Shown piece after piece: positions 1 to 64,000 of a DNA stretch of 64,000 bases. How positions within the stretch are numbered: the first letter of the stretch is position 1; every line of letters starts with the position of its first letter. A program made the translations under genes and the position numbers. Under the pieces are notes generated by a model. The model did not search any database and was not told where the DNA came from. It worked only from the letters and a program-made list of their open reading frames with translations. Source of the stretch: an uncultured Alphaproteobacteria bacterium (lineage in GTDB: Bacteria > Pseudomonadota > Alphaproteobacteria > Rhizobiales > Xanthobacteraceae); contig CAWGOW010000002.1 in assembly GCA_963824305.1 (NCBI GenBank), positions 118,413 to 182,412 on the forward strand, given 5' to 3'.

Positions 1-3373
<3,373 letters not shown>

Positions 3374-3374
<1 letters not shown>

Positions 3375-4075
3375 TGTCGGTCGCCAGCTATCTCGAACGG
3401 CGTGGAGAACTCGAGACCTATTTCGACCGCACCGCGGTCGATGCCTGGGCCCGATTGACCTCCGATGCTCCGGTGGGACGGATCCGCGCCACGGTACGCG
3501 CTGGCCGCGATGAGATGCGCAACACGCTATTGTCGTGGTTGCCCGCGAACATGAGCGGCGCGCGCCTGCTCGACGCCGGATGTGGTACGGGCGCCTTATC
3601 GATCGAGGCGGCGCGGCGCGGTGCCCGGGTCGTCGCCATCGACCTGTCGCCCACGCTGGTATCGGTCGCGCGGGAACGCATCCCATCGGATCTCGATGCA
3701 TCCGCTATCGAATTCAAATCAGGTGACATGCTCGACCCCAAACTCGGTCGTTTCGATTATGTCGTCGCGATGGATTCGCTGATCCACTATCGGTCTGCCG
3801 ATATCTGTCGGATCATGGCGGGATTGGCCGGGCGAACCAATGAAACTCTGCTGATTACGTTCGCCCCCAAAACTCCCGCTCTGGCTTTGATGCACGCGGT
3901 CGGTCGGCTTTTTCCCCGGGGCGATCGCGCGCCCGCAATCGAACCCGTGGCCGAACAGAAGCTGCGCCGGCTCTTGATGTCGGATGAAGGTCTTGAACGC
4001 TGGCAGCTGGGCCGAAGCCGTCGGGTTGCCAGCGGGTTCTACAAATCACAGGCATTGGAGATGATTCCCCGATGA
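3374..4075 (+). CDS. bchM: Mg-protoporphyrin IX O-methyltransferase (BchM)
   Basis: 233 aa with the SAM-binding motif LLDAGCGTGALS and conserved PGC position. Its start overlaps the bchL stop (TGATG). Confidence 0.9.
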
Positions 4076-5505
4076 CCCGGATCGCAACGACATTCGCAAA
4101 AGGCTGGATGCGGCTCGGCACCCGCTTCCTTCCCTTTGCCGACGCGGCGACCAAGGAACTTCCGCTCGGTCGTTTGCTGCGGCTGTCGCTGTTCCAGGTG
4201 TCGACCGGCATTTCTATCGTGCTTCTCAATGGCACTTTAAACCGGGTCATGATTGTCGAACTCGGCGTGTCGACCTTGCTGGTCTCGCTGATGGTTTCGC
4301 TGCCGCTGGTGTTCGCGCCTTTCCGCGTGCTGATCGGATTCAAATCAGACAATCACCGTTCGGTGCTGGGATGGCGGCGGGTACCGTATATCTGGATGGG
4401 CACGTTGGTGCAGTTTGGCGGGTTTGCGATCCTGCCGTTCGCACTGTTGGTATTATCGGGGACCGGAGAATATCCAGCCGTCTACGGTCAATTCGGCGCG
4501 GCGTTAGCCTTTCTGTTGGTCGGTGCGGGCATGCACACTGCGCAGACCGCGGGCCTGGCTTTGGCAACTGACCTTGCGCCGGTCGAAGCGCGGCCGCGCG
4601 TCGTTGCGTTTCTTTACGTCATGCTGTTGTTCGGTATGGCCGGAAGCGCACTGATGTTCAGCGAGTTGCTGCGCAACTTCAATGAAATTCGTCTGATCCA
4701 GGTGATTCAGGGCGTTGCCGTCGCACAACTGCTGCTCAACATTGCCGCGCTTTGGAAGCAGGAAGCGCGCAATCCTTCGCTGACGTCGGCCGCCCGTGAG
4801 CGGCCCGAATTCCAGCATTCGTGGGCCAAGTTCCGCAACGCCGGCGGATCGGTTCGCGTCCTGGTTGCGCTGGCGCTGGGCACGTCGGCCTTTTCGATGC
4901 AGGACATCCTGCTCGAGCCGTACGGTGCCGAGATTCTGAAACTGACGGTGGGCCAGACGACAGCGCTGACGGCGTTCTTTGCGCTGGGTACGCTGGCGGG
5001 TTTTGGCATCGCCGCAAGGACGCTCGGACGCAACGCCGATCCGTATCGTATCGCGGGATTCGGTGCTGTCGCCGGGGTGTGTGCCTTCTCGGCGGTGATA
5101 TTCTCCGCGCCCTTGAGTTCCGTGTTGTTGTTCCGGATCGGCACCGCATTGATTGGTTTTGGCGGCGGGCTGTTCGCGGCGGGTACGCTTACGGCCGCGA
5201 TGGCGCTGGCGCGGGATGGCGAGAGCGGACTGGCGCTTGGCACCTGGGGTGCCGTACAGGCGACCGCGGCTGGCAGCGGGATCGCGGTCGGCGGCGGCCT
5301 GCGGGATGCGGTGTCGTCGCTTGCGGAAAGCGGCGCGCTGGGCCGCGCGCTGGCCGACCCCTCGACCGGTTACAGCGTCGTCTACCACATCGAAATCGCG
5401 TTGTTGTTTGCCACTCTGGTTGCGATTGGTCCCCTCGTGCGCTCGGCACGAAGCGGCTTCTCGCAGCACTCATCCAAATTCGGCCTCGCCGAATTTCCAG
5501 GTTAG
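4072..5505 (+). CDS. lhaA: PucC/LhaA-family MFS-like protein (LH1 assembly factor)
   Basis: 477 aa polytopic membrane protein located between bchM and puhA, the canonical lhaA position. ATGA overlap with bchM. Confidence 0.85.
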   Translation: MTRIATTFAKGWMRLGTRFLPFADAATKELPLGRLLRLSLFQVSTGISIVLLNGTLNRVMIVELGVSTLLVSLMVSLPLVFAPFRVLIGFKSDNHRSVLGWRRVPYIWMGTLVQFGGFAILPFALLVLSGTGEYPAVYGQFGAALAFLLVGAGMHTAQTAGLALATDLAPVEARPRVVAFLYVMLLFGMAGSALMFSELLRNFNEIRLIQVIQGVAVAQLLLNIAALWKQEARNPSLTSAARERPEFQHSWAKFRNAGGSVRVLVALALGTSAFSMQDILLEPYGAEILKLTVGQTTALTAFFALGTLAGFGIAARTLGRNADPYRIAGFGAVAGVCAFSAVIFSAPLSSVLLFRIGTALIGFGGGLFAAGTLTAAMALARDGESGLALGTWGAVQATAAGSGIAVGGGLRDAVSSLAESGALGRALADPSTGYSVVYHIEIALLFATLVAIGPLVRSARSGFSQHSSKFGLAEFPG

Positions 5506-5526
5506 TCAAAGAGAGGGAGGTCTCTC

Positions 5527-6294
5527 ATGCAAGACGGTGCATATCTAGACGTAGCTCAGGTCACCCTTTACGTGTTCTGGATTTTCTTCGGATGCCTGAT
5601 TTACTACCTTCGCCGCGAAGATAAACGGGAAGGCTATCCGCTCGACTCTACCGCGTTGGGCGGTGGCGTCGTGCACGGTTTTCCGCGGATGCCCGATCCG
5701 AAAACCTATTTGCTGCGCGACGGACACACTGCGACGTTGCCGAACCACAAAAACGACCGTCGCGATGCGCCTGTGGCTCCCGTCGCGCCATGGCCCGGCG
5801 CGCCGCTGGGGCCGACCGGCAATCCGATGCTCGATGGAGTCGGGCCCGGGTCGTATGCGGATCGCGAAGACGTTCCCGAACTCAACATGGATAACGTACC
5901 CTGTATCGTTCCGATGCGGCTGGCGGAGGGCACTTACCTTGAAGCCCGCGATCCCGATCCGCGCGGCATGAAGGTTATGGGCGCAGACAGCGAGACCGGC
6001 GGCGTTGTCACCGAAGTCTGGGTCGATCGCGCCGAGGCCTTGATCCGCTATCTCGAAGTCGAAGTCACGACATCAGTGGGTGCAAAGCGTGTGCTCCTGC
6101 CGCTGCCGTTCGCGAAGATCGACGGCCGTCGCGGCAGGGTTTGGGTAAATGCAATTCTCGGCAGCCAGTTCGCCGATGTCCCGGCTACCAAGAGCCTCGA
6201 TCAGGTGACCAAACTCGAGGAAGACCGCATCGTCGGTTACTACGGCGCCGGCACGCTCTACGCCACACCCGCACGCCAGGAGCCGCTGCTGTGA
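5527..6294 (+). CDS. puhA: Photosynthetic reaction centre H subunit
   Basis: 255 aa with one N-terminal TM helix (VTLYVFWIFFGCLIYYL) followed by a PRC-barrel-like domain. GGAGG lies 8 nt upstream. PGC context. Confidence 0.92.
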   Translation: MQDGAYLDVAQVTLYVFWIFFGCLIYYLRREDKREGYPLDSTALGGGVVHGFPRMPDPKTYLLRDGHTATLPNHKNDRRDAPVAPVAPWPGAPLGPTGNPMLDGVGPGSYADREDVPELNMDNVPCIVPMRLAEGTYLEARDPDPRGMKVMGADSETGGVVTEVWVDRAEALIRYLEVEVTTSVGAKRVLLPLPFAKIDGRRGRVWVNAILGSQFADVPATKSLDQVTKLEEDRIVGYYGAGTLYATPARQEPLL

Positions 6295-6968
6295 AACAGG
6301 ATTATCGGCAGTTCAAGGATTTGCAGCTCAAGGAGTTGCCGGCACCGTTGCCCGCCGGCGAACGCGTGATCTGGCAGGGCAAGCCCTCGTTCAAAGGGCT
6401 GGCATTGCGTTCATTCCACATCCGCGAGGTGGCGCTCTATTTTGGTCTCCTGACACTGTGGAAGTTGTGGTCGAGCTGGTCTCACGGCGGCTCGTTCGAG
6501 GAAACAGCCACTTCCGTTCTGTGGTTGGTCATTCCAGCCGTCAGCGCGATTGCGGTCTTGGCCGGTCTGGCGTGGCTGTTCAGGCGGGCGGCCTGTTACA
6601 CTATTACCACCAAGCGGGTTTTGTTTCAGTTCGGCGTGGCGCTGCCGATGACCATGAACATCCCACTGAGCAAGATCGCCAACGCCGCATTGAAGACCTA
6701 TCGCGACGGCTCGGGTGATATTCCGCTGAAAGTCTCCGACCCCAAGCGGGTGTCATACGTGTTGCTGTGGCCGCACATCCGTCCGTGGCGGTTGCGAGCA
6801 CCAGAACCGATGTTGCGCGCGTTGCCGGACGCCGCGATAGCGGCCGCTCGACTTTCCGAAGCTTTAACCGGGCAACCCGGCCCAGCAGCGGTCGCGGTGT
6901 CGCAATCGGCCGGTCGCAACTTTGTTTCGGACGCGGCCGCGAACACCCCGTCGACAGTCGCAGCCTGA
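6291..6968 (+). CDS. puhB: Photosynthetic complex assembly protein PuhB (PH-domain membrane protein)
   Basis: I place the start at GTG 6291, which overlaps the puhA stop (GTGA). The listed ORF from 6141 would overlap puhA by 150 nt. The product has 2 TM segments and is the conserved puhA-downstream gene. Confidence 0.8.
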   Translation: MKQDYRQFKDLQLKELPAPLPAGERVIWQGKPSFKGLALRSFHIREVALYFGLLTLWKLWSSWSHGGSFEETATSVLWLVIPAVSAIAVLAGLAWLFRRAACYTITTKRVLFQFGVALPMTMNIPLSKIANAALKTYRDGSGDIPLKVSDPKRVSYVLLWPHIRPWRLRAPEPMLRALPDAAIAAARLSEALTGQPGPAAVAVSQSAGRNFVSDAAANTPSTVAA

Positions 6969-6980
6969 TCGGAGAAACGC

Positions 6981-7439
6981 ATGAGCCAAACCGTGCAAGA
7001 GCCTGTTGTTCCCAAAGGTGGAGTCCTCGCGGCTGCGGCGCTGGTGCTTTTCTCGCTGGTGACCGTCACCACCGTGCGGTTGACCGGAATCGGCGAGGTG
7101 CACGTGACGCGTCCCTCCGCCGTGCAAAGCCGCGATCTTCAATTCGCGGATGGCAACAACGGTGCCGTGCTGGTGTACGACGCCAACGACCATCAACTCG
7201 TCGACACGCTTGCGCCTGGCAGCAATGGTTTCATTCGTGTCGTCTTGCGTGGCCTTGCGCGCGAACGAAGACTTGGCGACATCGGCTCGCAGCCACCGTT
7301 CAGGCTGACCCGATATGCCGGCGGCCAGATCACGTTGACCGATACTTCGACCGGCAAGCTGATCGATCTCGGTGCGTTTGGGTCTACCAACACCGAGGCC
7401 TTCGCCCGGCTGATGAATCTACACGGCGGTGCCACATGA
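6981..7439 (+). CDS. puhC: Photosynthetic complex assembly protein PuhC
   Basis: 152 aa with a single N-terminal TM segment (VLAAAALVLFSLVTVTTV), in the conserved position after puhB. Confidence 0.8.
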   Translation: MSQTVQEPVVPKGGVLAAAALVLFSLVTVTTVRLTGIGEVHVTRPSAVQSRDLQFADGNNGAVLVYDANDHQLVDTLAPGSNGFIRVVLRGLARERRLGDIGSQPPFRLTRYAGGQITLTDTSTGKLIDLGAFGSTNTEAFARLMNLHGGAT

Positions 7440-7741
7440 CAATGCCTTGGATCGGCTCGCGCCAGTCATTCGATGTGCCCTGCACAGTGGAGATCGAGCA
7501 GACCTCAGAAACCTTGCACGCCCATGTCGTGCTCGACGGCGATATCCAGATTCAGCCGGGTGACGAAGTTCGGGTTCATGACGCTCCGACGCATGTTGCG
7601 TTCGGCGAGCGCTTGGTGGTGCGACGGACCGCAACCGTGGTTCGCGCCGGTCCGCTCGACCGGTTGCGTGCGCGGCTGGAAGGTTATCTCGAATTGACAG
7701 AGCTCTACGAAGTCAGTTTCTCGGATGGGAGGGCATCATGA
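7436..7741 (+). CDS. Small conserved PGC protein directly upstream of acsF; candidate BciE-like auxiliary subunit of the O2-dependent cyclase
   Basis: 101 aa ([22 protein letters not shown]...). ATGA overlaps with both puhC (7436-7439) and acsF (7738-7741). The listed ORF from 6767 is an artefactual 5' extension across puhC. The BciE assignment rests only on position and size. Confidence 0.55.
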
Positions 7742-8841
7742 TCCCGATGGAAGGTGGCACTCAGGGCAATCTGCAGCCAAGTATACGCGCAGGCATAAAA
7801 GGAAGCGCGGAAAGCACGGAACTGGCCCGTGAGGACACGATCCTCAGCCCGCGTTTCTACACAACCGATTTTGAGGCGATGGATCGGCTCGATGTCGGCT
7901 TGGTTCGCTCGGAATGGAATGCCGTAATCCGGGAGCTTCGCGCGGATCATAACAAGTCGCATTTCGTCAAGACCGATGAATTCAAGAATGATCTGGAGAG
8001 CCTGCCGCCTGAGCTGCGCAAGGAGTTCAAGGACTTTCTGGTGAGTTCGCTGACCGCCGAGTTTTCCGGCTGCGTGCTCTATGCCGAGATCAAGAAGCGG
8101 ATCAAGAACAAGGATATTCAGGAACTCTTCAGCTACATGAGCCGTGACGAGGCGCGCCATGCCGGCTTCATCAATGAGATATTGAAAGACCACGGCATCG
8201 GTGTCGATCTATCGTTCCTCACCAAGGTGAAAAAGTACACTTACTTCCGGCCGAAATTCATCTTCTATGCGACGTACCTGTCGGAGAAAATCGGCTATGC
8301 GCGCTACATCACGATTTTTCGGCAGATGGAGCGTTATCCAGAGCGGCAGTTTCATCCGATCTTTCGTTGGTTCGAGTTGTGGTGCAACGACGAGTTCCGC
8401 CACGGCGAAGCCTTTGCGCTTCTGATGCGAGCCGATCCGTCACTGCTACGCGGAGTGAACAAGCTCTGGATCCGGTTCTTCCTGCTCGCGGTTTTTGCCA
8501 CCATGTACGTGCGCGATCATATGCGGCCGGCGTTCCATGAAGCACTGGGAATGGATCCGACCGACTACGACATGCAGGTGTTCCGCATCACCTCGGAGAT
8601 CTCAAAGCAGGTATTTCCCGTGACGCTAAATCTGGACGATCCGCGTTTCCTTGCGGGTCTTGAACGCCTTCGGCGCGTCTCCGAGGAGATCGCCGATGCC
8701 CGTGCGAGAGGCGGCGTCTTCTCGAAAGTAAAACGTGTAGGGCTTGCGGCCCGGGCGGCGCTTACATTTGCGCGACTGTTTTTGTTGCCGACGCGGCCGA
8801 ACGCATTGCCGCGCGATATCTGTCTGCAGCCGGCCTGGTGA
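7738..8841 (+). CDS. acsF: Aerobic Mg-protoporphyrin IX monomethyl ester oxidative cyclase (AcsF)
   Basis: 367 aa with di-iron carboxylate motifs ([20 protein letters not shown]). PGC context. Confidence 0.93.
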
Positions 8842-8853
8842 GGATTGCACGGC

Positions 8854-9867
8854 ATGGCCTCGTATATGGTCCCTCCAGTCTATGCAGCCTTCATATGGTG
8901 GTTTAGCACCGGAACCGTGCTGTTGCTGGTCGGCTGTGCCGGACGTTTTGTCCCGTTAAGGATTACGATCGCCGTATTTCTGGTCGCGGCGTCGTTATGC
9001 GGTCTGGCTTACAGCGCAGGAGAAACCAGTATCGGCGGCGCCTATATCGCCTTTACCAGCACGATCCTGTTATGGGGCGCGCAAGAGATCGTGTTTCTAT
9101 CAGGCTGGGTGACCGGTCCACGACCAATGCCGTGCCCGGGTGGTATGATGGGGTGGAAACGCCTCGGCCCAGCGATTGCGGCGATCCTTTATCACGAACT
9201 GACGTTACTGGCATGTGCTGCTGTTATCGTCACGTTGACCTGGGGCAACGCAAACCAGGTTGCTCTGTGGACGTTTGCCGCGCTCTGGGTGCTGCGGCAA
9301 AGCGCCAAAATCAATTTGTTTCTCGGCGTGCCCGTCACCAACGACGAGTTGATGCCGCAACCGGTGCAATTCCTGAAGACGTTTTTCATCCGCAAGCCGG
9401 TCGGCGCATTCTTTCCGATGTCGGTCACCTTGGCGACCGCCGTTCTCGTGATTCTGATCCAGCGCATCGTCGAGGTCGCCGCGACCCCGTTCGATGTGGT
9501 CGGCCTGACGCTGGTTTCGACACTGTTTGCGCTCGGCGTTGTCGAGCATTGGTTCATGCTGCTGCCGCTGCCGGCGATTACGCTGTGGGGGTGGGGCATG
9601 CGCTCGGGTTTCCCGCCGGAGGACGCCACCATGAAACAAGAACCAGACGCCAACGCCACCGATGCGACGCCACCCAATCTCGTCGTGCTTGCAAATGTGC
9701 GCGGCGATGTAGCGCCTTCGAGGCCAGCGCACGCTGCCTGCGCGCGTCAGCGGCTTGAAGATCAGTTTCGCCAGAGTTTTCACGAGCAACATGCGCGGGA
9801 AAGTCTGACGACCGGGCTTGGTATCGGCGAGGCGCCGGTAGCGTCGATTAACGGGAGGACGTCATGA
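8854..9867 (+). CDS. puhE: Photosynthetic complex assembly protein PuhE
   Basis: Polytopic membrane protein between acsF and hemA. I prefer ATG 8854, which has GAGGA 9 nt upstream, over TTG 8845. It carries a hydrophilic C-terminal tail of about 80 aa, and its stop overlaps the hemA start (ATGA). Confidence 0.8.
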
Positions 9868-11075
9868 ATTACGAGGCCTATTTTCGCCGGCAACTTGAAG
9901 GTCTTCATCGCGAGGGACGCTATCGTGTCTTTGCCGATCTGGAACGCCAGGCCGGCGCTTTTCCCCGAGCACGGCATCATAAGCCGAATGGCGCCGGCGA
10001 GGTAACGGTATGGTGTTCCAACGACTATCTTGGTATGGGCCAGCACCCCGCCGTGCTCGCAGCGATGCATGAGGCGCTCGACAGTTGTGGCGCAGGCGCC
10101 GGCGGCACGCGTAATATCGCCGGCACCAATCATTATCACGTGTTGCTGGAGCAGGAACTGGCCGCCCTGCACGGCAAGGAAGCCGCGCTATTATTCACGT
10201 CGGGTTACGTCTCCAACATGGCGTCGCTGAGCACGCTGGCCTCTCGGATGCCGGGATGCACCATCCTCTCCGACGAACTAAACCACGCCTCGATGATCGA
10301 GGGTATCCGGCACAGCCGCAGCGAAACGCGGATCTTCGCCCATAACGACCCCCGCGATCTTGAACGCAAGCTGTCGGACCTGGACCCGCATGCGCCGAAG
10401 CTCGTGGCTTTCGAATCGGTCTATTCGATGGATGGTGATATCGCCCCCATCGCTGAGCTCTGCGACGTCGCGGACGCCTACAACGCCATGACTTATCTCG
10501 ATGAAGTTCATGGTGTTGGCCTCTATGGCCCGAATGGCGGCGGTATCGCCGACCGAGAAGGGGTTAGCCACCGGCTTACCGTGATCGAGGGGACGCTTGC
10601 CAAGGCGTTCGGCGTCATAGGCGGTTACGTCGCAGCCTCTGCCACAATCTGCGATTTTATCCGCAGCTTTGCCTCCGGTTTTATCTTCACAACGTCGCTG
10701 CCGCCCGCAGTGGCTGCCGGCGCGCTCACCAGCATCCGCCATTTGAGGTCGAGTGCCGCGGAACGCGATCGGCATCAGGATCGCGTGGCTCGTCTACGTC
10801 GCCGGCTCGATGAGGCAGGCGTTGCGCATCTCGATAATCCCAGTCATATCGTGCCGGTGATGGTCTGCGACCCCGTGCTTTGCAAGCAAATCAGCGATGT
10901 GCTGATCGATAGGTACGGCATCTACGTCCAGCCGATCAACTATCCGACCGTGCCCCGTGGCACCGAGCGGTTGCGCATCACGCCGTCACCGCATCACACC
11001 GACGCTGATATCGAGCATCTCGTACATGCGCTCGCGGAAATCTGGGCAGAAGTCGGGCTTGCCAAGGCGGCTTGA
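9864..11075 (+). CDS. hemA: 5-aminolevulinate synthase
   Basis: 403 aa alpha-oxoamine synthase fold with the PLP-lysine context [13 protein letters not shown] and SVYSMDGD. It is the last gene of the PGC block. Confidence 0.92.
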
Positions 11076-11107
11076 TGCCGACTGCTCATGGCATCTTGAT
11101 TTCTGCT

Positions 11108-12079
11108 TCACGTTTTCCGGGCGCGGGTGGGTACTCGGGTCAAGCGAAGCCTGCCGTGGGTGCGCGGCAGGAATTGCGCGCCCCGGACGCTAAGAAATTC
11201 CAGCATCGCGCGGGCAGGGGGCAGCAGCACCTTGTCCTTGCGGGCGAGGACAAACCATTGCCTGACAACGGGGAGACCGTCGACATCCAGTGTTACGAGC
11301 CGTCGCTCATCGAGTTCGGTCGCAACCGTATGTGCCGAGATAAACGCGATACCGAGGCCGGCGATGACGGCCTGCTTGATGGTCTCATTGCTGCTCATGG
11401 CCATGCCGATGGTGGGGCTGATGCGTGCGGTTTCGAACAATTGCTCCATCAGGCCACGGGTGCCGGATCCGGGCTCGCGAGTCAGGAAGGTTTCATTGGC
11501 GAGGTCAGCCGGCGCAATCCGGGATTTTCGCGCGAGTCGGTGGCCTGTCGGCGCGATGATGACATGCGGATGATCGCCGATCAGGTGCAAATCCATGTCG
11601 ATATCTGCCGGCGGCCGGCCCATGATAGCGATGTCGAGATCGTAGCCGCGCAGCGCCATGCCAATCTCCTGCCGATTTCCGATCGACAGCGTCACGTCGA
11701 CGTTCGGATGCAGTTTGGAAAATCCGGAGATCATGAAAGGCACGAAATACTTCGCGGTGCTGACAGCGCCGATCGAAATGCGTCCGGCTGTTTTCCCCGT
11801 CATCATCTCAATCGAGGTTTCGCAATCGCGGATCGCAGCTTCGATGCGCTCGGAAAGGGCGAGTACGTCGCGCCCGGCGTCGGTCAGGAGCATGCCGTCG
11901 CTGGTGCGCTGAATCAGGGGAATGCCGGCAAGCGTTTGCAGGTTCTGGATTTGCAGCGTAACGGCGGGTTGTGTGAGATGAAGCTCTTTGGCGGCGGCGG
12001 TGACCGAGCCATGCTTTGCGGCCGCGGCCAGCGCGCGCAACTGACGAAGGGTCAATTCCCGTACGAACCGGCTTGCCAT
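11108..12079 (-). CDS. cbbR: LysR-family transcriptional regulator of the cbb operon (CbbR)
   Basis: N-terminal wHTH (LTLRQLRALAAAAKHGSVTAAAKELHLTQPAV) and divergent orientation to cbbF. I prefer ATG 12079, which has a G-rich SD, over the ORF-track start at 12112. Confidence 0.88.
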   Translation of the reverse strand: MASRFVRELTLRQLRALAAAAKHGSVTAAAKELHLTQPAVTLQIQNLQTLAGIPLIQRTSDGMLLTDAGRDVLALSERIEAAIRDCETSIEMMTGKTAGRISIGAVSTAKYFVPFMISGFSKLHPNVDVTLSIGNRQEIGMALRGYDLDIAIMGRPPADIDMDLHLIGDHPHVIIAPTGHRLARKSRIAPADLANETFLTREPGSGTRGLMEQLFETARISPTIGMAMSSNETIKQAVIAGLGIAFISAHTVATELDERRLVTLDVDGLPVVRQWFVLARKDKVLLPPARAMLEFLSVRGAQFLPRTHGRLRLTRVPTRARKT

Positions 12080-12102
12080 CGCGACCCCCCTTATAAGAAA
12101 TA

Positions 12103-12119
12103 CTTTGGTCAAACCAAAG
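12103..12119. promoter_or_regulatory. Candidate CbbR operator: perfect dyad CTTTGGT-CAA-ACCAAAG containing an LTTR T-N11-A box, flanked by direct ATAAGAAA repeats
   Basis: Read directly in the 147-nt cbbR/cbbF divergent intergenic region. ATAAGAAA occurs at 12093-12100 and 12120-12127. Confidence 0.6.
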
Positions 12120-12226
12120 ATAAGAAAATTTCACTAATTTAGCAAATTGGGGTGTGGTGAGAGACGATCTGCCAAACGGCAAGACGTTTGAATGGCCCCG
12201 AAGAGGGCGGCGACAGGGGAACGGCC

Positions 12227-13264
12227 ATGGACGAACGCGAGAACCTGCGTTCGCATCTCGATCGGGTAGCGGCGCGTCTGCCTAACGGACCTGCGGTCGC
12301 CGATGTGATTGAGGCGATTGCAGCTGCGTCGATCGAACTAGGCGACCTCATCGCCGATGGGCCGCTGGCCGGCATTACCGGTCGGACTGGTGGCCTGAAT
12401 TCGGACGGCGACCAGCAAAAGGACATCGATCTTGCCGCCGATATAATGATGCGCCGCGCGCTACATATCGCACCTGTCGCCGCGATTCTCTCCGAGGAAT
12501 CCGAACTTCCGGAAGTCCTCGATAGCGGCGCGCCGCTGTGTATTGCGATCGATCCGCTCGACGGCTCCGCCAATCTCGAAAACAATATCTCGGTCGGCAC
12601 TATCTTCTCGATCCGCCCTTGCGGCAGCGACGTTCTCTCCACGTTTTTCGAACCCGGAACTGCACAATGCGCTGCCGGCTTCGTGGTCTACGGACCTCAG
12701 ACAACGCTGGTGGTCGCGCTCAACAACAGCGTCGATATTTTTATTCTCGACCGGCGTGTCCGCGAATTCTTGTTGATCGCGCGAGGCATCAAAATTGCGC
12801 CAAGCACGCCCGAATTCGCTATCAACGCATCCAATCGGCGGCACTGGCATGGACCGATACGAGCCTACATCGACGATTGCCTCTCCGGCACGTCTGGCAA
12901 CGGTGAGGCGGATTTCAACATGCGCTGGATTGGCTCCCTGGTGGCAGAGTCGATTCGCATTCTCGTTCGCGGCGGCGTGTTTCTCTATCCGGCAGACGCT
13001 CGTCCGGGTTATCGCGAGGGACGCCTGCGCCTGCTTTACGAAGCGCATCCGATGGCATTGATCATGGAATGGGCGGGAGGTGCCGCGACGACCGGACGCC
13101 GGCGCATTCTGGAGCTTGCCGCGAGGACGCCACACCAGCGCGTACCACTAATCATGGGCTCAATGCGGGGAGTGGGCGACGTCGCTGCTATTCACGAAGG
13201 CATTGAACCGATGTTCGACAATAGCGACGCCCCGCTGTTCGCGCGGCGCGGCTTGCTTCGTTAG
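12227..13264 (+). CDS. cbbF: Fructose-1,6-/sedoheptulose-1,7-bisphosphatase, class 1
   Basis: DPLDGSANLENNISVGTIFSI metal-binding motif and first position in the cbb operon. The start is ATG 12227 (345 aa) or ATG 12188. Confidence 0.9.
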   Translation: MDERENLRSHLDRVAARLPNGPAVADVIEAIAAASIELGDLIADGPLAGITGRTGGLNSDGDQQKDIDLAADIMMRRALHIAPVAAILSEESELPEVLDSGAPLCIAIDPLDGSANLENNISVGTIFSIRPCGSDVLSTFFEPGTAQCAAGFVVYGPQTTLVVALNNSVDIFILDRRVREFLLIARGIKIAPSTPEFAINASNRRHWHGPIRAYIDDCLSGTSGNGEADFNMRWIGSLVAESIRILVRGGVFLYPADARPGYREGRLRLLYEAHPMALIMEWAGGAATTGRRRILELAARTPHQRVPLIMGSMRGVGDVAAIHEGIEPMFDNSDAPLFARRGLLR

Positions 13265-13279
13265 AACGTGAAAGAGCCG

Positions 13280-14155
13280 ATGTCGCGCAGCTATCCCATC
13301 ATATCGATCACAGGTTCATCGGGCGCCGGAACGACGTCGGTCAAGAAGACGTTCGAGAACATCTTTCGACGCGAACGCGTAGCCGCGGCCTACATCGAGG
13401 GCGATGCCTTCCATCGCTATAACCGCGCCGAGATGCGCGCGAAAATCATGGAGGAGGGCGAGAGGGGTAACAAGCATTTTAGCCACTTCAGCCCGGAAAC
13501 CAATCTTTTCGAAGAACTTGAAAAATTGTTTCGCGATTATGCCAAATCCGGCACCGGCACAACGCGTCACTACGTTCACGACGATGAAGAAGAGAAATTA
13601 TACGGGGCACCGCCTGGTACCTTTACCGAATGGGGACCACTGCCGGGAAAGTCCGATCTGTTGTTCTATGAGGGCCTGCACGGCGCTGTCGTGACCGACA
13701 GGGTAAACGTGGCGCAATATGCTGATCTCAAGATCGGCGTCGTGCCAGTTATCAATCTCGAGTGGATCCAGAAGCTGCATCGCGATCGCAACGATCGCGG
13801 CTACACCGCGGAGGCGGTAACTGACACGATCCTGCGTCGGATGCCGGATTACGTGAATTACATCTGTCCGCAATTTTCTGAAACCGACATCAACTTTCAG
13901 CGCGTTCCCACGGTCGATACGTCTAACCCGTTCATTGCCCGGTGGATCCCGACTCCGGACGAATCGATGGTCGTGATTCGGTTGAAAAATCCCCGAGGCA
14001 TCGATTTCCCCTATCTGCTCTCAATGATCCCCAGCAGCTTCATGTCGCGCGCCAATTCGATTGTGATCCACGGTTCCAAGCTTGACCTTGCGATGCAACT
14101 CATCCTCACCCCGCTGATCCTGCAACTGATCGAACGCAAGAGGCGCACGGTATGA
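13280..14155 (+). CDS. cbbP: Phosphoribulokinase
   Basis: P-loop [11 protein letters not shown], about 291 aa, cbb operon position. I prefer ATG 13280 over GTG 13268. Confidence 0.92.
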
Positions 14156-16188
14156 CGGCCAGATCCTTACCTCTCGCCCATCGTCCCAAGGTGACGCACG
14201 CCGATATGTCGAACGCAATCCGCTTTCTGGCAATTGACGCCGTTGAACAAGCCAGGTCAGGCCACCCGGGCATGCCGATGGGCATGGCTGACGTCGCCAC
14301 GGTGTTGTTTTCGCGTTTCCTGAAATTCGATGCTGCCGATCCGTCCTGGCCGGATCGCGACCGCTTCGTGCTGTCGGCCGGTCACGGCTCGATGCTGTTG
14401 TACGCTCTGCTTTACCTGACGGGGTATGAAGGTGTCACGGCGGGCGAACTGAGAGCTTTTCGGCAGTGGGGATCGAAAACGCCCGGCCATCCGGAATACG
14501 GCCACACGCCGGGAGTGGAGACGACGACCGGTCCGCTCGGCCAGGGCATTGCGACGGCGGTCGGCATGGCGCTGGCAGAACGGCTGATGAATGCTCGTTT
14601 CGGCGATCATCTCGTCGATCACTATACGTACGTGATCGCCGGCGATGGTTGCCTGATGGAGGGCCTAAGCCAAGAAGCGATTTCGCTGGCTGGGCACTTG
14701 AAACTCAATCGGCTAATCGTGCTGTTCGATGACAACCAGATTTCGATCGATGGATCGACGTCGCTGTCCTGTTCCGATGACCAGATAGCTCGTTTTTCCG
14801 CCTCGGGATGGTCAGCACGCCGGGTCGACGGGCATGATCCCGAGGCCGTCGCAGCAGCAATTGAGCAGGCTCGACACAATGATCGGCCGTCGTTGATCGC
14901 GTGCCGCACCGTGATCGGTTTTGGCGCCCCAAACCGTCAGGGCAGCGAAAAGGCGCACGGCGCGCCGCTCGGCGCCGATGAAGTGGCCAAGACCCGAGAT
15001 AGGCTGAGTTGGCCTTACCAGCCGTTTCAAGTGCCCGAAGCCGCGCTCGAATCCTGGCGAGAGATTGGTGCGCGAGGGCAGGCCGCGCGCCGGGCCTGGA
15101 TCGAGCGAAGCAAACGATTCTGTTCGGAGGAGCGGTCGTCGTTTCACGACGCGCTCAATCGAAAGCTGCCTTCTGCCTATACAACGGCGATGACGCAACT
15201 CCGGGATCGTTTTGTCTTGGAGCGGCCGACCATCGCTACGCGGCAGGCGTCGCAGCTTGTGATCGATGTGATCGCAGAGGCACTGCCCAATTTGCTTGGT
15301 GGGTCGGCCGATCTGACCCATTCCAATCTCACCCGTGCCAAAACGCAGAAGCCGGTGCGGCACGATCACCTCGAGGGCAACTACATTCATTACGGCGTCC
15401 GCGAGCATGCGATGGCGGCCGCGATGAACGGCATTGCGTTGCACGGTGGCTTTATCCCCTATGGCGGGACTTTTCTGACGTTTGCAGATTACAGCCGGCC
15501 CGCGATCAGGCTCGCCGCCCTGATGCGTATTCGCGTGATCCACGTCATGACTCATGACTCAATCGGCCTAGGCGAGGACGGTCCTACCCATCAACCCGTC
15601 GAACATCTCGCGGCGCTGCGTGCGATCCCCAATTTGCTGGTATTTCGTCCCGGCGACGCCATCGAGACCGCCGAAGCCTGGGACTGTGCGTTGCAGGCGT
15701 TGTCCAGTCCATCGGTGTTGTGCCTTTCGCGGCAATCTCTGCCGGCCTTCCGGACGGTCGCTGGCGGACCCAATCGGGTTGCTCGTGGCGCCTATGTGGT
15801 GGTCGAGCCCGATGGCGGTCGCGACGTGACGTTAATTGCCACGGGATCGGAGGTAGCGATTGCCCTGGAGGCGGCTAAGCGGCTGGCGGAAGACAATGTC
15901 CGCGCCGCGGTCGTTTCAGCACCCTGCTTCGAATTGTTTCGCCAGCAACCGCGTGGCTACCAGGCCGAGGTTCTCGGCAATTCTCCGAGGGTCGGTGTCG
16001 AGGCGGCTGTTGAGGGCGAGTGGGCACGCTGGCTCGGTGATGCCGGCGAATTCGTCGGCATGACCGGCTTCGGTGCGTCAGCGCCAGCCGAAGTATTGTA
16101 CCGCGAGTTCGGCATCACAGCAGCGGCGGTCGAGGCAACGGCCGTACGGTGCCTGGCGCGCTGGCGAATGGCGGTCACCCATTCATGA
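14152..16188 (+). CDS. cbbT: Transketolase
   Basis: 678 aa with the ThDP motif [13 protein letters not shown] and [12 protein letters not shown] overlap with cbbP. Confidence 0.93.
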
Positions 16189-16216
16189 AATCTCAGTGGA
16201 TTTGAAAGGAACTGCG

Positions 16217-18795
<2,579 letters not shown>

Positions 18796-18807
18796 GGAGC
18801 CGAACTC

Positions 18808-19233
18808 ATGCGCGTTACTCAGGGTTGCTTCTCGTTCCTTCCTGATCTTACCGACGAACAGATTTCCCGGCAGGTCCAGTATTGCCTCGAAAAAGGCTGG
18901 GCGGTGAACATTGAGTTCACCGACGATCCGCACCCGCGCAATACTTATTGGGACATGTGGGGACTGCCGATGTTCGATCTGCGCGATGCCGCCGGCATAC
19001 TGATGGAGCTCAACGAGTGCCGCAAGGTCTATGGCGAACGTTATATCCGCATGTCGGCGTTCAATTCCAGCCACGGCTGGGAATCCGTCAAGCTATCGTT
19101 CATTGTGAACCGCCCGAAGGAGGAGCCGGGATTTCATCTGGAACGGCAGGAAGTCGGCGGCCGCAACATCCGCTACACTACGAGATCCTACGCCGTCGAT
19201 CGCCCCGAAGGCTCGCGCTACGGTGGCAAGTGA
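18808..19233 (+). CDS. cbbS: RuBisCO small subunit (red type)
   Basis: 141 aa with an N-terminus typical of red-type small subunits ([19 protein letters not shown]), immediately after cbbL. Confidence 0.93.
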
Positions 19234-20183
19234 GCGCGCTGGCCGGTTCACCTGTCGAGGCCCTGGTTGCGACCGATTCGTCCCCGGCGCAGGTCGACCT
19301 GCGTCGCGAGTTCAACGAGGTCGGCATCGGCGAGGTTCTCGATCAGCTTGATCGCGAACTAATCGGACTGAAACCGGTCAAGACCCGCATTCGCGAGATC
19401 GCCTCGCTGCTTCTGATTGAGCGCATCCGCAAGCGCATGAACCTGACGTCGGATGTGCCGACGCTGCACATGTCGTTTACCGGCAACCCCGGTACCGGTA
19501 AGACCACGGTGGCACTACGGATTGCAAGCATTCTCCACAAACTCGGCTTCGTGCGCCGCGGGCAGGTGGTGTCTGTGACACGTGACGAATTGGTCGGCCA
19601 ATATATCGGCCACACTGCGCCAAAGACCAAGGAAATTCTGAAGAAGGCGATGGGCGGCGTCTTGTTCATAGACGAAGCCTATTATTTGCATCGCCCTGAC
19701 AACGAGCGTGATTACGGCCAGGAAGCGATCGAGATCCTGCTGCAGGTAATGGAATCGCAGCGTGAAGATCTGGTGGTGATCCTCGCCGGCTATGGCGATC
19801 GCATGGACAAGTTCTTCGCCAGCAATCCCGGCTTTCGTTCGCGCATCGCCCACCACATTGATTTCCCCGATTATGCCGACGCTGAGTTGCTTGCCATAGC
19901 CGAGTTGATGCTGCGGGACATGAATTACAAGTTCAGTCCCGATGCGCGCGACGCTTTCGTTCGTTACATCGCGTTGCGAAAAACCCAACCGCTGTTTTCC
20001 AATGCGCGCTCGATCCGAAACGCGCTTGACCGCATGCGGTTACGCCAGGCCAATCGACTGGTCGCCGATCTGGATCGTGTGCTGACCGCTGAAGATATCA
20101 TGTCGTTGGAAGCGTCCGACGTATTGGCGAGCAGGGTATTCTCTTACAACCCAATGGCAGAAATTGACCGAAAGAAGACCTGA
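19230..20183 (+). CDS. cbbX: CbbX AAA+ RuBisCO activase (red type)
   Basis: Start at GTG 19230, overlapping the cbbS stop (GTGA). The listed ORF start at 18948 lies inside cbbS. Walker [10 protein letters not shown] and Walker B LFIDEAY are present. 317 aa. Confidence 0.9.
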
Positions 20184-20262
20184 GTAATCTCGATAGGCAA
20201 GGTAGATCTGTCGGCCGTGTCGCCTCTAGTTGAGTTATCCAACAATAAAGATGGAAGAGGGT

Positions 20263-21327
20263 ATGGCGCGCAACATTCTGATCCTTGGAGCCTCATATGG
20301 CTCTTTGCTGGCAACAAAACTGCTTATGGCTGGTCACAACGTAACTCTCGTCTGCCGCAATAAGACCGCGGAACTCATCAATCGGGACGGAACCGAAGTC
20401 CGTATCAAGCTCCGTGATGAGGCGGCGCACCGGGCGATCTGTTCGCGCGATCTGCCCGGCAAGCTTGACGCCAAAACGCCCGCTAACGTCGAGCTTGCTC
20501 GTTACGATCTGGTGGGCCTTGCCATGCAGGAGCCGCAATACACCAATCATACGATCCGGGTTTTGATGATCAAAATCGCCGAAGCGAAGCTGCCGTGCCT
20601 TTCGATCATGAATATGCCGCCCTTGCCCTATCTGAAACGGATACCGGCATTGGCGGAAATGGATCTGGAGGAAGCCTACACCAACGCCCAGGTATGGGAG
20701 CGTTTCGAGCCAGGGCTTGTCTCGCTTTGCTCGCCTGATCCGCAGGCCTTTCGGCCACCGGACGAGGCTGCGAATGTGCTTCATGTCGGCCTGCCAACAA
20801 ACTTCAAGGCAGCGGCATTCGCGGATGCGAGCCATAATCGCCTGCTTCGGGAACTGGAAGCGGACATCGACGCGGTGACACTGGACGGACACGACGTTCC
20901 AGTGAAGCTCAAGGTGTTCGATTCGCTGTTCGTGCCTTTGGCAAAATGGTCGATGCTTTTGACCGGGAATTACCGCTGCATCACGGCGCACGAGCCGCAA
21001 TCGATCCGAGACGCGGTACACGACGATCTGGAACTTTCGCAATCGATCTATGAGCACGTAGATGCCATCGCCCGGCGCCTTGGTGCCGATCCGAAAGACC
21101 AGGTGCCTTTCGAGAAGTACGCCAAAGCGGCAGAAAGCCTTCTTAAGCCTTCATCGGCGGCGCGGGCGGTTGCTAACGGAGCCCCCTTCATCGAGCGGGT
21201 CGACTTGCTCGTGAAGTTGATCTCGCACGAGCTCGGAGTTCCCTCTGACGAGATCGACCACACGGTCCAGGTAGTCGATCAAAAGCTCAATGAGAAAATC
21301 GTGGAGGGTGGATCCGGGACGCTGTGA
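20263..21327 (+). CDS. Uncharacterised protein with an N-terminal Rossmann-like fold (ApbA/PanE-like topology) and an atypical glycine motif GASYGS
   Basis: ATG 20263 is preceded by GGAAGAGGG. The N-terminus is NILILGASYGSLLATKLLMAGHNVTLVCR. I recognise no closer family. Confidence 0.5.
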   Translation: MARNILILGASYGSLLATKLLMAGHNVTLVCRNKTAELINRDGTEVRIKLRDEAAHRAICSRDLPGKLDAKTPANVELARYDLVGLAMQEPQYTNHTIRVLMIKIAEAKLPCLSIMNMPPLPYLKRIPALAEMDLEEAYTNAQVWERFEPGLVSLCSPDPQAFRPPDEAANVLHVGLPTNFKAAAFADASHNRLLRELEADIDAVTLDGHDVPVKLKVFDSLFVPLAKWSMLLTGNYRCITAHEPQSIRDAVHDDLELSQSIYEHVDAIARRLGADPKDQVPFEKYAKAAESLLKPSSAARAVANGAPFIERVDLLVKLISHELGVPSDEIDHTVQVVDQKLNEKIVEGGSGTL

Positions 21328-21379
21328 CTAGGGTACGCCAAAGACTTCGAGGACAATTACACGGTAACTCCCGGATACG

Positions 21380-21859
21380 ATGCGACGACTTTTAAAGTTC
21401 ATGCATACAATAGGGGCAATCGGGTTCATGGGCGCGATGGCGTCCCTGCTCGTACTGCTCAGTTTTACTCCAGCGCCGGCTTCGCTTTCGGAATATGCGT
21501 TGATGCGCACCGCGATGGGTGGCATCGCGACCTGGATATTCCTCCCCTCACTCGGGCTCACATTGGTTGCCGGCTTGCTCGCCATGGGCATGAACGGCGT
21601 TTATCAAAGCGCCGGTTGGGCTTGGGCTAAACTTGCTTCGGGCATCTTGGTTTTCGAATGGGGCTTTGCGGCCATTCAGGGGCCGATGCAACAGGAAGCA
21701 GAACTTAGCGCCCGCGCCTTGGCCCACGAGGTCGACCCTGCCACTCTCGCGGCATCGCTTGGTGCCGAATGGAATTCGCTCTCGGTCATGCTTGCGGTGG
21801 CGACGGCAAATGTGATTTTAGGCGTATGGCGGCCGCGCATGACAAGGCTTCCGGACTGA
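21380..21859 (+). CDS. Small integral membrane protein (about 4 TM, DUF-type)
   Basis: 159 aa with four hydrophobic stretches and no catalytic motif. Confidence 0.5.
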   Translation: MRRLLKFMHTIGAIGFMGAMASLLVLLSFTPAPASLSEYALMRTAMGGIATWIFLPSLGLTLVAGLLAMGMNGVYQSAGWAWAKLASGILVFEWGFAAIQGPMQQEAELSARALAHEVDPATLAASLGAEWNSLSVMLAVATANVILGVWRPRMTRLPD

Positions 21860-22159
21860 GCCGATGTTTGGACCAAAAACCGCAATCCTCCCAGCGAGCG
21901 TGGCCTGGAGCGTCGGTATCATTTTCTCAGCGTCATCTCTCAAGGACAGTGTTGGCAGGCAGAAAGTGCAACCAAAAAATGCACTGGTTAGGCTGTCAAC
22001 AAAAGAGAACAAAGATACACCACACGCAAGACGTCGCTGGCTGCCATCGTTTCAAGGGGAATGTAGCGAAAGCACTTCTCCTCCGTGGCTCTGTTTTTTC
22101 GACCAAGCGCACTACCAGACCGGCCAAGCAGGACCGCGTGCACGAAACGCAAAACGCAG

Positions 22160-23203
22160 GTGCCCCTGAGATTCCACGTATTCGACATCAGCCTTCGCGC
22201 CTTGATCGCAGGTGGCTTTGTGGTTGGCGCCGCCGTCACCACGGCAGGCGCCCAGACCATTCATGAGATCAAGCCGACGCCCTCGACCGTCGTCTACGGC
22301 TATTACGATGCCAAGCAGAAGCCGGTGCTGACCATCGATTCCGGCGACATAGTGCGGTTGTGGACCGCGACCGGCAACCCGAAGTATTTCGAAAGCATCG
22401 GGGTGCCAAAGGAGAAGATCCCTCAAGAGCTCTACACCGCCTTCGCGGGCGCGCCCGACGATAGCCGCGGTGATCACACCATGGACGGACCGATCTTCGT
22501 CAAAGGCGCCGAGGTCGGCGACACCATTGAGGTGAAGCTCCGCTCCATCGAACTGTGGCTGCCGATCGCCGCCATGAGCACGCGCGCCAATCGCGGCTCG
22601 CTGCCGGAGGATTTCCCGTATTCGCGCGACCGCGTCGTCTATCTCGATCTCGAACACAACACTATCGACTTCGCGCCCGGCGTCGTCATCCCAGCACGGC
22701 CGTTCTGGGGCGACATCGGGGTGGCGCCGCCGCCGTCGATGGGTCGCATTCTGCCGGGCCCGCCCAACGTCAATGGCGGCAACATGGACAATCACGACCT
22801 GCGGCCCGGTACCAGCCTGTTTCTGCCGGTCCACGTGCCGGGCGCGCTGTTGTCGGTGAGCGACGGCCACGCCGCCCAGGGCAATGGCGAAGTCGGCATG
22901 TCGGCGGTTGAAACCTCGCTCAAAGGCGAAATCCAGGTGGTGCTCCACAAGGGCGTGCACACCGGCTGGCCGCGCGCCGAGACCCCCACCCACTACATGA
23001 CCATGGGTTTCCACGAGGACCTCAACCAGGCCGCCAAGATCGCGATCCGCGAGATGGTCAATTTCATCGCCGACACCAAGGGCCTGTCGCGCGACGACGC
23101 CTACATGCTGTGCTCGGCTGCCATGGACCTCAACGTGACCCAGGTGGTCGACGGCACCAAGGGCGTGCACGCCATGATGCCGAAGTCGATCTTCACGAAG
23201 TAG
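22160..23203 (+). CDS. Acetamidase/formamidase-family protein with a probable N-terminal signal peptide
   Basis: FmdA/AmdA-type motifs are present (NMDNHDLRPGTSLFLPV, SVSDGHAAQGNGEV). The start is uncertain: GTG 22160 gives a signal-like N-terminus ending AGA-QT, and GTG 22085 is the longest ORF. Confidence 0.75.
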   Translation: MPLRFHVFDISLRALIAGGFVVGAAVTTAGAQTIHEIKPTPSTVVYGYYDAKQKPVLTIDSGDIVRLWTATGNPKYFESIGVPKEKIPQELYTAFAGAPDDSRGDHTMDGPIFVKGAEVGDTIEVKLRSIELWLPIAAMSTRANRGSLPEDFPYSRDRVVYLDLEHNTIDFAPGVVIPARPFWGDIGVAPPPSMGRILPGPPNVNGGNMDNHDLRPGTSLFLPVHVPGALLSVSDGHAAQGNGEVGMSAVETSLKGEIQVVLHKGVHTGWPRAETPTHYMTMGFHEDLNQAAKIAIREMVNFIADTKGLSRDDAYMLCSAAMDLNVTQVVDGTKGVHAMMPKSIFTK

Positions 23204-23418
23204 GGGGTATCGGGAAGGCTGGCTCGGTCATGAATAGGGGCGGCGGTCTCAGCGTCGACGCCGCGGCGAACGGAGTGGATCACGAAGATGGCGACCGATG
23301 GACCCGCCGCGATCTGACTTCCGATCAAGGCCAAACAGCGACTTCGAGCATCATGGTGGCCGAGTCCGCTCTTACCGCGATAGTGGTCGTCGGATAGGGA
23401 TTCTGAAATCAGTAAAAT

Positions 23419-23510
23419 GGAGTCAGTTCGCGAACTGATAAGGAAAGAGCAGAAAGGGAGTCAGTTCGCCAACTGATAAGGTTTTCGTACCTTCTTTATC
23501 AGTCGTTGCG
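23419..23510. repeat. Intergenic hairpin-repeat element: two 25-nt direct copies (GGAGTCAGTTCGCsAACTGATAAGG, period 38 nt) plus an imperfect inverted arm
   Basis: The copies lie at 23419-23443 and 23457-23481. The first contains the perfect 16-bp palindrome TCAGTTCGCGAACTGA (23423-23438). The inverted arm CCTTCTTTATCAGTCGTTGCG lies at 23490-23510. The 16-mer ACTGATAAGGTTTTCG (23472-23487) recurs exactly at 50449-50464. Confidence 0.8.
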
Positions 23511-23603
23511 ACAGTGGCGTCGGCCCCTTACCGACTTCTTCCGTAACATCTCACCTGCATATTTTTTCAGGAGCCAGATGGCTACTCAGCGAGCGGCCGC
23601 ACG

Positions 23604-24494
23604 CTACGACCTGCCAATTTCTAGAGTTAGCCATCGCATAAAGCTTGTTACCTTTCGATTTTGAACCGCGCTTTTCCGCCAGATGGCAAAATAGGCAAGC
23701 GGCCGGGTCAGCGGTCGATCGAACAAAGGTACGAGCGTGCCAGCGGCGATATCATCCTTGAGCAAAAGGGTCTGGCCCATCGAGATGCCGATTCCTTCGA
23801 TAGCGGCCTCGTAGGCTAGCATCGAGTTGGGATACAGCGTGCCTTCCGTAAGCAGATCAGATCGGTTGACGGATGCCAACCAGTCCGTCCAGTCCTTGCG
23901 GCGGTAGTGGGAATGCAACAAGTGTTGACCGCGCAATCCGTTGATCGATCGGAGTTCAGGATGCTTTTGTAGGAATTTCGGGCTGCAGACGGGCTGAATG
24001 ACGTCGCGGATTAAGAGCTGTTTTTCGACACCGCGCCAGTCGCCGCGGCCAAACTGGATGGCAAGATCTATATCGTCACGCGCAAAATTGACGTTCTCGA
24101 CGGAAGCGTCGAGCTTTACGCTGATCTTCGGATGCAACTCCTGGAATTTCGGCAGGCGCTTGATCAGCCATTTGGCGGCAAACGTTGTGTAGATCCGAAG
24201 CCGTAGCGGCTCCGCGCGTCGATTTCTCAGCGCCGCGCTCGCTGCCCGGATCATGGTGAAAGCCGGTGCGATGGCGTCGCGATAGGTTCGGCCTTCTTTC
24301 GTTAACCTCACGCCGTGGCGTTCCCGTACGAAAAGCTGTGCGTCCAGCGCTGCTTCCAGCGTGGCGATCTGACGGCTCACAGCCGATTGCGTCACGCCCA
24401 ATTCGGCTGCGGCTTCGGTGAAGCTTTCGAGCCGCGCCGCAACTTCGAACACGCGCAACGGGTTGAGGGGAGGGATGGCTTGCACGCGGCTCAT
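23604..24494 (-). CDS. LysR-family transcriptional regulator (GcvA-like)
   Basis: 296 aa with an N-terminal wHTH (LRVFEVAARLESFTEAAAELGVTQSAVSRQI), divergent from an acyl-CoA dehydrogenase gene. Confidence 0.85.
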   Translation of the reverse strand: MSRVQAIPPLNPLRVFEVAARLESFTEAAAELGVTQSAVSRQIATLEAALDAQLFVRERHGVRLTKEGRTYRDAIAPAFTMIRAASAALRNRRAEPLRLRIYTTFAAKWLIKRLPKFQELHPKISVKLDASVENVNFARDDIDLAIQFGRGDWRGVEKQLLIRDVIQPVCSPKFLQKHPELRSINGLRGQHLLHSHYRRKDWTDWLASVNRSDLLTEGTLYPNSMLAYEAAIEGIGISMGQTLLLKDDIAAGTLVPLFDRPLTRPLAYFAIWRKSAVQNRKVTSFMRWLTLEIGRS

Positions 24495-24500
24495 TCAGAT

Positions 24501-24515
24501 ATGAGAAAAGATCAT
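24501..24515. promoter_or_regulatory. Candidate LTTR box ATGA-N7-TCAT (T-N11-A)
   Basis: ATGAGAAAAGATCAT lies 7 nt upstream of the LysR start codon, in the divergent intergenic region. Confidence 0.4.
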
Positions 24516-24634
24516 GGCAGCATAAGCTCTGGGAAGTTGCCAGACAAGGTGGGGACGGGCAGCAACCAAGATAGCCACGCCGAATGGCGTTTACGACCGC
24601 GAACCGTCCGCGGTCGGGCTGTAAGGATTTTCGC

Positions 24635-25804
24635 ATGCATTTTGAATTCGACGAGGAACAACGGCTTTTCGCGCAGTCGGTTCGCCGCTTTGCGGAGACA
24701 AACTTGGCCAAGGACGCGCTCAAGCGAGCGCACACGCCTGGCTTTCCGCTTGATATCGCGCCCATGTTGGCCGGGCAGGGACTGCTGGGTATCACCATTC
24801 CTGTCGAGGACGGCGGCCTGGGCGGCTCCTTGATGGATGCAGTGATCGCGATCGAACAGGTGGCCTTGGTTTGTCCGCGCAGCGCCGACGTGGTGCAGGC
24901 GGGCAACTTCGGGCCGATCCGCACATTTGCCGAGTATGCGACGCCAGATCAGAAGGCCCGCTTCTTGGGCGATCTATTGGCCGGAAAATCGGTCATCAGT
25001 CTTGGCATGACGGAGCCCGAGGCGGGATCCGCCGTGACAGAACTGCGCACGACCGCGACGATCTCAGGTAATGAGGTGATCCTCAATGGGACAAAGATCT
25101 TTTCGACCCACAGCCCCGATGCATCGATTTTTCTCGTCTACGTTCGTTTCGCGCCTGGGCTCGACGGTATCGGCTCGGTGCTGGTGGAAAGGAATTCACC
25201 GGGCTTTTCGCTTGGGCAGCCATCCGGTTTCATGGGCGGCGAACAATGGTGCCAGTTGTACTTCGAGAATTGCCGCATTCCGAGAGCCAATATGTTGCTC
25301 GGCGAGGGCGGCTTCAAGAAGCAGATCGCGGGATTCAACGTCGAGCGCATCGGCAATTCGGCGCGTTCGCTGGCGCTTGGGCGTTACGCCTTCAACCTCG
25401 CGCGCGAATATGCCGCCGTCCGCAAGCAATTCGGCCGGCCGCTCTGCGAGTTCCAGGGCTTGCAGTGGAAGTTTGCGGACATGGCGCTCAAGCTCGAATC
25501 TGCGCAGCTCCTGCTTTACCGCGCCGCAACCAATGCCGAAGGCCGGCTGCCATCGGGCTATGAGACGACGGTAGCCAAACTTGCCTGCAACCAGGCCGGC
25601 TTCGAGGTCGCCAATGAGGCCATGCAAATTTTAGGTGGTCTCGGTTATAGCGAAGAGTCGTTGGCCGAGTATTGTATGCGCAGGACCCGTGGATGGATGA
25701 TTGCCGGCGGTTCGATCGAGATGATGAAGAACCGGGTTGCCGAAAGCATTTTTGATCGCCGGTTCGATCAGCGGGCTGCCAAGGCGAGCGCGAAAGCAGG
25801 ATAG
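24635..25804 (+). CDS. Acyl-CoA dehydrogenase
   Basis: Start at ATG 24635 (MHFEFDEEQRLFAQSVRRFAE). 389 aa with typical ACAD layout and a C-terminal GGSIEMMKN-type motif. Confidence 0.85.
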   Translation: MHFEFDEEQRLFAQSVRRFAETNLAKDALKRAHTPGFPLDIAPMLAGQGLLGITIPVEDGGLGGSLMDAVIAIEQVALVCPRSADVVQAGNFGPIRTFAEYATPDQKARFLGDLLAGKSVISLGMTEPEAGSAVTELRTTATISGNEVILNGTKIFSTHSPDASIFLVYVRFAPGLDGIGSVLVERNSPGFSLGQPSGFMGGEQWCQLYFENCRIPRANMLLGEGGFKKQIAGFNVERIGNSARSLALGRYAFNLAREYAAVRKQFGRPLCEFQGLQWKFADMALKLESAQLLLYRAATNAEGRLPSGYETTVAKLACNQAGFEVANEAMQILGGLGYSEESLAEYCMRRTRGWMIAGGSIEMMKNRVAESIFDRRFDQRAAKASAKAG

Positions 25805-25812
25805 GACGAACG

Positions 25813-27216
25813 ATGCTGCGAACACCCGATACCGCTGCAAAGCAAACTTCTCCGGGGCAGGGCACGGCGGGAATCGTCGCGCTGGTGCAAGGTTTGAAAT
25901 GGGATGGACTTGATGCCGACGTGAAGCACGCCGCTAAGCGCCACTTCCTTGATACGCTTGGTGTAATCATCGCGGGCGCCAGCGGCGATCTCGCCGACCG
26001 CGCCGAAGATGTGCTCGCGAAAGTGCGCGCTGCGGGCTCCATTCCTGTGCCCGGACGCCGCCGCTGCGCCGACCTGCTGGATGCGGCCTATATCGCCGGC
26101 ACGGCCGGTCACGGCATCGAACTCGATGACGGCTACCGCCGGGGTTCGGTGCATCCGGGCGTGGTGACGGTGCCCGCCATCATTTCGCTCGGCTATCAGG
26201 CCGGCGTCAGCGGCCGCGCGGCGCTCGAGGCCACCGTCATCGGCTATGAGGCGGTTGCGGCGATTGCGCGCGCCTGCCATCCCGATTTGCGTCAGCGTGG
26301 CTTTCATCCGACCGGCGCGGTTGGTGTGTTCGGTGCAGCGGCGGCTTCAGCGCGTTTGCTCGCGCTGCCGGCAGCGCAAATTTTCAATGCACTGGGAATC
26401 GCGGCCAGCAGCGCGGCTGGAATCTTTGCCTTCATCAACGGCGGTGCGGACATCAAGCGGCTGCACGCAGGCCACGCGTCGCGCGACGGCTTGCAGGCAG
26501 CGCTTCAGGCGCAGGCTGGCATCGAAGGGCCGCCGGATGTGCTCGAAGTCCGCGACGGATTTACGCAGGCTTTCGCCTTCGGCCGCGGGGGCAAAGCGAG
26601 AGTGGTCGAGCTGTTTCCCGCACAGCCCCTTAGCATTACCGATTGCTACATCAAGCCTTACGCTTGCTGCCGCCACATTCAGCCAGCGGTTGAGGCGCTG
26701 ATTGAACTTATGAATGACAATAAGCTTTCGGCCGGCGACGTGCGCGACGTTCAGGTCGACACCTACAGCATTGCCGCCGAACACGCTCATACCGGATGGC
26801 AGGATTACGCCAGCGCGCAATTGAGCTTTCCCTACATCATGGCGCTTGGCATGAAGTACCGATGGATCAAGGTCGAGCACTTTGAAGACAAGACGCGCCT
26901 TGATCCGGAAATGGCCCGGCTAGGCGGTCTGATTCACGTCGATGCCAGCGCCGAGATGGATCGGCTCTATCCGGAAAATCGTCCTGCGCGTGTCAGCATC
27001 ACGACGGACCGAGGCACGTTCCAAAAGCAGGCGATGGAGGCGCTCGGCGCGCGCGAAGTGCCGCTCGACGATCGAGGCTTGGCGAACAAGTTTCACGATT
27101 TGGTTGATCCCGTCCTTGGAAAGAGCCGGGCCGGCACATTGCTCGACGGCCTATGGCGCCTTGAGGAGGCGAGTGATATTTGCAGCCTGCTGGACTCGAC
27201 CGTGGTGCCCGGCTAA
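25813..27216 (+). CDS. MmgE/PrpD-family protein (2-methylcitrate dehydratase-like fold, function unknown)
   Basis: 467 aa with family-typical segments (HFLDTLGVIIAG, GHGIELDD, FHPTGAVG, KRLHAGHASRDG). Confidence 0.8.
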   Translation: MLRTPDTAAKQTSPGQGTAGIVALVQGLKWDGLDADVKHAAKRHFLDTLGVIIAGASGDLADRAEDVLAKVRAAGSIPVPGRRRCADLLDAAYIAGTAGHGIELDDGYRRGSVHPGVVTVPAIISLGYQAGVSGRAALEATVIGYEAVAAIARACHPDLRQRGFHPTGAVGVFGAAAASARLLALPAAQIFNALGIAASSAAGIFAFINGGADIKRLHAGHASRDGLQAALQAQAGIEGPPDVLEVRDGFTQAFAFGRGGKARVVELFPAQPLSITDCYIKPYACCRHIQPAVEALIELMNDNKLSAGDVRDVQVDTYSIAAEHAHTGWQDYASAQLSFPYIMALGMKYRWIKVEHFEDKTRLDPEMARLGGLIHVDASAEMDRLYPENRPARVSITTDRGTFQKQAMEALGAREVPLDDRGLANKFHDLVDPVLGKSRAGTLLDGLWRLEEASDICSLLDSTVVPG

Positions 27217-27261
27217 GGCGCGGTGATTGCCGCCAATCACCGAGCCATTGTCGTAGGCGCT

Positions 27262-28050
27262 TCAACGTTTGCGGAATTTGCGGAAGTTGGATGGTCGCTT
27301 TTCTAGAAATGCCGTGATTCCTTCCATGTTCTCCTCGTTGCCGTAGATCGAGGCGAGCAGTTCCGACGTCGGGAAGTACGACGAATAAAATTCCTGATCT
27401 GATCCCGCATTGAGGGCGACCTTGGCGATCCGGATGCTTTGCGGGCTTTTGTCCAGGATTTCGTTGCAGAGCTTCTCGACCTCTTCGTCGAGCTTGTCGG
27501 CCGGACACACCTGGTTGATCAGTCCCATCTGGAGGGCTTGTTGCGCGGTATAGAGCCGACACGTGTAGACCATTTCGCGCGCTTTGCGCTCACCGACGTA
27601 ACGGGCCAGCAACTGGCAGGCGCCCCAGATCGGGATGCTGCCGACGCGGGGACCGACCTGACCGAATTTTGCATCTTCGCTCGCTACCGACATGTCGCAA
27701 AACAGGTGAATTTCGTTGCCTCCGCCGACGCAGAAGCCACGGACCTTGGCGATGATCGGCTTGTCGATCATTCGCATTACCGACGACAGGGCAAACAGAC
27801 GACGCATATGCGTACGCCCGATATAGGGCTTGCGGGTCGATTGATCGCTGACGTCACCGCCGGAAGAGAACGCCTTGTCTCCAGCGCCGGTCAGCACGAT
27901 GACTCCGATTTCGGGATCGTCGCCTGCCGTCTTCATCGCTTCCGTCAGTTCCTCGTAGGTCTTTGGCCGAACCGCGTTGCGCACCTTCGGACGGTTGATG
28001 GTGATGGTGGCGACGCCGCCGTTGGTCTCGTAAAGCACGTCTTCGAACAT
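27262..28050 (-). CDS. Crotonase-superfamily protein of the MenB/BadI branch (possible C-C hydrolase or ring-opening enzyme)
   Basis: 262 aa. From memory it aligns along its length with MenB/BadI (ITINRPKVRNA..., GAGDKAFSSGGD, FGQVGPRVGS, C-terminal EGITAFLEKRPSNFRKF). Confidence 0.75.
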   Translation of the reverse strand: MFEDVLYETNGGVATITINRPKVRNAVRPKTYEELTEAMKTAGDDPEIGVIVLTGAGDKAFSSGGDVSDQSTRKPYIGRTHMRRLFALSSVMRMIDKPIIAKVRGFCVGGGNEIHLFCDMSVASEDAKFGQVGPRVGSIPIWGACQLLARYVGERKAREMVYTCRLYTAQQALQMGLINQVCPADKLDEEVEKLCNEILDKSPQSIRIAKVALNAGSDQEFYSSYFPTSELLASIYGNEENMEGITAFLEKRPSNFRKFRKR

Positions 28051-28101
28051 GGCTGAGGTCTCCCGGGCGCTTTCTTGGGCTTGGTGGGCCGGTTTCGTAG
28101 G

Positions 28102-28117
28102 GTGGATAAAAATCCAC
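28102..28117. promoter_or_regulatory. Perfect palindrome GTGGAT-AAAA-ATCCAC in a divergent promoter region (candidate operator, possibly for the adjacent IclR regulator)
   Basis: Read directly. A second perfect palindrome, CCAAATTTGG, lies at 28170-28179 in the same 169-nt intergenic region. Confidence 0.45.
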
Positions 28118-28218
28118 TAGGCGAACCGTCGGCCGGAGACTAAGATAAAGGTCGGTTTGATCGCAATGCCCAAATTTGGATTGGCTGCGAGAGTCAATTG
28201 TTCCGCGTTGTGTGTAGG

Positions 28219-29049
28219 ATGACTGCTGCTCCCAACTACATGGTCGCCCCGACGGCATCCGTTGACCCGGCATCGGATCCGGGGTGTCCGCCGCTGGCTA
28301 TCGTCAGCCGGGGAAAAGGACCATGCATGGTTCTGTTCCATGGTGGCGTCGGCTCCTCATCGCACTGGACTGGCAACGTTGAGGCGCTCGCCGAGCGTTT
28401 CAGTGTCAGGGCGTTCGATCTGCCCGGCTACGGCAAATCGCCGGATGTTCCGAAGAATATGACACCGGATGGGTACGTCGATTGGGTCGTTGCGGCTGTC
28501 GCTGCGACAGCGCCGGATCGCTGCCATCTCGTCGGCTTCAGTTTCGGCGGTGCGCTGGCGGCTCGCGTCGCGGCGCGGCTCGGTGAGAAAATCGTCAAAT
28601 TGTCGTTGCTGGGGACGGGAGGGTTCGGCGTTCCCGTCGGACGCGTCATCCCGACTATCGGCGTTCCCGGCCCCGAGGCCGACGTCGCTGCACGGCGCGA
28701 GGCGGCTGCCGCAAATCTCGGCCAATGGATGCTTTCCAGTGTGCCCGCCGCAGATGATCCAGTCGTCGACACGCAGCTCTCAAATATTGATCGAACGCGC
28801 TTCAACAGCCGCCGCGTTAGTCACCAGGCAACCTTGCTAGACGACCTGCCGCGCATTACGGCGCCGGTTCAACTGGTCTGGGGCGCGGAGGACAAGCTCG
28901 CTTTCCCCTCGATCGAATCCCGCGCCGATGCCTGCCGCGCGGTGCGATCCGACATCGAGATTGCTGTGGTGCCGGGCGGCGGACATTGGATTCAGTACGA
29001 GCAGGCCGACCGGGTGAATAGGCTTTTGTTGAATTTTCACGCGGTGTGA
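28219..29049 (+). CDS. Alpha/beta-fold hydrolase (MhpC/BphD-like)
   Basis: HGG oxyanion motif (MVLFHGGVGS) and nucleophile elbow GFSFGG. The start is uncertain (ATG 28219, or TTG 28198). Confidence 0.75.
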   Translation: MTAAPNYMVAPTASVDPASDPGCPPLAIVSRGKGPCMVLFHGGVGSSSHWTGNVEALAERFSVRAFDLPGYGKSPDVPKNMTPDGYVDWVVAAVAATAPDRCHLVGFSFGGALAARVAARLGEKIVKLSLLGTGGFGVPVGRVIPTIGVPGPEADVAARREAAAANLGQWMLSSVPAADDPVVDTQLSNIDRTRFNSRRVSHQATLLDDLPRITAPVQLVWGAEDKLAFPSIESRADACRAVRSDIEIAVVPGGGHWIQYEQADRVNRLLLNFHAV

Positions 29050-29155
29050 GGTGGGCAATGAGGTCTGAAAAGATGCGTTCAGTAGTTGTAAAGATTTGCC
29101 GGTTCGCGTCGAATGTTGTAACGAGGCCGGGTTTTTTCGAGGGGCTTGGCACAAG

Positions 29156-29950
29156 ATGATCAGAGCCGTGGAGCGCGCGCTCGCTATTTTCGACGCTTTC
29201 GACCCCGCCCACACGATGCTGACCCTTCAGGAGATCGGTCAGCGGATCGGCCTTTCGAAGGCGACGACCTATCGGTTGGTGAATTGTCTTTATGACCTCG
29301 GTTACCTCGTCCGTCTCGACGACAACCGGTATTGCCTGTCGCTTAAACTCACCCGCTTGAGCGGGATGGTTCGCAGCACGATCGGAATTCGCGAAATCGC
29401 CCGGCCTGCCATGCTCAACCTAGTGCAAAAGACCGGCGAAACCGTCACGCTCAATACGGTTTCCAACGGTCAGCGGCTCTGTATCGAGGTGTTCGATACG
29501 CCGGCGCCCTTGATGAGTATCGTACGAGCAGGCGAGCAGACGACCTTGCTTTACGGCGCTACGGGACGAACCCTTCTTGCCTATTTGAGCAGTTCTGAAG
29601 TCGACCGGATTTTCCGCGACAGCCCACCCAAGGAGCGGCCCAATCGCGCCGAACTGGAAAGGCAGCTGGCGCGGTTTCGCCAGCAAGGCTATGCGATGAC
29701 GAGCAGCGAACGTGTTGCAGGCGTAACGGCAATTTCGGTTCCGCTTCGCGATATCAACGGCCAGGTTCGCTATTGCATCAGCATCACCGGGCCGGCCATT
29801 CGTGTCGATCGAAAGCTAGATGCATTCATTTTGTTGCTGCTCAATGCGAGCAAGGTGGTGTCGAGCCAGATGGGCGCTCGGGCCGACGAGCTTGAAATTG
29901 CCGACTCTCCAACCGAACCGAAGGTCCGCCGCAAGAAAGCCGTCGCTTGA
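29156..29950 (+). CDS. IclR-family transcriptional regulator
   Basis: Start at ATG 29156 (MIRAVERALAIFDAF). It has an N-terminal wHTH (LTLQEIGQRIGLSKATTYRLV) and a C-terminal IclR effector domain. Confidence 0.85.
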   Translation: MIRAVERALAIFDAFDPAHTMLTLQEIGQRIGLSKATTYRLVNCLYDLGYLVRLDDNRYCLSLKLTRLSGMVRSTIGIREIARPAMLNLVQKTGETVTLNTVSNGQRLCIEVFDTPAPLMSIVRAGEQTTLLYGATGRTLLAYLSSSEVDRIFRDSPPKERPNRAELERQLARFRQQGYAMTSSERVAGVTAISVPLRDINGQVRYCISITGPAIRVDRKLDAFILLLLNASKVVSSQMGARADELEIADSPTEPKVRRKKAVA

Positions 29951-30156
29951 ACCGGACCGGCCTCCACCGCCACATCTCGTTGGTTTGCGCCGGCCGACTT
30001 TAGTCGCACGGCGCGCGGTGCGACGCGACAATCGCTAGACGGCCTGACGCTTTTTCCGCATAGACTATCGTGGCTAATTTTGCTGGACGAAACCGGTTTC
30101 ATGTTTTAGCTTAATCTGATCAAGGCCCAAATAAGAGCCTGTCGGGAGGAAATGGA

Positions 30157-31383
30157 ATGAAGCTATTTCGCTCGTGTTTGATTGTCGCCTCGATGCTGGT
30201 GCCGGCAGTCTCCCTGAATTCGACCGCCCAGGCGGAAAACACGATCAGGATTGGCGCGCCGCTCTCGATTTCAGGAAAATTTGTTTCTTACGGCGCCGCG
30301 GCCAAGCGCGGCATCGAGATGGCGGTCGATGTCTACGGCGGCAAAGTCGCCAACAAGAAAATCGAAGTTTTGTTTCGCGACACACAATCTGATCCGCAAG
30401 TCACTGTGAATTCGTTCACCCAGTTGCTGGCGGAAGAGAAGGTCAACTATCTAATCGGTCCAATCGCGACACCGATGACGATGGCCGGACTTCCGGCTTG
30501 GCGTCGCACCAAGGCGCTGTGGATTGTGCCGGGCGCCACGACACCGTTGTTGGAGGAAGAGGCCGGCAAGGAGCCGATGCTCTTCCATACTTTCCCTTAC
30601 GCCTACTACTACCACCGTGCACTTGCGCGCAGCCTGAAGGAGAAACTTGGACCGGGCAAAACCGTTGCCATTATCTATGGCGACGACGCGTATGGCCGCG
30701 AGCACCTGCCTTATGCGCAAAAGTACTTTGCCGAAGAGGGATTCAAGATCGTTGCCGAGGAACTGGTGCGCGCAGGTGCGACCGATCTAAATCCGGTGTT
30801 GGCTAAGATCCGTCGGGTGAAGCCGGACATATTGCTGGGCCTCGTTCAGACTACTGACGGCATCTTGCTGACGAAGCAGGTTTACGTTCAACGTCTCAAT
30901 ATTCCCTACCTCGTCGGCACGGCCTATCCGCAGCTGAAGCAATGGCAGGACGCGACGGCTGAAGCACAAGAAGGCTGGGTCGGCGTCACAACCTACATCA
31001 ACGGCATGAAGGCAAAGTCCGACCCGAAGTATCCGAAGCTATTTATGGATTCCGATGCGTGGATCCGGGAATTCACCAAACGGTATAATCGAGTTCCCGA
31101 ATTCATCGATGTCGGCGCGTATGTCTCGACGTGCATGCTATTGATCGCGATCGAGAATGCAGGCGGTGTCGACGACAAGGAGAAGGTCGCCGAGGAACTG
31201 AAGAAACTCGATGTGAAGACCATGATCGGGAGGGGGCATTTCGAACCAAGTCTTGGCGGAACCCTCAATCAGGCCTTTGCAGACGTCGTGGTGCATCAGC
31301 GCGTCAAGGGTAACGATGCGATTCTCTATCCAAAAGAATTCGAGACCACCGACAAGTTCGAGCAGGCGAGCTACGCCAAGTAG
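30157..31383 (+). CDS. ABC transporter substrate-binding protein, Liv/branched-chain amino-acid type (PBP type I), with signal peptide
   Basis: 408 aa. The signal peptide ends at AQA-EN. It is followed by LivHMFG-type genes. Confidence 0.85.
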   Translation: MKLFRSCLIVASMLVPAVSLNSTAQAENTIRIGAPLSISGKFVSYGAAAKRGIEMAVDVYGGKVANKKIEVLFRDTQSDPQVTVNSFTQLLAEEKVNYLIGPIATPMTMAGLPAWRRTKALWIVPGATTPLLEEEAGKEPMLFHTFPYAYYYHRALARSLKEKLGPGKTVAIIYGDDAYGREHLPYAQKYFAEEGFKIVAEELVRAGATDLNPVLAKIRRVKPDILLGLVQTTDGILLTKQVYVQRLNIPYLVGTAYPQLKQWQDATAEAQEGWVGVTTYINGMKAKSDPKYPKLFMDSDAWIREFTKRYNRVPEFIDVGAYVSTCMLLIAIENAGGVDDKEKVAEELKKLDVKTMIGRGHFEPSLGGTLNQAFADVVVHQRVKGNDAILYPKEFETTDKFEQASYAK

Positions 31384-31453
31384 TCCAGCCGACGGGTTGG
31401 GACGGAAGCTTGCAGCTTACATCCCTGGGCAATGGAAGAGGTGATTGCGAGCA

Positions 31454-32338
31454 ATGCTTGGACTTACGCTTCAGATCTTGGTCGATTCTCTCCTGCTGGG
31501 GGGAGTCTATACCTTGATGGCGGTCGGGCTTTCGCTCGCTTTCGGCGTCACGCGGATCATTAATTTTGCCCATGGCGATATCGTCATGTATGGCGCCTAT
31601 GCCGCGTTCTTTGCCTTCCTTGGATTGAACGTCGATCCCTTGGTCAGCCTGCTGCTGGTTGCGTTGCTCGGCGGGATCGGCGGCTATTTGCTGTTTAAGG
31701 TGACGCTCAACCGGATTCTCGACAGTGCCGGCATCAACCAGGTGCTTCTAACTTTCGGGATAGGGCTTGTGCTGCAGAACGTCGCCGTGATTCTGTGGAC
31801 CGGTGACGAGCGTTCGACAACGCCATCTTATGCGTTCAATTCCTGGTTTCTTACTGAGGACGTCATCGTCGCGAAGGGCCGGCTGATCGCTTTCTTTCTC
31901 GCGGCCGTGTTCGTCGTGCTTCTGCTTGCCTGGTTGCGGTGGAGCGAACTCGGGCGCGCGACCCGCGCCGTTTCGCAGAACCGTGCCGCGGCCTCGCTGA
32001 TGGGCATCGATGTCCGCGCGATGTATGCGTTATCTTTCGGGTTAAGTTCGGCGCTCGGCACAGCGACGGGCGCCATCATGAGCTTCCTGCTGCCGATCAC
32101 GCCATTCATGGGCTTTCCGATTCTGGTGAAAGCATTCGCGATCATCATCCTGGGCGGCCTCGATAGCGTCGTTGGCACGGTGATCGGCGCGTTTTTTCTG
32201 GCAACGGCGGAAACAACCATCAGCTATCTGGTACCGCAGGGAATCGGCTGGGCTGAGGGTGTCGCGTTCTTCCTGCTCGTGATGGTTCTGATCGCCCGTC
32301 CCACCGGAATTCTTGGAACCGTCGGGCGCGAAGCATGA
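31454..32338 (+). CDS. Branched-chain amino-acid-type ABC permease (LivH-like)
   Basis: Polytopic protein with an N-terminus typical of the LivH family (MLGLTLQILVDSLLLGGVYTLMAVGLSL). Confidence 0.85.
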   Translation: MLGLTLQILVDSLLLGGVYTLMAVGLSLAFGVTRIINFAHGDIVMYGAYAAFFAFLGLNVDPLVSLLLVALLGGIGGYLLFKVTLNRILDSAGINQVLLTFGIGLVLQNVAVILWTGDERSTTPSYAFNSWFLTEDVIVAKGRLIAFFLAAVFVVLLLAWLRWSELGRATRAVSQNRAAASLMGIDVRAMYALSFGLSSALGTATGAIMSFLLPITPFMGFPILVKAFAIIILGGLDSVVGTVIGAFFLATAETTISYLVPQGIGWAEGVAFFLLVMVLIARPTGILGTVGREA

Positions 32339-33294
32339 TCTGGACACGGACAGGCGCCATTCTGGCGGTCGGATTGCTTGCGGCATTCGTGCTGCCGCAC
32401 TTTCTGCCGCCGGGCTTGAGTGACTGGGTCACGCGCTTGGCGACGCTAATCCTGGTCGCGGTGAGCTGGAACATGATGGCCAATGCCGGGCTGATTTCGC
32501 TCGGTCACTCCGGCTTCTGGGGCCTCGGGGCCTATTCGGCAGCCTTGCTGGCCAATGCCTTTCACATCCCGTTCTGGTTTTCGATTGTTCCCGCGATTTT
32601 CCTCGGCGGAGTGTACGGCGCCTTCCTCGGCTATATCACGGGCCGCCTGCGCGGGTTGTTCTTTGCTATCTCTACGCTCGCAACGTCTGAAGCGCTGCGT
32701 GTCGTGGCGCTGATGGTGCCAAAGCTGACCGGCGGGGCCGAAGGCGTTTTCGTCTACGATAAGCTTCGGCCGGACCGTCTCACCATGACGACCTTTTCGC
32801 TTTGTCTGACCGCAATTGCGATCGCGGTGTCTTATCTTTTGCTGAAGTCCCGCTATCAATATGCTTTGCGGGCCATGCGTGACAGCGAGAGCGCGGCGCA
32901 AATGCTCGGCGTCAATCCCGCACGCTTTCGGATCGGGGTCACCACTCTCTCCGGCGCGATGGCATCCTGTGCCGGGGTGATCAGCGTCTGGTACACTGGC
33001 TATCTCGATCCCGGCTCTGCGTTTGATCTGAAGGTGACGATTTCGGCGCAGATCGCGCCGTTGTTCGGCGGGCTTTATACAATCATCGGTCCCGTGATCG
33101 GATCGATCGCGGTTCTCGCACTGTCGGAATTGACCCGGCTCTATTTCAACTATTCCGGTGGTGTCAGCCTTCTGGTTTACGGTTGTGTGCTGGTGTTCGG
33201 CGTGCTCGCGATGCCGCAAGGACTGGTGGGATTGTGGAAGCGATGGACCAGGGGATCTCCTGAAGGCGCTTCGCTGGCGGCGGGGGTAAAATGA
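32335..33294 (+). CDS. Branched-chain amino-acid-type ABC permease (LivM-like)
   Basis: 319 aa polytopic protein. ATGA overlap with the upstream permease gene. Confidence 0.85.
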   Translation: MIWTRTGAILAVGLLAAFVLPHFLPPGLSDWVTRLATLILVAVSWNMMANAGLISLGHSGFWGLGAYSAALLANAFHIPFWFSIVPAIFLGGVYGAFLGYITGRLRGLFFAISTLATSEALRVVALMVPKLTGGAEGVFVYDKLRPDRLTMTTFSLCLTAIAIAVSYLLLKSRYQYALRAMRDSESAAQMLGVNPARFRIGVTTLSGAMASCAGVISVWYTGYLDPGSAFDLKVTISAQIAPLFGGLYTIIGPVIGSIAVLALSELTRLYFNYSGGVSLLVYGCVLVFGVLAMPQGLVGLWKRWTRGSPEGASLAAGVK

Positions 33295-34085
33295 GCCAGC
33301 CCATTCTCCGCCTCGACAACATCCGAGCCGGCTACGAAGACAGCGTCGTCATCGACGGCCTTAGCCTGGCAATAGAGCAGGGTGAGGTCGTTTGTCTGCT
33401 CGGCGCCAACGGCGCGGGAAAAACCACGACCATGCGGGCCGTCACCGGGCTCATTCCATTGCAGGCAGGCACGATCGTCTACGACGGCGAGGATATTTCG
33501 CAAATGCCGCCGCACGAGCGGGTGACCGCGGGCATTTGCCTGTCGCCGGAAGGACGGCAAGTCTTTCCTGATCTGACCGTGATGGAGAATCTCTCGCTCG
33601 GGTCGTTCAACAAGCGCGCGCGCCCGAACCGAAAGGAAAGTCTGGATCGCGTCTTGACGCTGTTTCCAAAGCTCGGGGAACGCCGGGAGCAGGCGGCAGG
33701 CCTGATGTCCGGCGGTGAACAGCAGATGCTCGCCATTGGCCGTGCACTGATGGGGCAACCAAAGCTGCTGGCGCTCGATGAACCTTCGCTGGGTTTGTCT
33801 CCGAAAATGGTCAGCACGGTTTTTGAGGCGGTGCAGACCATCGCCAGAAGCGGCATCACCATTCTGCTCGTCGAGCAGAATGCGCGCGCAGCGTTGACGG
33901 TCGCGCAGCGGGGCTATGTGTTGTCGGCCGGGCGCGTGGCGCATGAGGGGCGTGCCAGCGATCTCGTAGCATCCGAGTCCATTCAAAAGGCCTTTGTCGG
34001 TGCGGCCTTCAGCACGGAGCGGGTTCGCCGGAGCCGCCGTGAACGCCGCGCGACGGAAAGCCGGGACGGAGGTGCCGGTGCTTAA
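33291..34085 (+). CDS. ABC transporter ATP-binding protein (LivF-like)
   Basis: Walker A GANGAGKTT, signature LSGGEQQML, Walker B LLALDEPS. It has an Arg-rich C-terminal tail that overlaps the next gene. Confidence 0.85.
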   Translation: MSQPILRLDNIRAGYEDSVVIDGLSLAIEQGEVVCLLGANGAGKTTTMRAVTGLIPLQAGTIVYDGEDISQMPPHERVTAGICLSPEGRQVFPDLTVMENLSLGSFNKRARPNRKESLDRVLTLFPKLGERREQAAGLMSGGEQQMLAIGRALMGQPKLLALDEPSLGLSPKMVSTVFEAVQTIARSGITILLVEQNARAALTVAQRGYVLSAGRVAHEGRASDLVASESIQKAFVGAAFSTERVRRSRRERRATESRDGGAGA

Positions 34086-34812
34086 AGTTAGCGGGCTTTC
34101 CAAGCGCTATGGCGGTGTCGCAGCGATCTCGGGTCTGTCGTTCGAACTCGGGCGCGGCGAGATATTGGGCGTCATCGGTCCGAATGGTGCCGGCAAGACC
34201 ACGCTCTTGAATCTGATTACCGGATACAGCGTTCCAAACGACGGCTCCATTGTGTTCGAGGGCAAGGAGCTTCGCGGGCTGGCGCCGTACGAGATATGCC
34301 GGCTTGGCGTTGCCCGGACGTTCCAGGTGGTCAGACCGTTTGCCGAGATGACCGTCAACGACAACGTCATGACAGGCGCGTTGTTTGCTTCTGACAAATG
34401 GATATCGGCGCAAGATGCGGCTATTCGCGCGGAGCAGGCGCTCGATCTGGTCGGTTTGCTGCACAAGAAAAACGTATTCGGCGGCGACCTGACGATTGGT
34501 GAAAAGAAGAAGCTGGAATTGGCGCGGGCGCTTGCGACGCAGTCGAAGCTGCTACTGCTTGACGAAGTAATGTCTGGCCTGACCGGGGCCGAGATCGAGG
34601 CCATCATGGACGCGATCGAACGGGTCGCGGATTCCGGCGTGACCATCCTGATGATCGAGCATCTGGTCGGCGTCATTCTGGCGCTGGCGGATCGTGTGCT
34701 GGTGCTCAATTTCGGGCGCGAACTCTTTCAGGGGGAGCCGGAAAAGGTCATCGCCCATCCCGATGTGATTGAATCGTACCTCGGGCAGCCGCTCGAGAAG
34801 CTTCGTTCCTGA
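34072..34812 (+). CDS. ABC transporter ATP-binding protein (LivG-like)
   Basis: Probable GTG start at 34072 or 34078 (VPVLKVSGLSKRYGG). Walker A GPNGAGKTT and Walker B LLLLDEVMSG. The listed ORF start at 33994 lies inside the previous gene. Confidence 0.82.
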   Translation: MPVLKVSGLSKRYGGVAAISGLSFELGRGEILGVIGPNGAGKTTLLNLITGYSVPNDGSIVFEGKELRGLAPYEICRLGVARTFQVVRPFAEMTVNDNVMTGALFASDKWISAQDAAIRAEQALDLVGLLHKKNVFGGDLTIGEKKKLELARALATQSKLLLLDEVMSGLTGAEIEAIMDAIERVADSGVTILMIEHLVGVILALADRVLVLNFGRELFQGEPEKVIAHPDVIESYLGQPLEKLRS

Positions 34813-34840
34813 GCGTATTCGTGAACAAAGAGGTTTCGTA

Positions 34841-35947
34841 ATGTCTGCACTCTTTTCCAAATTCAAGATGCGCGATCTGGAATTGGACAACCGCATCGTG
34901 GTGTCGCCGATGGGCCAGTATTCCGGCGACAACGGCAGCGCAACGGATTGGCACATGATGCATCTCGGGCATCTCGCGGTGTCGGGTGCGGGTCTCCTGA
35001 TCACGGAAGCGACCGCCGTCAATCCGGAAGGCCGCCTCAGCAAGACCGATCTCGGGCTTTTTTCCGACGAGAACGAAGCCGCGCTAACCCGCGTGATTGG
35101 GTTCTGCCGTCGTTACGGCGGCGCAAAACTCGGTATTCAGCTTTATCACGGCGGCCGAAAGAGTTCGATTTCGACGGCCTGGGAAGGACAAAAAGCGATT
35201 CCTCTCGACAAGGGCGGATGGACGCCTCACAGCGCCTCCGACGTTGCCTATCCAGGCCGCAATGATCCGCGTGGACTGGATGAAGCCGGCGTCAGGCGCG
35301 AGATTGCGGCCTTTGCCAAGGCTGCCGAACGCGCCAACCGGATCGGCTTCGATATGATCGAGATTCATGCCGCGCACGGCTACCTGATCCACAATTTCCT
35401 GTCGCCTTTCGCCAACAAGCGAACCGACGGCTACGGGGGATCACTGCAGGGGCGGATGCGCTTTGCCATCGAAATCTATGAAGCCATTCGCAAGGTCTGG
35501 CCGGACCACAAGCCGCTGGGCATGCGCATTTCGGCTACTGATTGGGTCGAAGGCGGCTGGACGCTCGACGACAGCGTGGAGCTTGCAAAGGAATTGAAGA
35601 AGCGGGGATGCGATTACATCTGCGCTTCGAGCGGCGGCTCGGTGCCCGAGCAGCAGTTGAACGTCGGTCCTGGCTATCAGGTGCCGTTCGCCGAGCGCAT
35701 CCGCAAGGAGTCCGGAATGGCGACGATGGCGGTGGGCTTGATCACGGAAGCAAGGCAGGCTGAAGATATCATCACCGGCGGCAGGGCCGACATGGTCGCG
35801 CTCGGGCGCGGCATGCTGTTCAATCCGCGCTGGCCCTGGCACGCGGCGATGGAGTTGGGCCAGCGGGTCTACTATCCTCCGCAATACGAGCGCTCGCACC
35901 CGCAGATGCGCGCGGGAGATTTCCTAAAACCACGCGCCGAGGCGTAA
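34841..35947 (+). CDS. NADH:flavin oxidoreductase, Old Yellow Enzyme family
   Basis: Start at ATG 34841 (MSALFSKFKMRDLELDNRIVVSPMGQY). HAAHGYLIHNFLSP motif. 368 aa. Confidence 0.85.
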   Translation: MSALFSKFKMRDLELDNRIVVSPMGQYSGDNGSATDWHMMHLGHLAVSGAGLLITEATAVNPEGRLSKTDLGLFSDENEAALTRVIGFCRRYGGAKLGIQLYHGGRKSSISTAWEGQKAIPLDKGGWTPHSASDVAYPGRNDPRGLDEAGVRREIAAFAKAAERANRIGFDMIEIHAAHGYLIHNFLSPFANKRTDGYGGSLQGRMRFAIEIYEAIRKVWPDHKPLGMRISATDWVEGGWTLDDSVELAKELKKRGCDYICASSGGSVPEQQLNVGPGYQVPFAERIRKESGMATMAVGLITEARQAEDIITGGRADMVALGRGMLFNPRWPWHAAMELGQRVYYPPQYERSHPQMRAGDFLKPRAEA

Positions 35948-35961
35948 TTCTCGACGTTGTG

Positions 35962-38094
35962 CTATCCAGGAACGAACAGGGCGTCGACGGCGACGACGCC
36001 TTGACCTTTTCTGCCGATGATCAGCGGATTCAACTCGGCCTCGGCGATTCCACTGTCCGCTAGCTGCGCGATTCGTGACCACGCGCTTATCGCGTTGGCC
36101 AAGGCCGGCAGATCACCTTCCGGCAGATTGCGGTAGCCACGCAACGGGGCCAGCCCGCGCAACTGTCTGATCATGTCATGCGCGCGGTCGACGCTGATGG
36201 GCGCGAGCGCTACGACCGCGTCGCGATAGATTTCGGCGAGAATGCCGCCGACGCCGACAACAATGGTTGGCCCGATCCGCGGATCGACGCGGTAGCCGAC
36301 GAGGACCTCGCCAAGGCCGGTGCGCATCTCCTGGATCGAAAAGCCCTCAATCGTTGCGTCCGGCCGGCGCTGCCTGACGGTGTCGCCCATCTGGGCCATT
36401 CCCGCGTGCAAGGCGGCGACGTCGGCCACGTTGAGCAGCACGCCGCCGGCTTCGGTCTTGTGCGAGATATCCGCCGAGACGATCTTGATCGCGACAGGAA
36501 ATTTCAGCCTCGTCACCGCGACCACGATATCTGCTTCACTTGCATCGATTGCGACATTGACCGTTCGCGCCTGTTCGATGCCGAGACGATCGAGCAGTTT
36601 GCCGGCGTCTCCGCCGCTGACGGCGTCCTGTGCCAAAGCCGTCAACGCGTCGTGATCCTGTAGCTTTGGAAGGGCGTCATTCACCGGCGCTTGCCAATTG
36701 AAATAGGCGCGCACCGCGTCCGCGCAGGCCTCCGGCGTGCGGAACACGGCGATCGAGGCATCCGTCAGCAGCCGAGAGGATTCCGGCGCATCGGGTGTCA
36801 GAAAAACCGCAACCGGCTTCGCGGAAGCTTTTGCTCGGTCGATGATGGGTACGACGGCGCGATCGGGGCGAAACTGGGATGACGAGCCCACGACGGTAAT
36901 GAGTGCTTCGTTGTCGGGCGAGGCCATCATGGCGTCCATGACGGCGCCGAACACGCGCGGGTTGGTGCCGGCCATCGTCAAATCGATCAATGGCGAATCG
37001 GAAATCGCAATGTTCTGTGCCGCGAGACGCTCGATGGCTTGTGGATCGGGACCCGCCACCGCGATGCCGCGCATGCCGAGATTATCCACCAGCAGCGCGC
37101 CGCCGCCGCCTGTGGTCCCCATGACTGACACTTTGCCGACGCCATCAGGCTTTCGGCCGATAACGAAGGGCGCCATCTCGATCAGCGTTTCCAGTAGATC
37201 GACCCGGATCACGCCGTTTTCCTGCAGGAAGGCCTCCATCGCTGCTGTGTTGCCGGCGATGGCGCCGGTATGCGAGGCGGCCAGTTGGTTGCCGATCGGG
37301 CTGCGGCCGAGCAGGAATGCGATGATCGGCTTGCCGGCCGCGTAGGCGCGGCGTGCCATCGACGAAAACCGTTGCGGATCGCGGACCGTTTCCAGAAACA
37401 GCAGGATGGCGTGGGTATCGGGATCGTCGACCAGGAGATCGCCGAGTTCGCCAACACCGAGATCGGCTTCGTTACCGACCGAAACCATCTTGGCAAAGCC
37501 AAGTCCACGGCTTTGTCCGCGTGACAGCAACGAGCCGAGCAGGCTTCCACTCTGCGACAGCAGCGATACGTGTCCTTTGAGAAGCTGCGGTGTCTCTAGC
37601 GATTCGTTCGCCGATATCGCAACGCCCCGGGTCGTATTGATGACGCCGAGGCAATTCGGCCCGAGGATACGCATGCCGGAGGGGTGCGCGCGCTCGAAGA
37701 TATCCTGCTGGAGCTTCCGACCGGCTTCTCCGATCTCAGCGAAGCCGGCGCTGAGAATGGTGGCGCAGCGGATGCCGATGGCCGCACATTGCGACACGGC
37801 CTCCGGCACCAGCCGGGCCGGCAGCATGATGAAGGCGTGATCGACCCGCTCTGGGATAAGGTCGGCCGATGCATACGCCCGCTCGCCGAAAATCTCTTGG
37901 TGCGTGGGATTGACCGGAAAGATCTTGCCGGTGAAGCCGTGCTTGCGCAGATAGCGTTGCGGCAACGAGGTATGTTTGCCGACATCGGCTGATGCGCCGA
38001 TCAGTGCGATGCTGTCGGGCGCAAACAGCGCTTTTGCCAGCGTTGTGCCGACGTTTGCGCCGGGCTTTTTTATCGTCATGGGATTGATTTCCAA
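35962..38094 (-). CDS. NDP-forming acyl-CoA synthetase (fused CoA-binding/succinyl-CoA-ligase-like and ATP-grasp domains)
   Basis: 710 aa with an N-terminal CoA-binding region (SIALIGASADVGKHT... FPVNP) and a C-terminal ATP-grasp region. The start is ATG 38094 or ATG 38079. Confidence 0.8.
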   Translation of the reverse strand: MEINPMTIKKPGANVGTTLAKALFAPDSIALIGASADVGKHTSLPQRYLRKHGFTGKIFPVNPTHQEIFGERAYASADLIPERVDHAFIMLPARLVPEAVSQCAAIGIRCATILSAGFAEIGEAGRKLQQDIFERAHPSGMRILGPNCLGVINTTRGVAISANESLETPQLLKGHVSLLSQSGSLLGSLLSRGQSRGLGFAKMVSVGNEADLGVGELGDLLVDDPDTHAILLFLETVRDPQRFSSMARRAYAAGKPIIAFLLGRSPIGNQLAASHTGAIAGNTAAMEAFLQENGVIRVDLLETLIEMAPFVIGRKPDGVGKVSVMGTTGGGGALLVDNLGMRGIAVAGPDPQAIERLAAQNIAISDSPLIDLTMAGTNPRVFGAVMDAMMASPDNEALITVVGSSSQFRPDRAVVPIIDRAKASAKPVAVFLTPDAPESSRLLTDASIAVFRTPEACADAVRAYFNWQAPVNDALPKLQDHDALTALAQDAVSGGDAGKLLDRLGIEQARTVNVAIDASEADIVVAVTRLKFPVAIKIVSADISHKTEAGGVLLNVADVAALHAGMAQMGDTVRQRRPDATIEGFSIQEMRTGLGEVLVGYRVDPRIGPTIVVGVGGILAEIYRDAVVALAPISVDRAHDMIRQLRGLAPLRGYRNLPEGDLPALANAISAWSRIAQLADSGIAEAELNPLIIGRKGQGVVAVDALFVPG

Positions 38095-38096
38095 CG

Positions 38097-38881
38097 CTAG
38101 CGGCCCTTGAAGTCAGCCTTGCGTTTTTCGAGAAATGCGGAAATTCCTTCCTGCTTGTCTTCGGTGCCATAGATGGTCGAGACCAGGAAGGTTTCGAATT
38201 CGAGGCCGGAGGCGAGATCCATCTGCATGCCGCGGTGAACGGCGCGCTTGACGAGTGCCAGGCTCAGCGGCGCGCGAGTGGAATAGAGCTCGGCCGTTTT
38301 CATCGCTCCCGCCAGCGCCTCGCACTTTGCGGTTAGCTCATTGATCAAGCCCATACGATATGCATCCTGCGCCGGAAGCGGTTCCGCCGCGAAGAGGATT
38401 TGCAGCGCATAAGACGTTCCGACAACACGCGGCAGGCGCTGGGTTCCGCCGGCGCCCGCCACCGTTCCGATCCGGGCGCTGGTGATGGCATAGGTCGATC
38501 CGTCCGCGCCGATGCGCAGGTCGCAAGCCAGCGCGAGTTCCAGACCGCCGGTCACGCAGAAACCTTCGATTGCAGCGATCACGGGCTTTTTGGAATTTTC
38601 CAGCGTGGCGCAGACGCGATGCCACCGGCCGAAATAGTCCATGCCTTGTGTTGCGGTCTTGACTTGCAGCGCTTCGTTAAGGTCCGCACCCGCCGCAAAG
38701 TACTCGGTACCGCCGGTGATGATCACTGCGCGCACCGAATTGTCGCGTCCAGTTCTGCCATGACGTCGATGAGTTCATCCATCATTTCGGTGCTGATGGC
38801 GTTACGAATTTTCGGCCGGTTCAACGTGATGACGCAGGCTGGACCTGATTTCTGGAGCAGGAGAGTGTTGCGGGCTTTCAC
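38097..38881 (-). pseudogene. Enoyl-CoA hydratase/isomerase gene interrupted by a 1-nt frameshift near 38740 (or an assembly error)
   Basis: The N-terminal 52-58 codons (GTG 38881 with a GGAGAGG SD, or ATG 38899; ...VITLNRPKIRNAISTEMMDELIDVMAELDA) end at a TGA at 38723-38725. The rest of the protein (DNSVRAVIITGG...KRKADFKGR) continues in another frame down to 38097. An intact paralogue lies at 46180-46962. Confidence 0.75.
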
Positions 38882-39136
38882 GGCGTTGTCCTCTCCCATT
38901 CTTGTTTTCGTTCAGTCTTGTTCTGGCTCAGTCTTGATTTGCCTGGGTCCGGCAGTCGCCGAGTAGGTTCGGCGGCTACTTGCTATCAACCGAGATTGAC
39001 GACGGGCCGGCGAGAAGGATACTCTATGGATTGAAACCGGGTTCGTCTAGCGAAATCAGGATTTTGCTGAGCTCTAGGCGTCAGTCAGGCAGGATCGACG
39101 CCGGAGCGAAGGGCAAAACGGGAAGGAAAATCGACC

Positions 39137-39925
39137 ATGGAACCATTCGCGAAGGATCGCGTAGCGCTGATCACGGGAGCGGCCCGCGGCATCGGCTTCG
39201 CCTGCGCGCACAACCTGTCTCGCCATGGCGTCAAGGTCGCGTTGGTCGATATCAATGGCGACCGGATCAAGGAAGCTGCCGCAAAACTCACGGCCGAAAC
39301 CGGCGGGCAGGCGTTAGGTATTCAGGCCGACATTTCGTCCGAGAGCGACGTGGCCCGCATGGCCGCCGAAGCGAACAAGGCTTTCGGAAAAGTCGACATT
39401 TTCCTGAACAGCGCGGCGATCCTGGCCGACAATCTTTTCCTGGAATCGACGCCGGCCGAATGGGACCGGATGTTCAAGGTGTGCCTGACAGGCCCGATGC
39501 TTTGCTTGCGTGCGCTTTTGCCAGGCATGGTCGAACGCAAATATGGCCGCGTCGTCTGCATGGCCTCGGACTCGGCGCGGATCGGTCAGGCTCGGCTGTC
39601 ATACTACGCCGCGGCCAAGGGTGGTGTGATCGCACTCGTGAAGTCGGTAGCTCAGGAGGTCGGAAGGTCCGGCGTCACCTTGAACGTGGTTTCGCCCGGC
39701 GCTACCAACACCGAATTGCGACAGGAGCGAGAAGCGTCGATGCTTCAGCAGATGGGTCCGGAAAAATACGAACGCCGCGTCAAGGCGGTGCTGAAGATGT
39801 ATCCGGCCGGGCGCATCGGTGAACCCGAGGATGCCGCCGCTATGATCAGCTTCCTGTTGAGCGACCAAGCGTCGTGGATCACGGGGCAAGTGGTCAGCGT
39901 CAACGGCGGCTTCGTCATGCCGTGA
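39137..39925 (+). CDS. SDR-family oxidoreductase (FabG-like)
   Basis: TGAARGIG cofactor motif and YxxxK (SYYAAAKGG). 262 aa. Confidence 0.85.
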   Translation: MEPFAKDRVALITGAARGIGFACAHNLSRHGVKVALVDINGDRIKEAAAKLTAETGGQALGIQADISSESDVARMAAEANKAFGKVDIFLNSAAILADNLFLESTPAEWDRMFKVCLTGPMLCLRALLPGMVERKYGRVVCMASDSARIGQARLSYYAAAKGGVIALVKSVAQEVGRSGVTLNVVSPGATNTELRQEREASMLQQMGPEKYERRVKAVLKMYPAGRIGEPEDAAAMISFLLSDQASWITGQVVSVNGGFVMP

Positions 39926-39947
39926 GTTCCGCGCGGCGCTGATCTCC

Positions 39948-42080
39948 TTAGGAAGCCGCCCGACGCGCGAAATCCTTGTTCGCGCCGCCCAATGCCTCGA
40001 TCGGACGAAGCTCGTATTTTTGCATGCGCGAGAGCTTGAACGGCAGTTCGAGCAGCGGCCAGGAATTGTCGCCCTTCTTGACCATTCGGATAAAGCGTCC
40101 CCGCTCGGATGCGCCGACTTCATCGACGGTTCGAACCGGCGCGGCGGGGATGTTGGCTGCCACCATCGTGTCGACGGCTTTTTGGCGTGTCGCGGATTTC
40201 AACTCGATGCCCGCCGCCTTGAGGCGGGCGTCGACCGTGGCCTGGTCGGCAATGATCGCGACATCTCCATCGCTGCAGGACGCCACCACATGCGGCGAGC
40301 GGCCGCTGGCCCGCCAGGCGGTGTGCGTGAGCCACACCACGACGTCCTGCATGGCGAGATCGATGAAGCTGCCCTCACCGGAAACATCGCGCTGTTCCAG
40401 CATCGCCAGGATGAAAAACAGCCCCATCATACCGCCGGCGGTATCGGCGATCGAGATGCCGATCTTGGTTGGTACGCCATCCGCGCGCGTCAGGTCCATG
40501 AGCCCGTACATGGCTTGAACCACCGTGTCGAATGCGGGACGGCCGGGATAGATGGAATCCACGCCGTAGCCGGAGATTGCGCAATAGACGAGCTTGGGAT
40601 TGATCGCGTGCAGTTCCTTGTCGGAGAAGCCGAGCCGCGCCAGCGAGCCGGGCTTGAGGTTTTCAACCAGCACGTCGGAGGTCCTGATCAGGTCGATGAA
40701 GACGGCGCGATCTTCCGCAGCCCGCAGATCGAGGGCGAGGCTCCGCTTGTTGGTGTTGTTGAGCGTGAAAAAATAGCTGTCGCCGTCGAGATGCGGCGGC
40801 CAGGCTCGCGACGCCTCGCCGCTGAGCGGTTCGATCTTGATCACTTCGGCGCCGAGCGAAGCCATATGTTTGGCTGCAAGCGGTGCGGTCGTGTATTGCC
40901 CGATCTCAAGCACCCTCAGTCCCGCGAGCGGCCGAATCTGCGCCGTGTTTGCGTTGTCCGAATGTTTCTTCAATGGCAGACCAAGAACGAACTCCCGATC
41001 TGCATCTCGTTTCGGGACTTGCACCGCGGCCTTGCCGAACGTCAGTGGCGGCCCCGGGATGTCGATGCTGTCGCCTTGTTCGGGGCCATTCAGCTGGCGT
41101 ACCATGTTGCGATGTCTGACGTTCGGGTCGAGCGGAAGTTCGGCGACGTCGGCGATCGGGCCGGAAGCGATGTCGGCCTTGCCCAATGTCGCGACAACCT
41201 CTTCGACAGTTCGTGAGGCGGTCCAGTTCTGCACGACGGCATCGACCTCGTCGACCCGCTTGACCCGATCGGCCAGCTTGACGAAAGGTCCTTCGACGCC
41301 AAGTTCAGGGCGGTCCATCGCGCGGCACAGCCGTTTCCATTGATCGTCATTGGCCGAGCAGAGCAGGATCCAGCCGTCGGAAGCCTCATAGGCGTTCCAC
41401 GGCGCACACATCGGATGCCGATTGCCGCCGCGCGGCGGCACTTTCCCCTCGAAGTGAAACGGAAGAAACGTCACAAGACCGTTGATGCCGGTGCCATACA
41501 TGCTGCACTCGATGTGCTGTCCGCCGCCATGCTTGCGCCGGACGCGAAGCGCAGCCGCAACGGCTGCGGCCGCATAGATACCGGATCCAAGATCGAGAAT
41601 GGCGGCATCGGAAAGTGTCGCGGTGCTCTCGGCCGTTCCCGTGACCGCGGCGATGCCGGTCAACGCCTGAATGAGCTTGTCGCAGAGCAAATCGTCGTGC
41701 GGCTGCCGTTCGGCAAGCGCGGTCACATCGCAAACGATGCAATCCGCGCCGGGTTTCCAGTCCGCCGGAAGCTCGCTCGGCAGGTCGCTCGACAACAGGA
41801 CCACGTCAGCCGCATCAAGGGCATGACGCAGCAATGCCTGGTCCGTCTTGTCATTTTTTCGGATCACGACGCTGCGTTTTCCGGCCAGAGATATCGATCG
41901 GGTCTTGTACTTTCCAACCGGCGCCGGTTCTTCGGGTTCGACTGCGATCACGGTCGCGCCGACCATTGCCAAAAGCGAGCCGCAGGCGGCGGCGCCGATG
42001 CGCGCGCCGAGCTCGACGACAATGAGTCCCTCGAAAGGCAGTTTCCCGATGAAGGGCGCCACGTCTGCAGGTCCGGCCAT
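39948..42080 (-). CDS. Tandem-fused family III (CaiB/BaiF) CoA-transferase carrying two complete domains in one 710-aa polypeptide
   Basis: Domain 1 starts at FEGLIVVELGARIGAAACGSLLAMVGATVIAVEP, with a candidate catalytic Asp in AAILDLGSG. Domain 2 starts at LAGLRVLEIGQYTTAPLAAKHMASLGAEVIKIEP, with an Asp in ISIADTAGG. Confidence 0.75.
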   Translation of the reverse strand: MAGPADVAPFIGKLPFEGLIVVELGARIGAAACGSLLAMVGATVIAVEPEEPAPVGKYKTRSISLAGKRSVVIRKNDKTDQALLRHALDAADVVLLSSDLPSELPADWKPGADCIVCDVTALAERQPHDDLLCDKLIQALTGIAAVTGTAESTATLSDAAILDLGSGIYAAAAVAAALRVRRKHGGGQHIECSMYGTGINGLVTFLPFHFEGKVPPRGGNRHPMCAPWNAYEASDGWILLCSANDDQWKRLCRAMDRPELGVEGPFVKLADRVKRVDEVDAVVQNWTASRTVEEVVATLGKADIASGPIADVAELPLDPNVRHRNMVRQLNGPEQGDSIDIPGPPLTFGKAAVQVPKRDADREFVLGLPLKKHSDNANTAQIRPLAGLRVLEIGQYTTAPLAAKHMASLGAEVIKIEPLSGEASRAWPPHLDGDSYFFTLNNTNKRSLALDLRAAEDRAVFIDLIRTSDVLVENLKPGSLARLGFSDKELHAINPKLVYCAISGYGVDSIYPGRPAFDTVVQAMYGLMDLTRADGVPTKIGISIADTAGGMMGLFFILAMLEQRDVSGEGSFIDLAMQDVVVWLTHTAWRASGRSPHVVASCSDGDVAIIADQATVDARLKAAGIELKSATRQKAVDTMVAANIPAAPVRTVDEVGASERGRFIRMVKKGDNSWPLLELPFKLSRMQKYELRPIEALGGANKDFARRAAS

Positions 42081-42092
42081 GGGTTAATCAAT

Positions 42093-43313
42093 TCACCGTT
42101 CAGTTTTTACGAATGGGCAGTTGCCTTCCGTTATCGGACGAAACGCCTCTTCTTCAGGAATCGTCGCAATCGGCTTGTAGTAGTCGTAAGGATATTTCGA
42201 TTCCTGCGGTGTCTTGACCTGGTAAATATACATCGGGTGAACCTTCCGGCCATCCGCACGTATTTTACCCTCGCCAAACAGCGGATCGTCGGTCGGCAAT
42301 TCCTTCATTTTGGCCATGACAGCGGTGCCGTTATCGGTACCGGCCGCGGCGACGGCCTTGAGATAATGCAAGACTGCGGAATAGACGCCGGCATGGGTCA
42401 TGTTCGGATATTTTTCGCCATTGAGCGCGGCATAGCGCTTGGTCCATGCCCTCGTAGCATCCGTGCGGTCCCAATAAAACGCCGTCGTCAGTTCGATGCC
42501 CTTTGCGTCCTCGAGGCCGAGTGCGTTGACGTCGCTCAGGAACACGAGAAGACCGACGAGCCGTTGATTGCCATCCTGGGCGATGTGGAATTCGCGGGCC
42601 TGCTTGACGGTATCGATGAAGTCGGTTCCGGCATTGGCGAGGCCAATGATCTTGGCTTTCGAATTCTGTGCCTGCAGCAGGAAAGACGACATATCCGGCG
42701 TATCCAGAGGATGCCGGACCGAGCCGAGCACTGTCCCGCCTTCGCTCTTGATGAACTTGCTGGCGTCCGCTTCCATCGCCTTGCCGAAAGCGTAATCGGC
42801 CGTGATGAAGAACCAAGATTTTCCGCCGGCCTTGGTGATCGCGCTGGCGGTTCCATGCGCCAGTGCCCAGGTGTCGTAGGTCCAGTGAACGCTGTAAGGC
42901 GAACACTTCGATCCCGTGATCTCGGATGAGCCGGGGTTGACGATCAAGGCCGGCTTCTTCTTGTCCTTTGCGATTTCACTGACGGCAAGCGCCACGGCCG
43001 AGTTCGGCAGGTCTGCGATGACATCGACGCCGCCGACGTCAAACCATTCCTTGGCGATGTTGGCGGCGATATCAGGCTTGTTCTGATGGTTGGCCGACAC
43101 GATCTCGATCGGCATTCCGTTCACCTTGCCGCCGAAATCCTCGACTGCCATCTTCGCCGCCACGATCGATCCGTTGCCGGCGAGGTCGGCGTAGACGCCG
43201 CTGCTTTCGGTGAGGATGCCAATCTTCACCTTGTTGTCGGAAAGTTGCGCCATCGCCGCCGGCGTAGCGGCAAGCAGAAACGCGCTGGATACGACGGCCT
43301 TAAAGGCTCCCAT
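42093..43313 (-). CDS. ABC transporter substrate-binding protein, Liv type (orphan SBP) with signal peptide
   Basis: 406 aa. The signal peptide ends at AMA-QL. It is a paralogue of the SBP at 59681-60907 (shared blocks KIGILTESSG/KIGVLTDMSG and ADHQNKPD/ANHQNKPD). Confidence 0.82.
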   Translation of the reverse strand: MGAFKAVVSSAFLLAATPAAMAQLSDNKVKIGILTESSGVYADLAGNGSIVAAKMAVEDFGGKVNGMPIEIVSANHQNKPDIAANIAKEWFDVGGVDVIADLPNSAVALAVSEIAKDKKKPALIVNPGSSEITGSKCSPYSVHWTYDTWALAHGTASAITKAGGKSWFFITADYAFGKAMEADASKFIKSEGGTVLGSVRHPLDTPDMSSFLLQAQNSKAKIIGLANAGTDFIDTVKQAREFHIAQDGNQRLVGLLVFLSDVNALGLEDAKGIELTTAFYWDRTDATRAWTKRYAALNGEKYPNMTHAGVYSAVLHYLKAVAAAGTDNGTAVMAKMKELPTDDPLFGEGKIRADGRKVHPMYIYQVKTPQESKYPYDYYKPIATIPEEEAFRPITEGNCPFVKTER

Positions 43314-43343
43314 GAATTCCTCCCGGTCGAATTTTTATTTCAC

Positions 43344-44810
43344 CTAAAGACGCATATAGACGGCCTTCTGTTCGAGGAAGGCGTCGAGCCCGGCGTAGGC
43401 GCCTTCGCGCCCCCAACCCGATTCCTTGTAGCCGCCGAACGGCAGCGACTTGTCGCTGCCGCCATAGAAATTGACCCAGATGTTGCCGGCGCGGATGGCG
43501 CGCGCCGCTTTGTGCGCCGTGCTGAGACTTGTCGTGAAAACGCCGGCGCCGAGTCCGTAAGAGGTCGCATTGGCGAGTTTCGCCACCTGGGAAAGATCGT
43601 CGAACGGCATCGCCGCGAGTACGGGGCCGAAAATCTCTTCGCGGACGATCTTCTGTTCGGGCCTTGTTTTGACGAAGACGCTCGGCTCGACGAAGTAACC
43701 GGGGCGGTCGACCGCCTTGCCGCCGGTCACAAGCTCCGCGCCGGTGTTGACGCCGTCGGCGACATAGGCGAGCACGCGGGAACGCTGCGCACTTGAAATC
43801 AGCGGACCGAGTTCGGTTGAGTCGTCGGAACCGTCGCCGATGCGCATGTTTTGTGCGATCTCGGCAATGCCGGCGATGACCTTGTCGAAAACAGGCTTCT
43901 GCACAAACAGCAACGAGCCCGCGTAACAGATCTGACCGCTGTTGGAAAAGATCGCAGCGGCCGCGCGCGGGATCGCCGTTTTCAGGTCGGCATCCGCAAA
44001 GACAAACACTGGTGATTTGCCTCCGAGCTCAAGGCTGAGCCGCTTCAGGTTGCCGGCAGCGGCCTGAACCAGAAGCTTTCCGACTTCCGTAGATCCCGTG
44101 AACGAGATCTTGTCGATGTCGGGATGGCCCGCGATGGCGGCGCCTGCTTCCGCGCCGGTGCCAGTCACGACATTCAATACGCCGGCCGGTATGCCGGCCT
44201 CAAGGGCCAGTTCGCCCAATCGTAACGCGCTGAGGGGCGTCTGTTCAGCCGGCTTCAGGATCGCGCTGCATCCGGCCGCAAGACATGGCCCGACCTTGTT
44301 GAGCGCGGCTGAGAGGGGCGAATTCCAGGGAATTATCAAGCCCGCAACGCCGACGGGTTCCTTCAACGAGAACGCGTGAAACTCTGCGCGTTGGCCTGAA
44401 ATGTCGGATGTATTGCCGTAGATCTTGGAGCAGATGCCGGCATAAAACCGAAAGCCGTCGATCGCGCGCTCGATCGCGCGACGGGCCATGCCGTTTGGCA
44501 TGCCGTTGTCCCAGACCTCGAGTTCGACGAACTCATCAAGGTTCGCCTCGATCAGTTCCGACAACTTCCACATTATGCGCTCGCGATCGACGGCGGTCAT
44601 GCGTCGCCAGCTGCCGCTCTCAAACGACTGACGCGCCGCCTGGACCGCCGCATCGACATCCGCTTCATCAGCCGCTGGCACCTGTGCGAATACCGAACCG
44701 GTGGCTGGATTTTCAACAGCCAGCATCCGGCCGGATCGTGCAGCAACGTGTTTTCCTGCGATCAGCATCGCGGGGCTATGCTGCACGAAGCGCGGAAGCG
44801 AGCGTTCCAT
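43344..44810 (-). CDS. NAD(P)-dependent aldehyde dehydrogenase
   Basis: 488 aa with the catalytic Glu motif LELGGKSP, the Cys motif GQICYAGS and PFGGYKESG. Confidence 0.88.
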   Translation of the reverse strand: MERSLPRFVQHSPAMLIAGKHVAARSGRMLAVENPATGSVFAQVPAADEADVDAAVQAARQSFESGSWRRMTAVDRERIMWKLSELIEANLDEFVELEVWDNGMPNGMARRAIERAIDGFRFYAGICSKIYGNTSDISGQRAEFHAFSLKEPVGVAGLIIPWNSPLSAALNKVGPCLAAGCSAILKPAEQTPLSALRLGELALEAGIPAGVLNVVTGTGAEAGAAIAGHPDIDKISFTGSTEVGKLLVQAAAGNLKRLSLELGGKSPVFVFADADLKTAIPRAAAAIFSNSGQICYAGSLLFVQKPVFDKVIAGIAEIAQNMRIGDGSDDSTELGPLISSAQRSRVLAYVADGVNTGAELVTGGKAVDRPGYFVEPSVFVKTRPEQKIVREEIFGPVLAAMPFDDLSQVAKLANATSYGLGAGVFTTSLSTAHKAARAIRAGNIWVNFYGGSDKSLPFGGYKESGWGREGAYAGLDAFLEQKAVYMRL

Positions 44811-44971
44811 CCCGTGAAACTCCAGCAGTTTCTTGCTTTTGCTAGATTGTATGCACGCGTATCCAATAGCATATTCATGGTGACGGCAAGCCCATTCGGT
44901 GCTATCGCTGACCGAAAATCGAAACGGCGGCTTCCCAAATTGAGCCGCCGGAACTTGCAGGTGAGGAATGC

Positions 44972-46126
44972 ATGGATTTTCAGCTCGATAGCGAACAGCG
45001 CATGATCCAGGAGTCGACCCGGCAGATGGTCGACCGGAAGATCGTTCCGATCATGAAGGCGCACGATGCCGACAAGCCGCTGCCCAAGGACGCAATGCTG
45101 AAAATATTCAAGCTATGCGCCGAGCAGGGGCTTACCTCGGCGCGGGTGCCGGAGGAGGTCGGAGGCGCCGGATTATCGGCGCTGAATCTCGGCTTGATGC
45201 ACGAGCAACTGCCGCCGGCAATTGCGTTGGCGCTGATCGCCCACGAAGGAACCGGCGCGAGACTTTGTCTATCGAGTACGCCGGAGCAGCAGGAGCGATT
45301 CCTGCCCGACATCATTGCGGCCAACAAAATCGCCTGTACCGGCAATACCGAACCCGACGTCGGCTCGGACCCCAGAAGCATCAAGACGCGTGCGGTCGAG
45401 GACAAGGACGAATACGTCATCACCGGCCGCAAGATGTGGATCACGAATGCCAGCATCTGCGACCTGATCAATGTCACCTGCGCGATGGGCAAAGACGAGA
45501 AGGGTCTGACCAAGGCGATGCGCATGGTGGTCGAGCGCGAGCATTCGCCGTTCGAGGCCCACGAAATCGACATGATGGGGCTTCGTCAGGGGCACTTGGG
45601 CGAGGTATTATTCGAAGGCTGCCGCGTGCCGAAGCGCAACGCGCTCGGTGAGCCCGGCGATACGTCGCGCGTGCTGACGCTGACATGGCTCGCCAATCGT
45701 CCGATCTTTGGTCTCTGGGCCGTAGGTCTTGCACAAAAGGCGCTCGATATGGCGCTGCAATTCTCTGGCGACCGCGTCGCGTTTAACAAGAAGATTTCGA
45801 ATTTCCAGCTTGTTCAAGAGATGCTTGCCGACATATCGACGACGATCACGACGAGCCGGCTGCTTTGTTATTACGCACTCTCCTGTATCGACAGTGGCGA
45901 GCGCGCCAACCACGCCTCCGCCATGGCAAAGCGTTATGCCGTCTCGAATTGTCAGCGCGCAATTTCGCTGGCGATGGAAGTACACGGCGCCATCGGGCTC
46001 AGCCGCGAAATGGGCATCGAGCAGCTTTATCGCGACGCGAGGATGCTGACCGTTCCCGATGGCACCACCCAGATTCTGACGCTGATCGAAGGACGTGAGC
46101 TGACCGGTCTGCCGGCGTATCGCTGA
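44972..46126 (+). CDS. Acyl-CoA dehydrogenase
   Basis: 384 aa with ACAD layout (MDFQLDSEQRMIQEST..., GNTEPDVGSD, DGTTQILTLIEGREL). Confidence 0.85.
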   Translation: MDFQLDSEQRMIQESTRQMVDRKIVPIMKAHDADKPLPKDAMLKIFKLCAEQGLTSARVPEEVGGAGLSALNLGLMHEQLPPAIALALIAHEGTGARLCLSSTPEQQERFLPDIIAANKIACTGNTEPDVGSDPRSIKTRAVEDKDEYVITGRKMWITNASICDLINVTCAMGKDEKGLTKAMRMVVEREHSPFEAHEIDMMGLRQGHLGEVLFEGCRVPKRNALGEPGDTSRVLTLTWLANRPIFGLWAVGLAQKALDMALQFSGDRVAFNKKISNFQLVQEMLADISTTITTSRLLCYYALSCIDSGERANHASAMAKRYAVSNCQRAISLAMEVHGAIGLSREMGIEQLYRDARMLTVPDGTTQILTLIEGRELTGLPAYR

Positions 46127-46179
46127 CCCGGAGAATCAAGTGCGCGCATTTTCAAACCATCCAAACCGCGGAGAGAACC

Positions 46180-46962
46180 ATGGCGTATGAAACGATCCTC
46201 ACCGAGGAAGATGGCCCGGCGTTCGTGATCACCTTCAATCGCCCGGAAAAGCGCAACGCACTCAGTCTGCAAACGATCGACGATGTGGCCGACGCCGTGC
46301 GGAAGGCCGCGGCGCTGACGGAGGTTCGGGCGATCATTTTCACTGGCGGCGACAAGGTGTTCTCGGCGGGCGCGGATCTGAACGAAGCGCTCAAGGTCAA
46401 GTCGGTGACGGACGGAGACGCCTTCTTCGGCCGTGCCAACCGCCTTCTCGAGTTGTTGGAAAGCGTCGACAAGCCGGTGCTGGCCGCGATCGAAGGCTTC
46501 TGCATGACCGGCGGCTGTGAACTGGCGCTAGCCTGCGACATCCGGATCGGCGCCAAGGGCTCATCCTACGCGATCACTAGTTCGCGCATCGGTACGGTGG
46601 CGGGCTTCGGCGGAACGCAACGCCTCCCGCGCATTGTCGGGATGTCGAACGCGATGGATATGTTGTTCCTTGGAGACCCGATCGACGCCCAGGAAGCGCA
46701 TCGCATCGGCCTGATCAACCGGCTGACCGAAAAGGGCGAAGCGCTGAAGGAAGCCAAGCGGCTGGTGTCGATCTACGAGAAGCGCGGGCCGCTCAGCCTT
46801 GCCTTTGCCAAGCGCGCGGTTCGGCGTGGAATGCAGATGGACCAGATATCGGCGATCGACCTCGAATTCTTCATGGTCAACACCATTTACGGAACCGAAG
46901 ACAAGCACGAAGGCATTGCCGCATTCCTCGAGAAGCGCGACGCCAAATTCAAGGGCCGATAG
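46180..46962 (+). CDS. Enoyl-CoA hydratase/isomerase
   Basis: 260 aa crotonase fold (ITFNRPEKRNAL, GGDKVFSAGADL, GFCMTGGCELALACD). It is an intact paralogue of the frameshifted gene at 38.1-38.9 kb. Confidence 0.88.
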   Translation: MAYETILTEEDGPAFVITFNRPEKRNALSLQTIDDVADAVRKAAALTEVRAIIFTGGDKVFSAGADLNEALKVKSVTDGDAFFGRANRLLELLESVDKPVLAAIEGFCMTGGCELALACDIRIGAKGSSYAITSSRIGTVAGFGGTQRLPRIVGMSNAMDMLFLGDPIDAQEAHRIGLINRLTEKGEALKEAKRLVSIYEKRGPLSLAFAKRAVRRGMQMDQISAIDLEFFMVNTIYGTEDKHEGIAAFLEKRDAKFKGR

Positions 46963-46979
46963 GCCGCAAGGGGCATCAA

Positions 46980-48173
46980 ATGAAGAGAGAGGACAATGGC
47001 GCGGCGCGCGGCGCGTTGGCTGGCATCAAGGTGGTCGATTTCAGCCGGATGCTGCCGGGGCCGTGGTGCACGCAGATGTTGGGTGACCTCGGCGCGGACG
47101 TGATCAAGGTCGAGCAGCCGGAAGTGGGCGATCTCGGCCGGCACAATCCGCCGAACTTCAAGCAGAACAGCGTCTATTTCACCACCGTCAACGGCAACAA
47201 GCGAGGGGTGGCGCTCGATCTGGCCAAAGCGACGGACCGCAAAAAGGCCCATGAACTGATCGCGGAGGCTGATGTTATCGTCGAATCCTATCGGCGCGAT
47301 GTGACGAAACGGCTCGAAATCGACTACGAGACTGCACGAAAGATCAATCCGCGCATCATCTATTGTTCGATTACCGGCTTCGGTCAGACCGGCCCATGGG
47401 CCGGCATTCCCGGTCACGACCTTGTCGTGCAATCGGTAACGGGGGTCATGGGGACGGGGCCTGAAGGCGAGTTGCCGCCGGTGCCCGGCTTTCAAGCCGG
47501 GGATTACGCCGGATCCGCCTATGCCGTCATGGCCATCCTGGCCGCGCTCTACCAACGGCGCGATACCGGAGAAGGCCGCTACCTCGATATCTCGATGTTC
47601 GACTGTCTGTTCAGCATGACCAACGTGATCGCGGGCCCTGCGCTGGCGCGGTTGGGAGGATTTCCCGTCACGACGGTGATGGAGCTCTATGGCGGCAATC
47701 CGCGCTACGCGACATATCCGACCAAGGACGGCAAAGCCGTCGCGGTCTCGTTGCTCGAAGTACGGATCTGGAATTCGTTCTGCAAGCTGATCGACCGTCC
47801 CGATCTGATTCATGCCGACGAAGGTCCGGAACACCGCCACACGGCGCACGGAGCCCGGGCCGCGCTGTATCGGGATGCGATCGGCCAGTTCTGCCTGTCC
47901 AAGGATCGGGACGAACTCGTGCGATGGATGGCGGAACGCAACGTGCCGATCCTGCCTGTTTATACCTCGGATGAGGCCGTCAACAGTGAGCATGTCGCGG
48001 CGCGGGGAATGGTCGAGTGGATCTCGCATCCGACAGAGGGACGCATTCCCACCATTGCCAATCCGTTGCATGCATCGGGTCTAACTAGGGAACGCTCGCC
48101 CGCGCCGAGTCTGGGACAGCACCAGGAAATCGTCGAGAGAGCGGCCGCCGCTTTTGCCATTGAAACCATTTAA
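46980..48173 (+). CDS. Family III CoA-transferase (CaiB/BaiF), single domain
   Basis: 397 aa (LAGIKVVDFSRMLPGPWCTQMLGDLGADVIKVE; Asp in GFQAGDYAGS). Confidence 0.85.
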   Translation: MKREDNGAARGALAGIKVVDFSRMLPGPWCTQMLGDLGADVIKVEQPEVGDLGRHNPPNFKQNSVYFTTVNGNKRGVALDLAKATDRKKAHELIAEADVIVESYRRDVTKRLEIDYETARKINPRIIYCSITGFGQTGPWAGIPGHDLVVQSVTGVMGTGPEGELPPVPGFQAGDYAGSAYAVMAILAALYQRRDTGEGRYLDISMFDCLFSMTNVIAGPALARLGGFPVTTVMELYGGNPRYATYPTKDGKAVAVSLLEVRIWNSFCKLIDRPDLIHADEGPEHRHTAHGARAALYRDAIGQFCLSKDRDELVRWMAERNVPILPVYTSDEAVNSEHVAARGMVEWISHPTEGRIPTIANPLHASGLTRERSPAPSLGQHQEIVERAAAAFAIETI

Positions 48174-48191
48174 GCATTTCGAGGACTCGTG

Positions 48192-49550
48192 ATGAGCGCA
48201 CTTCAGAACGTGACCAACGCCGATGCCATCGCCAATTTCGTCGCCGATGCCTCCTTTGAGAGATTGCCCAAGGATGTGCTTGAGGCGGCGCGGTTCTGCC
48301 TGGTGGACTGGTTCGGTGTTGCGATCGGTGCGGCCAACGAAGAGGCGATCAAGTCCATCAAGCGGGTTGTCAAAGGGTGGAACGCTGCTGGAAAGTCTCC
48401 CGTTCTGCTTGATGGAGAAACGACGCCGGCTGCTGCTGCGCTCGTCAACGGAACGATGGCGCATTGTCTGGACTTCGACGACACCCATGTGGGATCGATT
48501 GCACACTTGACCGGCCCGACCTGGGCCGCAGCATTTGCGGTGGGCACGCATATCGGTGCATCGCCGCGCGACATCGTTGCAGCGTTTGTGTCCGGATTCG
48601 AGGTTGGAGGCAGGCTGGGGTCCGGTGGACTTGGGGTCGCCATCAACGAACGAAATATCCATTCGACCGGCGTATTCGGATGCGTGGGCGCCGCGATCGC
48701 CGCCTCGATCCTGTATGGGTTGAATGCAGATCAGCTAAAAAACGCGATCGGGCTGGCTTCCACGCAGGCCGCCGGATTGACTGGATCGTTCGGCACGACC
48801 GCCAAGCCGTTCCATGCCGGAAAAGCTGCGTTCAATGGCATTCTTGCCGCCGAAATGGCGCGCGAAGGTTTCAATGCCGCAAAAGGGCTGATCGAGATCG
48901 ATGGCGGTCTTGCCGCCGCATTGGTCCAGGATCGGGCGGTCAAGGTTTCTCCGCTCGACTTCGCGGAAGGCTGGGAAATTACCCGCAATACCTTCAAGCC
49001 TTATGCGTCTTGCCTGTTGACGCATCCAGTCATCGACGCGGCACGCGAGCTGCACGAGCGCCGGAGTGGCCGCGAGATCCGGAAAGTCGACGTCCATGTC
49101 GATCCCTTGTGCATCCAGCTTGCCGGAATCTCCAATCCGCAGACGCCTTTTGAAGGGAAGTTCAGCGTCGCATTTTGCGCGGCGCTCGGGCTTGAAGGGA
49201 TCATTCCGTCGCAGACCGAATTCACCACCAGGACGCTGGGCAACAAGGCCATTCGGCACCTGGTCGACGTCGTCGAATTGTTGCCGACGGCAAAAATGGA
49301 AAAGACCGCTGCCACGGTCGAGATCGTTCTTTCGGACGGATCCAAGGAAAGGTGCCACGTGCCGCTGGCACGCGGCAATCCCGGCCGGCCGATGAACTGG
49401 TCTGACATGGAGCGCAAGTTCATCTCGCTTGTCGATCCCGTCATTCCCGGCAAGGGAAAGCAGCTCTTCGACGCCTTGAAGGCGTTCGACGCGTTACAGG
49501 ACCTGTCGCAAATAAATTCAGTTCTGACGGGAAAGGCAGCTCTTAACTAG
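48192..49550 (+). CDS. MmgE/PrpD-family protein (second copy)
   Basis: 452 aa with family blocks (HCLDFDDTH, IHSTGVFG, KPFHAGKAAFNG). ATG 48192 follows GAGGA. Confidence 0.8.
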   Translation: MSALQNVTNADAIANFVADASFERLPKDVLEAARFCLVDWFGVAIGAANEEAIKSIKRVVKGWNAAGKSPVLLDGETTPAAAALVNGTMAHCLDFDDTHVGSIAHLTGPTWAAAFAVGTHIGASPRDIVAAFVSGFEVGGRLGSGGLGVAINERNIHSTGVFGCVGAAIAASILYGLNADQLKNAIGLASTQAAGLTGSFGTTAKPFHAGKAAFNGILAAEMAREGFNAAKGLIEIDGGLAAALVQDRAVKVSPLDFAEGWEITRNTFKPYASCLLTHPVIDAARELHERRSGREIRKVDVHVDPLCIQLAGISNPQTPFEGKFSVAFCAALGLEGIIPSQTEFTTRTLGNKAIRHLVDVVELLPTAKMEKTAATVEIVLSDGSKERCHVPLARGNPGRPMNWSDMERKFISLVDPVIPGKGKQLFDALKAFDALQDLSQINSVLTGKAALN

Positions 49551-49626
49551 GCCGGAGTTAACTTCCTTTGGCCTAGCCAGCTTCGTGTGAGCTTGTTAAG
49601 CACCACGGCATGCCGTCGATATCTCG

Positions 49627-50328
49627 ATGACAGTTGGAGCCATGCGAAAGAAGCTTGAAAAGCCGTCTGCGAAAGAGCAGGGACAATCCAGCTCCCAGGC
49701 GGCTTATGCGTTGCTGATCGCTGAAATCGAAAGCGGCCGGCTCCAGCCGGGCAGCCGATTGCTGGAGGTTGAACTGGCCGAGCGGCTCGGCATCAGCCGG
49801 ACGCCGGTCCGGGAAGCGATCAAGCGTCTTGAGACCCAGGGCCTCGTCAGCCACGAGCCGAACCAGGGCGCGGTGATCACCAAACTCGATCATGCGCGGA
49901 CCGTCGAACTCTACATCGTCCGGGAAGTGCTAGAAGGCGTCGCCGCACGGCAGGCGGCAACTTCCGCGACAGCGCAAGAACTGGAAATTATTCGCCAGAC
50001 GATGGACGAGGATTGGAAATACGTCGACCGCCATGAGAAGCTCGTCATTCGCGACCGGCTGTTTCACAAGCAAATTCAGCTCACGGCACGAAATCGTTTC
50101 CTGGACGATATCCTCAATAACATGCGGATTTCGCAGATCCTTATGACGGGCACGACGCTTGCCGTGAAAGCGCGCCCTACCGCTCTTCTGGAAGAGCATC
50201 AGGCGATCGTGGATGCAATTTTGGCCCGCGATGCCGACAAGGCCGAAGCCGCTGCCCGGTATCACGTACGGCAGGCATTTGCCACCCGGCTGCGGCTGTA
50301 TGCCGACGCGCAACGCGACGGGATATAA
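49627..50328 (+). CDS. GntR-family transcriptional regulator (FadR/FCD subfamily)
   Basis: wHTH (LLEVELAERLGISRTPVREAIKRLETQGLV) plus a C-terminal all-helical FCD-like domain. Confidence 0.85.
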   Translation: MTVGAMRKKLEKPSAKEQGQSSSQAAYALLIAEIESGRLQPGSRLLEVELAERLGISRTPVREAIKRLETQGLVSHEPNQGAVITKLDHARTVELYIVREVLEGVAARQAATSATAQELEIIRQTMDEDWKYVDRHEKLVIRDRLFHKQIQLTARNRFLDDILNNMRISQILMTGTTLAVKARPTALLEEHQAIVDAILARDADKAEAAARYHVRQAFATRLRLYADAQRDGI

Positions 50329-50397
50329 ATCTTTTGGTACGGAGAGGTTTCCGCCTCTCGTCATTGACGAATGTTCCGATGATGAACAGCGACGAGT

Positions 50398-50522
50398 GGA
50401 GTCAGCCCGCAGGCTCACAACGAAAAAGCCACTGGGATTTACTTCGCGACTGATAAGGTTTTCGGTCTTTCCTTGTCAGATGTCGCAACCGCCAAGTTTT
50501 TGGCAAAACCTTATCAGTTGGC
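50398..50522. repeat. Second locus of the CTGATAAGG hairpin-repeat family (mosaic of forward and inverted copies)
   Basis: GGAGTCAG at 50398-50405. A hairpin forms between CGCGACTGATAAGG (50445-50458) and CCTTGTCAGATGTCGC (50471-50486). A small hairpin GCCAA-GTTT-TTGGC lies at 50491-50504. An inverted copy AACCTTATCAGTTGGC lies at 50507-50522. All of this sits in a 530-nt non-coding gap. Confidence 0.8.
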
Positions 50523-50752
50523 CGTTTGTGAAGTCTTGAGTAATCGGTTTGAGGGCGCTCCGCCTCCGTGGACATTGTTGAAGACTTCCCTGGGGCAGGA
50601 GCCGTCCAAGGTCGCGGTGCTTGAGCCGATAGCGACCTGACGGATAAAGGCTGCGGGTCGGTAAGGCTCCGAAGCCGCTTGCATTCGCTTATCGGTGACC
50701 ATGTTGACAAGCGACTCAGCAACGAAACCCGATTGACGGCGGGTGGCGGGAC

Positions 50753-50794
50753 TTGACTTGCCCCGGCACATTAGTCTACTTATGCAAGTAACAA
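50753..50794 (+). promoter_or_regulatory. Candidate promoter/operator: TTGACT-N14-AGTCTACTTATGCAAGTAACAA (contains the dyad TACTT-N4-AAGTA)
   Basis: This AT-rich 22-mer lies about 65 nt upstream of the crotonase start. It is 19/22 identical to copy 2 at 59618-59639 and has the same upstream TTGACT hexamer. Confidence 0.6.
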
Positions 50795-50858
50795 ATTGGG
50801 CTGCGACTGTCCGTCGAAACGCCCGAGAATTCATCGGCTGGGCGCCAAAGAGGTCGCG

Positions 50859-51632
50859 TTGGAGGAAATTCGAATCGATCGGCGCGGCAGCGTTGCCCAC
50901 GTCATTCTGGATCGGCCAGCCGTAAAGAATGCCGTGACGCACGCGATGTGGCGCGAATTGGCCGCGATCTTCGCTGGCTTCGCTGGCGATAAAGATGTCC
51001 GAGGGGTGGTCCTCAGGGGGGCGGGTAAAGACTTTTCTGTCGGCGCCGACATTTCCGAATTCGAAAAGATCAGAGACGACAAGCACCAGAGCGCGGCTTA
51101 CGAAGTTGCGGTCGACGCTTGCTCTGGGGCGATCGCCGCGCTTGGAAAGCCAGTCGTAGCGGCTATTTCCGCCTATTGTCTCGGCGGCGGCTGCCACCTC
51201 GCGCTCGCGTGCGATTTCCGCTTCGGTGATCGCAGCGCGACGATGGGCATTCCTTCGGCAAAGCTATCCATCGTGTACGGGGTTCATAGTGTGCAGCGCC
51301 TGTTGGCGATCACGGGCGTATCGAACGCGAAGCGCATTCTCTACTCGGCCGACAGTTATTCTGCCGAGCAGGCTAACTCGATGGGTCTGATCGACGAATT
51401 GCACCAAGACGCGAGCTTGGCCGCTGAGGTGTTTCTAGAGCGGCTGGGGGTAAACGCGCCTCTCTCGATTTCCGGCGCCAAATACATGCTGAACGGCCTT
51501 TCGATGGGAGCTGGCGCGCTCGATCTGGCGGCTGCGCAGCGGCTCATCGATGCCGCCTCCGACAGCGCCGATTTCAAGGAAGGCCGACGGGCGTTTGCTG
51601 AGAAGCGGTCACCACGGTTTCGCGGCGAATAA
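50859..51632 (+). CDS. Enoyl-CoA hydratase/isomerase-family protein (possibly a hydrolase-type member)
   Basis: Crotonase blocks (HVILDRPAVKNAV, GAGKDFSVGADI, AYCLGGGCHLALACD). The probable start is TTG 50859, which has AGAGG 6 nt upstream. The longest ORF starts at TTG 50796. Confidence 0.8.
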   Translation: MEEIRIDRRGSVAHVILDRPAVKNAVTHAMWRELAAIFAGFAGDKDVRGVVLRGAGKDFSVGADISEFEKIRDDKHQSAAYEVAVDACSGAIAALGKPVVAAISAYCLGGGCHLALACDFRFGDRSATMGIPSAKLSIVYGVHSVQRLLAITGVSNAKRILYSADSYSAEQANSMGLIDELHQDASLAAEVFLERLGVNAPLSISGAKYMLNGLSMGAGALDLAAAQRLIDAASDSADFKEGRRAFAEKRSPRFRGE

Positions 51633-51654
51633 GCACCAATTTTGGAGGGCACCG

Positions 51655-52515
51655 ATGAAGCCTGCCAAGTTCGACTATGTTTCGCCGTCGACGATAGGTG
51701 CTGCCATTGAGGCGCTGGTCGCGTCGAACGGTGAGGGTAAGGTGCTGGCCGGAGGGCAAAGTCTGCTGCCGCTCCTAAACTTCCGGATGGCTCGGCCTGC
51801 CGTGCTGGTCGATCTGAATCGCATCGAGGGATTGTCGTACATAGAGGATCGCGGCGACCGTATCGCCATCGGCGCTCTGACGCGCCATCGCGACCTCGAG
51901 CACTCGGCCTTGATCGCCGCAAAGCTGCCCGTGATGTCGGCGGCCATGCGCCATGTCGCGCATCTTGCGATCCGCAATCGCGGCACCATCGGCGGCAGTT
52001 TGTCCCACGCGGATCCGGCAGCCGAACTTCCTATGCTCGCGACTTTCTATGAGGCGGCGATCATCGTGCAGGGCCCGAAGGGCCGTCGAACGATCGCGCC
52101 GGGAGAATTCTTTGTCGACGCGCTGACGAACTGCTTGGAGCCGGAAGAGATCGTGGTGGAAATCGAATTTCCGTTCCTGAAGCAGGACGGTTGGGCGTTC
52201 GAGGAAGTGGCGCGCCGCTTTGGCGACTTTGCGCTTGCGTGCATCGCCATCTCTATTCGCCGCGGTGCGTCCGGAATGGAGGCCGCGCGTGTCGCGGTGA
52301 TGGGGGTAGCGGATACGCCGTTGCGTCTGAGGCAGGTCGAGCAGCAACTTGTCGCGATGGCGATCAACGGACAGACGCCCGATCGATTTTCGGAGATTGT
52401 CGCCTCGCAAGTCTCCCCGAACGGAGACATTCACGGCTCAGCCGAATATCGCAGGCATCTCTTGACGCAACTCGCGAAGCGGGCGTTGCGGACGGCGTTG
52501 GCGATGAAAGGCTGA
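51655..52515 (+). CDS. Molybdenum hydroxylase FAD-binding (medium, CoxM-like) subunit
   Basis: Start at ATG 51655 with a GGAGGG SD. AGGQSLLPLLNFR FAD motif. 286 aa. Confidence 0.88.
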   Translation: MKPAKFDYVSPSTIGAAIEALVASNGEGKVLAGGQSLLPLLNFRMARPAVLVDLNRIEGLSYIEDRGDRIAIGALTRHRDLEHSALIAAKLPVMSAAMRHVAHLAIRNRGTIGGSLSHADPAAELPMLATFYEAAIIVQGPKGRRTIAPGEFFVDALTNCLEPEEIVVEIEFPFLKQDGWAFEEVARRFGDFALACIAISIRRGASGMEAARVAVMGVADTPLRLRQVEQQLVAMAINGQTPDRFSEIVASQVSPNGDIHGSAEYRRHLLTQLAKRALRTALAMKG

Positions 52516-52519
52516 TTCG

Positions 52520-53002
52520 ATGACCATCAAGGTATCCTTGACCGTTAATGGAGAGCCACACGACGTGGCTGCGGTCGAGCCGCGTCTGCTTCTGTCTGAC
52601 TTCCTGCGGGATACGCTCGGTCTTACGGGGACACATGTCGGATGCGAACACGGCGTATGCGGCGCCTGTACCGTCTTGATGAACGGCGACAGCGTGCGCT
52701 CCTGCTTGATGCTGGCCGTCCAGGCCAACGGCGCGGAGATCGTCACCGTCGAGGGGCTCGGTACGCCGGAACAGCTGAATGTGCTGCAGACCGAGTTCCG
52801 TGAGCACCATGGGCTTCAGTGCGGCTTCTGTACGCCGGGCATGCTGATGACAGGTGAGGATCTGCTTCGGAAGTATCCGCTTGCGACCGACGATGACATT
52901 CGGGAGGGCCTTTCTGGCAATCTCTGCCGTTGCACTGGATATCAAAACATCGTCGCGGCGATCAGAAGCGCGGCCGCCAAGCGCACGGAGAAGGCGCCAT
53001 GA
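52520..53002 (+). CDS. Molybdenum hydroxylase [2Fe-2S] (small, CoxS-like) subunit
   Basis: 160 aa with both cluster motifs ([12 protein letters not shown]; QCGFCTPGM...NLCRCTGY). Confidence 0.9.
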
Positions 53003-53760
53003 AACTCAATTTTCTTACAGCTGGCCGCCTTCGGATGAAGAAGAGCATCTACGTGGCCGGCGCCGATCGGACCGAAACCATCGACCTTCCCGTCAGCAGC
53101 GCATTGATCCGGCACAAGCAGGGCAATGTGCTGTTCGATACCGGCTGCCACCCCTCCGTGGTCGATAACGCCGAGGACCGCTGGGGGCCGCTTGCCAAGG
53201 TCATGAATCCGATCATGAACGCGGGCGAGACTTTGCTGCCAAGCCTCACATGCACCGGGCTTGAGCCGGACGACATCGACATTGTCGTGAACTCGCACTT
53301 CCATCCCGACCATTGCGGCTGCAACCAATTCTTCAGGAAGGCGACGATCCTCGCGCACACGAGGGAAATCGAAGCGGCAAACGCTCCGGGTGCCGAAAAT
53401 GCGGGCTATCTTAGGGCCGACTGGAATACCGGACAGGGTATCGAGGCCGTAGCCGGAGAGAGGGATCTGTTCGGCGATTCCAGCGTCGTGCTGTTGCCGT
53501 TGCCGGGTCACACGCCTGGAACACTCGGTGCGCTGGTCGGCCTGGATCGTGACGGTCAGTTCTTGCTTGCTTCCGACTCGGTGAGTCTTCGACAGAACCT
53601 AGATGCCGACGCAGCGCCTCGAAACACCTGGAACGTCGACCAGCAGCTGAAGACCTTCGATGAAGTCAGGCGTATCGAGAGGGGAGGCGCTACCGTGATT
53701 TGCGGCCATGACGACCAGCAATGGCGGGTCTTGCGCAAGGGAAGCGAAGGCTATGAGTAG
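52999..53760 (+). CDS. Metallo-beta-lactamase-fold lactonase (AttM/AiiB-type N-acyl-homoserine-lactonase family)
   Basis: Start at ATG 52999, overlapping the coxS stop (ATGA). SHFHPDHCG (HxHxDH), PGHTPG, ASD and CGHD metal ligands. 253 aa. Its stop lies 5 nt after the coxL start. Confidence 0.8.
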   Translation: MKLNFLTAGRLRMKKSIYVAGADRTETIDLPVSSALIRHKQGNVLFDTGCHPSVVDNAEDRWGPLAKVMNPIMNAGETLLPSLTCTGLEPDDIDIVVNSHFHPDHCGCNQFFRKATILAHTREIEAANAPGAENAGYLRADWNTGQGIEAVAGERDLFGDSSVVLLPLPGHTPGTLGALVGLDRDGQFLLASDSVSLRQNLDADAAPRNTWNVDQQLKTFDEVRRIERGGATVICGHDDQQWRVLRKGSEGYE

Positions 53761-56155
53761 CGATCGGATCGCTCATCCATCCGATGTGTTGCGGCCGCGG
53801 AACGTCGGCGCGCCCATCAAGCGCACGGAGGACCCGCGCCTTCTGACCGGCAACGGCGAGTACACGGCCGACCGCAACCCCGACCGAGCGCTGCATCTCG
53901 CCTTCCTTCGTAGCGGTCAGCCTCACGCCCGCATCAAACGGATCGACACCGCGGCGGCGCTGGCTGCGCCAGGCGTGCTCGCCGTGCTTACGGCCGAGGA
54001 TATCGCGGGAGACTTTCAACCCGTGATCCCGTTCTCACGGATGGCGAACTACTATGCGACGCCGATCGTGCCGCTTGCCTCCAGGAAGGTTCGCTATGTC
54101 GGCGAGGCGGTCGCGGCCGTCGTCGCGACGTCTCGCTACCTAGCAGAGGACGCGCTGGAGCTCATTGAAGTCGAATACGAATCTCTCGGCGCTGTCTCGC
54201 GCGCGGAGTTAGCCGTCGCGGACGATGCACCGCTCCTGCACGAAGAAGCCGGCACCAACGTCCTGATCGCGCGCGAATTCAAGAAGGGGGACGTCGCCGC
54301 AGACTTGAAGGCCGCGGCGGTCAGGGTAGGCGGGCGTTTCGAAATGACCCGCAAGGCGCCGCTTGCGATGGAGCCGCGAAGCTACGCTGCGGAATACGAA
54401 AAGCGCCGCGATGCGATCACTCTCTACACCTCGTCGAACATTCCCGGAATCGTCCGTGACGCCATTTCAGAGTCGCTCGGCCTGCCGGGCCATCGTCTCC
54501 GCGTCGTAGCTCCAGACGTCGGTGGAAGCTTCGGTTCGAAGGGTTCTCTCTACCCTGAAGAGTTGCTGATTTGCATCGCGGCGCGCAAGCTTCGCCGGTC
54601 GGTGAAGTGGACGGCGGACCGGCTTGAGGACGTCAGCAGCAGCAGCCAGGCATTCGGCGAAATCGTCGATGCGGAAATGGGGTTCGACGCGAACGGTATC
54701 GCAACCTCGCTGCAGGCCGATGTTATCGGGGACGTCGGAGCTTATTCGATCTATCCCTGGACTTGCGGACTTGAACCGGTTCAGGTCGTGAGCTTCCTGC
54801 CAGGGCCCTACAAGATCCGGTCGTATCGGGGCGCGGTGCGTGGTGTCGCGACCTGCAAGCCGCCGACCGGTCCGTATCGTGGCGTTGGCCGACCCATTTC
54901 GACCTTCGTTGCCGAGCGTCTGATGGACCTCGGCGCCAAGGCCCTCGGCATCGATCCTCTAGAGATCAGACGCCGCAATCTGGTCCGCGCCGAAGAGTTT
55001 CCGTATCGGATCGCTTCCGGGATTATCTGGGACAAGACCGGATTCGTCGAATGCCTCGACGCCGCCGCGAAAGCCGTCGGCTATGAGCAGCTTCGCAAAG
55101 AACAAGCCGAAGCGCGCAAGCAGGGGCGGCTGTTCGGCGTCGGCATCGCTACCTACGCCGAATTGACCGGCATCGGTTCGAGGATTGCGGTGGCGCCGGG
55201 CATGCCGATCAATACCGGCTCGGAGACGGCAAAGATCACGATCAACTCGACGGGTGCGATCACTGCCGCTTTCGGAGTCGCCTCTCACGGTCAAGGCCTC
55301 GAGACGACGTTGGCCCAGATCGTGGCCGATGATCTCGGCGCCCGGTTCGAGGATGTGCGCGTTATCCAGGGCGACAGCGACCAGGTGCCGATGTCGACCG
55401 GAACCTACGCGAGCCGTAGCGCAGTTCTGGGCGGCGGTGCGGCGAAGCACGCCTCGACGATATTGCAGGCGAAGATCAAGCAAGTCGCGTCGCATCTTCT
55501 CGAGGCCAATGCGGCCGACATCGAAGTGACCGATGGCAAGGCCACCGTACTCGGAACGGACCGCACCGTGAATTTCAAGCAGATCGCCAAGGCCGTCTAC
55601 GCCGACATGAAGACCTTACCAATGGACGCTCGCGAGGAGTTGAGCGCGACCTACACCTACGATCCGATCAACGGGACAACCGCGGCGGCCACCCACATCG
55701 CGGCAGTGGAGGTCGACCCGGTTAGCTGCTTCGTGCGGATCCTGAAATTTGTCGTCGCCGAAGACTGCGGCCGGATCATCAACCCGATGATCGTCGACGG
55801 TCAGGTGCACGGTGGTGTGGCGCAAGGCATCGGCGCTGCTCTGCTGGAGGAACTGATCTACGACGAGGATGGCCAACTCCTGACCGCGAGCCTCGTCGAC
55901 TACCTGATCCCTTCCGCCCCCGAGGTGCCGCTGATGGATGTCGTGCATATCGAGAGCGAGTCCGCGGTCGCCGGCGGCTTTCGGGGAATGGGCGAGGGCG
56001 GCACGATCGGCGCGCCGGCTGCAATTGCGAACGCGATCGCCGATGCGTTGTCGCCGCTCGACATCGATGTCTCGATTCTTCCGATGACGCCGGAGCGCAT
56101 CTTCAAATTGATGGAACAAGCCAGATTAAAATCAAGAGGAAAAGTAGATGAGTGA
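53753..56155 (+). CDS. Molybdopterin-binding large subunit of a xanthine dehydrogenase/CoxL-family hydroxylase (not a form-I CO dehydrogenase)
   Basis: Start at ATG 53753 (MSSDRIAHPSDVLRPRNVGAPIKRTEDPRLLTG). 800 aa. The loop reads GPYRGVGRP rather than the VAYRCSFR of CODH. The catalytic Glu context FRGMGEGGTIGAP is present. Confidence 0.88.
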   Translation: MSSDRIAHPSDVLRPRNVGAPIKRTEDPRLLTGNGEYTADRNPDRALHLAFLRSGQPHARIKRIDTAAALAAPGVLAVLTAEDIAGDFQPVIPFSRMANYYATPIVPLASRKVRYVGEAVAAVVATSRYLAEDALELIEVEYESLGAVSRAELAVADDAPLLHEEAGTNVLIAREFKKGDVAADLKAAAVRVGGRFEMTRKAPLAMEPRSYAAEYEKRRDAITLYTSSNIPGIVRDAISESLGLPGHRLRVVAPDVGGSFGSKGSLYPEELLICIAARKLRRSVKWTADRLEDVSSSSQAFGEIVDAEMGFDANGIATSLQADVIGDVGAYSIYPWTCGLEPVQVVSFLPGPYKIRSYRGAVRGVATCKPPTGPYRGVGRPISTFVAERLMDLGAKALGIDPLEIRRRNLVRAEEFPYRIASGIIWDKTGFVECLDAAAKAVGYEQLRKEQAEARKQGRLFGVGIATYAELTGIGSRIAVAPGMPINTGSETAKITINSTGAITAAFGVASHGQGLETTLAQIVADDLGARFEDVRVIQGDSDQVPMSTGTYASRSAVLGGGAAKHASTILQAKIKQVASHLLEANAADIEVTDGKATVLGTDRTVNFKQIAKAVYADMKTLPMDAREELSATYTYDPINGTTAAATHIAAVEVDPVSCFVRILKFVVAEDCGRIINPMIVDGQVHGGVAQGIGAALLEELIYDEDGQLLTASLVDYLIPSAPEVPLMDVVHIESESAVAGGFRGMGEGGTIGAPAAIANAIADALSPLDIDVSILPMTPERIFKLMEQARLKSRGKVDE

Positions 56156-56897
56156 CTTGAAAGGACGCGTGGCCCTCGTGACCGGGGGCGGCCGGGACGT
56201 GGGCGCGGGCATCTCCAAGATGCTTGCGAAGCATGGTGCAAGCATTGCCGTCAATTATCACAGTTCAAAGGCCGAGGCGGAAGCTGTCGTTGCCGAGATC
56301 CAAAAGGCGGGCGGCAACGCGAAGGCCTACCAAGCCGACATCGCGGATGCGGACATCGTCAGGAAGATGATCGCGGACATCAAGAACGATTTTGGCAGAC
56401 TGGACATCCTCATCAACAACGCCGGCTTGGTATTGCGCAAGCGTTTCAGCGAGAGCACGCCCGAGGACTGGAAAAAGCAGATCGACACTTGCCTTTACGG
56501 TGCGCTGAACTGTTCTCATAGCGCAGGTCCATTACTCGAGGCGTCGGGCCACGGACGTATCATCTCGATCATGGGCGACTCCTCCAGGGTCGGTGAATCC
56601 GGGCTGGCGCTTGGAGCCGCGGCGCGCGCGGGCACTATCGCGCTGATGAAGTCGTTGGCACGTGAATGGGGTCGTTCGGGCGTGACTGCAAACTCGATCT
56701 CGCTTGGTCTTATCGAGACGGCGCACGACAAGTCCTGGGTCGACGCGAACCGCGAAAAGCTGGTCAAGGCTTACGCGATTCGCCGGCTCGGGCTGCCGTC
56801 CGACGTGGCGCCGCTGGTTACATTGCTCGCGTCGGATGCGGGTGGCTGGATCACCGGGCAGGTGATCAGCATCAATGGTGGATACAGTATGGTCTAG
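56148..56897 (+). CDS. SDR-family oxidoreductase (FabG-like)
   Basis: TGGGRDVG cofactor motif. 249 aa. Its start overlaps the coxL end by 8 nt. Confidence 0.85.
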   Translation: MSDLKGRVALVTGGGRDVGAGISKMLAKHGASIAVNYHSSKAEAEAVVAEIQKAGGNAKAYQADIADADIVRKMIADIKNDFGRLDILINNAGLVLRKRFSESTPEDWKKQIDTCLYGALNCSHSAGPLLEASGHGRIISIMGDSSRVGESGLALGAAARAGTIALMKSLAREWGRSGVTANSISLGLIETAHDKSWVDANREKLVKAYAIRRLGLPSDVAPLVTLLASDAGGWITGQVISINGGYSMV

Positions 56898-56909
56898 GGG
56901 AATACGGCG

Positions 56910-58451
56910 ATGATGGACGTTGATTTGATCGCTCCAATTGCGCTGCTGATGAATCGGCACCTGAAGAACCGGCCCGAGCAGATCGCTTACTCGGATTCGG
57001 TCAGTTCCGTAACGTACAAGCAGCTGGCGGACAACACGGCGACCATCGCCTCCAACCTGGCAAAGGCGGGACTTCGCGAGGGCGACCGCGTCGCCCTCTA
57101 CCTGCCGAATAGTGTCGACTCGATCGAAGCGTGCTTTGCCGGGCTCAGGGCCGGGGCCGTGATCGTCCCGATAAGCTATGATGCGGCTGAAGGCGAGATC
57201 AGCTACCGGCTCACCGATGCCGATTGCAGCGTTATCGTCACGACCGCCGAAAGAAAAGAATTGGTGACGAAGATCTCGCGGGTAGCCAATATTGCTCCAC
57301 GAATGATCTTCGCCGGCCATGGTGCAGAGCAAGCGGGCACGGCGCTGGCTAATCTGGCGGAGCATGCCGACACCAAGCCGCTCGATCCCGAGGATATCGA
57401 TCGCTCGTCCTTTGTCATTTACACATCGGGCACCACCGGACGCGCCAAGGGCGTGCTTCTTTCGATACGCGGTATGCTTTGGATAGCGGCTTCCTGTTGG
57501 GCTCCGATCTGCGGGCTTAGCGCAAAGGACGTCGTTCTCTCGCCGCTACCGTTGTTTCATTCGTATGGTCTCAATCTGTCAGTGCTCAGCGTTCTTGCGA
57601 TCGGCGCAAGCGAACACCTCATGGAGCGGTTCTCTCCACAGCTCGCTTTGGACCTGATGCAGTCGGGCAGATACACCATCTTCCCCGGCGTCCCGACCAT
57701 GTTTCACTATCTGCTGCATCGGGCGCAGGAGACCCGGGTCGAGCGGCTGGGCAATATCCGGCTTTGTATCTCAGCCGGCGCCATCATGCCGGCAACGTTG
57801 AACCGAGCCTTCGAGGAACGCTTCAAGACACCGTTGCTCGATGGATACGGCATCACCGAGACGTCCACCATGGTCACCATGAATTGGCTCAGCGGCACGC
57901 GGCCCAGCGGCTCGTGCGGATTGCCGGTGCCGGGGCTCGCGGTACGCATCGTCGATCCCAACACGCTCGAAGATGTTCCGATTGGTGGCGAGGGCGAACT
58001 GATCGTCCGCGGACCAAACCTCATGCAGGGCTATCATAACAAGCCGACGGAGACTGCGTCGGCGCTCCGCAAGGGGTGGTATCACACGGGAGATCTCGCC
58101 AAGTCGGACCCGGCCGGCTACCTGACCATCACGGGCCGGATCAAGGAACTGATCATCCGGGGCGGTCAGAACATCGCGCCTGCCGAGATCGAGGAAGTCG
58201 TCGTTCGGCATCCCCAGGTCAAGGACTGTGCGGTTGTCGGTGTGAAGCATGCGACGCTGGGGGAGGTGCCTTGCCTCTTCGTCGTCGCGAACGGAAATGA
58301 GTTGGATGTTTCGTCTCTGATGGATCATTGCAGGGCGCATTTGTCTGCCTACAAGATTCCGGAGGCGACCCATCTCGTCGGAGAAATTCCTCGTACCGGC
58401 TCCGGAAAGATCATGCGCTTCAAGCTGGCCGAAGCCTTGAGCAAATCGTGA
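56910..58451 (+). CDS. AMP-forming acyl-CoA synthetase/ligase (ANL superfamily)
   Basis: 513 aa with the AMP motif YTSGTTGRAKGV, plus GYGITETS, TGDLA and GKIMRFKL. Confidence 0.88.
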   Translation: MMDVDLIAPIALLMNRHLKNRPEQIAYSDSVSSVTYKQLADNTATIASNLAKAGLREGDRVALYLPNSVDSIEACFAGLRAGAVIVPISYDAAEGEISYRLTDADCSVIVTTAERKELVTKISRVANIAPRMIFAGHGAEQAGTALANLAEHADTKPLDPEDIDRSSFVIYTSGTTGRAKGVLLSIRGMLWIAASCWAPICGLSAKDVVLSPLPLFHSYGLNLSVLSVLAIGASEHLMERFSPQLALDLMQSGRYTIFPGVPTMFHYLLHRAQETRVERLGNIRLCISAGAIMPATLNRAFEERFKTPLLDGYGITETSTMVTMNWLSGTRPSGSCGLPVPGLAVRIVDPNTLEDVPIGGEGELIVRGPNLMQGYHNKPTETASALRKGWYHTGDLAKSDPAGYLTITGRIKELIIRGGQNIAPAEIEEVVVRHPQVKDCAVVGVKHATLGEVPCLFVVANGNELDVSSLMDHCRAHLSAYKIPEATHLVGEIPRTGSGKIMRFKLAEALSKS

Positions 58452-58459
58452 TTGGACGA

Positions 58460-59566
58460 TCAGTCGACCGAACGCGGCCCCAAGGCGCCGAACGATTCCG
58501 GATCGTAGGTCAGCCGATAGCGCATGTCCGCGGCGACGATCGGCTGTTTGCAGCGATCGCAGTTCACCGACGGTTGGAAATCGTGTCCACATTTGAGATG
58601 GGTGAGTATCAACGGAGGCTTGCCCTTGGAGAGCCAACGGTCGCCCCATTGCAGCATCGCGATGAAGGGGCCATAGAGGTCCAACCCCATGTCGGTGAGA
58701 AGATACTCGTACCGGTCCGGGGAACTTTGGTACTGCCTGCGATGAAAGACGCCGCTGGCAACCAGGCGATTGAGCCGATCGGTCAGGATGTTCGGCGCGA
58801 TCGCGAGTTCGGTCAGGATCTTGTCGTAGCGACGGTTGCCGAAAAAACCCTCGCGGACAACCATGAAGCTCCACTTGTCGCCGATGATTTCAAGCGCGCG
58901 CGAAACCGAACTTGGGCGGCCTTGCACGAACCGGCTGCCGTCGGAAGGACGCCTGGTGTTGCGGCCGGGTTTGGCAAGACATCGTCCGGCACCGGGGCCA
59001 TCGCGGTATTTGGCATCGCGGGCGCTGACAGCTTCGCCACAATCGGAGCAGGCGACGATGGGGTGGCTGTCGCAACCACAGACGCCGTGGATCAGCGTCA
59101 GCGGACGAGGCTTGTCCTTGAAGAGCCAGCGGTCTCCGAATTGCATCAGCGCGATGAAGCTCGGATAGAGATCAAATCCCATCTTCGTCAGGCGATATTC
59201 CTTGCGTCGCGAAGATCCGGGCGCGACCTGTCGGAAGATGGCGAGTTGGGTAAGCTTTCTGAGCCGATCGGTCAGGGTCGCCCGCGGAATGCCGAGCGCG
59301 GAGCGGAACGCTTCGAACGTTTGGGTGCCGAAGAACGCCTCGCGGATGATCAGGAATGCCCAGGCGTCGGAGACGATGTCCAGCGTGCGAGCGACCGAAC
59401 AATTGCGCTCGGTGCGGACGATGCCGGTTCGCCCCGCGGGCGCCACCGATCTTGGCTTCAGCGGGGATTTGGTCGTTTTTTTTATTTTGGCGGCGGCGGG
59501 CATCCCGACCTGTCCATTACGCGGCAGCCACGACGGCAGCCTTCGAAAGTCGCGCAGCTTTACCAC
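58460..59566 (-). CDS. Tandem-duplicated HxlR (DUF24)-type winged-helix regulator; each half carries a C-terminal His/Cys (H-x2-C...C-x2-C) module
   Basis: Half 1: CSVARTLDIVSDAWAFLIIRE...GDRWLFKDKPRPLTLIHGVCGCDSHPIVACSDCGEAV. Half 2: VSRALEIIGDKWSFMVVRE...GDRWLSKGKPPLILTHLKCGHDFQPSVNCDRCKQPI. The start is GTG 59566 or, more likely, ATG 59503. Confidence 0.75.
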   Translation of the reverse strand: MVKLRDFRRLPSWLPRNGQVGMPAAAKIKKTTKSPLKPRSVAPAGRTGIVRTERNCSVARTLDIVSDAWAFLIIREAFFGTQTFEAFRSALGIPRATLTDRLRKLTQLAIFRQVAPGSSRRKEYRLTKMGFDLYPSFIALMQFGDRWLFKDKPRPLTLIHGVCGCDSHPIVACSDCGEAVSARDAKYRDGPGAGRCLAKPGRNTRRPSDGSRFVQGRPSSVSRALEIIGDKWSFMVVREGFFGNRRYDKILTELAIAPNILTDRLNRLVASGVFHRRQYQSSPDRYEYLLTDMGLDLYGPFIAMLQWGDRWLSKGKPPLILTHLKCGHDFQPSVNCDRCKQPIVAADMRYRLTYDPESFGALGPRSVD

Positions 59567-59576
59567 AACGGTACGA

Positions 59577-59639
59577 TTGACTAGCCGGAAATATCAGTCT
59601 AGTTACGCATGTAAGTAAGTCTAGTTATGCTAGTAATAA
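59577..59639 (+). promoter_or_regulatory. Candidate promoter/operator: TTGACT-N13 followed by two tandem 22-bp direct repeats (AGTCTAGTTACGCATGTAAGTA / AGTCTAGTTATGCTAGTAATAA)
   Basis: Read directly in the HxlR/SBP divergent intergenic region. The repeats lie at 59596-59617 and 59618-59639 and are 17/22 identical. The same motif occurs at 50773-50794. Confidence 0.65.
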
Positions 59640-59680
59640 AAGCAAACTATTAGGCATAAAAACGTTTAGGGAGGAATGTC

Positions 59681-60907
59681 ATGAAGCTGAGGATCGAAAG
59701 CCTCCTGATCGCGTCGGCGGCGATCTTGATGGTCAACTGCGGCGCCGGAGCGCAGACCACGAAGATCTCGGATGACGTCGTCAAGATCGGCGTGCTGACG
59801 GATATGTCGGGACAATTCTCGCACGAATCCGGAGAAGGCTCGGTGACGGCGATCAGGATGGCCGTTGAGGATTTCGGCGGCAAGGTTCTCGGAAAGCCGA
59901 TCGAGGTGATCGTCGCCGACCATCAGAACAAGCCGGATACCGCTTCCGCACTGGCGCGCAAATGGTTCGACGTGGACCACGTCGATATGATCGGCAACCT
60001 GATCAATTCGTCGATCGCGCTCACGGTTGCCGGGCTCGCGAAAGAAAAGAACCGGATCGCTATCATCAACGGCTCTGGGTCGTCCCGTCTCACCGGTGAT
60101 GCGTGCACGCCAAATAGTATTCACTATGCCTACGATACCTATGCTCTCGCGCGCGGAACCGGCGCCGCTTTGGCCAAGGCGGGCAAGAAGTCGTGGTACT
60201 TCCTGACGGCAGACTACGCGTTCGGGCACGCGCTCGAAGCCGACACCTCAGCGGTCGTGAAGGCGATGGGCGGCGAGGTTCTCGGGTCGACCCGTTATCC
60301 GCCTGACTCGTTCGATCAGTCCTCTTTCCTTCTGCAGGCGCAGTCGTCGAAAGCGCAAGTCGTGGCGCTGGCCGGCTCCGGTAATGTGCTGGTGAATTCG
60401 ATCAAGTCGGCGCAGGAATTCGGCATTCCGACCGGCGGCCAGACCCTCGCCGGTCTACTTGTCTGGATCACCGACGTCAGGAGCCTTGGACTTTCGGCAG
60501 CGCAGGGACTGGTTCTCACTAACGCGTTCTACTGGGATCGCGATGATGAAACCCGGGCCTGGTCTAGGCGCTTTTACGAGCGGACGAAGAAGATGCCGCA
60601 CATGGGCGATGCGGGCGACTATTCGTCGACAATGCACTATCTGAAGGCCATCGAAGCGGCCGGTACAGATGAGGCGCAAGCCGTCATGAGCAAGATGCGC
60701 GAGTTGCCGATCAACGATTTCTTCGCGAAGAACGGCCGGGTTCGCGAGGATGGCCGCATGGTGCACGACATGTACGTGTATGAAGTGAAAAAGCCTTCCG
60801 AGTCCAAGGGCGACTGGGACTTCTACAAGCTTCGCGAGGTGATCCCTGGGGACCAGGCTTTTCGTCCGCTGAAGGACAGCGCCTGTCCCCTGGTCAAAAA
60901 GGGCTGA
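59681..60907 (+). CDS. ABC transporter substrate-binding protein, Liv type (orphan SBP) with signal peptide
   Basis: 408 aa. GGGAGG SD. The signal peptide ends at GAGA-QT. It is a paralogue of the SBP at 42093-43313. Confidence 0.82.
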   Translation: MKLRIESLLIASAAILMVNCGAGAQTTKISDDVVKIGVLTDMSGQFSHESGEGSVTAIRMAVEDFGGKVLGKPIEVIVADHQNKPDTASALARKWFDVDHVDMIGNLINSSIALTVAGLAKEKNRIAIINGSGSSRLTGDACTPNSIHYAYDTYALARGTGAALAKAGKKSWYFLTADYAFGHALEADTSAVVKAMGGEVLGSTRYPPDSFDQSSFLLQAQSSKAQVVALAGSGNVLVNSIKSAQEFGIPTGGQTLAGLLVWITDVRSLGLSAAQGLVLTNAFYWDRDDETRAWSRRFYERTKKMPHMGDAGDYSSTMHYLKAIEAAGTDEAQAVMSKMRELPINDFFAKNGRVREDGRMVHDMYVYEVKKPSESKGDWDFYKLREVIPGDQAFRPLKDSACPLVKKG

Positions 60908-60986
60908 TGTTGGCGGATCCGTTTCGCCGTTAATTTGTACGCAATGCCGGCCGCCGCGAAACGGGGCCGTTTCTTAGGAGGCACAG

Positions 60987-62543
60987 ATGGATCAGGAAAC
61001 AATCGCCAGAGGCTTGGCGCCGAAATCCCGCAAGCCGATCAGGTCGGGCTCCGAGTATATCGACAGCCTGAGACACCGGAATCTTAAGGTCTATCTGATG
61101 GGCGAAATGGTCGACGAGCCCGTCGATCATCCGATCATCAGGCCTTCGATCAACGCGGTCGCGCAGACCTACGACCTTGCAAACGAAAATCCGGAACTTG
61201 CATCTGCCGTGTCGCCCTTTACTGGTGAGCGCGTAAATCGGTTTCTTCACATCTCGGCGAGCCCTGCCGATCTCGTCATGCAGAACAAGATGCAACGGCG
61301 CTTGGGGCAGCTGACCGGCACATGTTTCCAGCGTTGCGTCGGCATGGATGCGCTCAACTCGCTGCATTCGGTCTCGTACGATTTGGATGAAAAGTTTGGG
61401 ACCGAGTACCATCGGCGCTTCACGCAATTCCTCACCCAGATGCAAAAGGCGAATTTTGTAATCGGCGGTGCAATGACCGACGTGAAGGGTGATCGCGGAA
61501 AATCGCCTTCGCAGCAGGCCGATCCGGACCTCTTTGTGCATGTCACCCGACGCACCGCAGATGGTGTCTTCATCAGCGGCGCCAAAGCGCATCAGACTGG
61601 CTGCCTGAATTCACACTGGTTGATCGTGATGCCGACGATGCGGTTGGAGACTGCAGACAAGAATTACGCGATCGTTGGCGCGATACCGGTTGATGCCGAA
61701 GGCATCACCTACATCTATGGCCGTCAATCCTGTGACACCCGCAGCGCCGAAGGCGGCGATATCGATGTCGGGAACGCGCAATTTTCGGGCCAAGAAGCGA
61801 TGATCATCTTCGAGGACGTCTTTATTCCGCGAGAGCTCGTCTTCCTCGACGGGGAGTACGAATTTGCAGCCACACTAGTCGAGCGATTTACATGCTATCA
61901 CCGCCGCAGCTACGTCTGCAAAACCGGCGTTGGCGATGTCCTGATCGGCGCCGCAGCCACCATCGCCGATTACAACGGTGTCGAGCGGGTCTCACATATC
62001 AAAGACAAGCTCGTCGAAATGACGCATCTCAACGAGACGATCTACGGCACCGGCATTGCCGCGAGCCATCAGGGCATGAAAATGAAATCGGGCGCGTACC
62101 TGCCCGACGAGATGCTAGCTAATGTTTGCAAGCACCATGTCACGCGCTTGCCTTACGAAATTGGCCGGTTGGCGCAGGATCTTGCCGGCGGCTTGATGGT
62201 TACGCTGCCATCCGAGCTGGAGCTGCGACACGAAACCGTAGGTCCGATGATCGAAAAATATCTCAAGGGGCGCCCCGAAGTCGCGACCGAAGACCGCATA
62301 CGCATTTTGCGTTTGGTGGAGAACATGACGCTGGGCAGAAACGCGGTAGGATATCTCACGGAGTCCATGCATGGCGCTGGATCTCCGCAAGCGCAACGGA
62401 TTCAGATCGCGCGCTCAATGCAAATCGAATTCAAGAAAGAGTTGGCGAAAACGTTGGCCGGTATCGCGGCCGCTTCGCGCGAAGAGATATCGGACGACCT
62501 CTCCATGTACATGACACGAGTATTCGCGCCCGTCCGCAATTGA
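60987..62543 (+). CDS. 4-hydroxybutyryl-CoA dehydratase/vinylacetyl-CoA delta-isomerase family protein (AbfD-like; HpaB-fold FAD/[4Fe-4S] enzyme)
   Basis: 518 aa. From memory it is collinear with Clostridium aminobutyricum AbfD (DHPIIRPSINAV, CFQRCVGMDA with C-x3-C, GAMTDVKGDR, YGRQSCDTR, YHRRSYVCKTGVGDV with His...Cys, HGAGSPQAQRI). Confidence 0.8.
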   Translation: MDQETIARGLAPKSRKPIRSGSEYIDSLRHRNLKVYLMGEMVDEPVDHPIIRPSINAVAQTYDLANENPELASAVSPFTGERVNRFLHISASPADLVMQNKMQRRLGQLTGTCFQRCVGMDALNSLHSVSYDLDEKFGTEYHRRFTQFLTQMQKANFVIGGAMTDVKGDRGKSPSQQADPDLFVHVTRRTADGVFISGAKAHQTGCLNSHWLIVMPTMRLETADKNYAIVGAIPVDAEGITYIYGRQSCDTRSAEGGDIDVGNAQFSGQEAMIIFEDVFIPRELVFLDGEYEFAATLVERFTCYHRRSYVCKTGVGDVLIGAAATIADYNGVERVSHIKDKLVEMTHLNETIYGTGIAASHQGMKMKSGAYLPDEMLANVCKHHVTRLPYEIGRLAQDLAGGLMVTLPSELELRHETVGPMIEKYLKGRPEVATEDRIRILRLVENMTLGRNAVGYLTESMHGAGSPQAQRIQIARSMQIEFKKELAKTLAGIAAASREEISDDLSMYMTRVFAPVRN

Positions 62544-62576
62544 CAATCGGAACGCGTTCTCGCAACGGTGTGGCTT

Positions 62577-64000: not shown

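Follow-up and report, generated by a model that had tools for sequence, protein, structure and literature searches.

The window, by which we mean the whole 64,000-nucleotide stretch of DNA that was analysed, carries on its forward strand a gene for a predicted lactonase-family hydrolase of the metallo-β-lactamase (MBL) fold (positions 52999–53760, 253 amino acids, Pfam Lactamase_B), which is the feature under study. Read from the sequence, the gene starts with the ATG at 52999 and ends with the TAG at 53758–53760. It lies between the genes for the small (S) and large (L) subunits of a molybdenum hydroxylase and overlaps both, exactly as the first-pass annotation had placed it: the S stop codon (TGA, 53000–53002) shares an ATGA with the MBL start, and the L start codon (ATG at 53753, ATGAGTAG) results in an 8-nt overlap with the end of the MBL gene. 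A second in-frame ATG for L is found upstream at 53708; the start equivalent to 53753 is the choice of all annotated and aligned L orthologues. The MBL and L starts are each preceded by a purine-rich, Shine–Dalgarno-like stretch (GGAGAAGG and GGGAAGCGAAGG). The MBL reading frame matches Lactamase_B with E = 3e-21, has 2282 homologues at E ≤ 1e-10 and is a real, intact gene, with a GC3 of 0.728 next to 0.727 for S and 0.755 for L. The junction between L and the following short-chain dehydrogenase/reductase (SDR) gene (56148 versus 56155) shows an 8-nt overlap too, as at MBL/L, and so the tight coupling is operon-wide and not peculiar to the lactonase. The overlaps had been taken to mean that the lactonase is produced stoichiometrically with the hydroxylase subunits; this is not implied by start/stop overlaps that are found at L/SDR as well, and gene overlaps alone demonstrate neither stoichiometric production nor a complex. 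A promoter and terminator scan of positions 50200–63300 gave match counts no better than chance.

The flanking genes encode a three-subunit hydroxylase of the xanthine dehydrogenase/CO dehydrogenase family, with all the expected domains above threshold and all on the forward strand: the FAD-binding medium subunit M (51655–52515; FAD_binding_5 and CO_deh_flav_C), the [2Fe-2S] small subunit S (52520–53002; Fer2_2 and Fer2) and the 800 amino acid molybdopterin-binding large subunit L (53753–56155; Ald_Xan_dh_C, MoCoBD_1 and MoCoBD_2). The M start (ATG 51655) has a GGAGGG upstream and gives a length that agrees with the orthologues. A CoxG-family (SRPBCC) accessory protein for such hydroxylases is encoded at 62568–63017 on the same strand (Pfam COXG, E = 1e-35). 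The first-pass annotation used the names coxS and coxL for the genes on both sides of the lactonase, yet these are xanthine-dehydrogenase-family subunits and CO dehydrogenase identity is rejected. L scores below both CoxL models (480 bits versus 991 for TIGR02416 and 596 versus 950 for NF040766), and a regular-expression search of L found no AY-x4-R, the pattern that we take as shorthand for the CO dehydrogenase active-site loop (AYxCSFR or AYRGAGR). A GMGEGG stretch close to the L C-terminal presumably lies at the position of the family's catalytic Glu. The closest solved relative of L is quinoline 2-oxidoreductase (1T3Q, 556 bits). This QorMSL system shares the M-S-L order and the hydroxylation beside the ring heteroatom, from which an oxo tautomer results; it takes an N-heterocycle in free form, and the lactam that it yields is stable and is not known to be hydrolysed in a following step. 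In the comparison clusters that we examined (e.g., L087, L006 and L046), M, S and L are contiguous and the S-L gap is empty, unlike in the window.

Downstream of the SDR gene (56148–56897, forward strand, Pfam adh_short_C2) lies the gene for an AMP-forming acyl-CoA ligase (56910–58451, forward strand, Pfam AMP-binding), followed on the reverse strand by a tandem HxlR-type winged-helix regulator with two HxlR stretches (58460–59566), whose orthologues (48–57% identity) adjoin the cluster in most loci. Next, again on the forward strand, is a periplasmic substrate-binding protein of a branched-chain-amino-acid-type ABC transporter (59681–60907, Pfam Peripla_BP_6), which is 63–85% identical in orthologous clusters. 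The closest solved relatives are feruloyl-CoA and malonyl-CoA synthetases for the ligase and uncharacterised Burkholderia proteins for the binding protein, and neither gives a substrate clue. The gene at 60987–62543 (forward strand) appears as 'HpaB' in Pfam but is predicted to encode a 4-hydroxybutyryl-CoA dehydratase / vinylacetyl-CoA isomerase and not an HpaB monooxygenase: it scores 802 bits against PDB 6VJR, which we take to be the Nitrosopumilus maritimus 4-hydroxybutyryl-CoA dehydratase, 591 against 1U8V (AbfD of Clostridium aminobutyricum) and only 126 against a true HpaB. These two enzymes work in an archaeal CO2-fixation cycle and in GABA fermentation, whereas the window gene is part of a cluster for aerobic catabolism that includes a molybdenum hydroxylase. 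This suggests an aerobic catabolic role for 4-hydroxybutyryl-CoA dehydratase, which, if true, would be a new one. The dehydratase gene is present in five loci (the window, L001, L007, L009 and L020) and a module of thioesterase, Fe-alcohol dehydrogenase (Fe-ADH) and succinate-semialdehyde dehydrogenase (SSADH) in seven, while both together are found in none, so that the two appear to be alternatives. The pattern tracks lineage, and the split may reflect just a few independent events. From Aminobacter, the SSADH passes TIGR01780 and the Fe-ADH resembles generic group III alcohol dehydrogenases among the solved structures, with no clue to its substrate.

Upstream of M is a gene for a crotonase-fold protein (50859–51632, forward strand, Pfam ECH_1, E = 3e-45), whose start is uncertain (TTG 50859 or TTG 50796). 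Orthologues from seven loci (47–76% identity) show that in all seven the GGGCE motif is changed to GGGC-H (His or Asn) and the second Glu to Ala or Ser. We take the hydratase glutamates to be those of the GGGxE and PE motifs, E144 and E164 in the rat enzyme. The protein is thus probably a hydrolase or of the decarboxylase type, and not an enoyl-CoA hydratase; its matches among solved structures are uncharacterised structural-genomics entries without a substrate clue. Plain β-oxidation by ligase, dehydratase, crotonase and 3-hydroxyacyl-CoA dehydrogenase was considered for this cluster and rejected, because the crotonase-fold protein has neither hydratase glutamate and the ligase is accompanied by a thioesterase in sister clusters. 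The gene is also missing from two Xanthobacteraceae loci (L008 and L009), which weakens any scheme that requires its product.

Analysis of the MBL protein places it in the metallo-β-lactamase superfamily (PF00753, 76.6 bits against a cut-off of 22.7), and it matches solved N-acyl-homoserine lactonases over its full length (E = 5e-30). The metal ligands H100, H102, D104, H105, H171, D193 and H237 are all intact and show little or no variation among the aligned sequences. The best NCBIfam models are AttM (NF045700), AhlS, AiiA and 4-pyridoxolactonase, but all are missed by far, with 131.3, 109.1, 105.8 and 104.2 bits against curated cut-offs of 390, 475, 375 and 325. The column that holds a Tyr in the solved lactonases is Ser196 in MBL (D193-S-V-S196 versus D-a-a-Y in 9KHO). 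This conserved Tyr, three residues past the bridging Asp, is presumably Tyr194 of AiiA (D-A-S-Y). In the MBL orthogroup and its nearest relatives the column holds S, P, L, A or V, while the Tyr is kept in remoter relatives. Since the Tyr is substituted throughout the clade, the MBL chemistry may depart from classical lactone hydrolysis. Calling the protein 'AttM-type', as had been done, is overly specific for an enzyme that reaches about a third of the AttM cut-off and has a Ser for the lactonase Tyr. Its likeness to AttM/AiiB of Agrobacterium lies in the MBL fold, the HxHxDH...H...D...H motif and the rank of AttM as top curated family, and the Fe-ADH and SSADH of the sister clusters resemble attL and attK; besides the score and the Ser, it differs in its location within an operon that encodes a molybdenum hydroxylase and a CoA ligase. 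A tblastn search of the plasmid collection found no attKLM-type copies at E ≤ 1e-20. The nearest outgroup MBLs (~41 and 32% identity; L021 and L041) form attKLM-like pairs with adjoining genes for SSADH and Fe-ADH, which suggests that the MBL descends from γ-butyrolactonases.

The databases name the MBL orthologues 'N-acyl homoserine lactonase family protein' and the top family matches are AHL lactonases, so one may ask whether this is a generic quorum-quenching enzyme that came to lie in the operon by chance. We find this extremely improbable, as the three AHL-lactonase models are far missed (131 versus 390, 109 versus 475 and 106 versus 375 bits), the conserved Tyr is missing, and the position and junctions of the gene are kept across bacterial classes along with the catabolic genes. 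The database label is probably misleading for these genes.

MBL genes inside comparable operons are indeed found elsewhere. Both junctions are kept in 14 loci, with ATGA or TGATG at S/MBL and ATGAnTGA or ATGA at MBL/L, from Bradyrhizobium, Aminobacter, Agrobacterium, Sinorhizobium, Novosphingobium, Paraburkholderia and several metagenome-assembled genomes (MAGs). The S-MBL-L order thus spans the Hyphomicrobiales, Sphingomonadales and Burkholderiales (Betaproteobacteria), and the MBL-L pairing reaches a Rokubacteria MAG; the taxonomic range is at least this wide, as the pattern used in the genome scan (HLHxDH[AC]GxN) misses the HFHPDH variant of Bradyrhizobium. A recent, unrelated insertion, which would have spoken against a link to the hydroxylase, does not fit these data: with a composition like that of its neighbours and with junctions kept in 14 loci, the MBL gene is neither a recent nor a chance insertion. 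Identities to Bradyrhizobium, Aminobacter and Agrobacterium are 87, 58 and 53% for MBL, 86, 69 and 63% for S and 88, 62 and 62% for L, so the three diverge at a similar rate. In Agrobacterium and Sinorhizobium M-S-MBL-L forms a separate four-gene operon, with the other genes in a divergent operon; the functional tie between lactonase and hydroxylase that had been proposed is supported by an S-MBL-L order that outlasts this rearrangement. In the plasmid collection, L subunits that reach at least 60% identity occur in 19 records (the next are at 41% or less), and the lactonase is present in every inspected cluster of this group. At E ≤ 1e-20 (tblastn), MBL matches 56 plasmid records, and in each of them molybdenum hydroxylase subunit genes or their remnants lie alongside. 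MBL relatives that do not exceed 41% identity are without such neighbours, except in L046, where M-S-L genes lie ~1.8 kb from the MBL relative on the opposite strand; the association is therefore specific to this orthogroup. To our mind the chances are about even that the lactonase belongs, as an integral and long-conserved enzyme, to an as yet uncharacterised catabolic cluster.

Another question raised by this arrangement is whether MBL is a bound fourth subunit or a maturation factor of the hydroxylase, or else an MBL-type thioesterase that releases CoA. MBL-fold thioesterases of the glyoxalase II type exist, and the gene does sit among the subunit genes. There is also an in-frame S::MBL fusion (P0086/L088), yet this sole Rosetta-stone fusion comes from a single 1.5-kb soil contig, arose through a 50-nt deletion and carries little weight. 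The complete dinuclear-metal motif and the full-length similarity to lactonases favour lactonase-type catalysis, and a thioesterase would be unwelcome where the dehydratase needs a CoA ester. Moreover, MBL is kept in an Afipia MAG that has crotonase-fold (ECH), MBL, SDR and ligase genes without M, S and L (the MBL reading frame is broken there), and in L006 and L007 its neighbour is another M-S-L paralogue. We therefore hold both the fourth-subunit and the thioesterase role to be highly unlikely. Together with one MAG in which MBL is found by itself, the Afipia case means that MBL is not strictly bound to the hydroxylase. The gene in tightest linkage to MBL across the variants is the SDR (53–90% identity in orthologous loci), which adjoins it even in L006, L007 and L023.

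Which reaction does the lactonase perform? Ring opening of a hydroxylated heterocycle is the best functional guess, since the conserved gene order ties the lactonase to the molybdenum hydroxylase. This part of the first-pass annotation stands, whereas its more specific proposal, that the substrate is the lactone of the 2-furoate (Trudgill) pathway, is not supported by the comparison with hmf genes, for which we used hmfABCDE of Dinoroseobacter shibae (pDSHI01, locus L086), a species confirmed to degrade furfural. The enzyme families agree: in the systems of D. shibae and Cupriavidus basilensis HMF14, as in the window, an acyl-CoA ligase and a three-subunit xanthine-dehydrogenase-family hydroxylase are accompanied by a CoxG module, a crotonase-fold protein and a branched-chain-type ABC transporter, and the hmf chemistry yields a lactone tautomer that needs opening. 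The earlier statement that this opening has no assigned enzyme is right; a review describes it as 'spontaneous or catalysed' (PMC3223595). MBL could thus be the missing 5-oxo-dihydrofuroyl-CoA lactone hydrolase, but we judge this very unlikely. Identities to D. shibae are 35% for L, 35% for M, 59% for S, 29% for the ligase (HmfD) and 31% for the crotonase-fold protein (HmfE), while HmfA homologues of confirmed furfural degraders share no less than 54% identity with HmfA of C. basilensis (PMC3223595), so that L falls short of HmfA orthology. The order is ECH-M-S-MBL-L-SDR-ligase in the window and L-M-S-ligase-ECH in D. shibae, whose CoxG domain is fused to the HmfA C-terminal whereas the window CoxG is a separate gene. 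No lactonase is found in the D. shibae hmf cluster, and hmf is likewise without SDR, 4-hydroxybutyryl-CoA dehydratase and SSADH. HmfE keeps both catalytic glutamates and the window protein neither. The eight hmf genes are enough in Pseudomonas putida S12, and Bradyrhizobium japonicum and Rhodopseudomonas palustris are counted as furfural degraders through their hmfABCDE homologues. Finally, the hmf end product is 2-oxoglutarate, which leaves the dehydratase, SSADH and SDR unexplained, whereas the window genes point to 4-hydroxybutyryl-CoA or succinate semialdehyde. On this comparison the cluster is best described as a sibling of the hmf (2-furoyl-CoA) system that is not orthologous to it.

A mechanism that fits these data is an hmf-like, CoA-dependent pathway for an O-heterocyclic carboxylate, in which the lactonase opens the hydroxylated lactone on the way to 4-hydroxybutyryl-CoA; we would give it roughly even odds. 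The comparisons above show the family-level gene identities, the conserved architecture, the non-orthology to hmf and the assignment of the dehydratase and SSADH; from these we infer the order of steps, the hydroxylase product as MBL substrate and the C4 end point, although gene order cannot settle reaction order. The ABC transporter would import a small heterocyclic carboxylate, most likely of the furan type, and the AMP-forming ligase would form its CoA thioester. The M-S-L hydroxylase, with CoxG, would then put a water-derived hydroxyl on the ring carbon beside the heteroatom, and the enol product would tautomerise to an (enol-)lactone, a cyclic ester that MBL would open. The SDR could reduce the aldehyde or keto group so released, while the Glu-less crotonase-fold protein may contribute a reaction other than hydration, perhaps a decarboxylation or some thioester chemistry, to give 4-hydroxybutyryl-CoA or 4-oxobutyryl-CoA. 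In the Bradyrhizobium/Xanthobacteraceae type the dehydratase would lead on to crotonyl-CoA; in the Aminobacter/Agrobacterium/Paraburkholderia/Afipia type thioesterase, Fe-ADH and SSADH would lead to succinate. We know of no MBL lactonase that works on a CoA-bound lactone.

One possible option is that the lactonase works ahead of the hydroxylase or independently of it. The pathway substrate would be a lactone from the start or turn into a γ-butyrolactone-like compound, which the lactonase would open to a 4-hydroxy or 4-oxo acid for the ligase, followed by SDR and dehydratase, and the molybdenum enzyme would be an aldehyde or lactol oxidoreductase or would act on a free, non-CoA heterocycle, for example a furan or furanone. 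The order M-S-MBL-L-SDR-ligase-dehydratase would suit such reactions, the outgroup MBLs lie in attKLM-like pairs with SSADH and Fe-ADH (L021 and L041), and the Afipia variant has MBL, SDR and ligase without a hydroxylase. An SDR with an MBL lactonase is also a known lactol-dehydrogenase/lactonase pairing, as in pyridoxal 4-dehydrogenase and 4-pyridoxolactonase of Mesorhizobium loti, whose models both window proteins match, although weakly (154 and 104 bits against cut-offs of 325) and in a system that has neither a CoA ester nor a molybdenum enzyme. However, a ligase acting on 4-hydroxybutyrate would create a futile CoA cycle in clusters with thioesterase, Fe-ADH and SSADH, the crotonase-fold protein cannot serve as the crotonase that would be needed, and the dedicated ABC uptake and the hmf parallel favour a carboxylate that is activated first. 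Such a lactonase-first order, together with either role for the molybdenum enzyme, is in our opinion rather unlikely.

Within the preferred CoA-dependent pathway, furan-3-carboxylate would employ every enzyme: hydroxylation at C2 would give an α-acyl butenolide and its opening (2-oxoethyl)malonyl-CoA, from which reduction and decarboxylation would lead to 4-hydroxybutyryl-CoA. The fit exists on paper only and we regard this particular substrate as quite improbable. A more general form would be aerobic breakdown of some furan-type carboxylate, 2-furoate excepted, in which a dedicated MBL that acts on or docks to the molybdenum hydroxylase opens the CoA-bound hydroxylation product and the exit is through 4-hydroxybutyryl-CoA dehydratase; as a combined claim this seems unlikely to us. 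Thiophene-2-carboxylate, pyrrole carboxylates and N-heterocycles were considered as well and are disfavoured, as genes for handling amines or sulfur are missing from the cluster, whose end point is a 4-hydroxy or 4-oxo C4 compound.

We found no publication on this cluster in the literature on furoyl-CoA dehydrogenase, heterocycle carboxylates and 4-hydroxybutyryl-CoA dehydratase. The genes describe a widespread, apparently unstudied catabolic module of plant-associated and soil Proteobacteria, in which a molybdenum hydroxylase is predicted to be coupled with a hydrolase dedicated to ring opening. Such a hydrolase would also give an experimental handle on a step of the furoate pathway that has been open since 1969, the opening of the hydroxylated furoyl-CoA lactone tautomer. 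Carriers of the module include plasmids of Bradyrhizobium, Agrobacterium, Sinorhizobium and Aminobacter, as well as a contig of Paraburkholderia sediminicola.

The 253-codon reading frame at 52999-53760 (plus strand; ATG at 52999, TAG at 53758-53760) matches the Pfam family Lactamase_B (E = 3e-21) and, over its full length, the solved N-acyl-homoserine lactonases (E = 5e-30), and has 2282 homologues in the database at E <= 1e-10. Its GC3 (0.728) is indistinguishable from those of both neighbours, the 2Fe-2S subunit gene S (52520-53002, plus strand, TGA stop at 53000-53002; 0.727) and the molybdopterin subunit gene L (53753-56155, plus strand, ATG at 53753; 0.755), and it is a genuine gene, here called MBL for its metallo-beta-lactamase fold. 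The ATGA overlap of S with MBL and the 8-nt overlap of MBL with L (ATGAGTAG), both described in the first-pass annotation, read exactly so in the sequence. A second in-frame ATG for L lies at 53708; annotated and aligned orthologues start at the equivalent of 53753.

These genes are part of a tight plus-strand operon of seven genes, delimited by reading-frame junctions, that runs from a crotonase-fold protein (ECH, 50859-51632) through the FAD subunit gene M (51655-52515), S, MBL, L and a short-chain dehydrogenase/reductase (SDR, 56148-56897) to an AMP-forming acyl-CoA ligase (56910-58451). Since L and SDR also overlap by 8 nt, tight coupling is a property of the whole operon and gives no evidence for the stoichiometric lactonase production that had been claimed, nor for a lactonase complex. 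The cox-type naming of the flanking genes also had to be given up: they encode subunits of the xanthine-dehydrogenase family, the CoxL models were missed widely, and the CODH-type loop pattern was not found in L. Beyond the operon follow a tandem-HxlR regulator in the opposite orientation (58460-59566), a branched-chain-type periplasmic binding protein (59681-60907), a gene labelled HpaB by Pfam (60987-62543) and a CoxG gene (62568-63017). Matches in a simple scan for promoters and terminators were about as numerous as expected by chance.

The association of MBL with the Mo hydroxylase is old and specific to one orthogroup. The operon is also found on four Bradyrhizobium elkanii plasmids (77% nucleotide identity), and a tblastn search with MBL against 72,556 plasmids gave 56 records at E <= 1e-20 (50-87% identity; Bradyrhizobium, Aminobacter, Sinorhizobium, Rhizobium and Agrobacterium), in all 56 of which MBL adjoins genes, or gene remnants, of the 2Fe-2S and/or Mo subunit. 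In Agrobacterium and Sinorhizobium, where the remaining genes of the pathway have moved to a divergent operon, M-S-MBL-L stands as an intact four-gene unit. Among the matches listed in a scan of GTDB species genomes, whose pattern misses the Bradyrhizobium motif variant, S-MBL-L was seen in Xanthobacteraceae MAGs, Novosphingobium, Paraburkholderia sediminicola and a betaproteobacterial MAG, and ligase-MBL-L-SDR in a Rokubacteria MAG. Both junctions are kept in 14 loci, the first as ATGA or TGATG and the second as ATGAnTGA or ATGA. With L as the tblastn query, 19 plasmid records were found at 60% identity or more and then none above 41%; MBL is present in every inspected cluster of this top group, and no orthologous operon without the insert, which had been named as possible counter-evidence, was seen among them. 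No Mo-hydroxylase genes adjoin the MBL relatives of 41% identity or less, except at one locus (L046), where M-S-L is encoded by the opposite strand at a distance of about 1.8 kb.

Judged from variant loci, MBL is a member of the pathway core along with the ligase and SDR, and it usually, though not obligatorily, sits among the hydroxylase genes. In two MAGs (L006 and L007) SDR-MBL lies beside a divergent, uninterrupted M-S-L of another subfamily (L 41% identical), in L007 with the 4-hydroxybutyryl-CoA dehydratase and the HxlR regulator also nearby. An Afipia sp. MAG (L023, 9219-14623) has Fe-alcohol dehydrogenase (Fe-ADH), thioesterase, ECH, MBL, SDR, ligase and succinate-semialdehyde dehydrogenase (SSADH) genes without M, S and L. 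This layout may be ancestral, may derive from a deletion or may reflect an error of assembly; its MBL is interrupted by one frameshift, near residue 125-140, that may come from the assembly. In a further MAG (L015) MBL is found by itself. A decayed remnant with truncated FAD and 2Fe-2S genes, no L and a full-length MBL (52% identity) is present on Rhizobium etli CFN42 p42d (L002, 32486-34320) and on about 37 further symbiotic plasmids of Rhizobium. One possible option is that the lactonase acts on a lactone that already exists, ahead of the hydroxylase or separately from it; the Afipia locus without hydroxylase genes would agree with this, and we consider it unlikely. The Rhizobium remnant is located on pSym plasmids of bean symbionts, near a type III polyketide synthase gene. 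The crotonase-fold gene is absent from two Xanthobacteraceae loci. A JGI soil metagenome contig (Ga0310811_10401550, 19-1209) encodes a 396-aa protein (P0086, locus L088) in which the 2Fe-2S subunit and MBL are fused in frame; it results from a 50-nt deletion across the S/MBL junction and lacks the first 14 MBL residues. This fusion, on a single 1.5-kb contig, may reflect natural variation or an artefact of assembly.

In MBL the dinuclear site has kept each of its seven metal ligands. That MBL is a subunit, a maturation factor or a thioesterase would suit its place between two subunit genes, and with this complete site it seems very improbable to us. The protein falls below every curated lactonase cut-off (AttM 131 against 390 bits, AhlS 109 against 475, AiiA 106 against 375, 4-pyridoxolactonase 104 against 325), so the term AttM-type used earlier is too specific. 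Ser196 occupies the column of the Tyr after the bridging Asp in characterised AHL lactonases (Tyr194 in AiiA numbering); the column is variable in the orthogroup and its nearest relatives, Tyr is retained in more distant ones, and the D-x-x-Y motif is present in 9KHO. The orthogroup is narrow: in a 50%-identity cluster library, which does not list the cluster of MBL itself, just two full-length representatives lie above 50% identity (55% and 52%), the next full-length matches drop to about 40%, and 74 clusters in total reach E <= 1e-30. The nearest outgroup genes (L021 and L041) adjoin SSADH and Fe-ADH genes in attKLM-like pairs, which suggests that MBL descended from gamma-butyrolactone-type lactonases. 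A hitch-hiking quorum-quenching enzyme would fit the public name of the gene, 'N-acyl homoserine lactonase family protein', and would sit badly with a position and junctions that are conserved alongside catabolic genes; we give this reading hardly any credence.

Among the closest known systems is the 2-furoyl-CoA (hmf) pathway, for which the pDSHI01 cluster of Dinoroseobacter shibae, a confirmed furfural degrader, served as reference. It contains a UbiX-family prenyltransferase, a LysR regulator, a UbiD-family decarboxylase and an aldehyde dehydrogenase, followed by L (983 aa), M, S, ligase, ECH and an ABC transporter; we take the UbiD/UbiX pair to be the furandicarboxylate decarboxylase genes hmfF/G. 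The window cluster and hmf have in common the ligase, L/M/S, CoxG, a crotonase-fold protein and the transporter type, whereas MBL, SDR and a different downstream module are additional in the window. The HmfA homologue of D. shibae (L086, 6968-9919) has a C-terminal CoxG-like domain (residues about 818-960) that shares 37-40% identity with the separate CoxG protein of the window cluster, and this fusion suggests a working role for CoxG within these CoA-ester hydroxylases. Gene order in hmfABCDE is highly conserved, confirmed degraders have at least 54% identity to HmfA, B. japonicum and R. palustris are among the furfural degraders identified through hmfABCDE homologues, and eight hmf genes are enough in P. 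putida S12 (PMC3223595). Lactone opening in hmf is possibly 'spontaneous or catalysed' (PMC3223595), and MBL could be the missing lactonase of the Trudgill furoate pathway, as the first-pass annotation proposed. Yet the D. shibae hmf cluster has no lactonase and identities to it are 35% for L, 35% for M, 59% for S, 29% for the ligase and 31% for ECH; we find this explanation quite improbable, and the window cluster is a sibling of the hmf system rather than the Trudgill furoate cluster itself.

The gene at 60987-62543 gives 802 bits with PDB 6VJR, which we take to be the 4-hydroxybutyryl-CoA dehydratase of the thaumarchaeon Nitrosopumilus, 591 bits with AbfD (1U8V) and just 126 bits with true HpaB; it is therefore predicted to encode a 4-hydroxybutyryl-CoA dehydratase, and its Pfam and public label, '4-hydroxyphenylacetate 3-hydroxylase', was rejected. 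Its closeness to 6VJR is striking, in a context that is apparently aerobic and catabolic. The dehydratase is present in the window, in B. elkanii and in three Xanthobacteraceae-type MAGs. The Aminobacter, Agrobacterium, Sinorhizobium, Paraburkholderia and Afipia clusters instead have a 4HBT hotdog thioesterase and an Fe-ADH, and SSADH is also found in those of Aminobacter (732 bits, over the TIGR01780 cut-off), Paraburkholderia and Afipia, where the fetched locus extends far enough. Two loci (L010 and L014) have only the thioesterase of this alternative module, and both modules together occur in no locus compared. Since both handle C4 acyl units with a 4-hydroxy or 4-oxo group, the probable node is 4-hydroxybutyryl-CoA or 4-oxobutyryl-CoA, not 2-oxoglutarate. 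At the two hydratase glutamate positions, both Glu in HmfE, the crotonase-fold protein carries His (or Asn) and Ala/Ser; with both replaced, we rejected its identity as a crotonase and a simple beta-oxidation reading of the cluster.

The mechanism that we consider most likely, with moderate confidence, is Mo hydroxylation of a CoA-activated O-heterocyclic carboxylate and lactone opening by MBL, with 4-hydroxybutyryl-CoA as product. A small O-heterocyclic carboxylate would be imported and activated to its CoA ester, which the Mo enzyme would hydroxylate beside the ring oxygen; the enol product would tautomerise to an (enol-)lactone, MBL would open it, SDR would reduce the carbonyl freed by the opening, and the Glu-less crotonase-fold protein would carry out some non-hydratase step. 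The 4-hydroxybutyryl-CoA ending these core steps would be dehydrated to crotonyl-CoA, or de-esterified and oxidised via succinate semialdehyde to succinate. With furan-3-carboxylate as the substrate every enzyme is used on paper; this is a paper exercise, and we regard that substrate as improbable. No publication on the cluster was found in the literature searched. It is best described as a candidate CoA-dependent Mo-hydroxylase pathway of the hmf kind that includes its own ring-opening hydrolase and leaves by way of 4-hydroxybutyryl-CoA; the conserved S-MBL-L architecture and the apparent aerobic catabolic use of the dehydratase are noteworthy and readily testable, not paradigm-changing.

At the start of the window (70-11075 and 12188-20183) a partial photosynthesis gene cluster is followed by a Calvin-cycle operon. 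The former has family matches to a CobN/Mg-chelatase large subunit, a NifH/frxC-family (BchL-like) protein, Mg-protoporphyrin methyltransferase, PucC, the reaction-centre H chain, a rubrerythrin-family protein (probably AcsF), DUF3623 and a class I/II aminotransferase-fold protein, possibly ALA synthase; the latter encodes FBPase, phosphoribulokinase, transketolase, class II aldolase, the RuBisCO large subunit and an AAA (CbbX-like) protein. From these, a phototrophic, Bradyrhizobium-like host is probable, in which the catabolic cluster probably lies on the chromosome, whereas it is plasmid-borne in B. elkanii. Three further stretches (24584-27216, 39948-42080 and 44972-49550) contain pairs of acyl-CoA dehydrogenase and MmgE/PrpD-family genes at two places, together with genes for family III CoA-transferases, one of which is 710 aa long and has two stretches of CoA_transf_3; upstream, a second binding protein of the Peripla_BP_6 family and an aldehyde dehydrogenase are also encoded. 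These genes are not conserved beside the cluster in B. elkanii, and they look like separate organic-acid CoA pathways.

Follow-up and report, generated by a model that had tools for sequence, protein, structure and literature searches.

The locus examined here raises the question of how an HxlR-type regulator works when two copies of the usual unit are joined in one chain, and which DNA such a protein reads. HxlR/MarR-type regulators are textbook symmetric homodimers that bind palindromic sites. The window, that is, the whole 64-kb stretch of DNA that was analysed, carries on its minus strand a Bradyrhizobium ORF (58460-59566, 368 aa) with two HxlR units. We consider it probable that the product is a single-chain pseudo-dimer of the 'long' HxlR type, of which one chain binds one asymmetric operator unit, represses both operons of the locus, holds structural zinc and is released by a signal from the pathway.

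The open-frame listing gives the ORF without an internal stop. Judged by sequence comparison, ATG 59503 is most likely the true start, because the orthologues are 346 aa long with the N-terminus MPAxAK. The gene would then span 58460..59503 on the minus strand (347 aa and stop); the listed ORF extends to GTG 59566, an alternative start that would adjoin the -35 element (59576-59581) of the neighbouring predicted promoter. Residue numbers for Cys56, H160-C176, R205 and H323-C339 are those of the 368-aa ORF.

The sequence-only reading had described this single uninterrupted ORF as a covalent duplication of a complete HxlR unit with a Cys/His tail, and expected the HxlR Pfam domain to be found twice. 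Both points were borne out. PF01638 matched in two separate stretches (E 5.9e-36, 122.6 bits against a cut-off of 20.8), and the halves share 46% identity over 136 residues (E 4e-41), with the tails after the winged helices included. Winged-helix domain 1 (59126..59404, minus strand, approximately residues 55-147) contains the first PF01638 stretch, carries Cys56 in the sequence CSVARTL, and aligns to residues 9-124 of PA1607. Domain 2 (58637..58915, minus strand, approximately residues 218-310) contains the best PF01638 stretch, 227-314. The linker between the halves (58916..58981, minus strand) is modelled with lower confidence (pLDDT 72 in block 181-190) and contains the conserved Arg R205 (84%). 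The recognition helix of domain 2 bears the family-wide signature GIAxNIL (GIAtNIL, 70-90% conserved); unlike it, that of half 1 shows the weaker signature GipRstL. On a tree the halves cluster by their position in the chain, with 5-7 changes against 31 when the labels were shuffled. The NCBIfam models for the RrpA/RrpB redox regulators scored below their cut-offs (NF047364, 73.3 bits against 175; NF047367, 29.2 against 185).

Each winged helix is followed by a Cys/His block, as had been noticed from the sequence. Module 1 (58982..59125, minus strand), a beta-strand knuckle module, reads GDRWL...H160-x2-C163-x9-C173-x2-C176...YRDGPGAG, and module 2 (58502..58636, minus strand) reads GDRWL...H323-x2-C326-x9-C336-x2-C339. 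The earlier spacing of H-x2-C-x10-C-x2-C needs correction to H-x2-C-x9-C-x2-C, which the long pattern given in that same reading also yields. Its assumption that the positions are conserved among homologues was confirmed: across 115 doubled representatives (31-56% identity), conservation of the eight ligands is 91-95% (93-95% for module 1 in the same alignment of the wider doubled family), and they are present in 114 of 114 orthologues. The full HCCC set occurs in both halves of 98 out of 116 sequences, and the losses among these 116 are mostly of whole knuckles and are correlated between the two halves. The four ligands of the two knuckles are conserved together, as in zinc ribbons. In the AlphaFold model, beta strands flank both knuckles; those of module 1 are 135-139, 149-152 and 164-168 in the 347-aa numbering, with block-mean pLDDT of 89-98. 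Pfam gave no significant zinc-ribbon match (Zn_ribbon_3, E 0.43; zf_UBZ, E 0.11), and a profile search with the module returned weak matches only, mostly to zinc knuckles, the best (E 0.005) covering part of the motif. We infer that each His-Cys3 site most likely binds a zinc ion whose role is structural, keeping the small beta module stable. PA1607 and PA1374 have the same tail with neither Cys nor His in it, so that the fold as such can form without metal.

The AlphaFold model of the whole chain is one compact body (pLDDT 90.9, pTM 0.86), which fits the single-chain pseudo-dimer proposed from the sequence. It matches the winged-HTH folds of YodB, HypR, HxlR, QsrR and YtcD with TM scores of 0.7-0.85 on the targets, and its best match is PA1607 chain B (2f2e_B; 130 columns, TM 0.84 on the target, 32% identity), which is also matched by sequence (E 5e-19). 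Strands follow the last helix of each domain, forming the C-terminal beta extension of the 'long' HxlR subgroup. With 347 aa and two units, the chain differs from the small homodimeric subunit (about 100-130 aa) of HxlR/DUF24 regulators.

Two presumed target operons are read from the plus strand. The first (50796..58451), assigned by family matches and kept in gene order in 15 loci, encodes an enoyl-CoA hydratase, the FAD, 2Fe-2S and Mo subunits of a CoxMSL-type hydroxylase, an MBL lactonase-like protein, an SDR and an AMP-forming CoA ligase. The second (59681..62543) encodes a periplasmic binding protein (59681-60907) and an HpaB/AbfD-family protein (60987-62543). Both sets of assignments come from family matches. 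In every locus the genes for the regulator and the binding protein are transcribed away from each other, and in only 9 of 16 does the AbfD-like gene come after the latter. An MFS gene is found at 63017, after the second operon.

The repeats that had been reported beside the regulator gene are real. The motif AGTCTAsTTAyGCAwGTnA has three matches in the 64 kb, at 59596-59636 and 50773-50791, against 0.00 expected from 100 shuffles; the same three are the sole matches in the 6.45-Mb genome, and all lie in the regulator locus. They correspond to three predicted operator units on the plus strand: O1 (AGTCTAGTTACGCATGTAA, 59596..59616), O2 (AGTCTAGTTATGCTAGTAA, 59618..59638), which is 22 bp downstream of O1, and O3 (AGTCTACTTATGCAAGTAA, 50773..50793), which precedes the crotonase/Mo-hydroxylase/lactonase/SDR/CoA-ligase operon. 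In 15 orthologous loci, whose proteins are 71-93% identical, the motif is kept at both promoters within unconserved flanks. Across 121 genomes of the genus, its 17-mer was found in 17, comprising the 16 that bear the gene and one 62%-complete genome, and all 17-mer matches listed for the gene-bearing genomes fall inside the locus. These observations make it very probable that the repeats are the operators of the doubled HxlR, as the sequence-only reading had suggested. Near distant doubled homologues (L005, L006, L041-L044), a search for AGT-N6-ATGMAWGY gave no strict matches, and fuzzy matches there were at about chance level, except for three clustered upstream of L041.

The operator units appear to overlap promoters. 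A -35-like element, ATTGAC (59576..59581, plus strand), lies 17 nt upstream of the CTAGTT within O1 (59599-59604), the presumed -10 of the binding-protein operon, and this distance is the same in all 16 loci. Upstream of the first operon, CTTGAC (50752..50757, plus strand) lies 18 nt before CTACTT (50776-50781); (C)TTGAC precedes this operon in 16 of 16 loci, at the same distance in 15 and closer in L033. By comparison with the alphaproteobacterial consensus, which we take to be CTTGAC-N17-CTATAT, the arrangement (C/A)TTGAC-N17/18-CTAsTT would be a promoter overlapped by the operator. E. coli-type promoter scans of both regions, which use the E. coli consensus, found nothing. The sequencing runs that matched the locus were metagenomic (peat, soil) or unlabelled; all but one are listed as DNA, and none is an RNA run.

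The number of units per promoter bears on how they are read. At the promoter of the binding-protein operon, six of the 16 loci have a single unit and ten have a second one, with a third in one locus; at the position of O3, each of the 15 orthologous loci has one copy, neither more nor fewer. A single unit of 19-21 bp would therefore be a complete site, because the copies vary from one to three among orthologues and the second promoter always has one. Inspection by eye for a dyad within the unit revealed only the trivial palindromes CTAG, ATGCAT and TTA-N6-TAA, with no half-site symmetry. The unit is thus without a usable dyad, and fusion permits such an asymmetric operator unit. The tandem units are 22-23 bp apart, about two helical turns. 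They are more likely separate sites for separate molecules, by analogy with MarR/HxlR-type dimers, because 22-23 bp would be too far for two heads of one compact protein. The earlier proposal that a pseudo-dimer should prefer direct over inverted repeats, and that the tandem arrangement matches this, is not supported, as one unit suffices.

On the preferred reading, an ancestral subunit of approximately 170 aa, consisting of a winged helix and a C-terminal beta module pinned by His-Cys3, would have been duplicated and fused, after which the two heads could diverge. One polypeptide would then do the work of the homodimer, reading one asymmetric operator of 19-21 bp that covers the -10 and the transcription start of both conserved promoters. 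The bound protein would block RNA polymerase, and thereby repress both operons, which presumably form a breakdown pathway. With their 22-23 bp spacing, the extra tandem units would accommodate additional molecules along one helical face. A pathway signal, which may be the substrate, a CoA thioester or a reactive intermediate, would release the protein from DNA. The conservation of the sites and their co-occurrence with the regulator gene are as expected for a local repressor, and the position over -10/+1 is predicted from the consensus.

It is conceivable, if somewhat doubtful, that the doubled HxlR is an undescribed one-component class, in which a monomer with two diverged winged helices sits on a fully asymmetric operator and the His-Cys3 modules together with the half-1 Cys sense the signal, through a thiol/zinc switch or an acyl-CoA pocket. 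If this is true, sensing would be one-sited and directional, and not symmetric as in the studied HxlR, YodB and QsrR dimers.

A reading that we judge unlikely retains the same binding sites and makes the protein an activator or dual regulator, recruiting or remodelling RNA polymerase upon the signal. B. subtilis HxlR is an activator with two tandem sites, while most of the characterised family members (YodB, QsrR and CatR; HypR aside) are repressors. In favour of activation, HxlR is annotated as an 'HTH-type transcriptional activator' in entries 7bzd and 7bzg, tandem units also occur upstream of the binding-protein operon here, and judged by the E. coli consensus the -10 of both promoters is poor, weak promoters often needing activation. 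However, the first unit lies 17-18 nt downstream of TTGAC, over the -10 and the start, and any additional units follow it on the downstream side, nearer to the gene, a placement that is usual for a repressor and not for an activator.

Rather unlikely, and more so than activation, is a sensory role for the His-Cys3 sites, as a zinc-thiolate redox switch or in metal sensing, where oxidation or loss of metal would release DNA, with Cys56 as a possible partner. The conservation of the four ligands in both halves and the correlation of their losses would suit such a role, as would the extra conserved residues Cys165, His168 and His328 that adjoin the ligands in the Bradyrhizobium orthologues. For most characterised HxlR-family members, sensing is by Cys chemistry, and the N-terminal Cys of PA1607/BosR has been proposed as its sensor (PMC9611778). 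Cys56 itself is confined to half 1, the aligned residue in half 2 being Ser, as the earlier reading had it. That reading also called it typical of redox-sensing members: it is indeed invariant in the Bradyrhizobium orthologues (114 of 114), but in the wider doubled family the position is Cys in only 19%. The regulated genes form an ordinary catabolic cluster (CoA ligase, binding protein, transporter), which argues for a metabolite signal; an arrangement of H/CxxC...CxxC knuckles on beta hairpins is the one normally seen in structural zinc ribbons, and the ligand-free tails of PA1607 and PA1374 have the same fold.

It is highly improbable that the motif belongs to the promoter or leader, or is bound by another factor, with the doubled HxlR regulating something else or only itself. 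The motif does coincide in part with the presumed -10, and in this genome a GntR/FCD regulator gene lies just upstream of the first operon. Against this, conservation extends 12 or more bp past the -10 hexamer, the units are repeated one to three times without a -35 of their own, and the motif is limited to the gene-bearing genomes (bar the 62%-complete one) and, among the matches listed for these, to this locus. An asymmetric site also fits two unlike heads, and GntR-type sites are palindromic. Control of the motif by the GntR protein was rejected, as its gene is confined to this genome and missing at the 15 orthologous loci; no regulator other than the doubled HxlR is kept in synteny.

The reading of the ORF as an assembly or annotation artefact that fuses two neighbouring single HxlR genes, for which speak the unusual length alone and the peat-metagenome runs that are the window's closest matches, has next to no probability and is already refuted, as is a hidden stop or frameshift between two genes: of the 121 genomes of the genus, 16 (this one and 15 others, several of them single-contig genomes) have the frame open, as do hundreds of protein clusters, a protein search found 933 homologues of equal length, and conserved residues lie within the linker. 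The survey of the fused architecture proposed with the sequence-only reading revealed no local oddity: approximately 288 clusters at 50% identity reach E<=1e-30, most of the best 150 representatives are 300-340 aa long, and the doubled form occurs in Bradyrhizobium, Sphingopyxis, Kordiimonas and gammaproteobacterial MAGs. A literature search for tandem, duplicated or pseudodimeric HxlR proteins found nothing relevant.

The doubled HxlR offers a natural, widespread single-chain version of this regulator type, with a sharply defined, asymmetric, locus-specific predicted operator. The operator already varies in nature: its copy number ranges from one to three, and the two promoters carry two sequence variants of it. 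The locus could serve as a test system for how the two heads of a dimer can diverge once they are fused, how HxlR-family proteins encode specificity for half-sites, and what role the conserved His-Cys3 modules have. It also provides a handle on an uncharacterised CoA-dependent Mo-hydroxylase/lactonase pathway, both for expressing it and for elucidating it, and an orthogonal repressor-operator pair could follow if the effector is found.

Among known systems, the sites of the characterised HxlR/DUF24 regulators YodB and QsrR are palindromic or near-palindromic boxes. HxlR (7bzd/7bzg, B. subtilis), YodB (5hs7), HypR/YybR (4a5n) and QsrR (4hqe, S. aureus) have the PF01638 winged-helix fold in common with the doubled protein, and are local regulators, often divergent from their targets, as here. 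Half 1 keeps the N-terminal Cys that such regulators use for sensing, but this residue is not conserved in the doubled family, and the characterised proteins are homodimers of approximately 100-130 aa without the C-terminal module. The His-Cys3 module resembles zinc ribbons and knuckles (RPB12, RpoP, bL32, LIM and C2H2 fingers) in having two knuckles, H/CxxC and CxxC, at beta-hairpin turns, and differs from them in that its first ligand is His, it has no significant sequence match to them, and its metal is only predicted. PA1607 (BosR, Pseudomonas aeruginosa, PDB 2f2e) and PA1374 (PDB 4gcv) are the nearest solved structures: they share the winged helix, the C-terminal extension of the same fold and, as in half 1, an N-terminal Cys in a CxVAR context. 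Unlike the doubled protein, they are single-copy chains of 146-168 aa, and their tail has no His/Cys ligands (VRLVERDSGQPVP aligned to LTLIHGVCGCDSH); BosR has been linked to biofilm growth, not to a catabolic cluster (PMC9611778). Single-copy relatives of 170-171 aa that share H-x2-C-x9-C-x2-C are abundant (4329 clusters). Such proteins (approximately 171 aa), found for example in Bradyrhizobium and Afipia, resemble half 1 at 44-45% identity, with winged helix, GDxW, His-Cys3 and GPG; unlike the doubled protein, they have one unit per chain and are expected to form a symmetric dimer, and they presumably represent the ancestral homodimeric form.

The ORF at 58460-59566 (-) runs for 368 amino acids from a GTG without an internal stop, and the Pfam HxlR model (PF01638) hits it twice, at separate places (E 5.9e-36; 122.6 bits, cut-off 20.8). 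Its halves are 46% identical across 136 residues (E 4e-41), in an alignment extending through the tail GDRWL...H-x2-C-x9-C-x2-C...Y. These results confirm the sequence-only reading of a single ORF with two HxlR copies, including its expectation that the Pfam domain would be found twice; its long Cys/His pattern was also correct, and only its shorthand "x10" was one residue too many, the actual spacing being x9. An NCBIfam scan of the ORF returned RrpA and RrpB matches only, both below threshold. Because orthologs are 346 aa long with the N-terminus MPAxAK, the start is likely the ATG at 59503, giving 347 aa. The GTG at 59566, if used, would adjoin the putative -35 element (59576-59581) of the neighboring promoter. 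Two ORFs overlapping the regulator and CoA-ligase genes in other frames or strands, 58328-59584 (+, 418 aa) and 57771-58874 (-, 367 aa), appear to be high-GC shadow frames rather than genes.

When 1.84 billion cluster representatives were searched in full with HMMER (E<=1e-30), 288 clusters matched. Among the best 150 of the 288 representatives, most are 300-340 aa long and match over both halves. The named members belong to Bradyrhizobium, Sphingopyxis, Kordiimonas or gammaproteobacterial MAGs, and none has an annotation more specific than "HxlR family" or "winged helix-turn-helix" regulator. The fused architecture, for which a survey had been proposed, is thus a widespread family in several bacterial groups and no local accident. 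Of 121 genomes in the genus, 16 have the gene; at order level it was found in 6 of 151 (E<=1e-30; two of these are doubled forms outside the genus), and at class level in 4 of 401. It is an accessory gene.

Poor conservation of the Cys/His positions, which the sequence-only reading had named as grounds for abandoning it, was not observed. In 115 doubled representatives (31-56% identity), the ligands of half 1 were conserved at 95% (H160), 93% (C163), 94% (C173) and 95% (C176), and those of half 2 at 95% (H323), 91% (C326), 93% (C336) and 93% (C339). All eight were present in 98 of 116 sequences, with losses mostly of a whole knuckle at a time, and all eight plus Cys56 were invariant in 114 close orthologs. 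In the wider doubled family the Cys56 position holds Cys in only 19%, Ser being the most frequent residue. In the Bradyrhizobium orthologs the first knuckle reads H-x2-C-G-C-D-S-H (residues 160-168; 59078-59089 and 59048-59074). The extra Cys165 (96%) and His168 (94%), and His328 of half 2 (89%; 58583-58585), are conserved there, not across the wider doubled family, and could stand in for the metal ligands or add to them.

An AlphaFold2 model of the whole chain, built with a 113-sequence alignment, gave a pLDDT of 90.9 and a pTM of 0.86, with lower confidence limited to the N-terminus, linker and C-terminus. A pTM at this level implies a confident relative placement of the halves, consistent with a compact pseudo-dimer. 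Both C-terminal tails are beta-rich in the model, with the His and first Cys at a strand end and turn, and the CxxC at the end of the next strand, a predicted zinc-ribbon layout. A module-only profile gave weak matches (best E 0.005), mostly to zinc knuckles (CTCF, LIM, RPB12, RpoP, bL32). Zinc binding by the His-Cys3 modules can reasonably be inferred, and a structural role for the metal is somewhat favored.

Single-copy relatives (170-171 aa; 4329 clusters) carry the same unit and the same H-x2-C-x9-C-x2-C, followed by a GPG motif. On a tree of separated halves, sequences grouped by position (5-7 label changes versus about 31 with shuffled labels). This grouping suggests that duplication and fusion took place long ago, once or a few times, and that the halves diverged afterwards. 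Recognition-helix signatures differ family-wide: half 2 carries GIAxNIL, and half 1 a weaker GIPRxxL.

The motif AGTCTASTTAYGCWWGTAA occurs in the window at 50773, 59596 and 59618 (0.00 matches expected by chance), and these are its only sites in the 6.45-Mb genome (7 contigs, 99% complete), even at two mismatches. We fetched 15 orthologous loci, whose regulators are 71-93% identical. All 15 share the gene order crotonase, FAD, FeS, lactonase-like, Mo subunit, SDR and CoA ligase (50796-58451 (+) in the window), then the regulator on the opposite strand and a divergent binding-protein gene (59681-60907 (+)). All 15 have a single AGTCTACTTATGCAAGTnA copy ahead of the crotonase gene, and one to three copies of AGTCTAGTTAyGCATGTnA, with a period of 22-23 bp, in the gap between regulator and binding-protein genes. 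One ortholog, L034 (G260:C163), has three perfect tandem AGTCTAGTTATGCATGTAACAAA copies with a 23-bp period, and six loci have one copy; operator copy number is therefore evolving through gain or loss of units.

Across the 121 genus genomes, the 17-mer was found in exactly the 16 gene-bearing genomes and one 62%-complete genome; the matches listed for the 16 all lie within the locus. The motif core, AGT-N6-ATGCAAGT, was not found beside the few distant doubled homologs fetched, and loose matches were no commoner than chance over the six loci scanned. At one of these loci, L041 (G341:C461), three loose matches with two mismatches each fall within about 60 nt (about 1155-1217), apparently immediately upstream of a doubled homolog with 46% identity, and may be a diverged operator array. 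Among the sequencing runs matched, those with the largest share of locus DNA were peat metagenome runs or lacked an organism label; none of the runs with the locus was an RNA run. The genome may be that of a metagenome-assembled Bradyrhizobium.

A GntR/FCD-type regulator gene lies directly upstream of the crotonase operon in the window genome (49627-50328 (+)). It was absent from the 15-kb region of all 15 orthologous loci and looks like a mere neighbor outside the conserved cluster, so the doubled HxlR is the sole regulator traveling with the motif. Taken by itself, the pairing of the predicted operator with the doubled HxlR is very probable. Only 9 of the 16 loci have the AbfD/HpaB-family gene (60987-62543) behind the binding-protein gene, so this operon is variable past its first gene; in L033 and L035-L040 the AbfD/HpaB-family gene was not found within about 2.5 kb downstream.

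The motif flanks are unconserved except for a hexamer, (C/A)TTGAC, lying 17-18 nt upstream of the internal CTAsTT at every one of the 16 gap sites and at 15 of the 16 sites in the crotonase promoter. The alphaproteobacterial housekeeping consensus, from work in Sinorhizobium, is CTTGAC-N17-CTATAT, which (C/A)TTGAC-N17/18-CTAsTT resembles. A promoter scan using an E. coli-type consensus found nothing. If the promoter reading is right, the operator would cover the -10 and start site, with additional units downstream. This is a repressor's position, and the doubled HxlR probably acts as one.

The sequence-only reading expected a pseudo-dimer to bind direct repeats, which was not borne out: the crotonase promoter has a single unit and gap copies vary from one to three. 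One unit would be a complete site, because the crotonase promoter never carries more. The unit has no useful dyad and is 19-21 bp long, the span of two winged helices in an HxlR/MarR-type dimer. In the simplest model, one chain would occupy each unit with each head on its own half-site, and the tandem units, spaced by two helical turns, would each offer a site of their own to additional molecules. The fusion thereby explains the asymmetry of the site and not its direct repetition. Taken together, a single-chain reader of an asymmetric operator, acting as a local repressor with structural zinc, is the reading we moderately favor. The presumed targets form a CoA-dependent catabolic cluster, which suggests a metabolite signal as effector; an electrophile or redox signal is possible, because Cys56 is invariant in the orthologs.

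The literature searched yielded no account of a naturally doubled HxlR, and the model matched no solved chain with the doubled architecture. The top structural matches were PA1607/BosR (2f2e_B; 130 columns, TM 0.84 on target, 32% identity) and PA1374 (4gcv), followed by YodB, HypR, HxlR and QsrR. PA1607, now named BosR, is tied to biofilm growth, and an oxidative-sensing role has been proposed for its N-terminal Cys (PMC9611778). By sequence it aligns with the doubled HxlR through the start of the tail, where it lacks the Cys and His residues. The doubled protein is a clear member of the HxlR family by domain and fold, but departs from the small-homodimer design that defines the family in its doubled chain with a conserved, probable metal module.

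Follow-up and report, generated by a model that had tools for sequence, protein, structure and literature searches.

A predicted Nitrosopumilus-type 4-hydroxybutyryl-CoA dehydratase in a putative two-operon regulon of Bradyrhizobium

We analyzed a stretch of 64,000 nucleotides (hereafter, the window) that carries an abfD-type gene near its end, flanked by genes for a periplasmic solute-binding protein (SBP), a CoxG-family protein and an MFS transporter. A second operon on the same strand, encoding a molybdenum (Mo) hydroxylase and several other enzymes, lies upstream, and a divergent regulator gene separates the two (Table 1). The surroundings are those of a phototroph, as the preliminary description of this DNA had stated: acsF (7810-8799, ~52 kb upstream of abfD) and Calvin-cycle genes (RuBisCO large subunit at 17800-18723, ~42 kb upstream) were found in the same window, and pufLM just upstream of it.

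Table 1. Genes and sequence elements of the abfD locus, in window coordinates
Feature	Position	Strand	Evidence or remark
Third copy of operator-like core AGTCTASTTAYGCNNGTAA	50773..50791	+	upstream of Mo-hydroxylase operon
Crotonase-superfamily protein, His replacing first catalytic Glu (GGGCHLA)	50859..51632	+	PDB search and alignment
FAD (CoxM-like) and 2Fe-2S (CoxS-like) subunits of Mo hydroxylase	51550..53002	+	Pfam
Metallo-beta-lactamase-fold lactonase, between small and large subunit genes	52999..53760	+	Pfam Lactamase_B
Mo-binding large subunit	53708..56155	+	Pfam
SDR oxidoreductase and AMP-forming acyl-CoA ligase	56148..58451	+	Pfam, NCBIfam; PDB search for the ligase
Divergent regulator, two HxlR-type winged-helix domains	58460..59566	-	Pfam HxlR, two stretches
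Two tandem copies of 19-nt operator-like core AGTCTASTTAYGCNNGTAA	59596..59636	+	upstream of SBP-abfD operon
Periplasmic solute-binding protein (Peripla_BP_6), first gene of abfD operon	59681..60907	+	Pfam E 2e-110
abfD-type 4-hydroxybutyryl-CoA dehydratase / vinylacetyl-CoA isomerase, Nitrosopumilus-like (O2-tolerant-type) clade (predicted)	60987..62543	+	518 aa; Pfam HpaB_N and HpaB, PDB matches, residues, trees
CoxG-family (SRPBCC) protein	62568..63017	+	Pfam COXG E 1e-35
MFS transporter (CynX-like)	63017..64000	+	Pfam MFS_1; cut by window end, 392 aa in full

The preliminary description placed abfD in an operon with the SBP, CoxG and MFS genes. All three neighbours are as it described them; however, the MFS gene, which overlaps the coxG stop codon by 1 nt, is a variable member of the operon and not a conserved one. 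Among related loci we found it only in the three closest (L007, L009 and L011), and it is absent from plasmid pUSDA31-1. The SBP gene was conserved directly upstream of abfD in ~20 loci. No ABC permease or ATPase genes lie beside it, and a PDB search for hints to its ligand returned, as closest structures (3I09 first), structural-genomics entries without informative name or ligand information. An Rfam search over 58000-64000 matched no RNA element, and the predicted folding of the SBP-abfD spacer did not exceed that of shuffled sequences (z 0.5), 142 of 200 of which folded equally well; this gave no support for an attenuator. The base composition of abfD (GC 56%, GC3 69%) showed no clear signal of foreign origin when compared with the genome (GC 60.5%) and the neighbouring genes (GC3 68-77%).

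In the upstream operon, the closest structure to the Mo-binding large subunit was quinoline 2-oxidoreductase (E 1e-165), and those closest to the lactonase were AHL lactonases (E 5e-30 to 1e-27). The His of the crotonase-superfamily protein is conserved in its orthologues, whereas Glu is present in the window's other crotonase. Since this protein lacks the catalytic Glu, we rejected a plain route through the cluster from 4-hydroxybutyrate via crotonyl-CoA and 3-hydroxybutyryl-CoA to acetoacetyl-CoA.

The abfD reading frame fills exactly the interval given in Table 1, stop codon included, with AGGAGG 5 nt ahead of its ATG. Its product has a two-domain HpaB-like architecture (PF11794, 296 bits; PF03241, 237 bits) and is collinear with the solved 4-hydroxybutyryl-CoA dehydratases, matching in a PDB search the Nitrosopumilus enzyme (6VJR, E 1e-240, residues 18-514) and, as had been claimed from the sequence, clostridial AbfD (1U8V, E 1e-176, residues 20-493). 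The [4Fe-4S] ligands proposed earlier, a C-x3-C in CFQRCVGMDA (residues 113-122) and a His...Cys pair in YHRRSYVCK (residues 304-312), were likewise borne out: in the HMMER alignment to 1U8V, C113, C117, H305 and C311 are all conserved, aligning to AbfD Cys99, Cys103, His292 and Cys299. The suspected shortening of the His-Cys spacing by one residue is real (H-x5-C vs H-x6-C, YHRQSYGGCK, in AbfD), and the same deletion is found in 6VJR and in all 52 aligned members of the Nitrosopumilus-type clade. Furthermore, R104, Q115, T204, E270, Y309, K312, E459 and A464 are identical to AbfD R90, Q101, T190, E257, Y296, K300, E455 and A460, which we take, from the mutagenesis of AbfD, to be active-site or FAD-contact residues. 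The T194/E260 pair of the Nitrosopumilus maritimus enzyme is described in the preprint of DeMirci et al. The cluster-linked Bradyrhizobium copies showed only 8 specific substitutions, all conservative, besides an N-terminal Met column, and none at known active-site positions, in favour of an unaltered substrate. Judged by its structural matches and these residues, the gene product is a genuine member of the radical 4-hydroxybutyryl-CoA dehydratase family.

We placed the protein on phylogenies, in which crenarchaeal references and clades carry no labels. Thaumarchaeota and aerobic bacteria of many phyla formed one clade, with the clostridial type outside (100 SH-aLRT in an 89-row tree, 100/100 in a 40-row tree), and within it the Bradyrhizobium protein fell in a bacterial sister group (97/93), apart from the archaeal sequences. 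It was 69% identical over 498 residues to a proxy that is itself 96% identical to the Nitrosopumilus enzyme, and ~57% identical to a clostridial-type representative. With N. maritimus Nmar_0207 (6VJR) it shares identical ligand motifs, TGTCFQRCVGMD and CYHRRSYVCKTG, as well as the indels of the clade: the H-x5-C spacing, the absence of the 8-residue AbfD insert and a C-terminal extension. Unlike Nmar_0207, it has ~10 extra N-terminal residues, and its gene lies in a regulated, catabolic-looking operon, while Nmar_0207 adjoins the gene of the ADP-forming 4-hydroxybutyrate-CoA synthetase of a CO2-fixation cycle. With AbfD of Clostridium aminobutyricum (1U8V) it has in common the fold, the cofactor ligands, the catalytic residues and presumably the chemistry; the clostridial enzyme, however, retains the insert, lacks the C-terminal tail, is O2-sensitive and takes part in GABA fermentation. 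By its phylogenetic position and these indels, the Bradyrhizobium protein is a member of the Nitrosopumilus-type clade, in which the one enzyme studied tolerates O2. Genome-based reports of homologues, from Bradyrhizobiaceae and from bacteria with bacteriochlorophyll, already exist.

In the preprint of DeMirci et al., L77, T102, R441 and N442 of the N. maritimus enzyme are held responsible for tunnel closure, the proposed basis of its O2 tolerance; the basis of this account is one structure, simulations and variants. The corresponding residues of the Bradyrhizobium protein are the same (L87, T112, R451 and N452). The last three are identical in 52 of 52 aligned clade members, and L87 is replaced by V or T in two. 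Clostridial-type representatives in our alignment have C or T at position 87 and T-G or A-G at 451/452. For the four tunnel positions of Clostridium AbfD, the preprint gives small residues (A73, S98, A447 and S448). One constriction position differs, with Ser267 in the Bradyrhizobium protein vs Gly in Nitrosopumilus. Stability of activity in air has been measured for the archaeal enzyme only; the clade and tunnel residues of the Bradyrhizobium enzyme suggest that it may be O2-tolerant too. The preliminary description had set an O2-sensitive, AbfD-type enzyme beside an organism equipped for aerobic or microaerobic phototrophy. The AbfD-type placement stood, but the tension between the two did not: with its membership of the Nitrosopumilus-type clade and its four tunnel-closing residues, the protein no longer appears as a "strictly anaerobic" radical enzyme at odds with an aerobic phototroph.

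Several observations connect the abfD operon with the Mo-hydroxylase operon. The operator-like core has only three matches in the 6.45-Mb genome at ≤3 mismatches, all ahead of these two operons; copies of it also precede the SBP gene at 19 further loci, most of which have them in tandem. In every locus that bears the cluster, the gene for the double-HxlR regulator adjoins the SBP gene. The full gene set and layout are kept in ~19 other loci, mostly of Bradyrhizobium; in L028/L208 both operons are fused in a single direction, and in B. elkanii the whole two-operon set resides on the conjugative plasmid pUSDA31-1. The pairing of AbfD with CoxG, which had been left as unexplained, can now be accounted for, since CoxG co-occurs with the Mo hydroxylase: of 18 related loci with the Mo enzyme, 16 carry coxG, as against none of ~60 loci lacking the cluster-type Mo enzyme. 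CoxG, one of seven encoded in the genome, thus probably serves the upstream Mo hydroxylase as an accessory protein, tracking this enzyme and not AbfD. Because the putative operator is common to both operons, the layout is conserved and CoxG tracks the Mo enzyme, we think it likely that SBP-abfD-coxG belongs with the Mo-hydroxylase/lactonase/SDR/CoA-ligase operon in one two-operon regulon, under the double-HxlR regulator and its putative operator.

The reading that we favour, and hold with good though not full confidence, is that this regulon includes a functional Nitrosopumilus-type FAD/[4Fe-4S] 4-hydroxybutyryl-CoA dehydratase that makes crotonyl-CoA from a ring-opening product. The conversion would most likely be that of 4-hydroxybutyryl-CoA. 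By the mechanism established for AbfD, the 4-hydroxyl of the substrate would bind the His-ligated iron, and the thioester, once deprotonated at C2, would give up one electron to FAD. In the radical so formed the C3 proton would be acidic; hydroxide would depart and crotonyl-CoA would form, with no net redox change. Leu87, Thr112, Arg451 and Asn452 would shut off the tunnels to the cluster, as their counterparts do in the archaeal enzyme. The companion operon could supply the preceding steps through its CoA ligase, three-subunit Mo hydroxylase (with CoxG), lactonase, SDR and atypical crotonase-family protein. An O-heterocyclic or lactone carboxylate may be activated and then hydroxylated to a lactone, which the lactonase would open to a 4-hydroxyacyl-CoA; this may be reduced and/or decarboxylated to 4-hydroxybutyryl-CoA, and AbfD would then feed crotonyl-CoA into ordinary beta-oxidation. 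We propose, tentatively, that AbfD would in this manner be the exit step of an aerobic pathway not described before. One candidate for the starting compound is a furan-3-carboxylate-like acid, as its CoA ester, proceeding via an alpha-carboxy-gamma-butyrolactone that is opened, reduced and decarboxylated.

The proposed pathway has partial parallels among known systems. It resembles the hmfABCDE 2-furoyl-CoA pathway by enzyme class (a CoA ligase, a CoxLMS-type hydroxylase and a crotonase-superfamily protein), but the Bradyrhizobium locus adds the lactonase, SDR, AbfD and CoxG. The route for 2-furoate has 2-oxoglutarate as its end product and involves no 4-hydroxyacyl-CoA, and therefore the substrate of the Bradyrhizobium pathway must differ. 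The conversion of a 4-hydroxyacyl-CoA into a 2-enoyl- or 3-hydroxyacyl-CoA for beta-oxidation is shared with bacterial LvaABC, acting on levulinate, and with mammalian ACAD10/11; in contrast, these employ a kinase and an acyl-CoA-dehydrogenase-like eliminase and consume ATP, while AbfD would need one radical step and no ATP. A literature search for work linking AbfD with lactonases or furoyl-CoA-type hydroxylases found nothing.

Across the genus, abfD was present in 23 of 300 sampled Bradyrhizobium species, and its contexts vary. In L008 it is accompanied by a different CoxMSL, an alpha/beta hydrolase, an SBP, an ABC transporter and a GST, and in L012 by two ACADs, an ECH2-type protein, an MBL lactonase and an SBP; we count these two loci as cases in which abfD joined a set of ring-opening enzymes independently, in support of the favoured reading. 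Other Bradyrhizobium copies (L019, L029, L030 and L035) and all copies from other phyla are in unrelated contexts, so the enzyme is not tied to Mo hydroxylases in general. Copies without the Mo enzyme would fit an alternative in which AbfD serves general 4-hydroxybutyrate, GABA or succinic semialdehyde catabolism as a mere neighbour of the Mo-hydroxylase operon, the SBP importing a 4-hydroxybutyrate-like acid that is then activated and dehydrated. In other phyla we found no conserved neighbourhood, the recurrent genes being those for Zn-alcohol dehydrogenases (8 loci), aldehyde dehydrogenases (5), enoyl-CoA hydratases (4) and an HMG-CoA-reductase-like protein (4); the first three are typical of such metabolism. 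We nevertheless regard this alternative as unlikely, given that the operator is shared with the Mo-hydroxylase operon and occurs nowhere else in the genome, that the two operons are co-conserved, fused in L028 and together on the plasmid, and that the only CoA ligase of the locus is in the Mo-hydroxylase operon.

The physiological reaction might also be another one, either the O2-insensitive isomerisation of vinylacetyl-CoA to crotonyl-CoA or the loss of water from a substituted 4-hydroxyacyl-CoA, for example 4-hydroxyvaleryl-CoA. AbfD enzymes hold both activities in one site, 6VJR was deposited as a "vinylacetyl-CoA delta-isomerase", and ring opening could give 3-enoyl or branched products; however, all dehydratase residues and Fe-S cluster ligands are kept, and no active-site substitution separates the protein from the archaeal enzyme, whose substrate is 4-hydroxybutyryl-CoA, which makes a different reaction quite improbable. 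That the gene marks CO2 fixation of the 3-hydroxypropionate/4-hydroxybutyrate type, or runs in reverse from crotonyl-CoA to 4-hydroxybutyryl-CoA, is very improbable in our view. Wang et al. 2014 listed all enzymes of the cycle in Bradyrhizobium sp. STM 3843, Afipia and Oligotropha, and Garritano et al. 2022 put the cycle forward for Luminiphilus, which contains bacteriochlorophyll, both on the basis of genomes; against this, abfD here is in a regulator-controlled operon with uptake proteins and adjoins a catabolic operon, its distribution in the genus is patchy, it is plasmid-borne in B. elkanii, and RuBisCO is encoded in the same window. Finally, an HpaB-type flavin-dependent aromatic hydroxylase, suggested by the Pfam names HpaB_N and HpaB and by orthologues annotated as "4-hydroxyphenylacetate 3-hydroxylase family protein", is already refuted by the family scores (TIGR02309, 157 bits vs a cut-off of 480; TIGR02310, 91 vs 885), by matches to HpaB structures only at E 1e-35 or weaker, and by the four true HpaB-like genes of the genome, which are 19-21% identical, lack the Cys/His ligands and form an outgroup with 100% support, far from our protein among the 4-hydroxybutyryl-CoA dehydratases. 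Neither of the two outcomes that the preliminary description had named as refuting it, loss of the cluster ligands or a grouping with HpaB-type monooxygenases, was observed.

The design of the air-tolerant enzyme of ammonia-oxidising archaea is, by these data, widespread among aerobic bacteria. In recent literature, bacterial 4-hydroxybutyryl-CoA dehydratases are still called oxygen-sensitive, and tolerant ones are sought in archaea; the bacterial members of the tolerant-type clade are ready-made candidates for use in aerobic hosts. Surveys that take the thaumarchaeal enzyme as a marker of archaeal CO2 fixation can also be misled by bacterial proteins, which reach 68-70% identity to it. For soil Bradyrhizobium, the two-operon cluster, conserved and in part plasmid-borne, suggests a degradation pathway that is so far uncharacterised. 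If AbfD is indeed its exit enzyme, a radical 4-hydroxybutyryl-CoA dehydratase would for the first time have a physiological role in aerobic bacterial catabolism, one that offers an ATP-free alternative to the kinase-dependent routes of 4-hydroxyacid degradation.

Pfam assigns the protein encoded by abfD in the window no more than the generic domains HpaB_N and HpaB. In a search against solved structures it matched the 4-hydroxybutyryl-CoA dehydratase (4HBD) of Nitrosopumilus maritimus (6VJR) at E 1e-240 over residues 18-514, and AbfD of Clostridium aminobutyricum (1U8V) at E 1e-176; the best HpaB-type oxygenase structure reached 1e-35 at most, and the protein fell far under the cut-offs of the NCBIfam HpaB models. 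The genome has this single abfD-type gene and four true HpaB-like genes, the latter 19-24% identical to the window protein. The AbfD-type homologue named in the preliminary description is thus confirmed, and an identity as an HpaB oxygenase is refuted.

Features of the abfD region, with positions in the window
Feature	Position	Strand	Remarks
abfD-type 4HBD gene	60987-62543	+	intact 518-codon ORF with a good ribosome-binding site
Solute-binding protein (SBP) gene	59681-60907		heads the abfD operon
First-operon gene set			crotonase-family protein, CoxM- and CoxS-like subunits, MBL lactonase, CoxL-like subunit, SDR, AMP-forming CoA ligase
Crotonase-superfamily protein	50859-51632		GGGCHLA, His replacing the first catalytic Glu; usual second Glu replaced by Ser or Ala
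Other crotonase	46180-46962		Glu at the position of that His
Upstream block, a separate acyl-CoA pathway	44972-50328		ACAD, crotonase, CoA-transferase III, MmgE/PrpD-family protein, GntR regulator

AbfD numbering was carried onto the window protein through a HMMER alignment, which showed the four cluster ligands conserved as C113, C117, H305 and C311. Eight further active-site residues (R104, Q115, T204, E270, Y309, K312, E459 and A464) correspond to AbfD R90, Q101, T190, E257, Y296, K300, E455 and A460, and we take their functions to be those described for AbfD. The His-Cys spacing is indeed one residue short of AbfD, as had been suspected (H-x5-C against H-x6-C). The Nitrosopumilus enzyme has an identical CYHRRSYVCK, so a cluster can be bound despite the shorter loop. 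A T194/E260 pair has been described for the archaeal enzyme (bioRxiv 10.1101/2020.02.05.935528).

The Nitrosopumilus enzyme has a half-life in air of over 10 h, and its oxygen tolerance has been ascribed to two closed tunnels behind the cluster (DeMirci et al., bioRxiv 10.1101/2020.02.05.935528). The closing residues are L77, T102, R441 and N442, with A73, S98, A447 and S448 as AbfD counterparts; the window protein has L87, T112, R451 and N452. Thaumarchaeal sequences for phylogeny were obtained by scanning metagenomes with an AT-rich-codon pattern for the peptide CFQRCVGMDAMN, which yielded about 60 marine contigs with a GC content of 31-34%. Among the proteins encoded there, L159 matches the 6VJR chain at about 96% identity and has the native numbering. 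With L159 the window protein shares 69% identity, against 57% with a representative of the clostridial type (best structure match 1U8V). In maximum-likelihood trees rooted with the HpaB genes of the same genome, and with crenarchaeal references unlabelled, it groups not with HpaB but in a clade of Thaumarchaeota and bacteria (support 100 by SH-aLRT with 89 rows, 100/100 with 40 rows), with the clostridial-type representatives outside. Within this clade the Thaumarchaeota (95/90) are sister to the bacteria (97/93) in the sampled sequences, the bacterial rows having been picked as best matches to the query. All 52 clade members have the ligands, H-x5-C, the eight other active-site residues and the tunnel T, R and N; L87 is replaced by V or T in two. 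The reading of the protein as an AbfD-type enzyme is thereby supported, and the tension previously noted between a radical enzyme and aerobic life would be resolved, because the protein belongs to this clade. Bacterial 4HBDs on metagenome contigs (L087-L166) share 68-70% identity with their thaumarchaeal counterparts and do not differ from them in the ligand and tunnel motifs.

The genome (6.45 Mb, 60.5% GC) was assigned to Bradyrhizobium from its closest homologues, and its description as an aerobic or microaerobic phototroph holds: pufLM, acsF and RuBisCO lie on the same contig as abfD. Relatives of the protein at 72-94% identity occur in Bradyrhizobium, Woeseiaceae, Lentisalinibacter, Burkholderiales, Planctomycetota, Acidobacteriota, Chloroflexota, Verrucomicrobiota, Bacteroidota and Gemmatimonadota. 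Its distribution within the genus of the window is patchy, with 23 of 300 sampled species carrying it; at the family level it is present in 10 of 200 genomes. Other genera of the family have a second abfD subclade with 63-65% identity (L204 and L209, from G066 and G102, and copies in G074, G120 and G156); in L204 and L209 the tunnel residues T, L and RN are again present. Two relatives are possibly decaying copies, one with an internal TGA (G021:C41:3670-5127) and one truncated with a TAA (G432:C9:79668-80510). Such genes have been recorded from the genomes of Bradyrhizobium sp. STM 3843, Afipia and Oligotropha (PMC4195664) and of bacteriochlorophyll-containing Luminiphilus (PMC9802188), and aerobe-dominated bacterial clades and Plesiocystis are mentioned in the structural preprint (bioRxiv 10.1101/2020.02.05.935528); the bare finding of an abfD-type gene in an aerobic bacterium is therefore of an already known kind.

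The gene is the second of SBP-abfD-coxG(-MFS), an operon divergent from a regulator gene with two HxlR domains; the first operon lies upstream and converges on that regulator gene. The nearest structures are AHL lactonases for the MBL lactonase and quinoline 2-oxidoreductase for the CoxL-like subunit. Several observations indicate that the two operons belong together. The gene order of the whole set is maintained in about 19 other loci, mostly Bradyrhizobium, and one Rhizobiales genome carries both operons as a unidirectional fusion (SBP-abfD-coxG-ECH-coxM-coxS-MBL-coxL-SDR-ligase). In B. elkanii the complete cluster is plasmid-borne, on the conjugative pUSDA31-1 (roughly 295 kb; L210, NZ_CP126027.1, 182762-194886), where RefSeq labels abfD only as [quoted passage not shown]; three sister plasmids have it too. 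Finally, a 19-nt operator-like motif has exactly three genome copies at ≤3 mismatches: a tandem pair ahead of the SBP gene and a single copy ahead of the first operon. The motif also precedes the SBP gene of 19 further loci, most of which have it in tandem. The pairing of CoxG with abfD, previously called unexplained, is accounted for by CoxG tracking the Mo enzyme (the CoxLMS-type hydroxylase): it occurs in 16 of 18 loci with that enzyme and in none lacking a cluster-type one. The MFS gene, found in the three closest loci only, ends the abfD operon in this genome, where no ABC permease or ATPase genes lie near the SBP gene.

Other settings of the gene were found in related genomes. A related MAG (L008:30-11557) has a second copy, 94% identical, as the last gene of an operon with CoxM-CoxS-CoxL (30-47% identical to the window's subunits), an alpha/beta hydrolase, an SBP with ABC permeases and ATPases forming a full transporter, and a GST. 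In Bradyrhizobium sp. dw_411 (L012:4763-11566) abfD follows an ACAD, the same atypical crotonase-family (ECH2-type) protein as in the first operon, an MBL lactonase, a second ACAD and an SBP, alongside a divergent CoA-transferase III, a Zn-ADH and a ligase; Mo hydroxylase, SDR and CoxG are all absent from this locus. From these architectures, abfD recurs in this lineage downstream of an oxidising step and a ring- or ester-opening hydrolase. The His-for-Glu replacement in the first-operon crotonase-family protein is kept in orthologues (including L012:5956-6670 and L208:12590-13321). A plain hydratase role for this protein is doubtful; decarboxylation, hydrolysis or ring opening may be its reaction instead.

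Only eight substitutions, all conservative, set the cluster-linked AbfDs apart from the other clade members, and no known active-site position is among them, so the substrate is most likely 4-hydroxybutyryl-CoA itself. A speculative but chemically coherent scheme uses every cluster enzyme: a furan-3-carboxylate-like acid would be activated by the ligase and hydroxylated beside the ring oxygen by the Mo enzyme to a butenolide or lactone, which the lactonase would open to a product with a gamma-hydroxyl and an alpha-carboxyl group; reduction by the SDR and decarboxylation by the crotonase-family protein would then give 4-hydroxybutyryl-CoA, which AbfD would dehydrate to crotonyl-CoA. A 4-hydroxyacyl-CoA cannot arise from the 2-furoate pathway as such. 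General 4-hydroxybutyrate catabolism with no link to the Mo enzyme finds some support in the abfD contexts of other phyla, but conflicts with the operator common to both operons, and we consider it improbable. We give slightly less credence still to an isomerase-only role or an altered substrate. The catabolic setting, the patchy, plasmid-borne distribution and the presence of RuBisCO make a role in CO2 fixation unlikely.

Three loci of Gammaproteobacteria (L040, L044, L048) have an aldehyde dehydrogenase directly downstream of abfD, and eight (L049 and seven others) have a Zn-dependent alcohol dehydrogenase nearby, neighbours that fit succinic semialdehyde or 4-hydroxybutyrate metabolism. In four loci of other phyla (L050:9616-10782 and three more) an HMG-CoA-reductase-family gene lies 2-5 genes away, and its product might reduce an acyl-CoA, perhaps succinyl-CoA, to the alcohol.

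Marker surveys that equate abfD/hcd with archaeal CO2 fixation could catch heterotrophic bacteria. Still of interest are the conserved, uncharacterised cluster and the air-tolerant-type bacterial clade, whose breadth has been under-appreciated.
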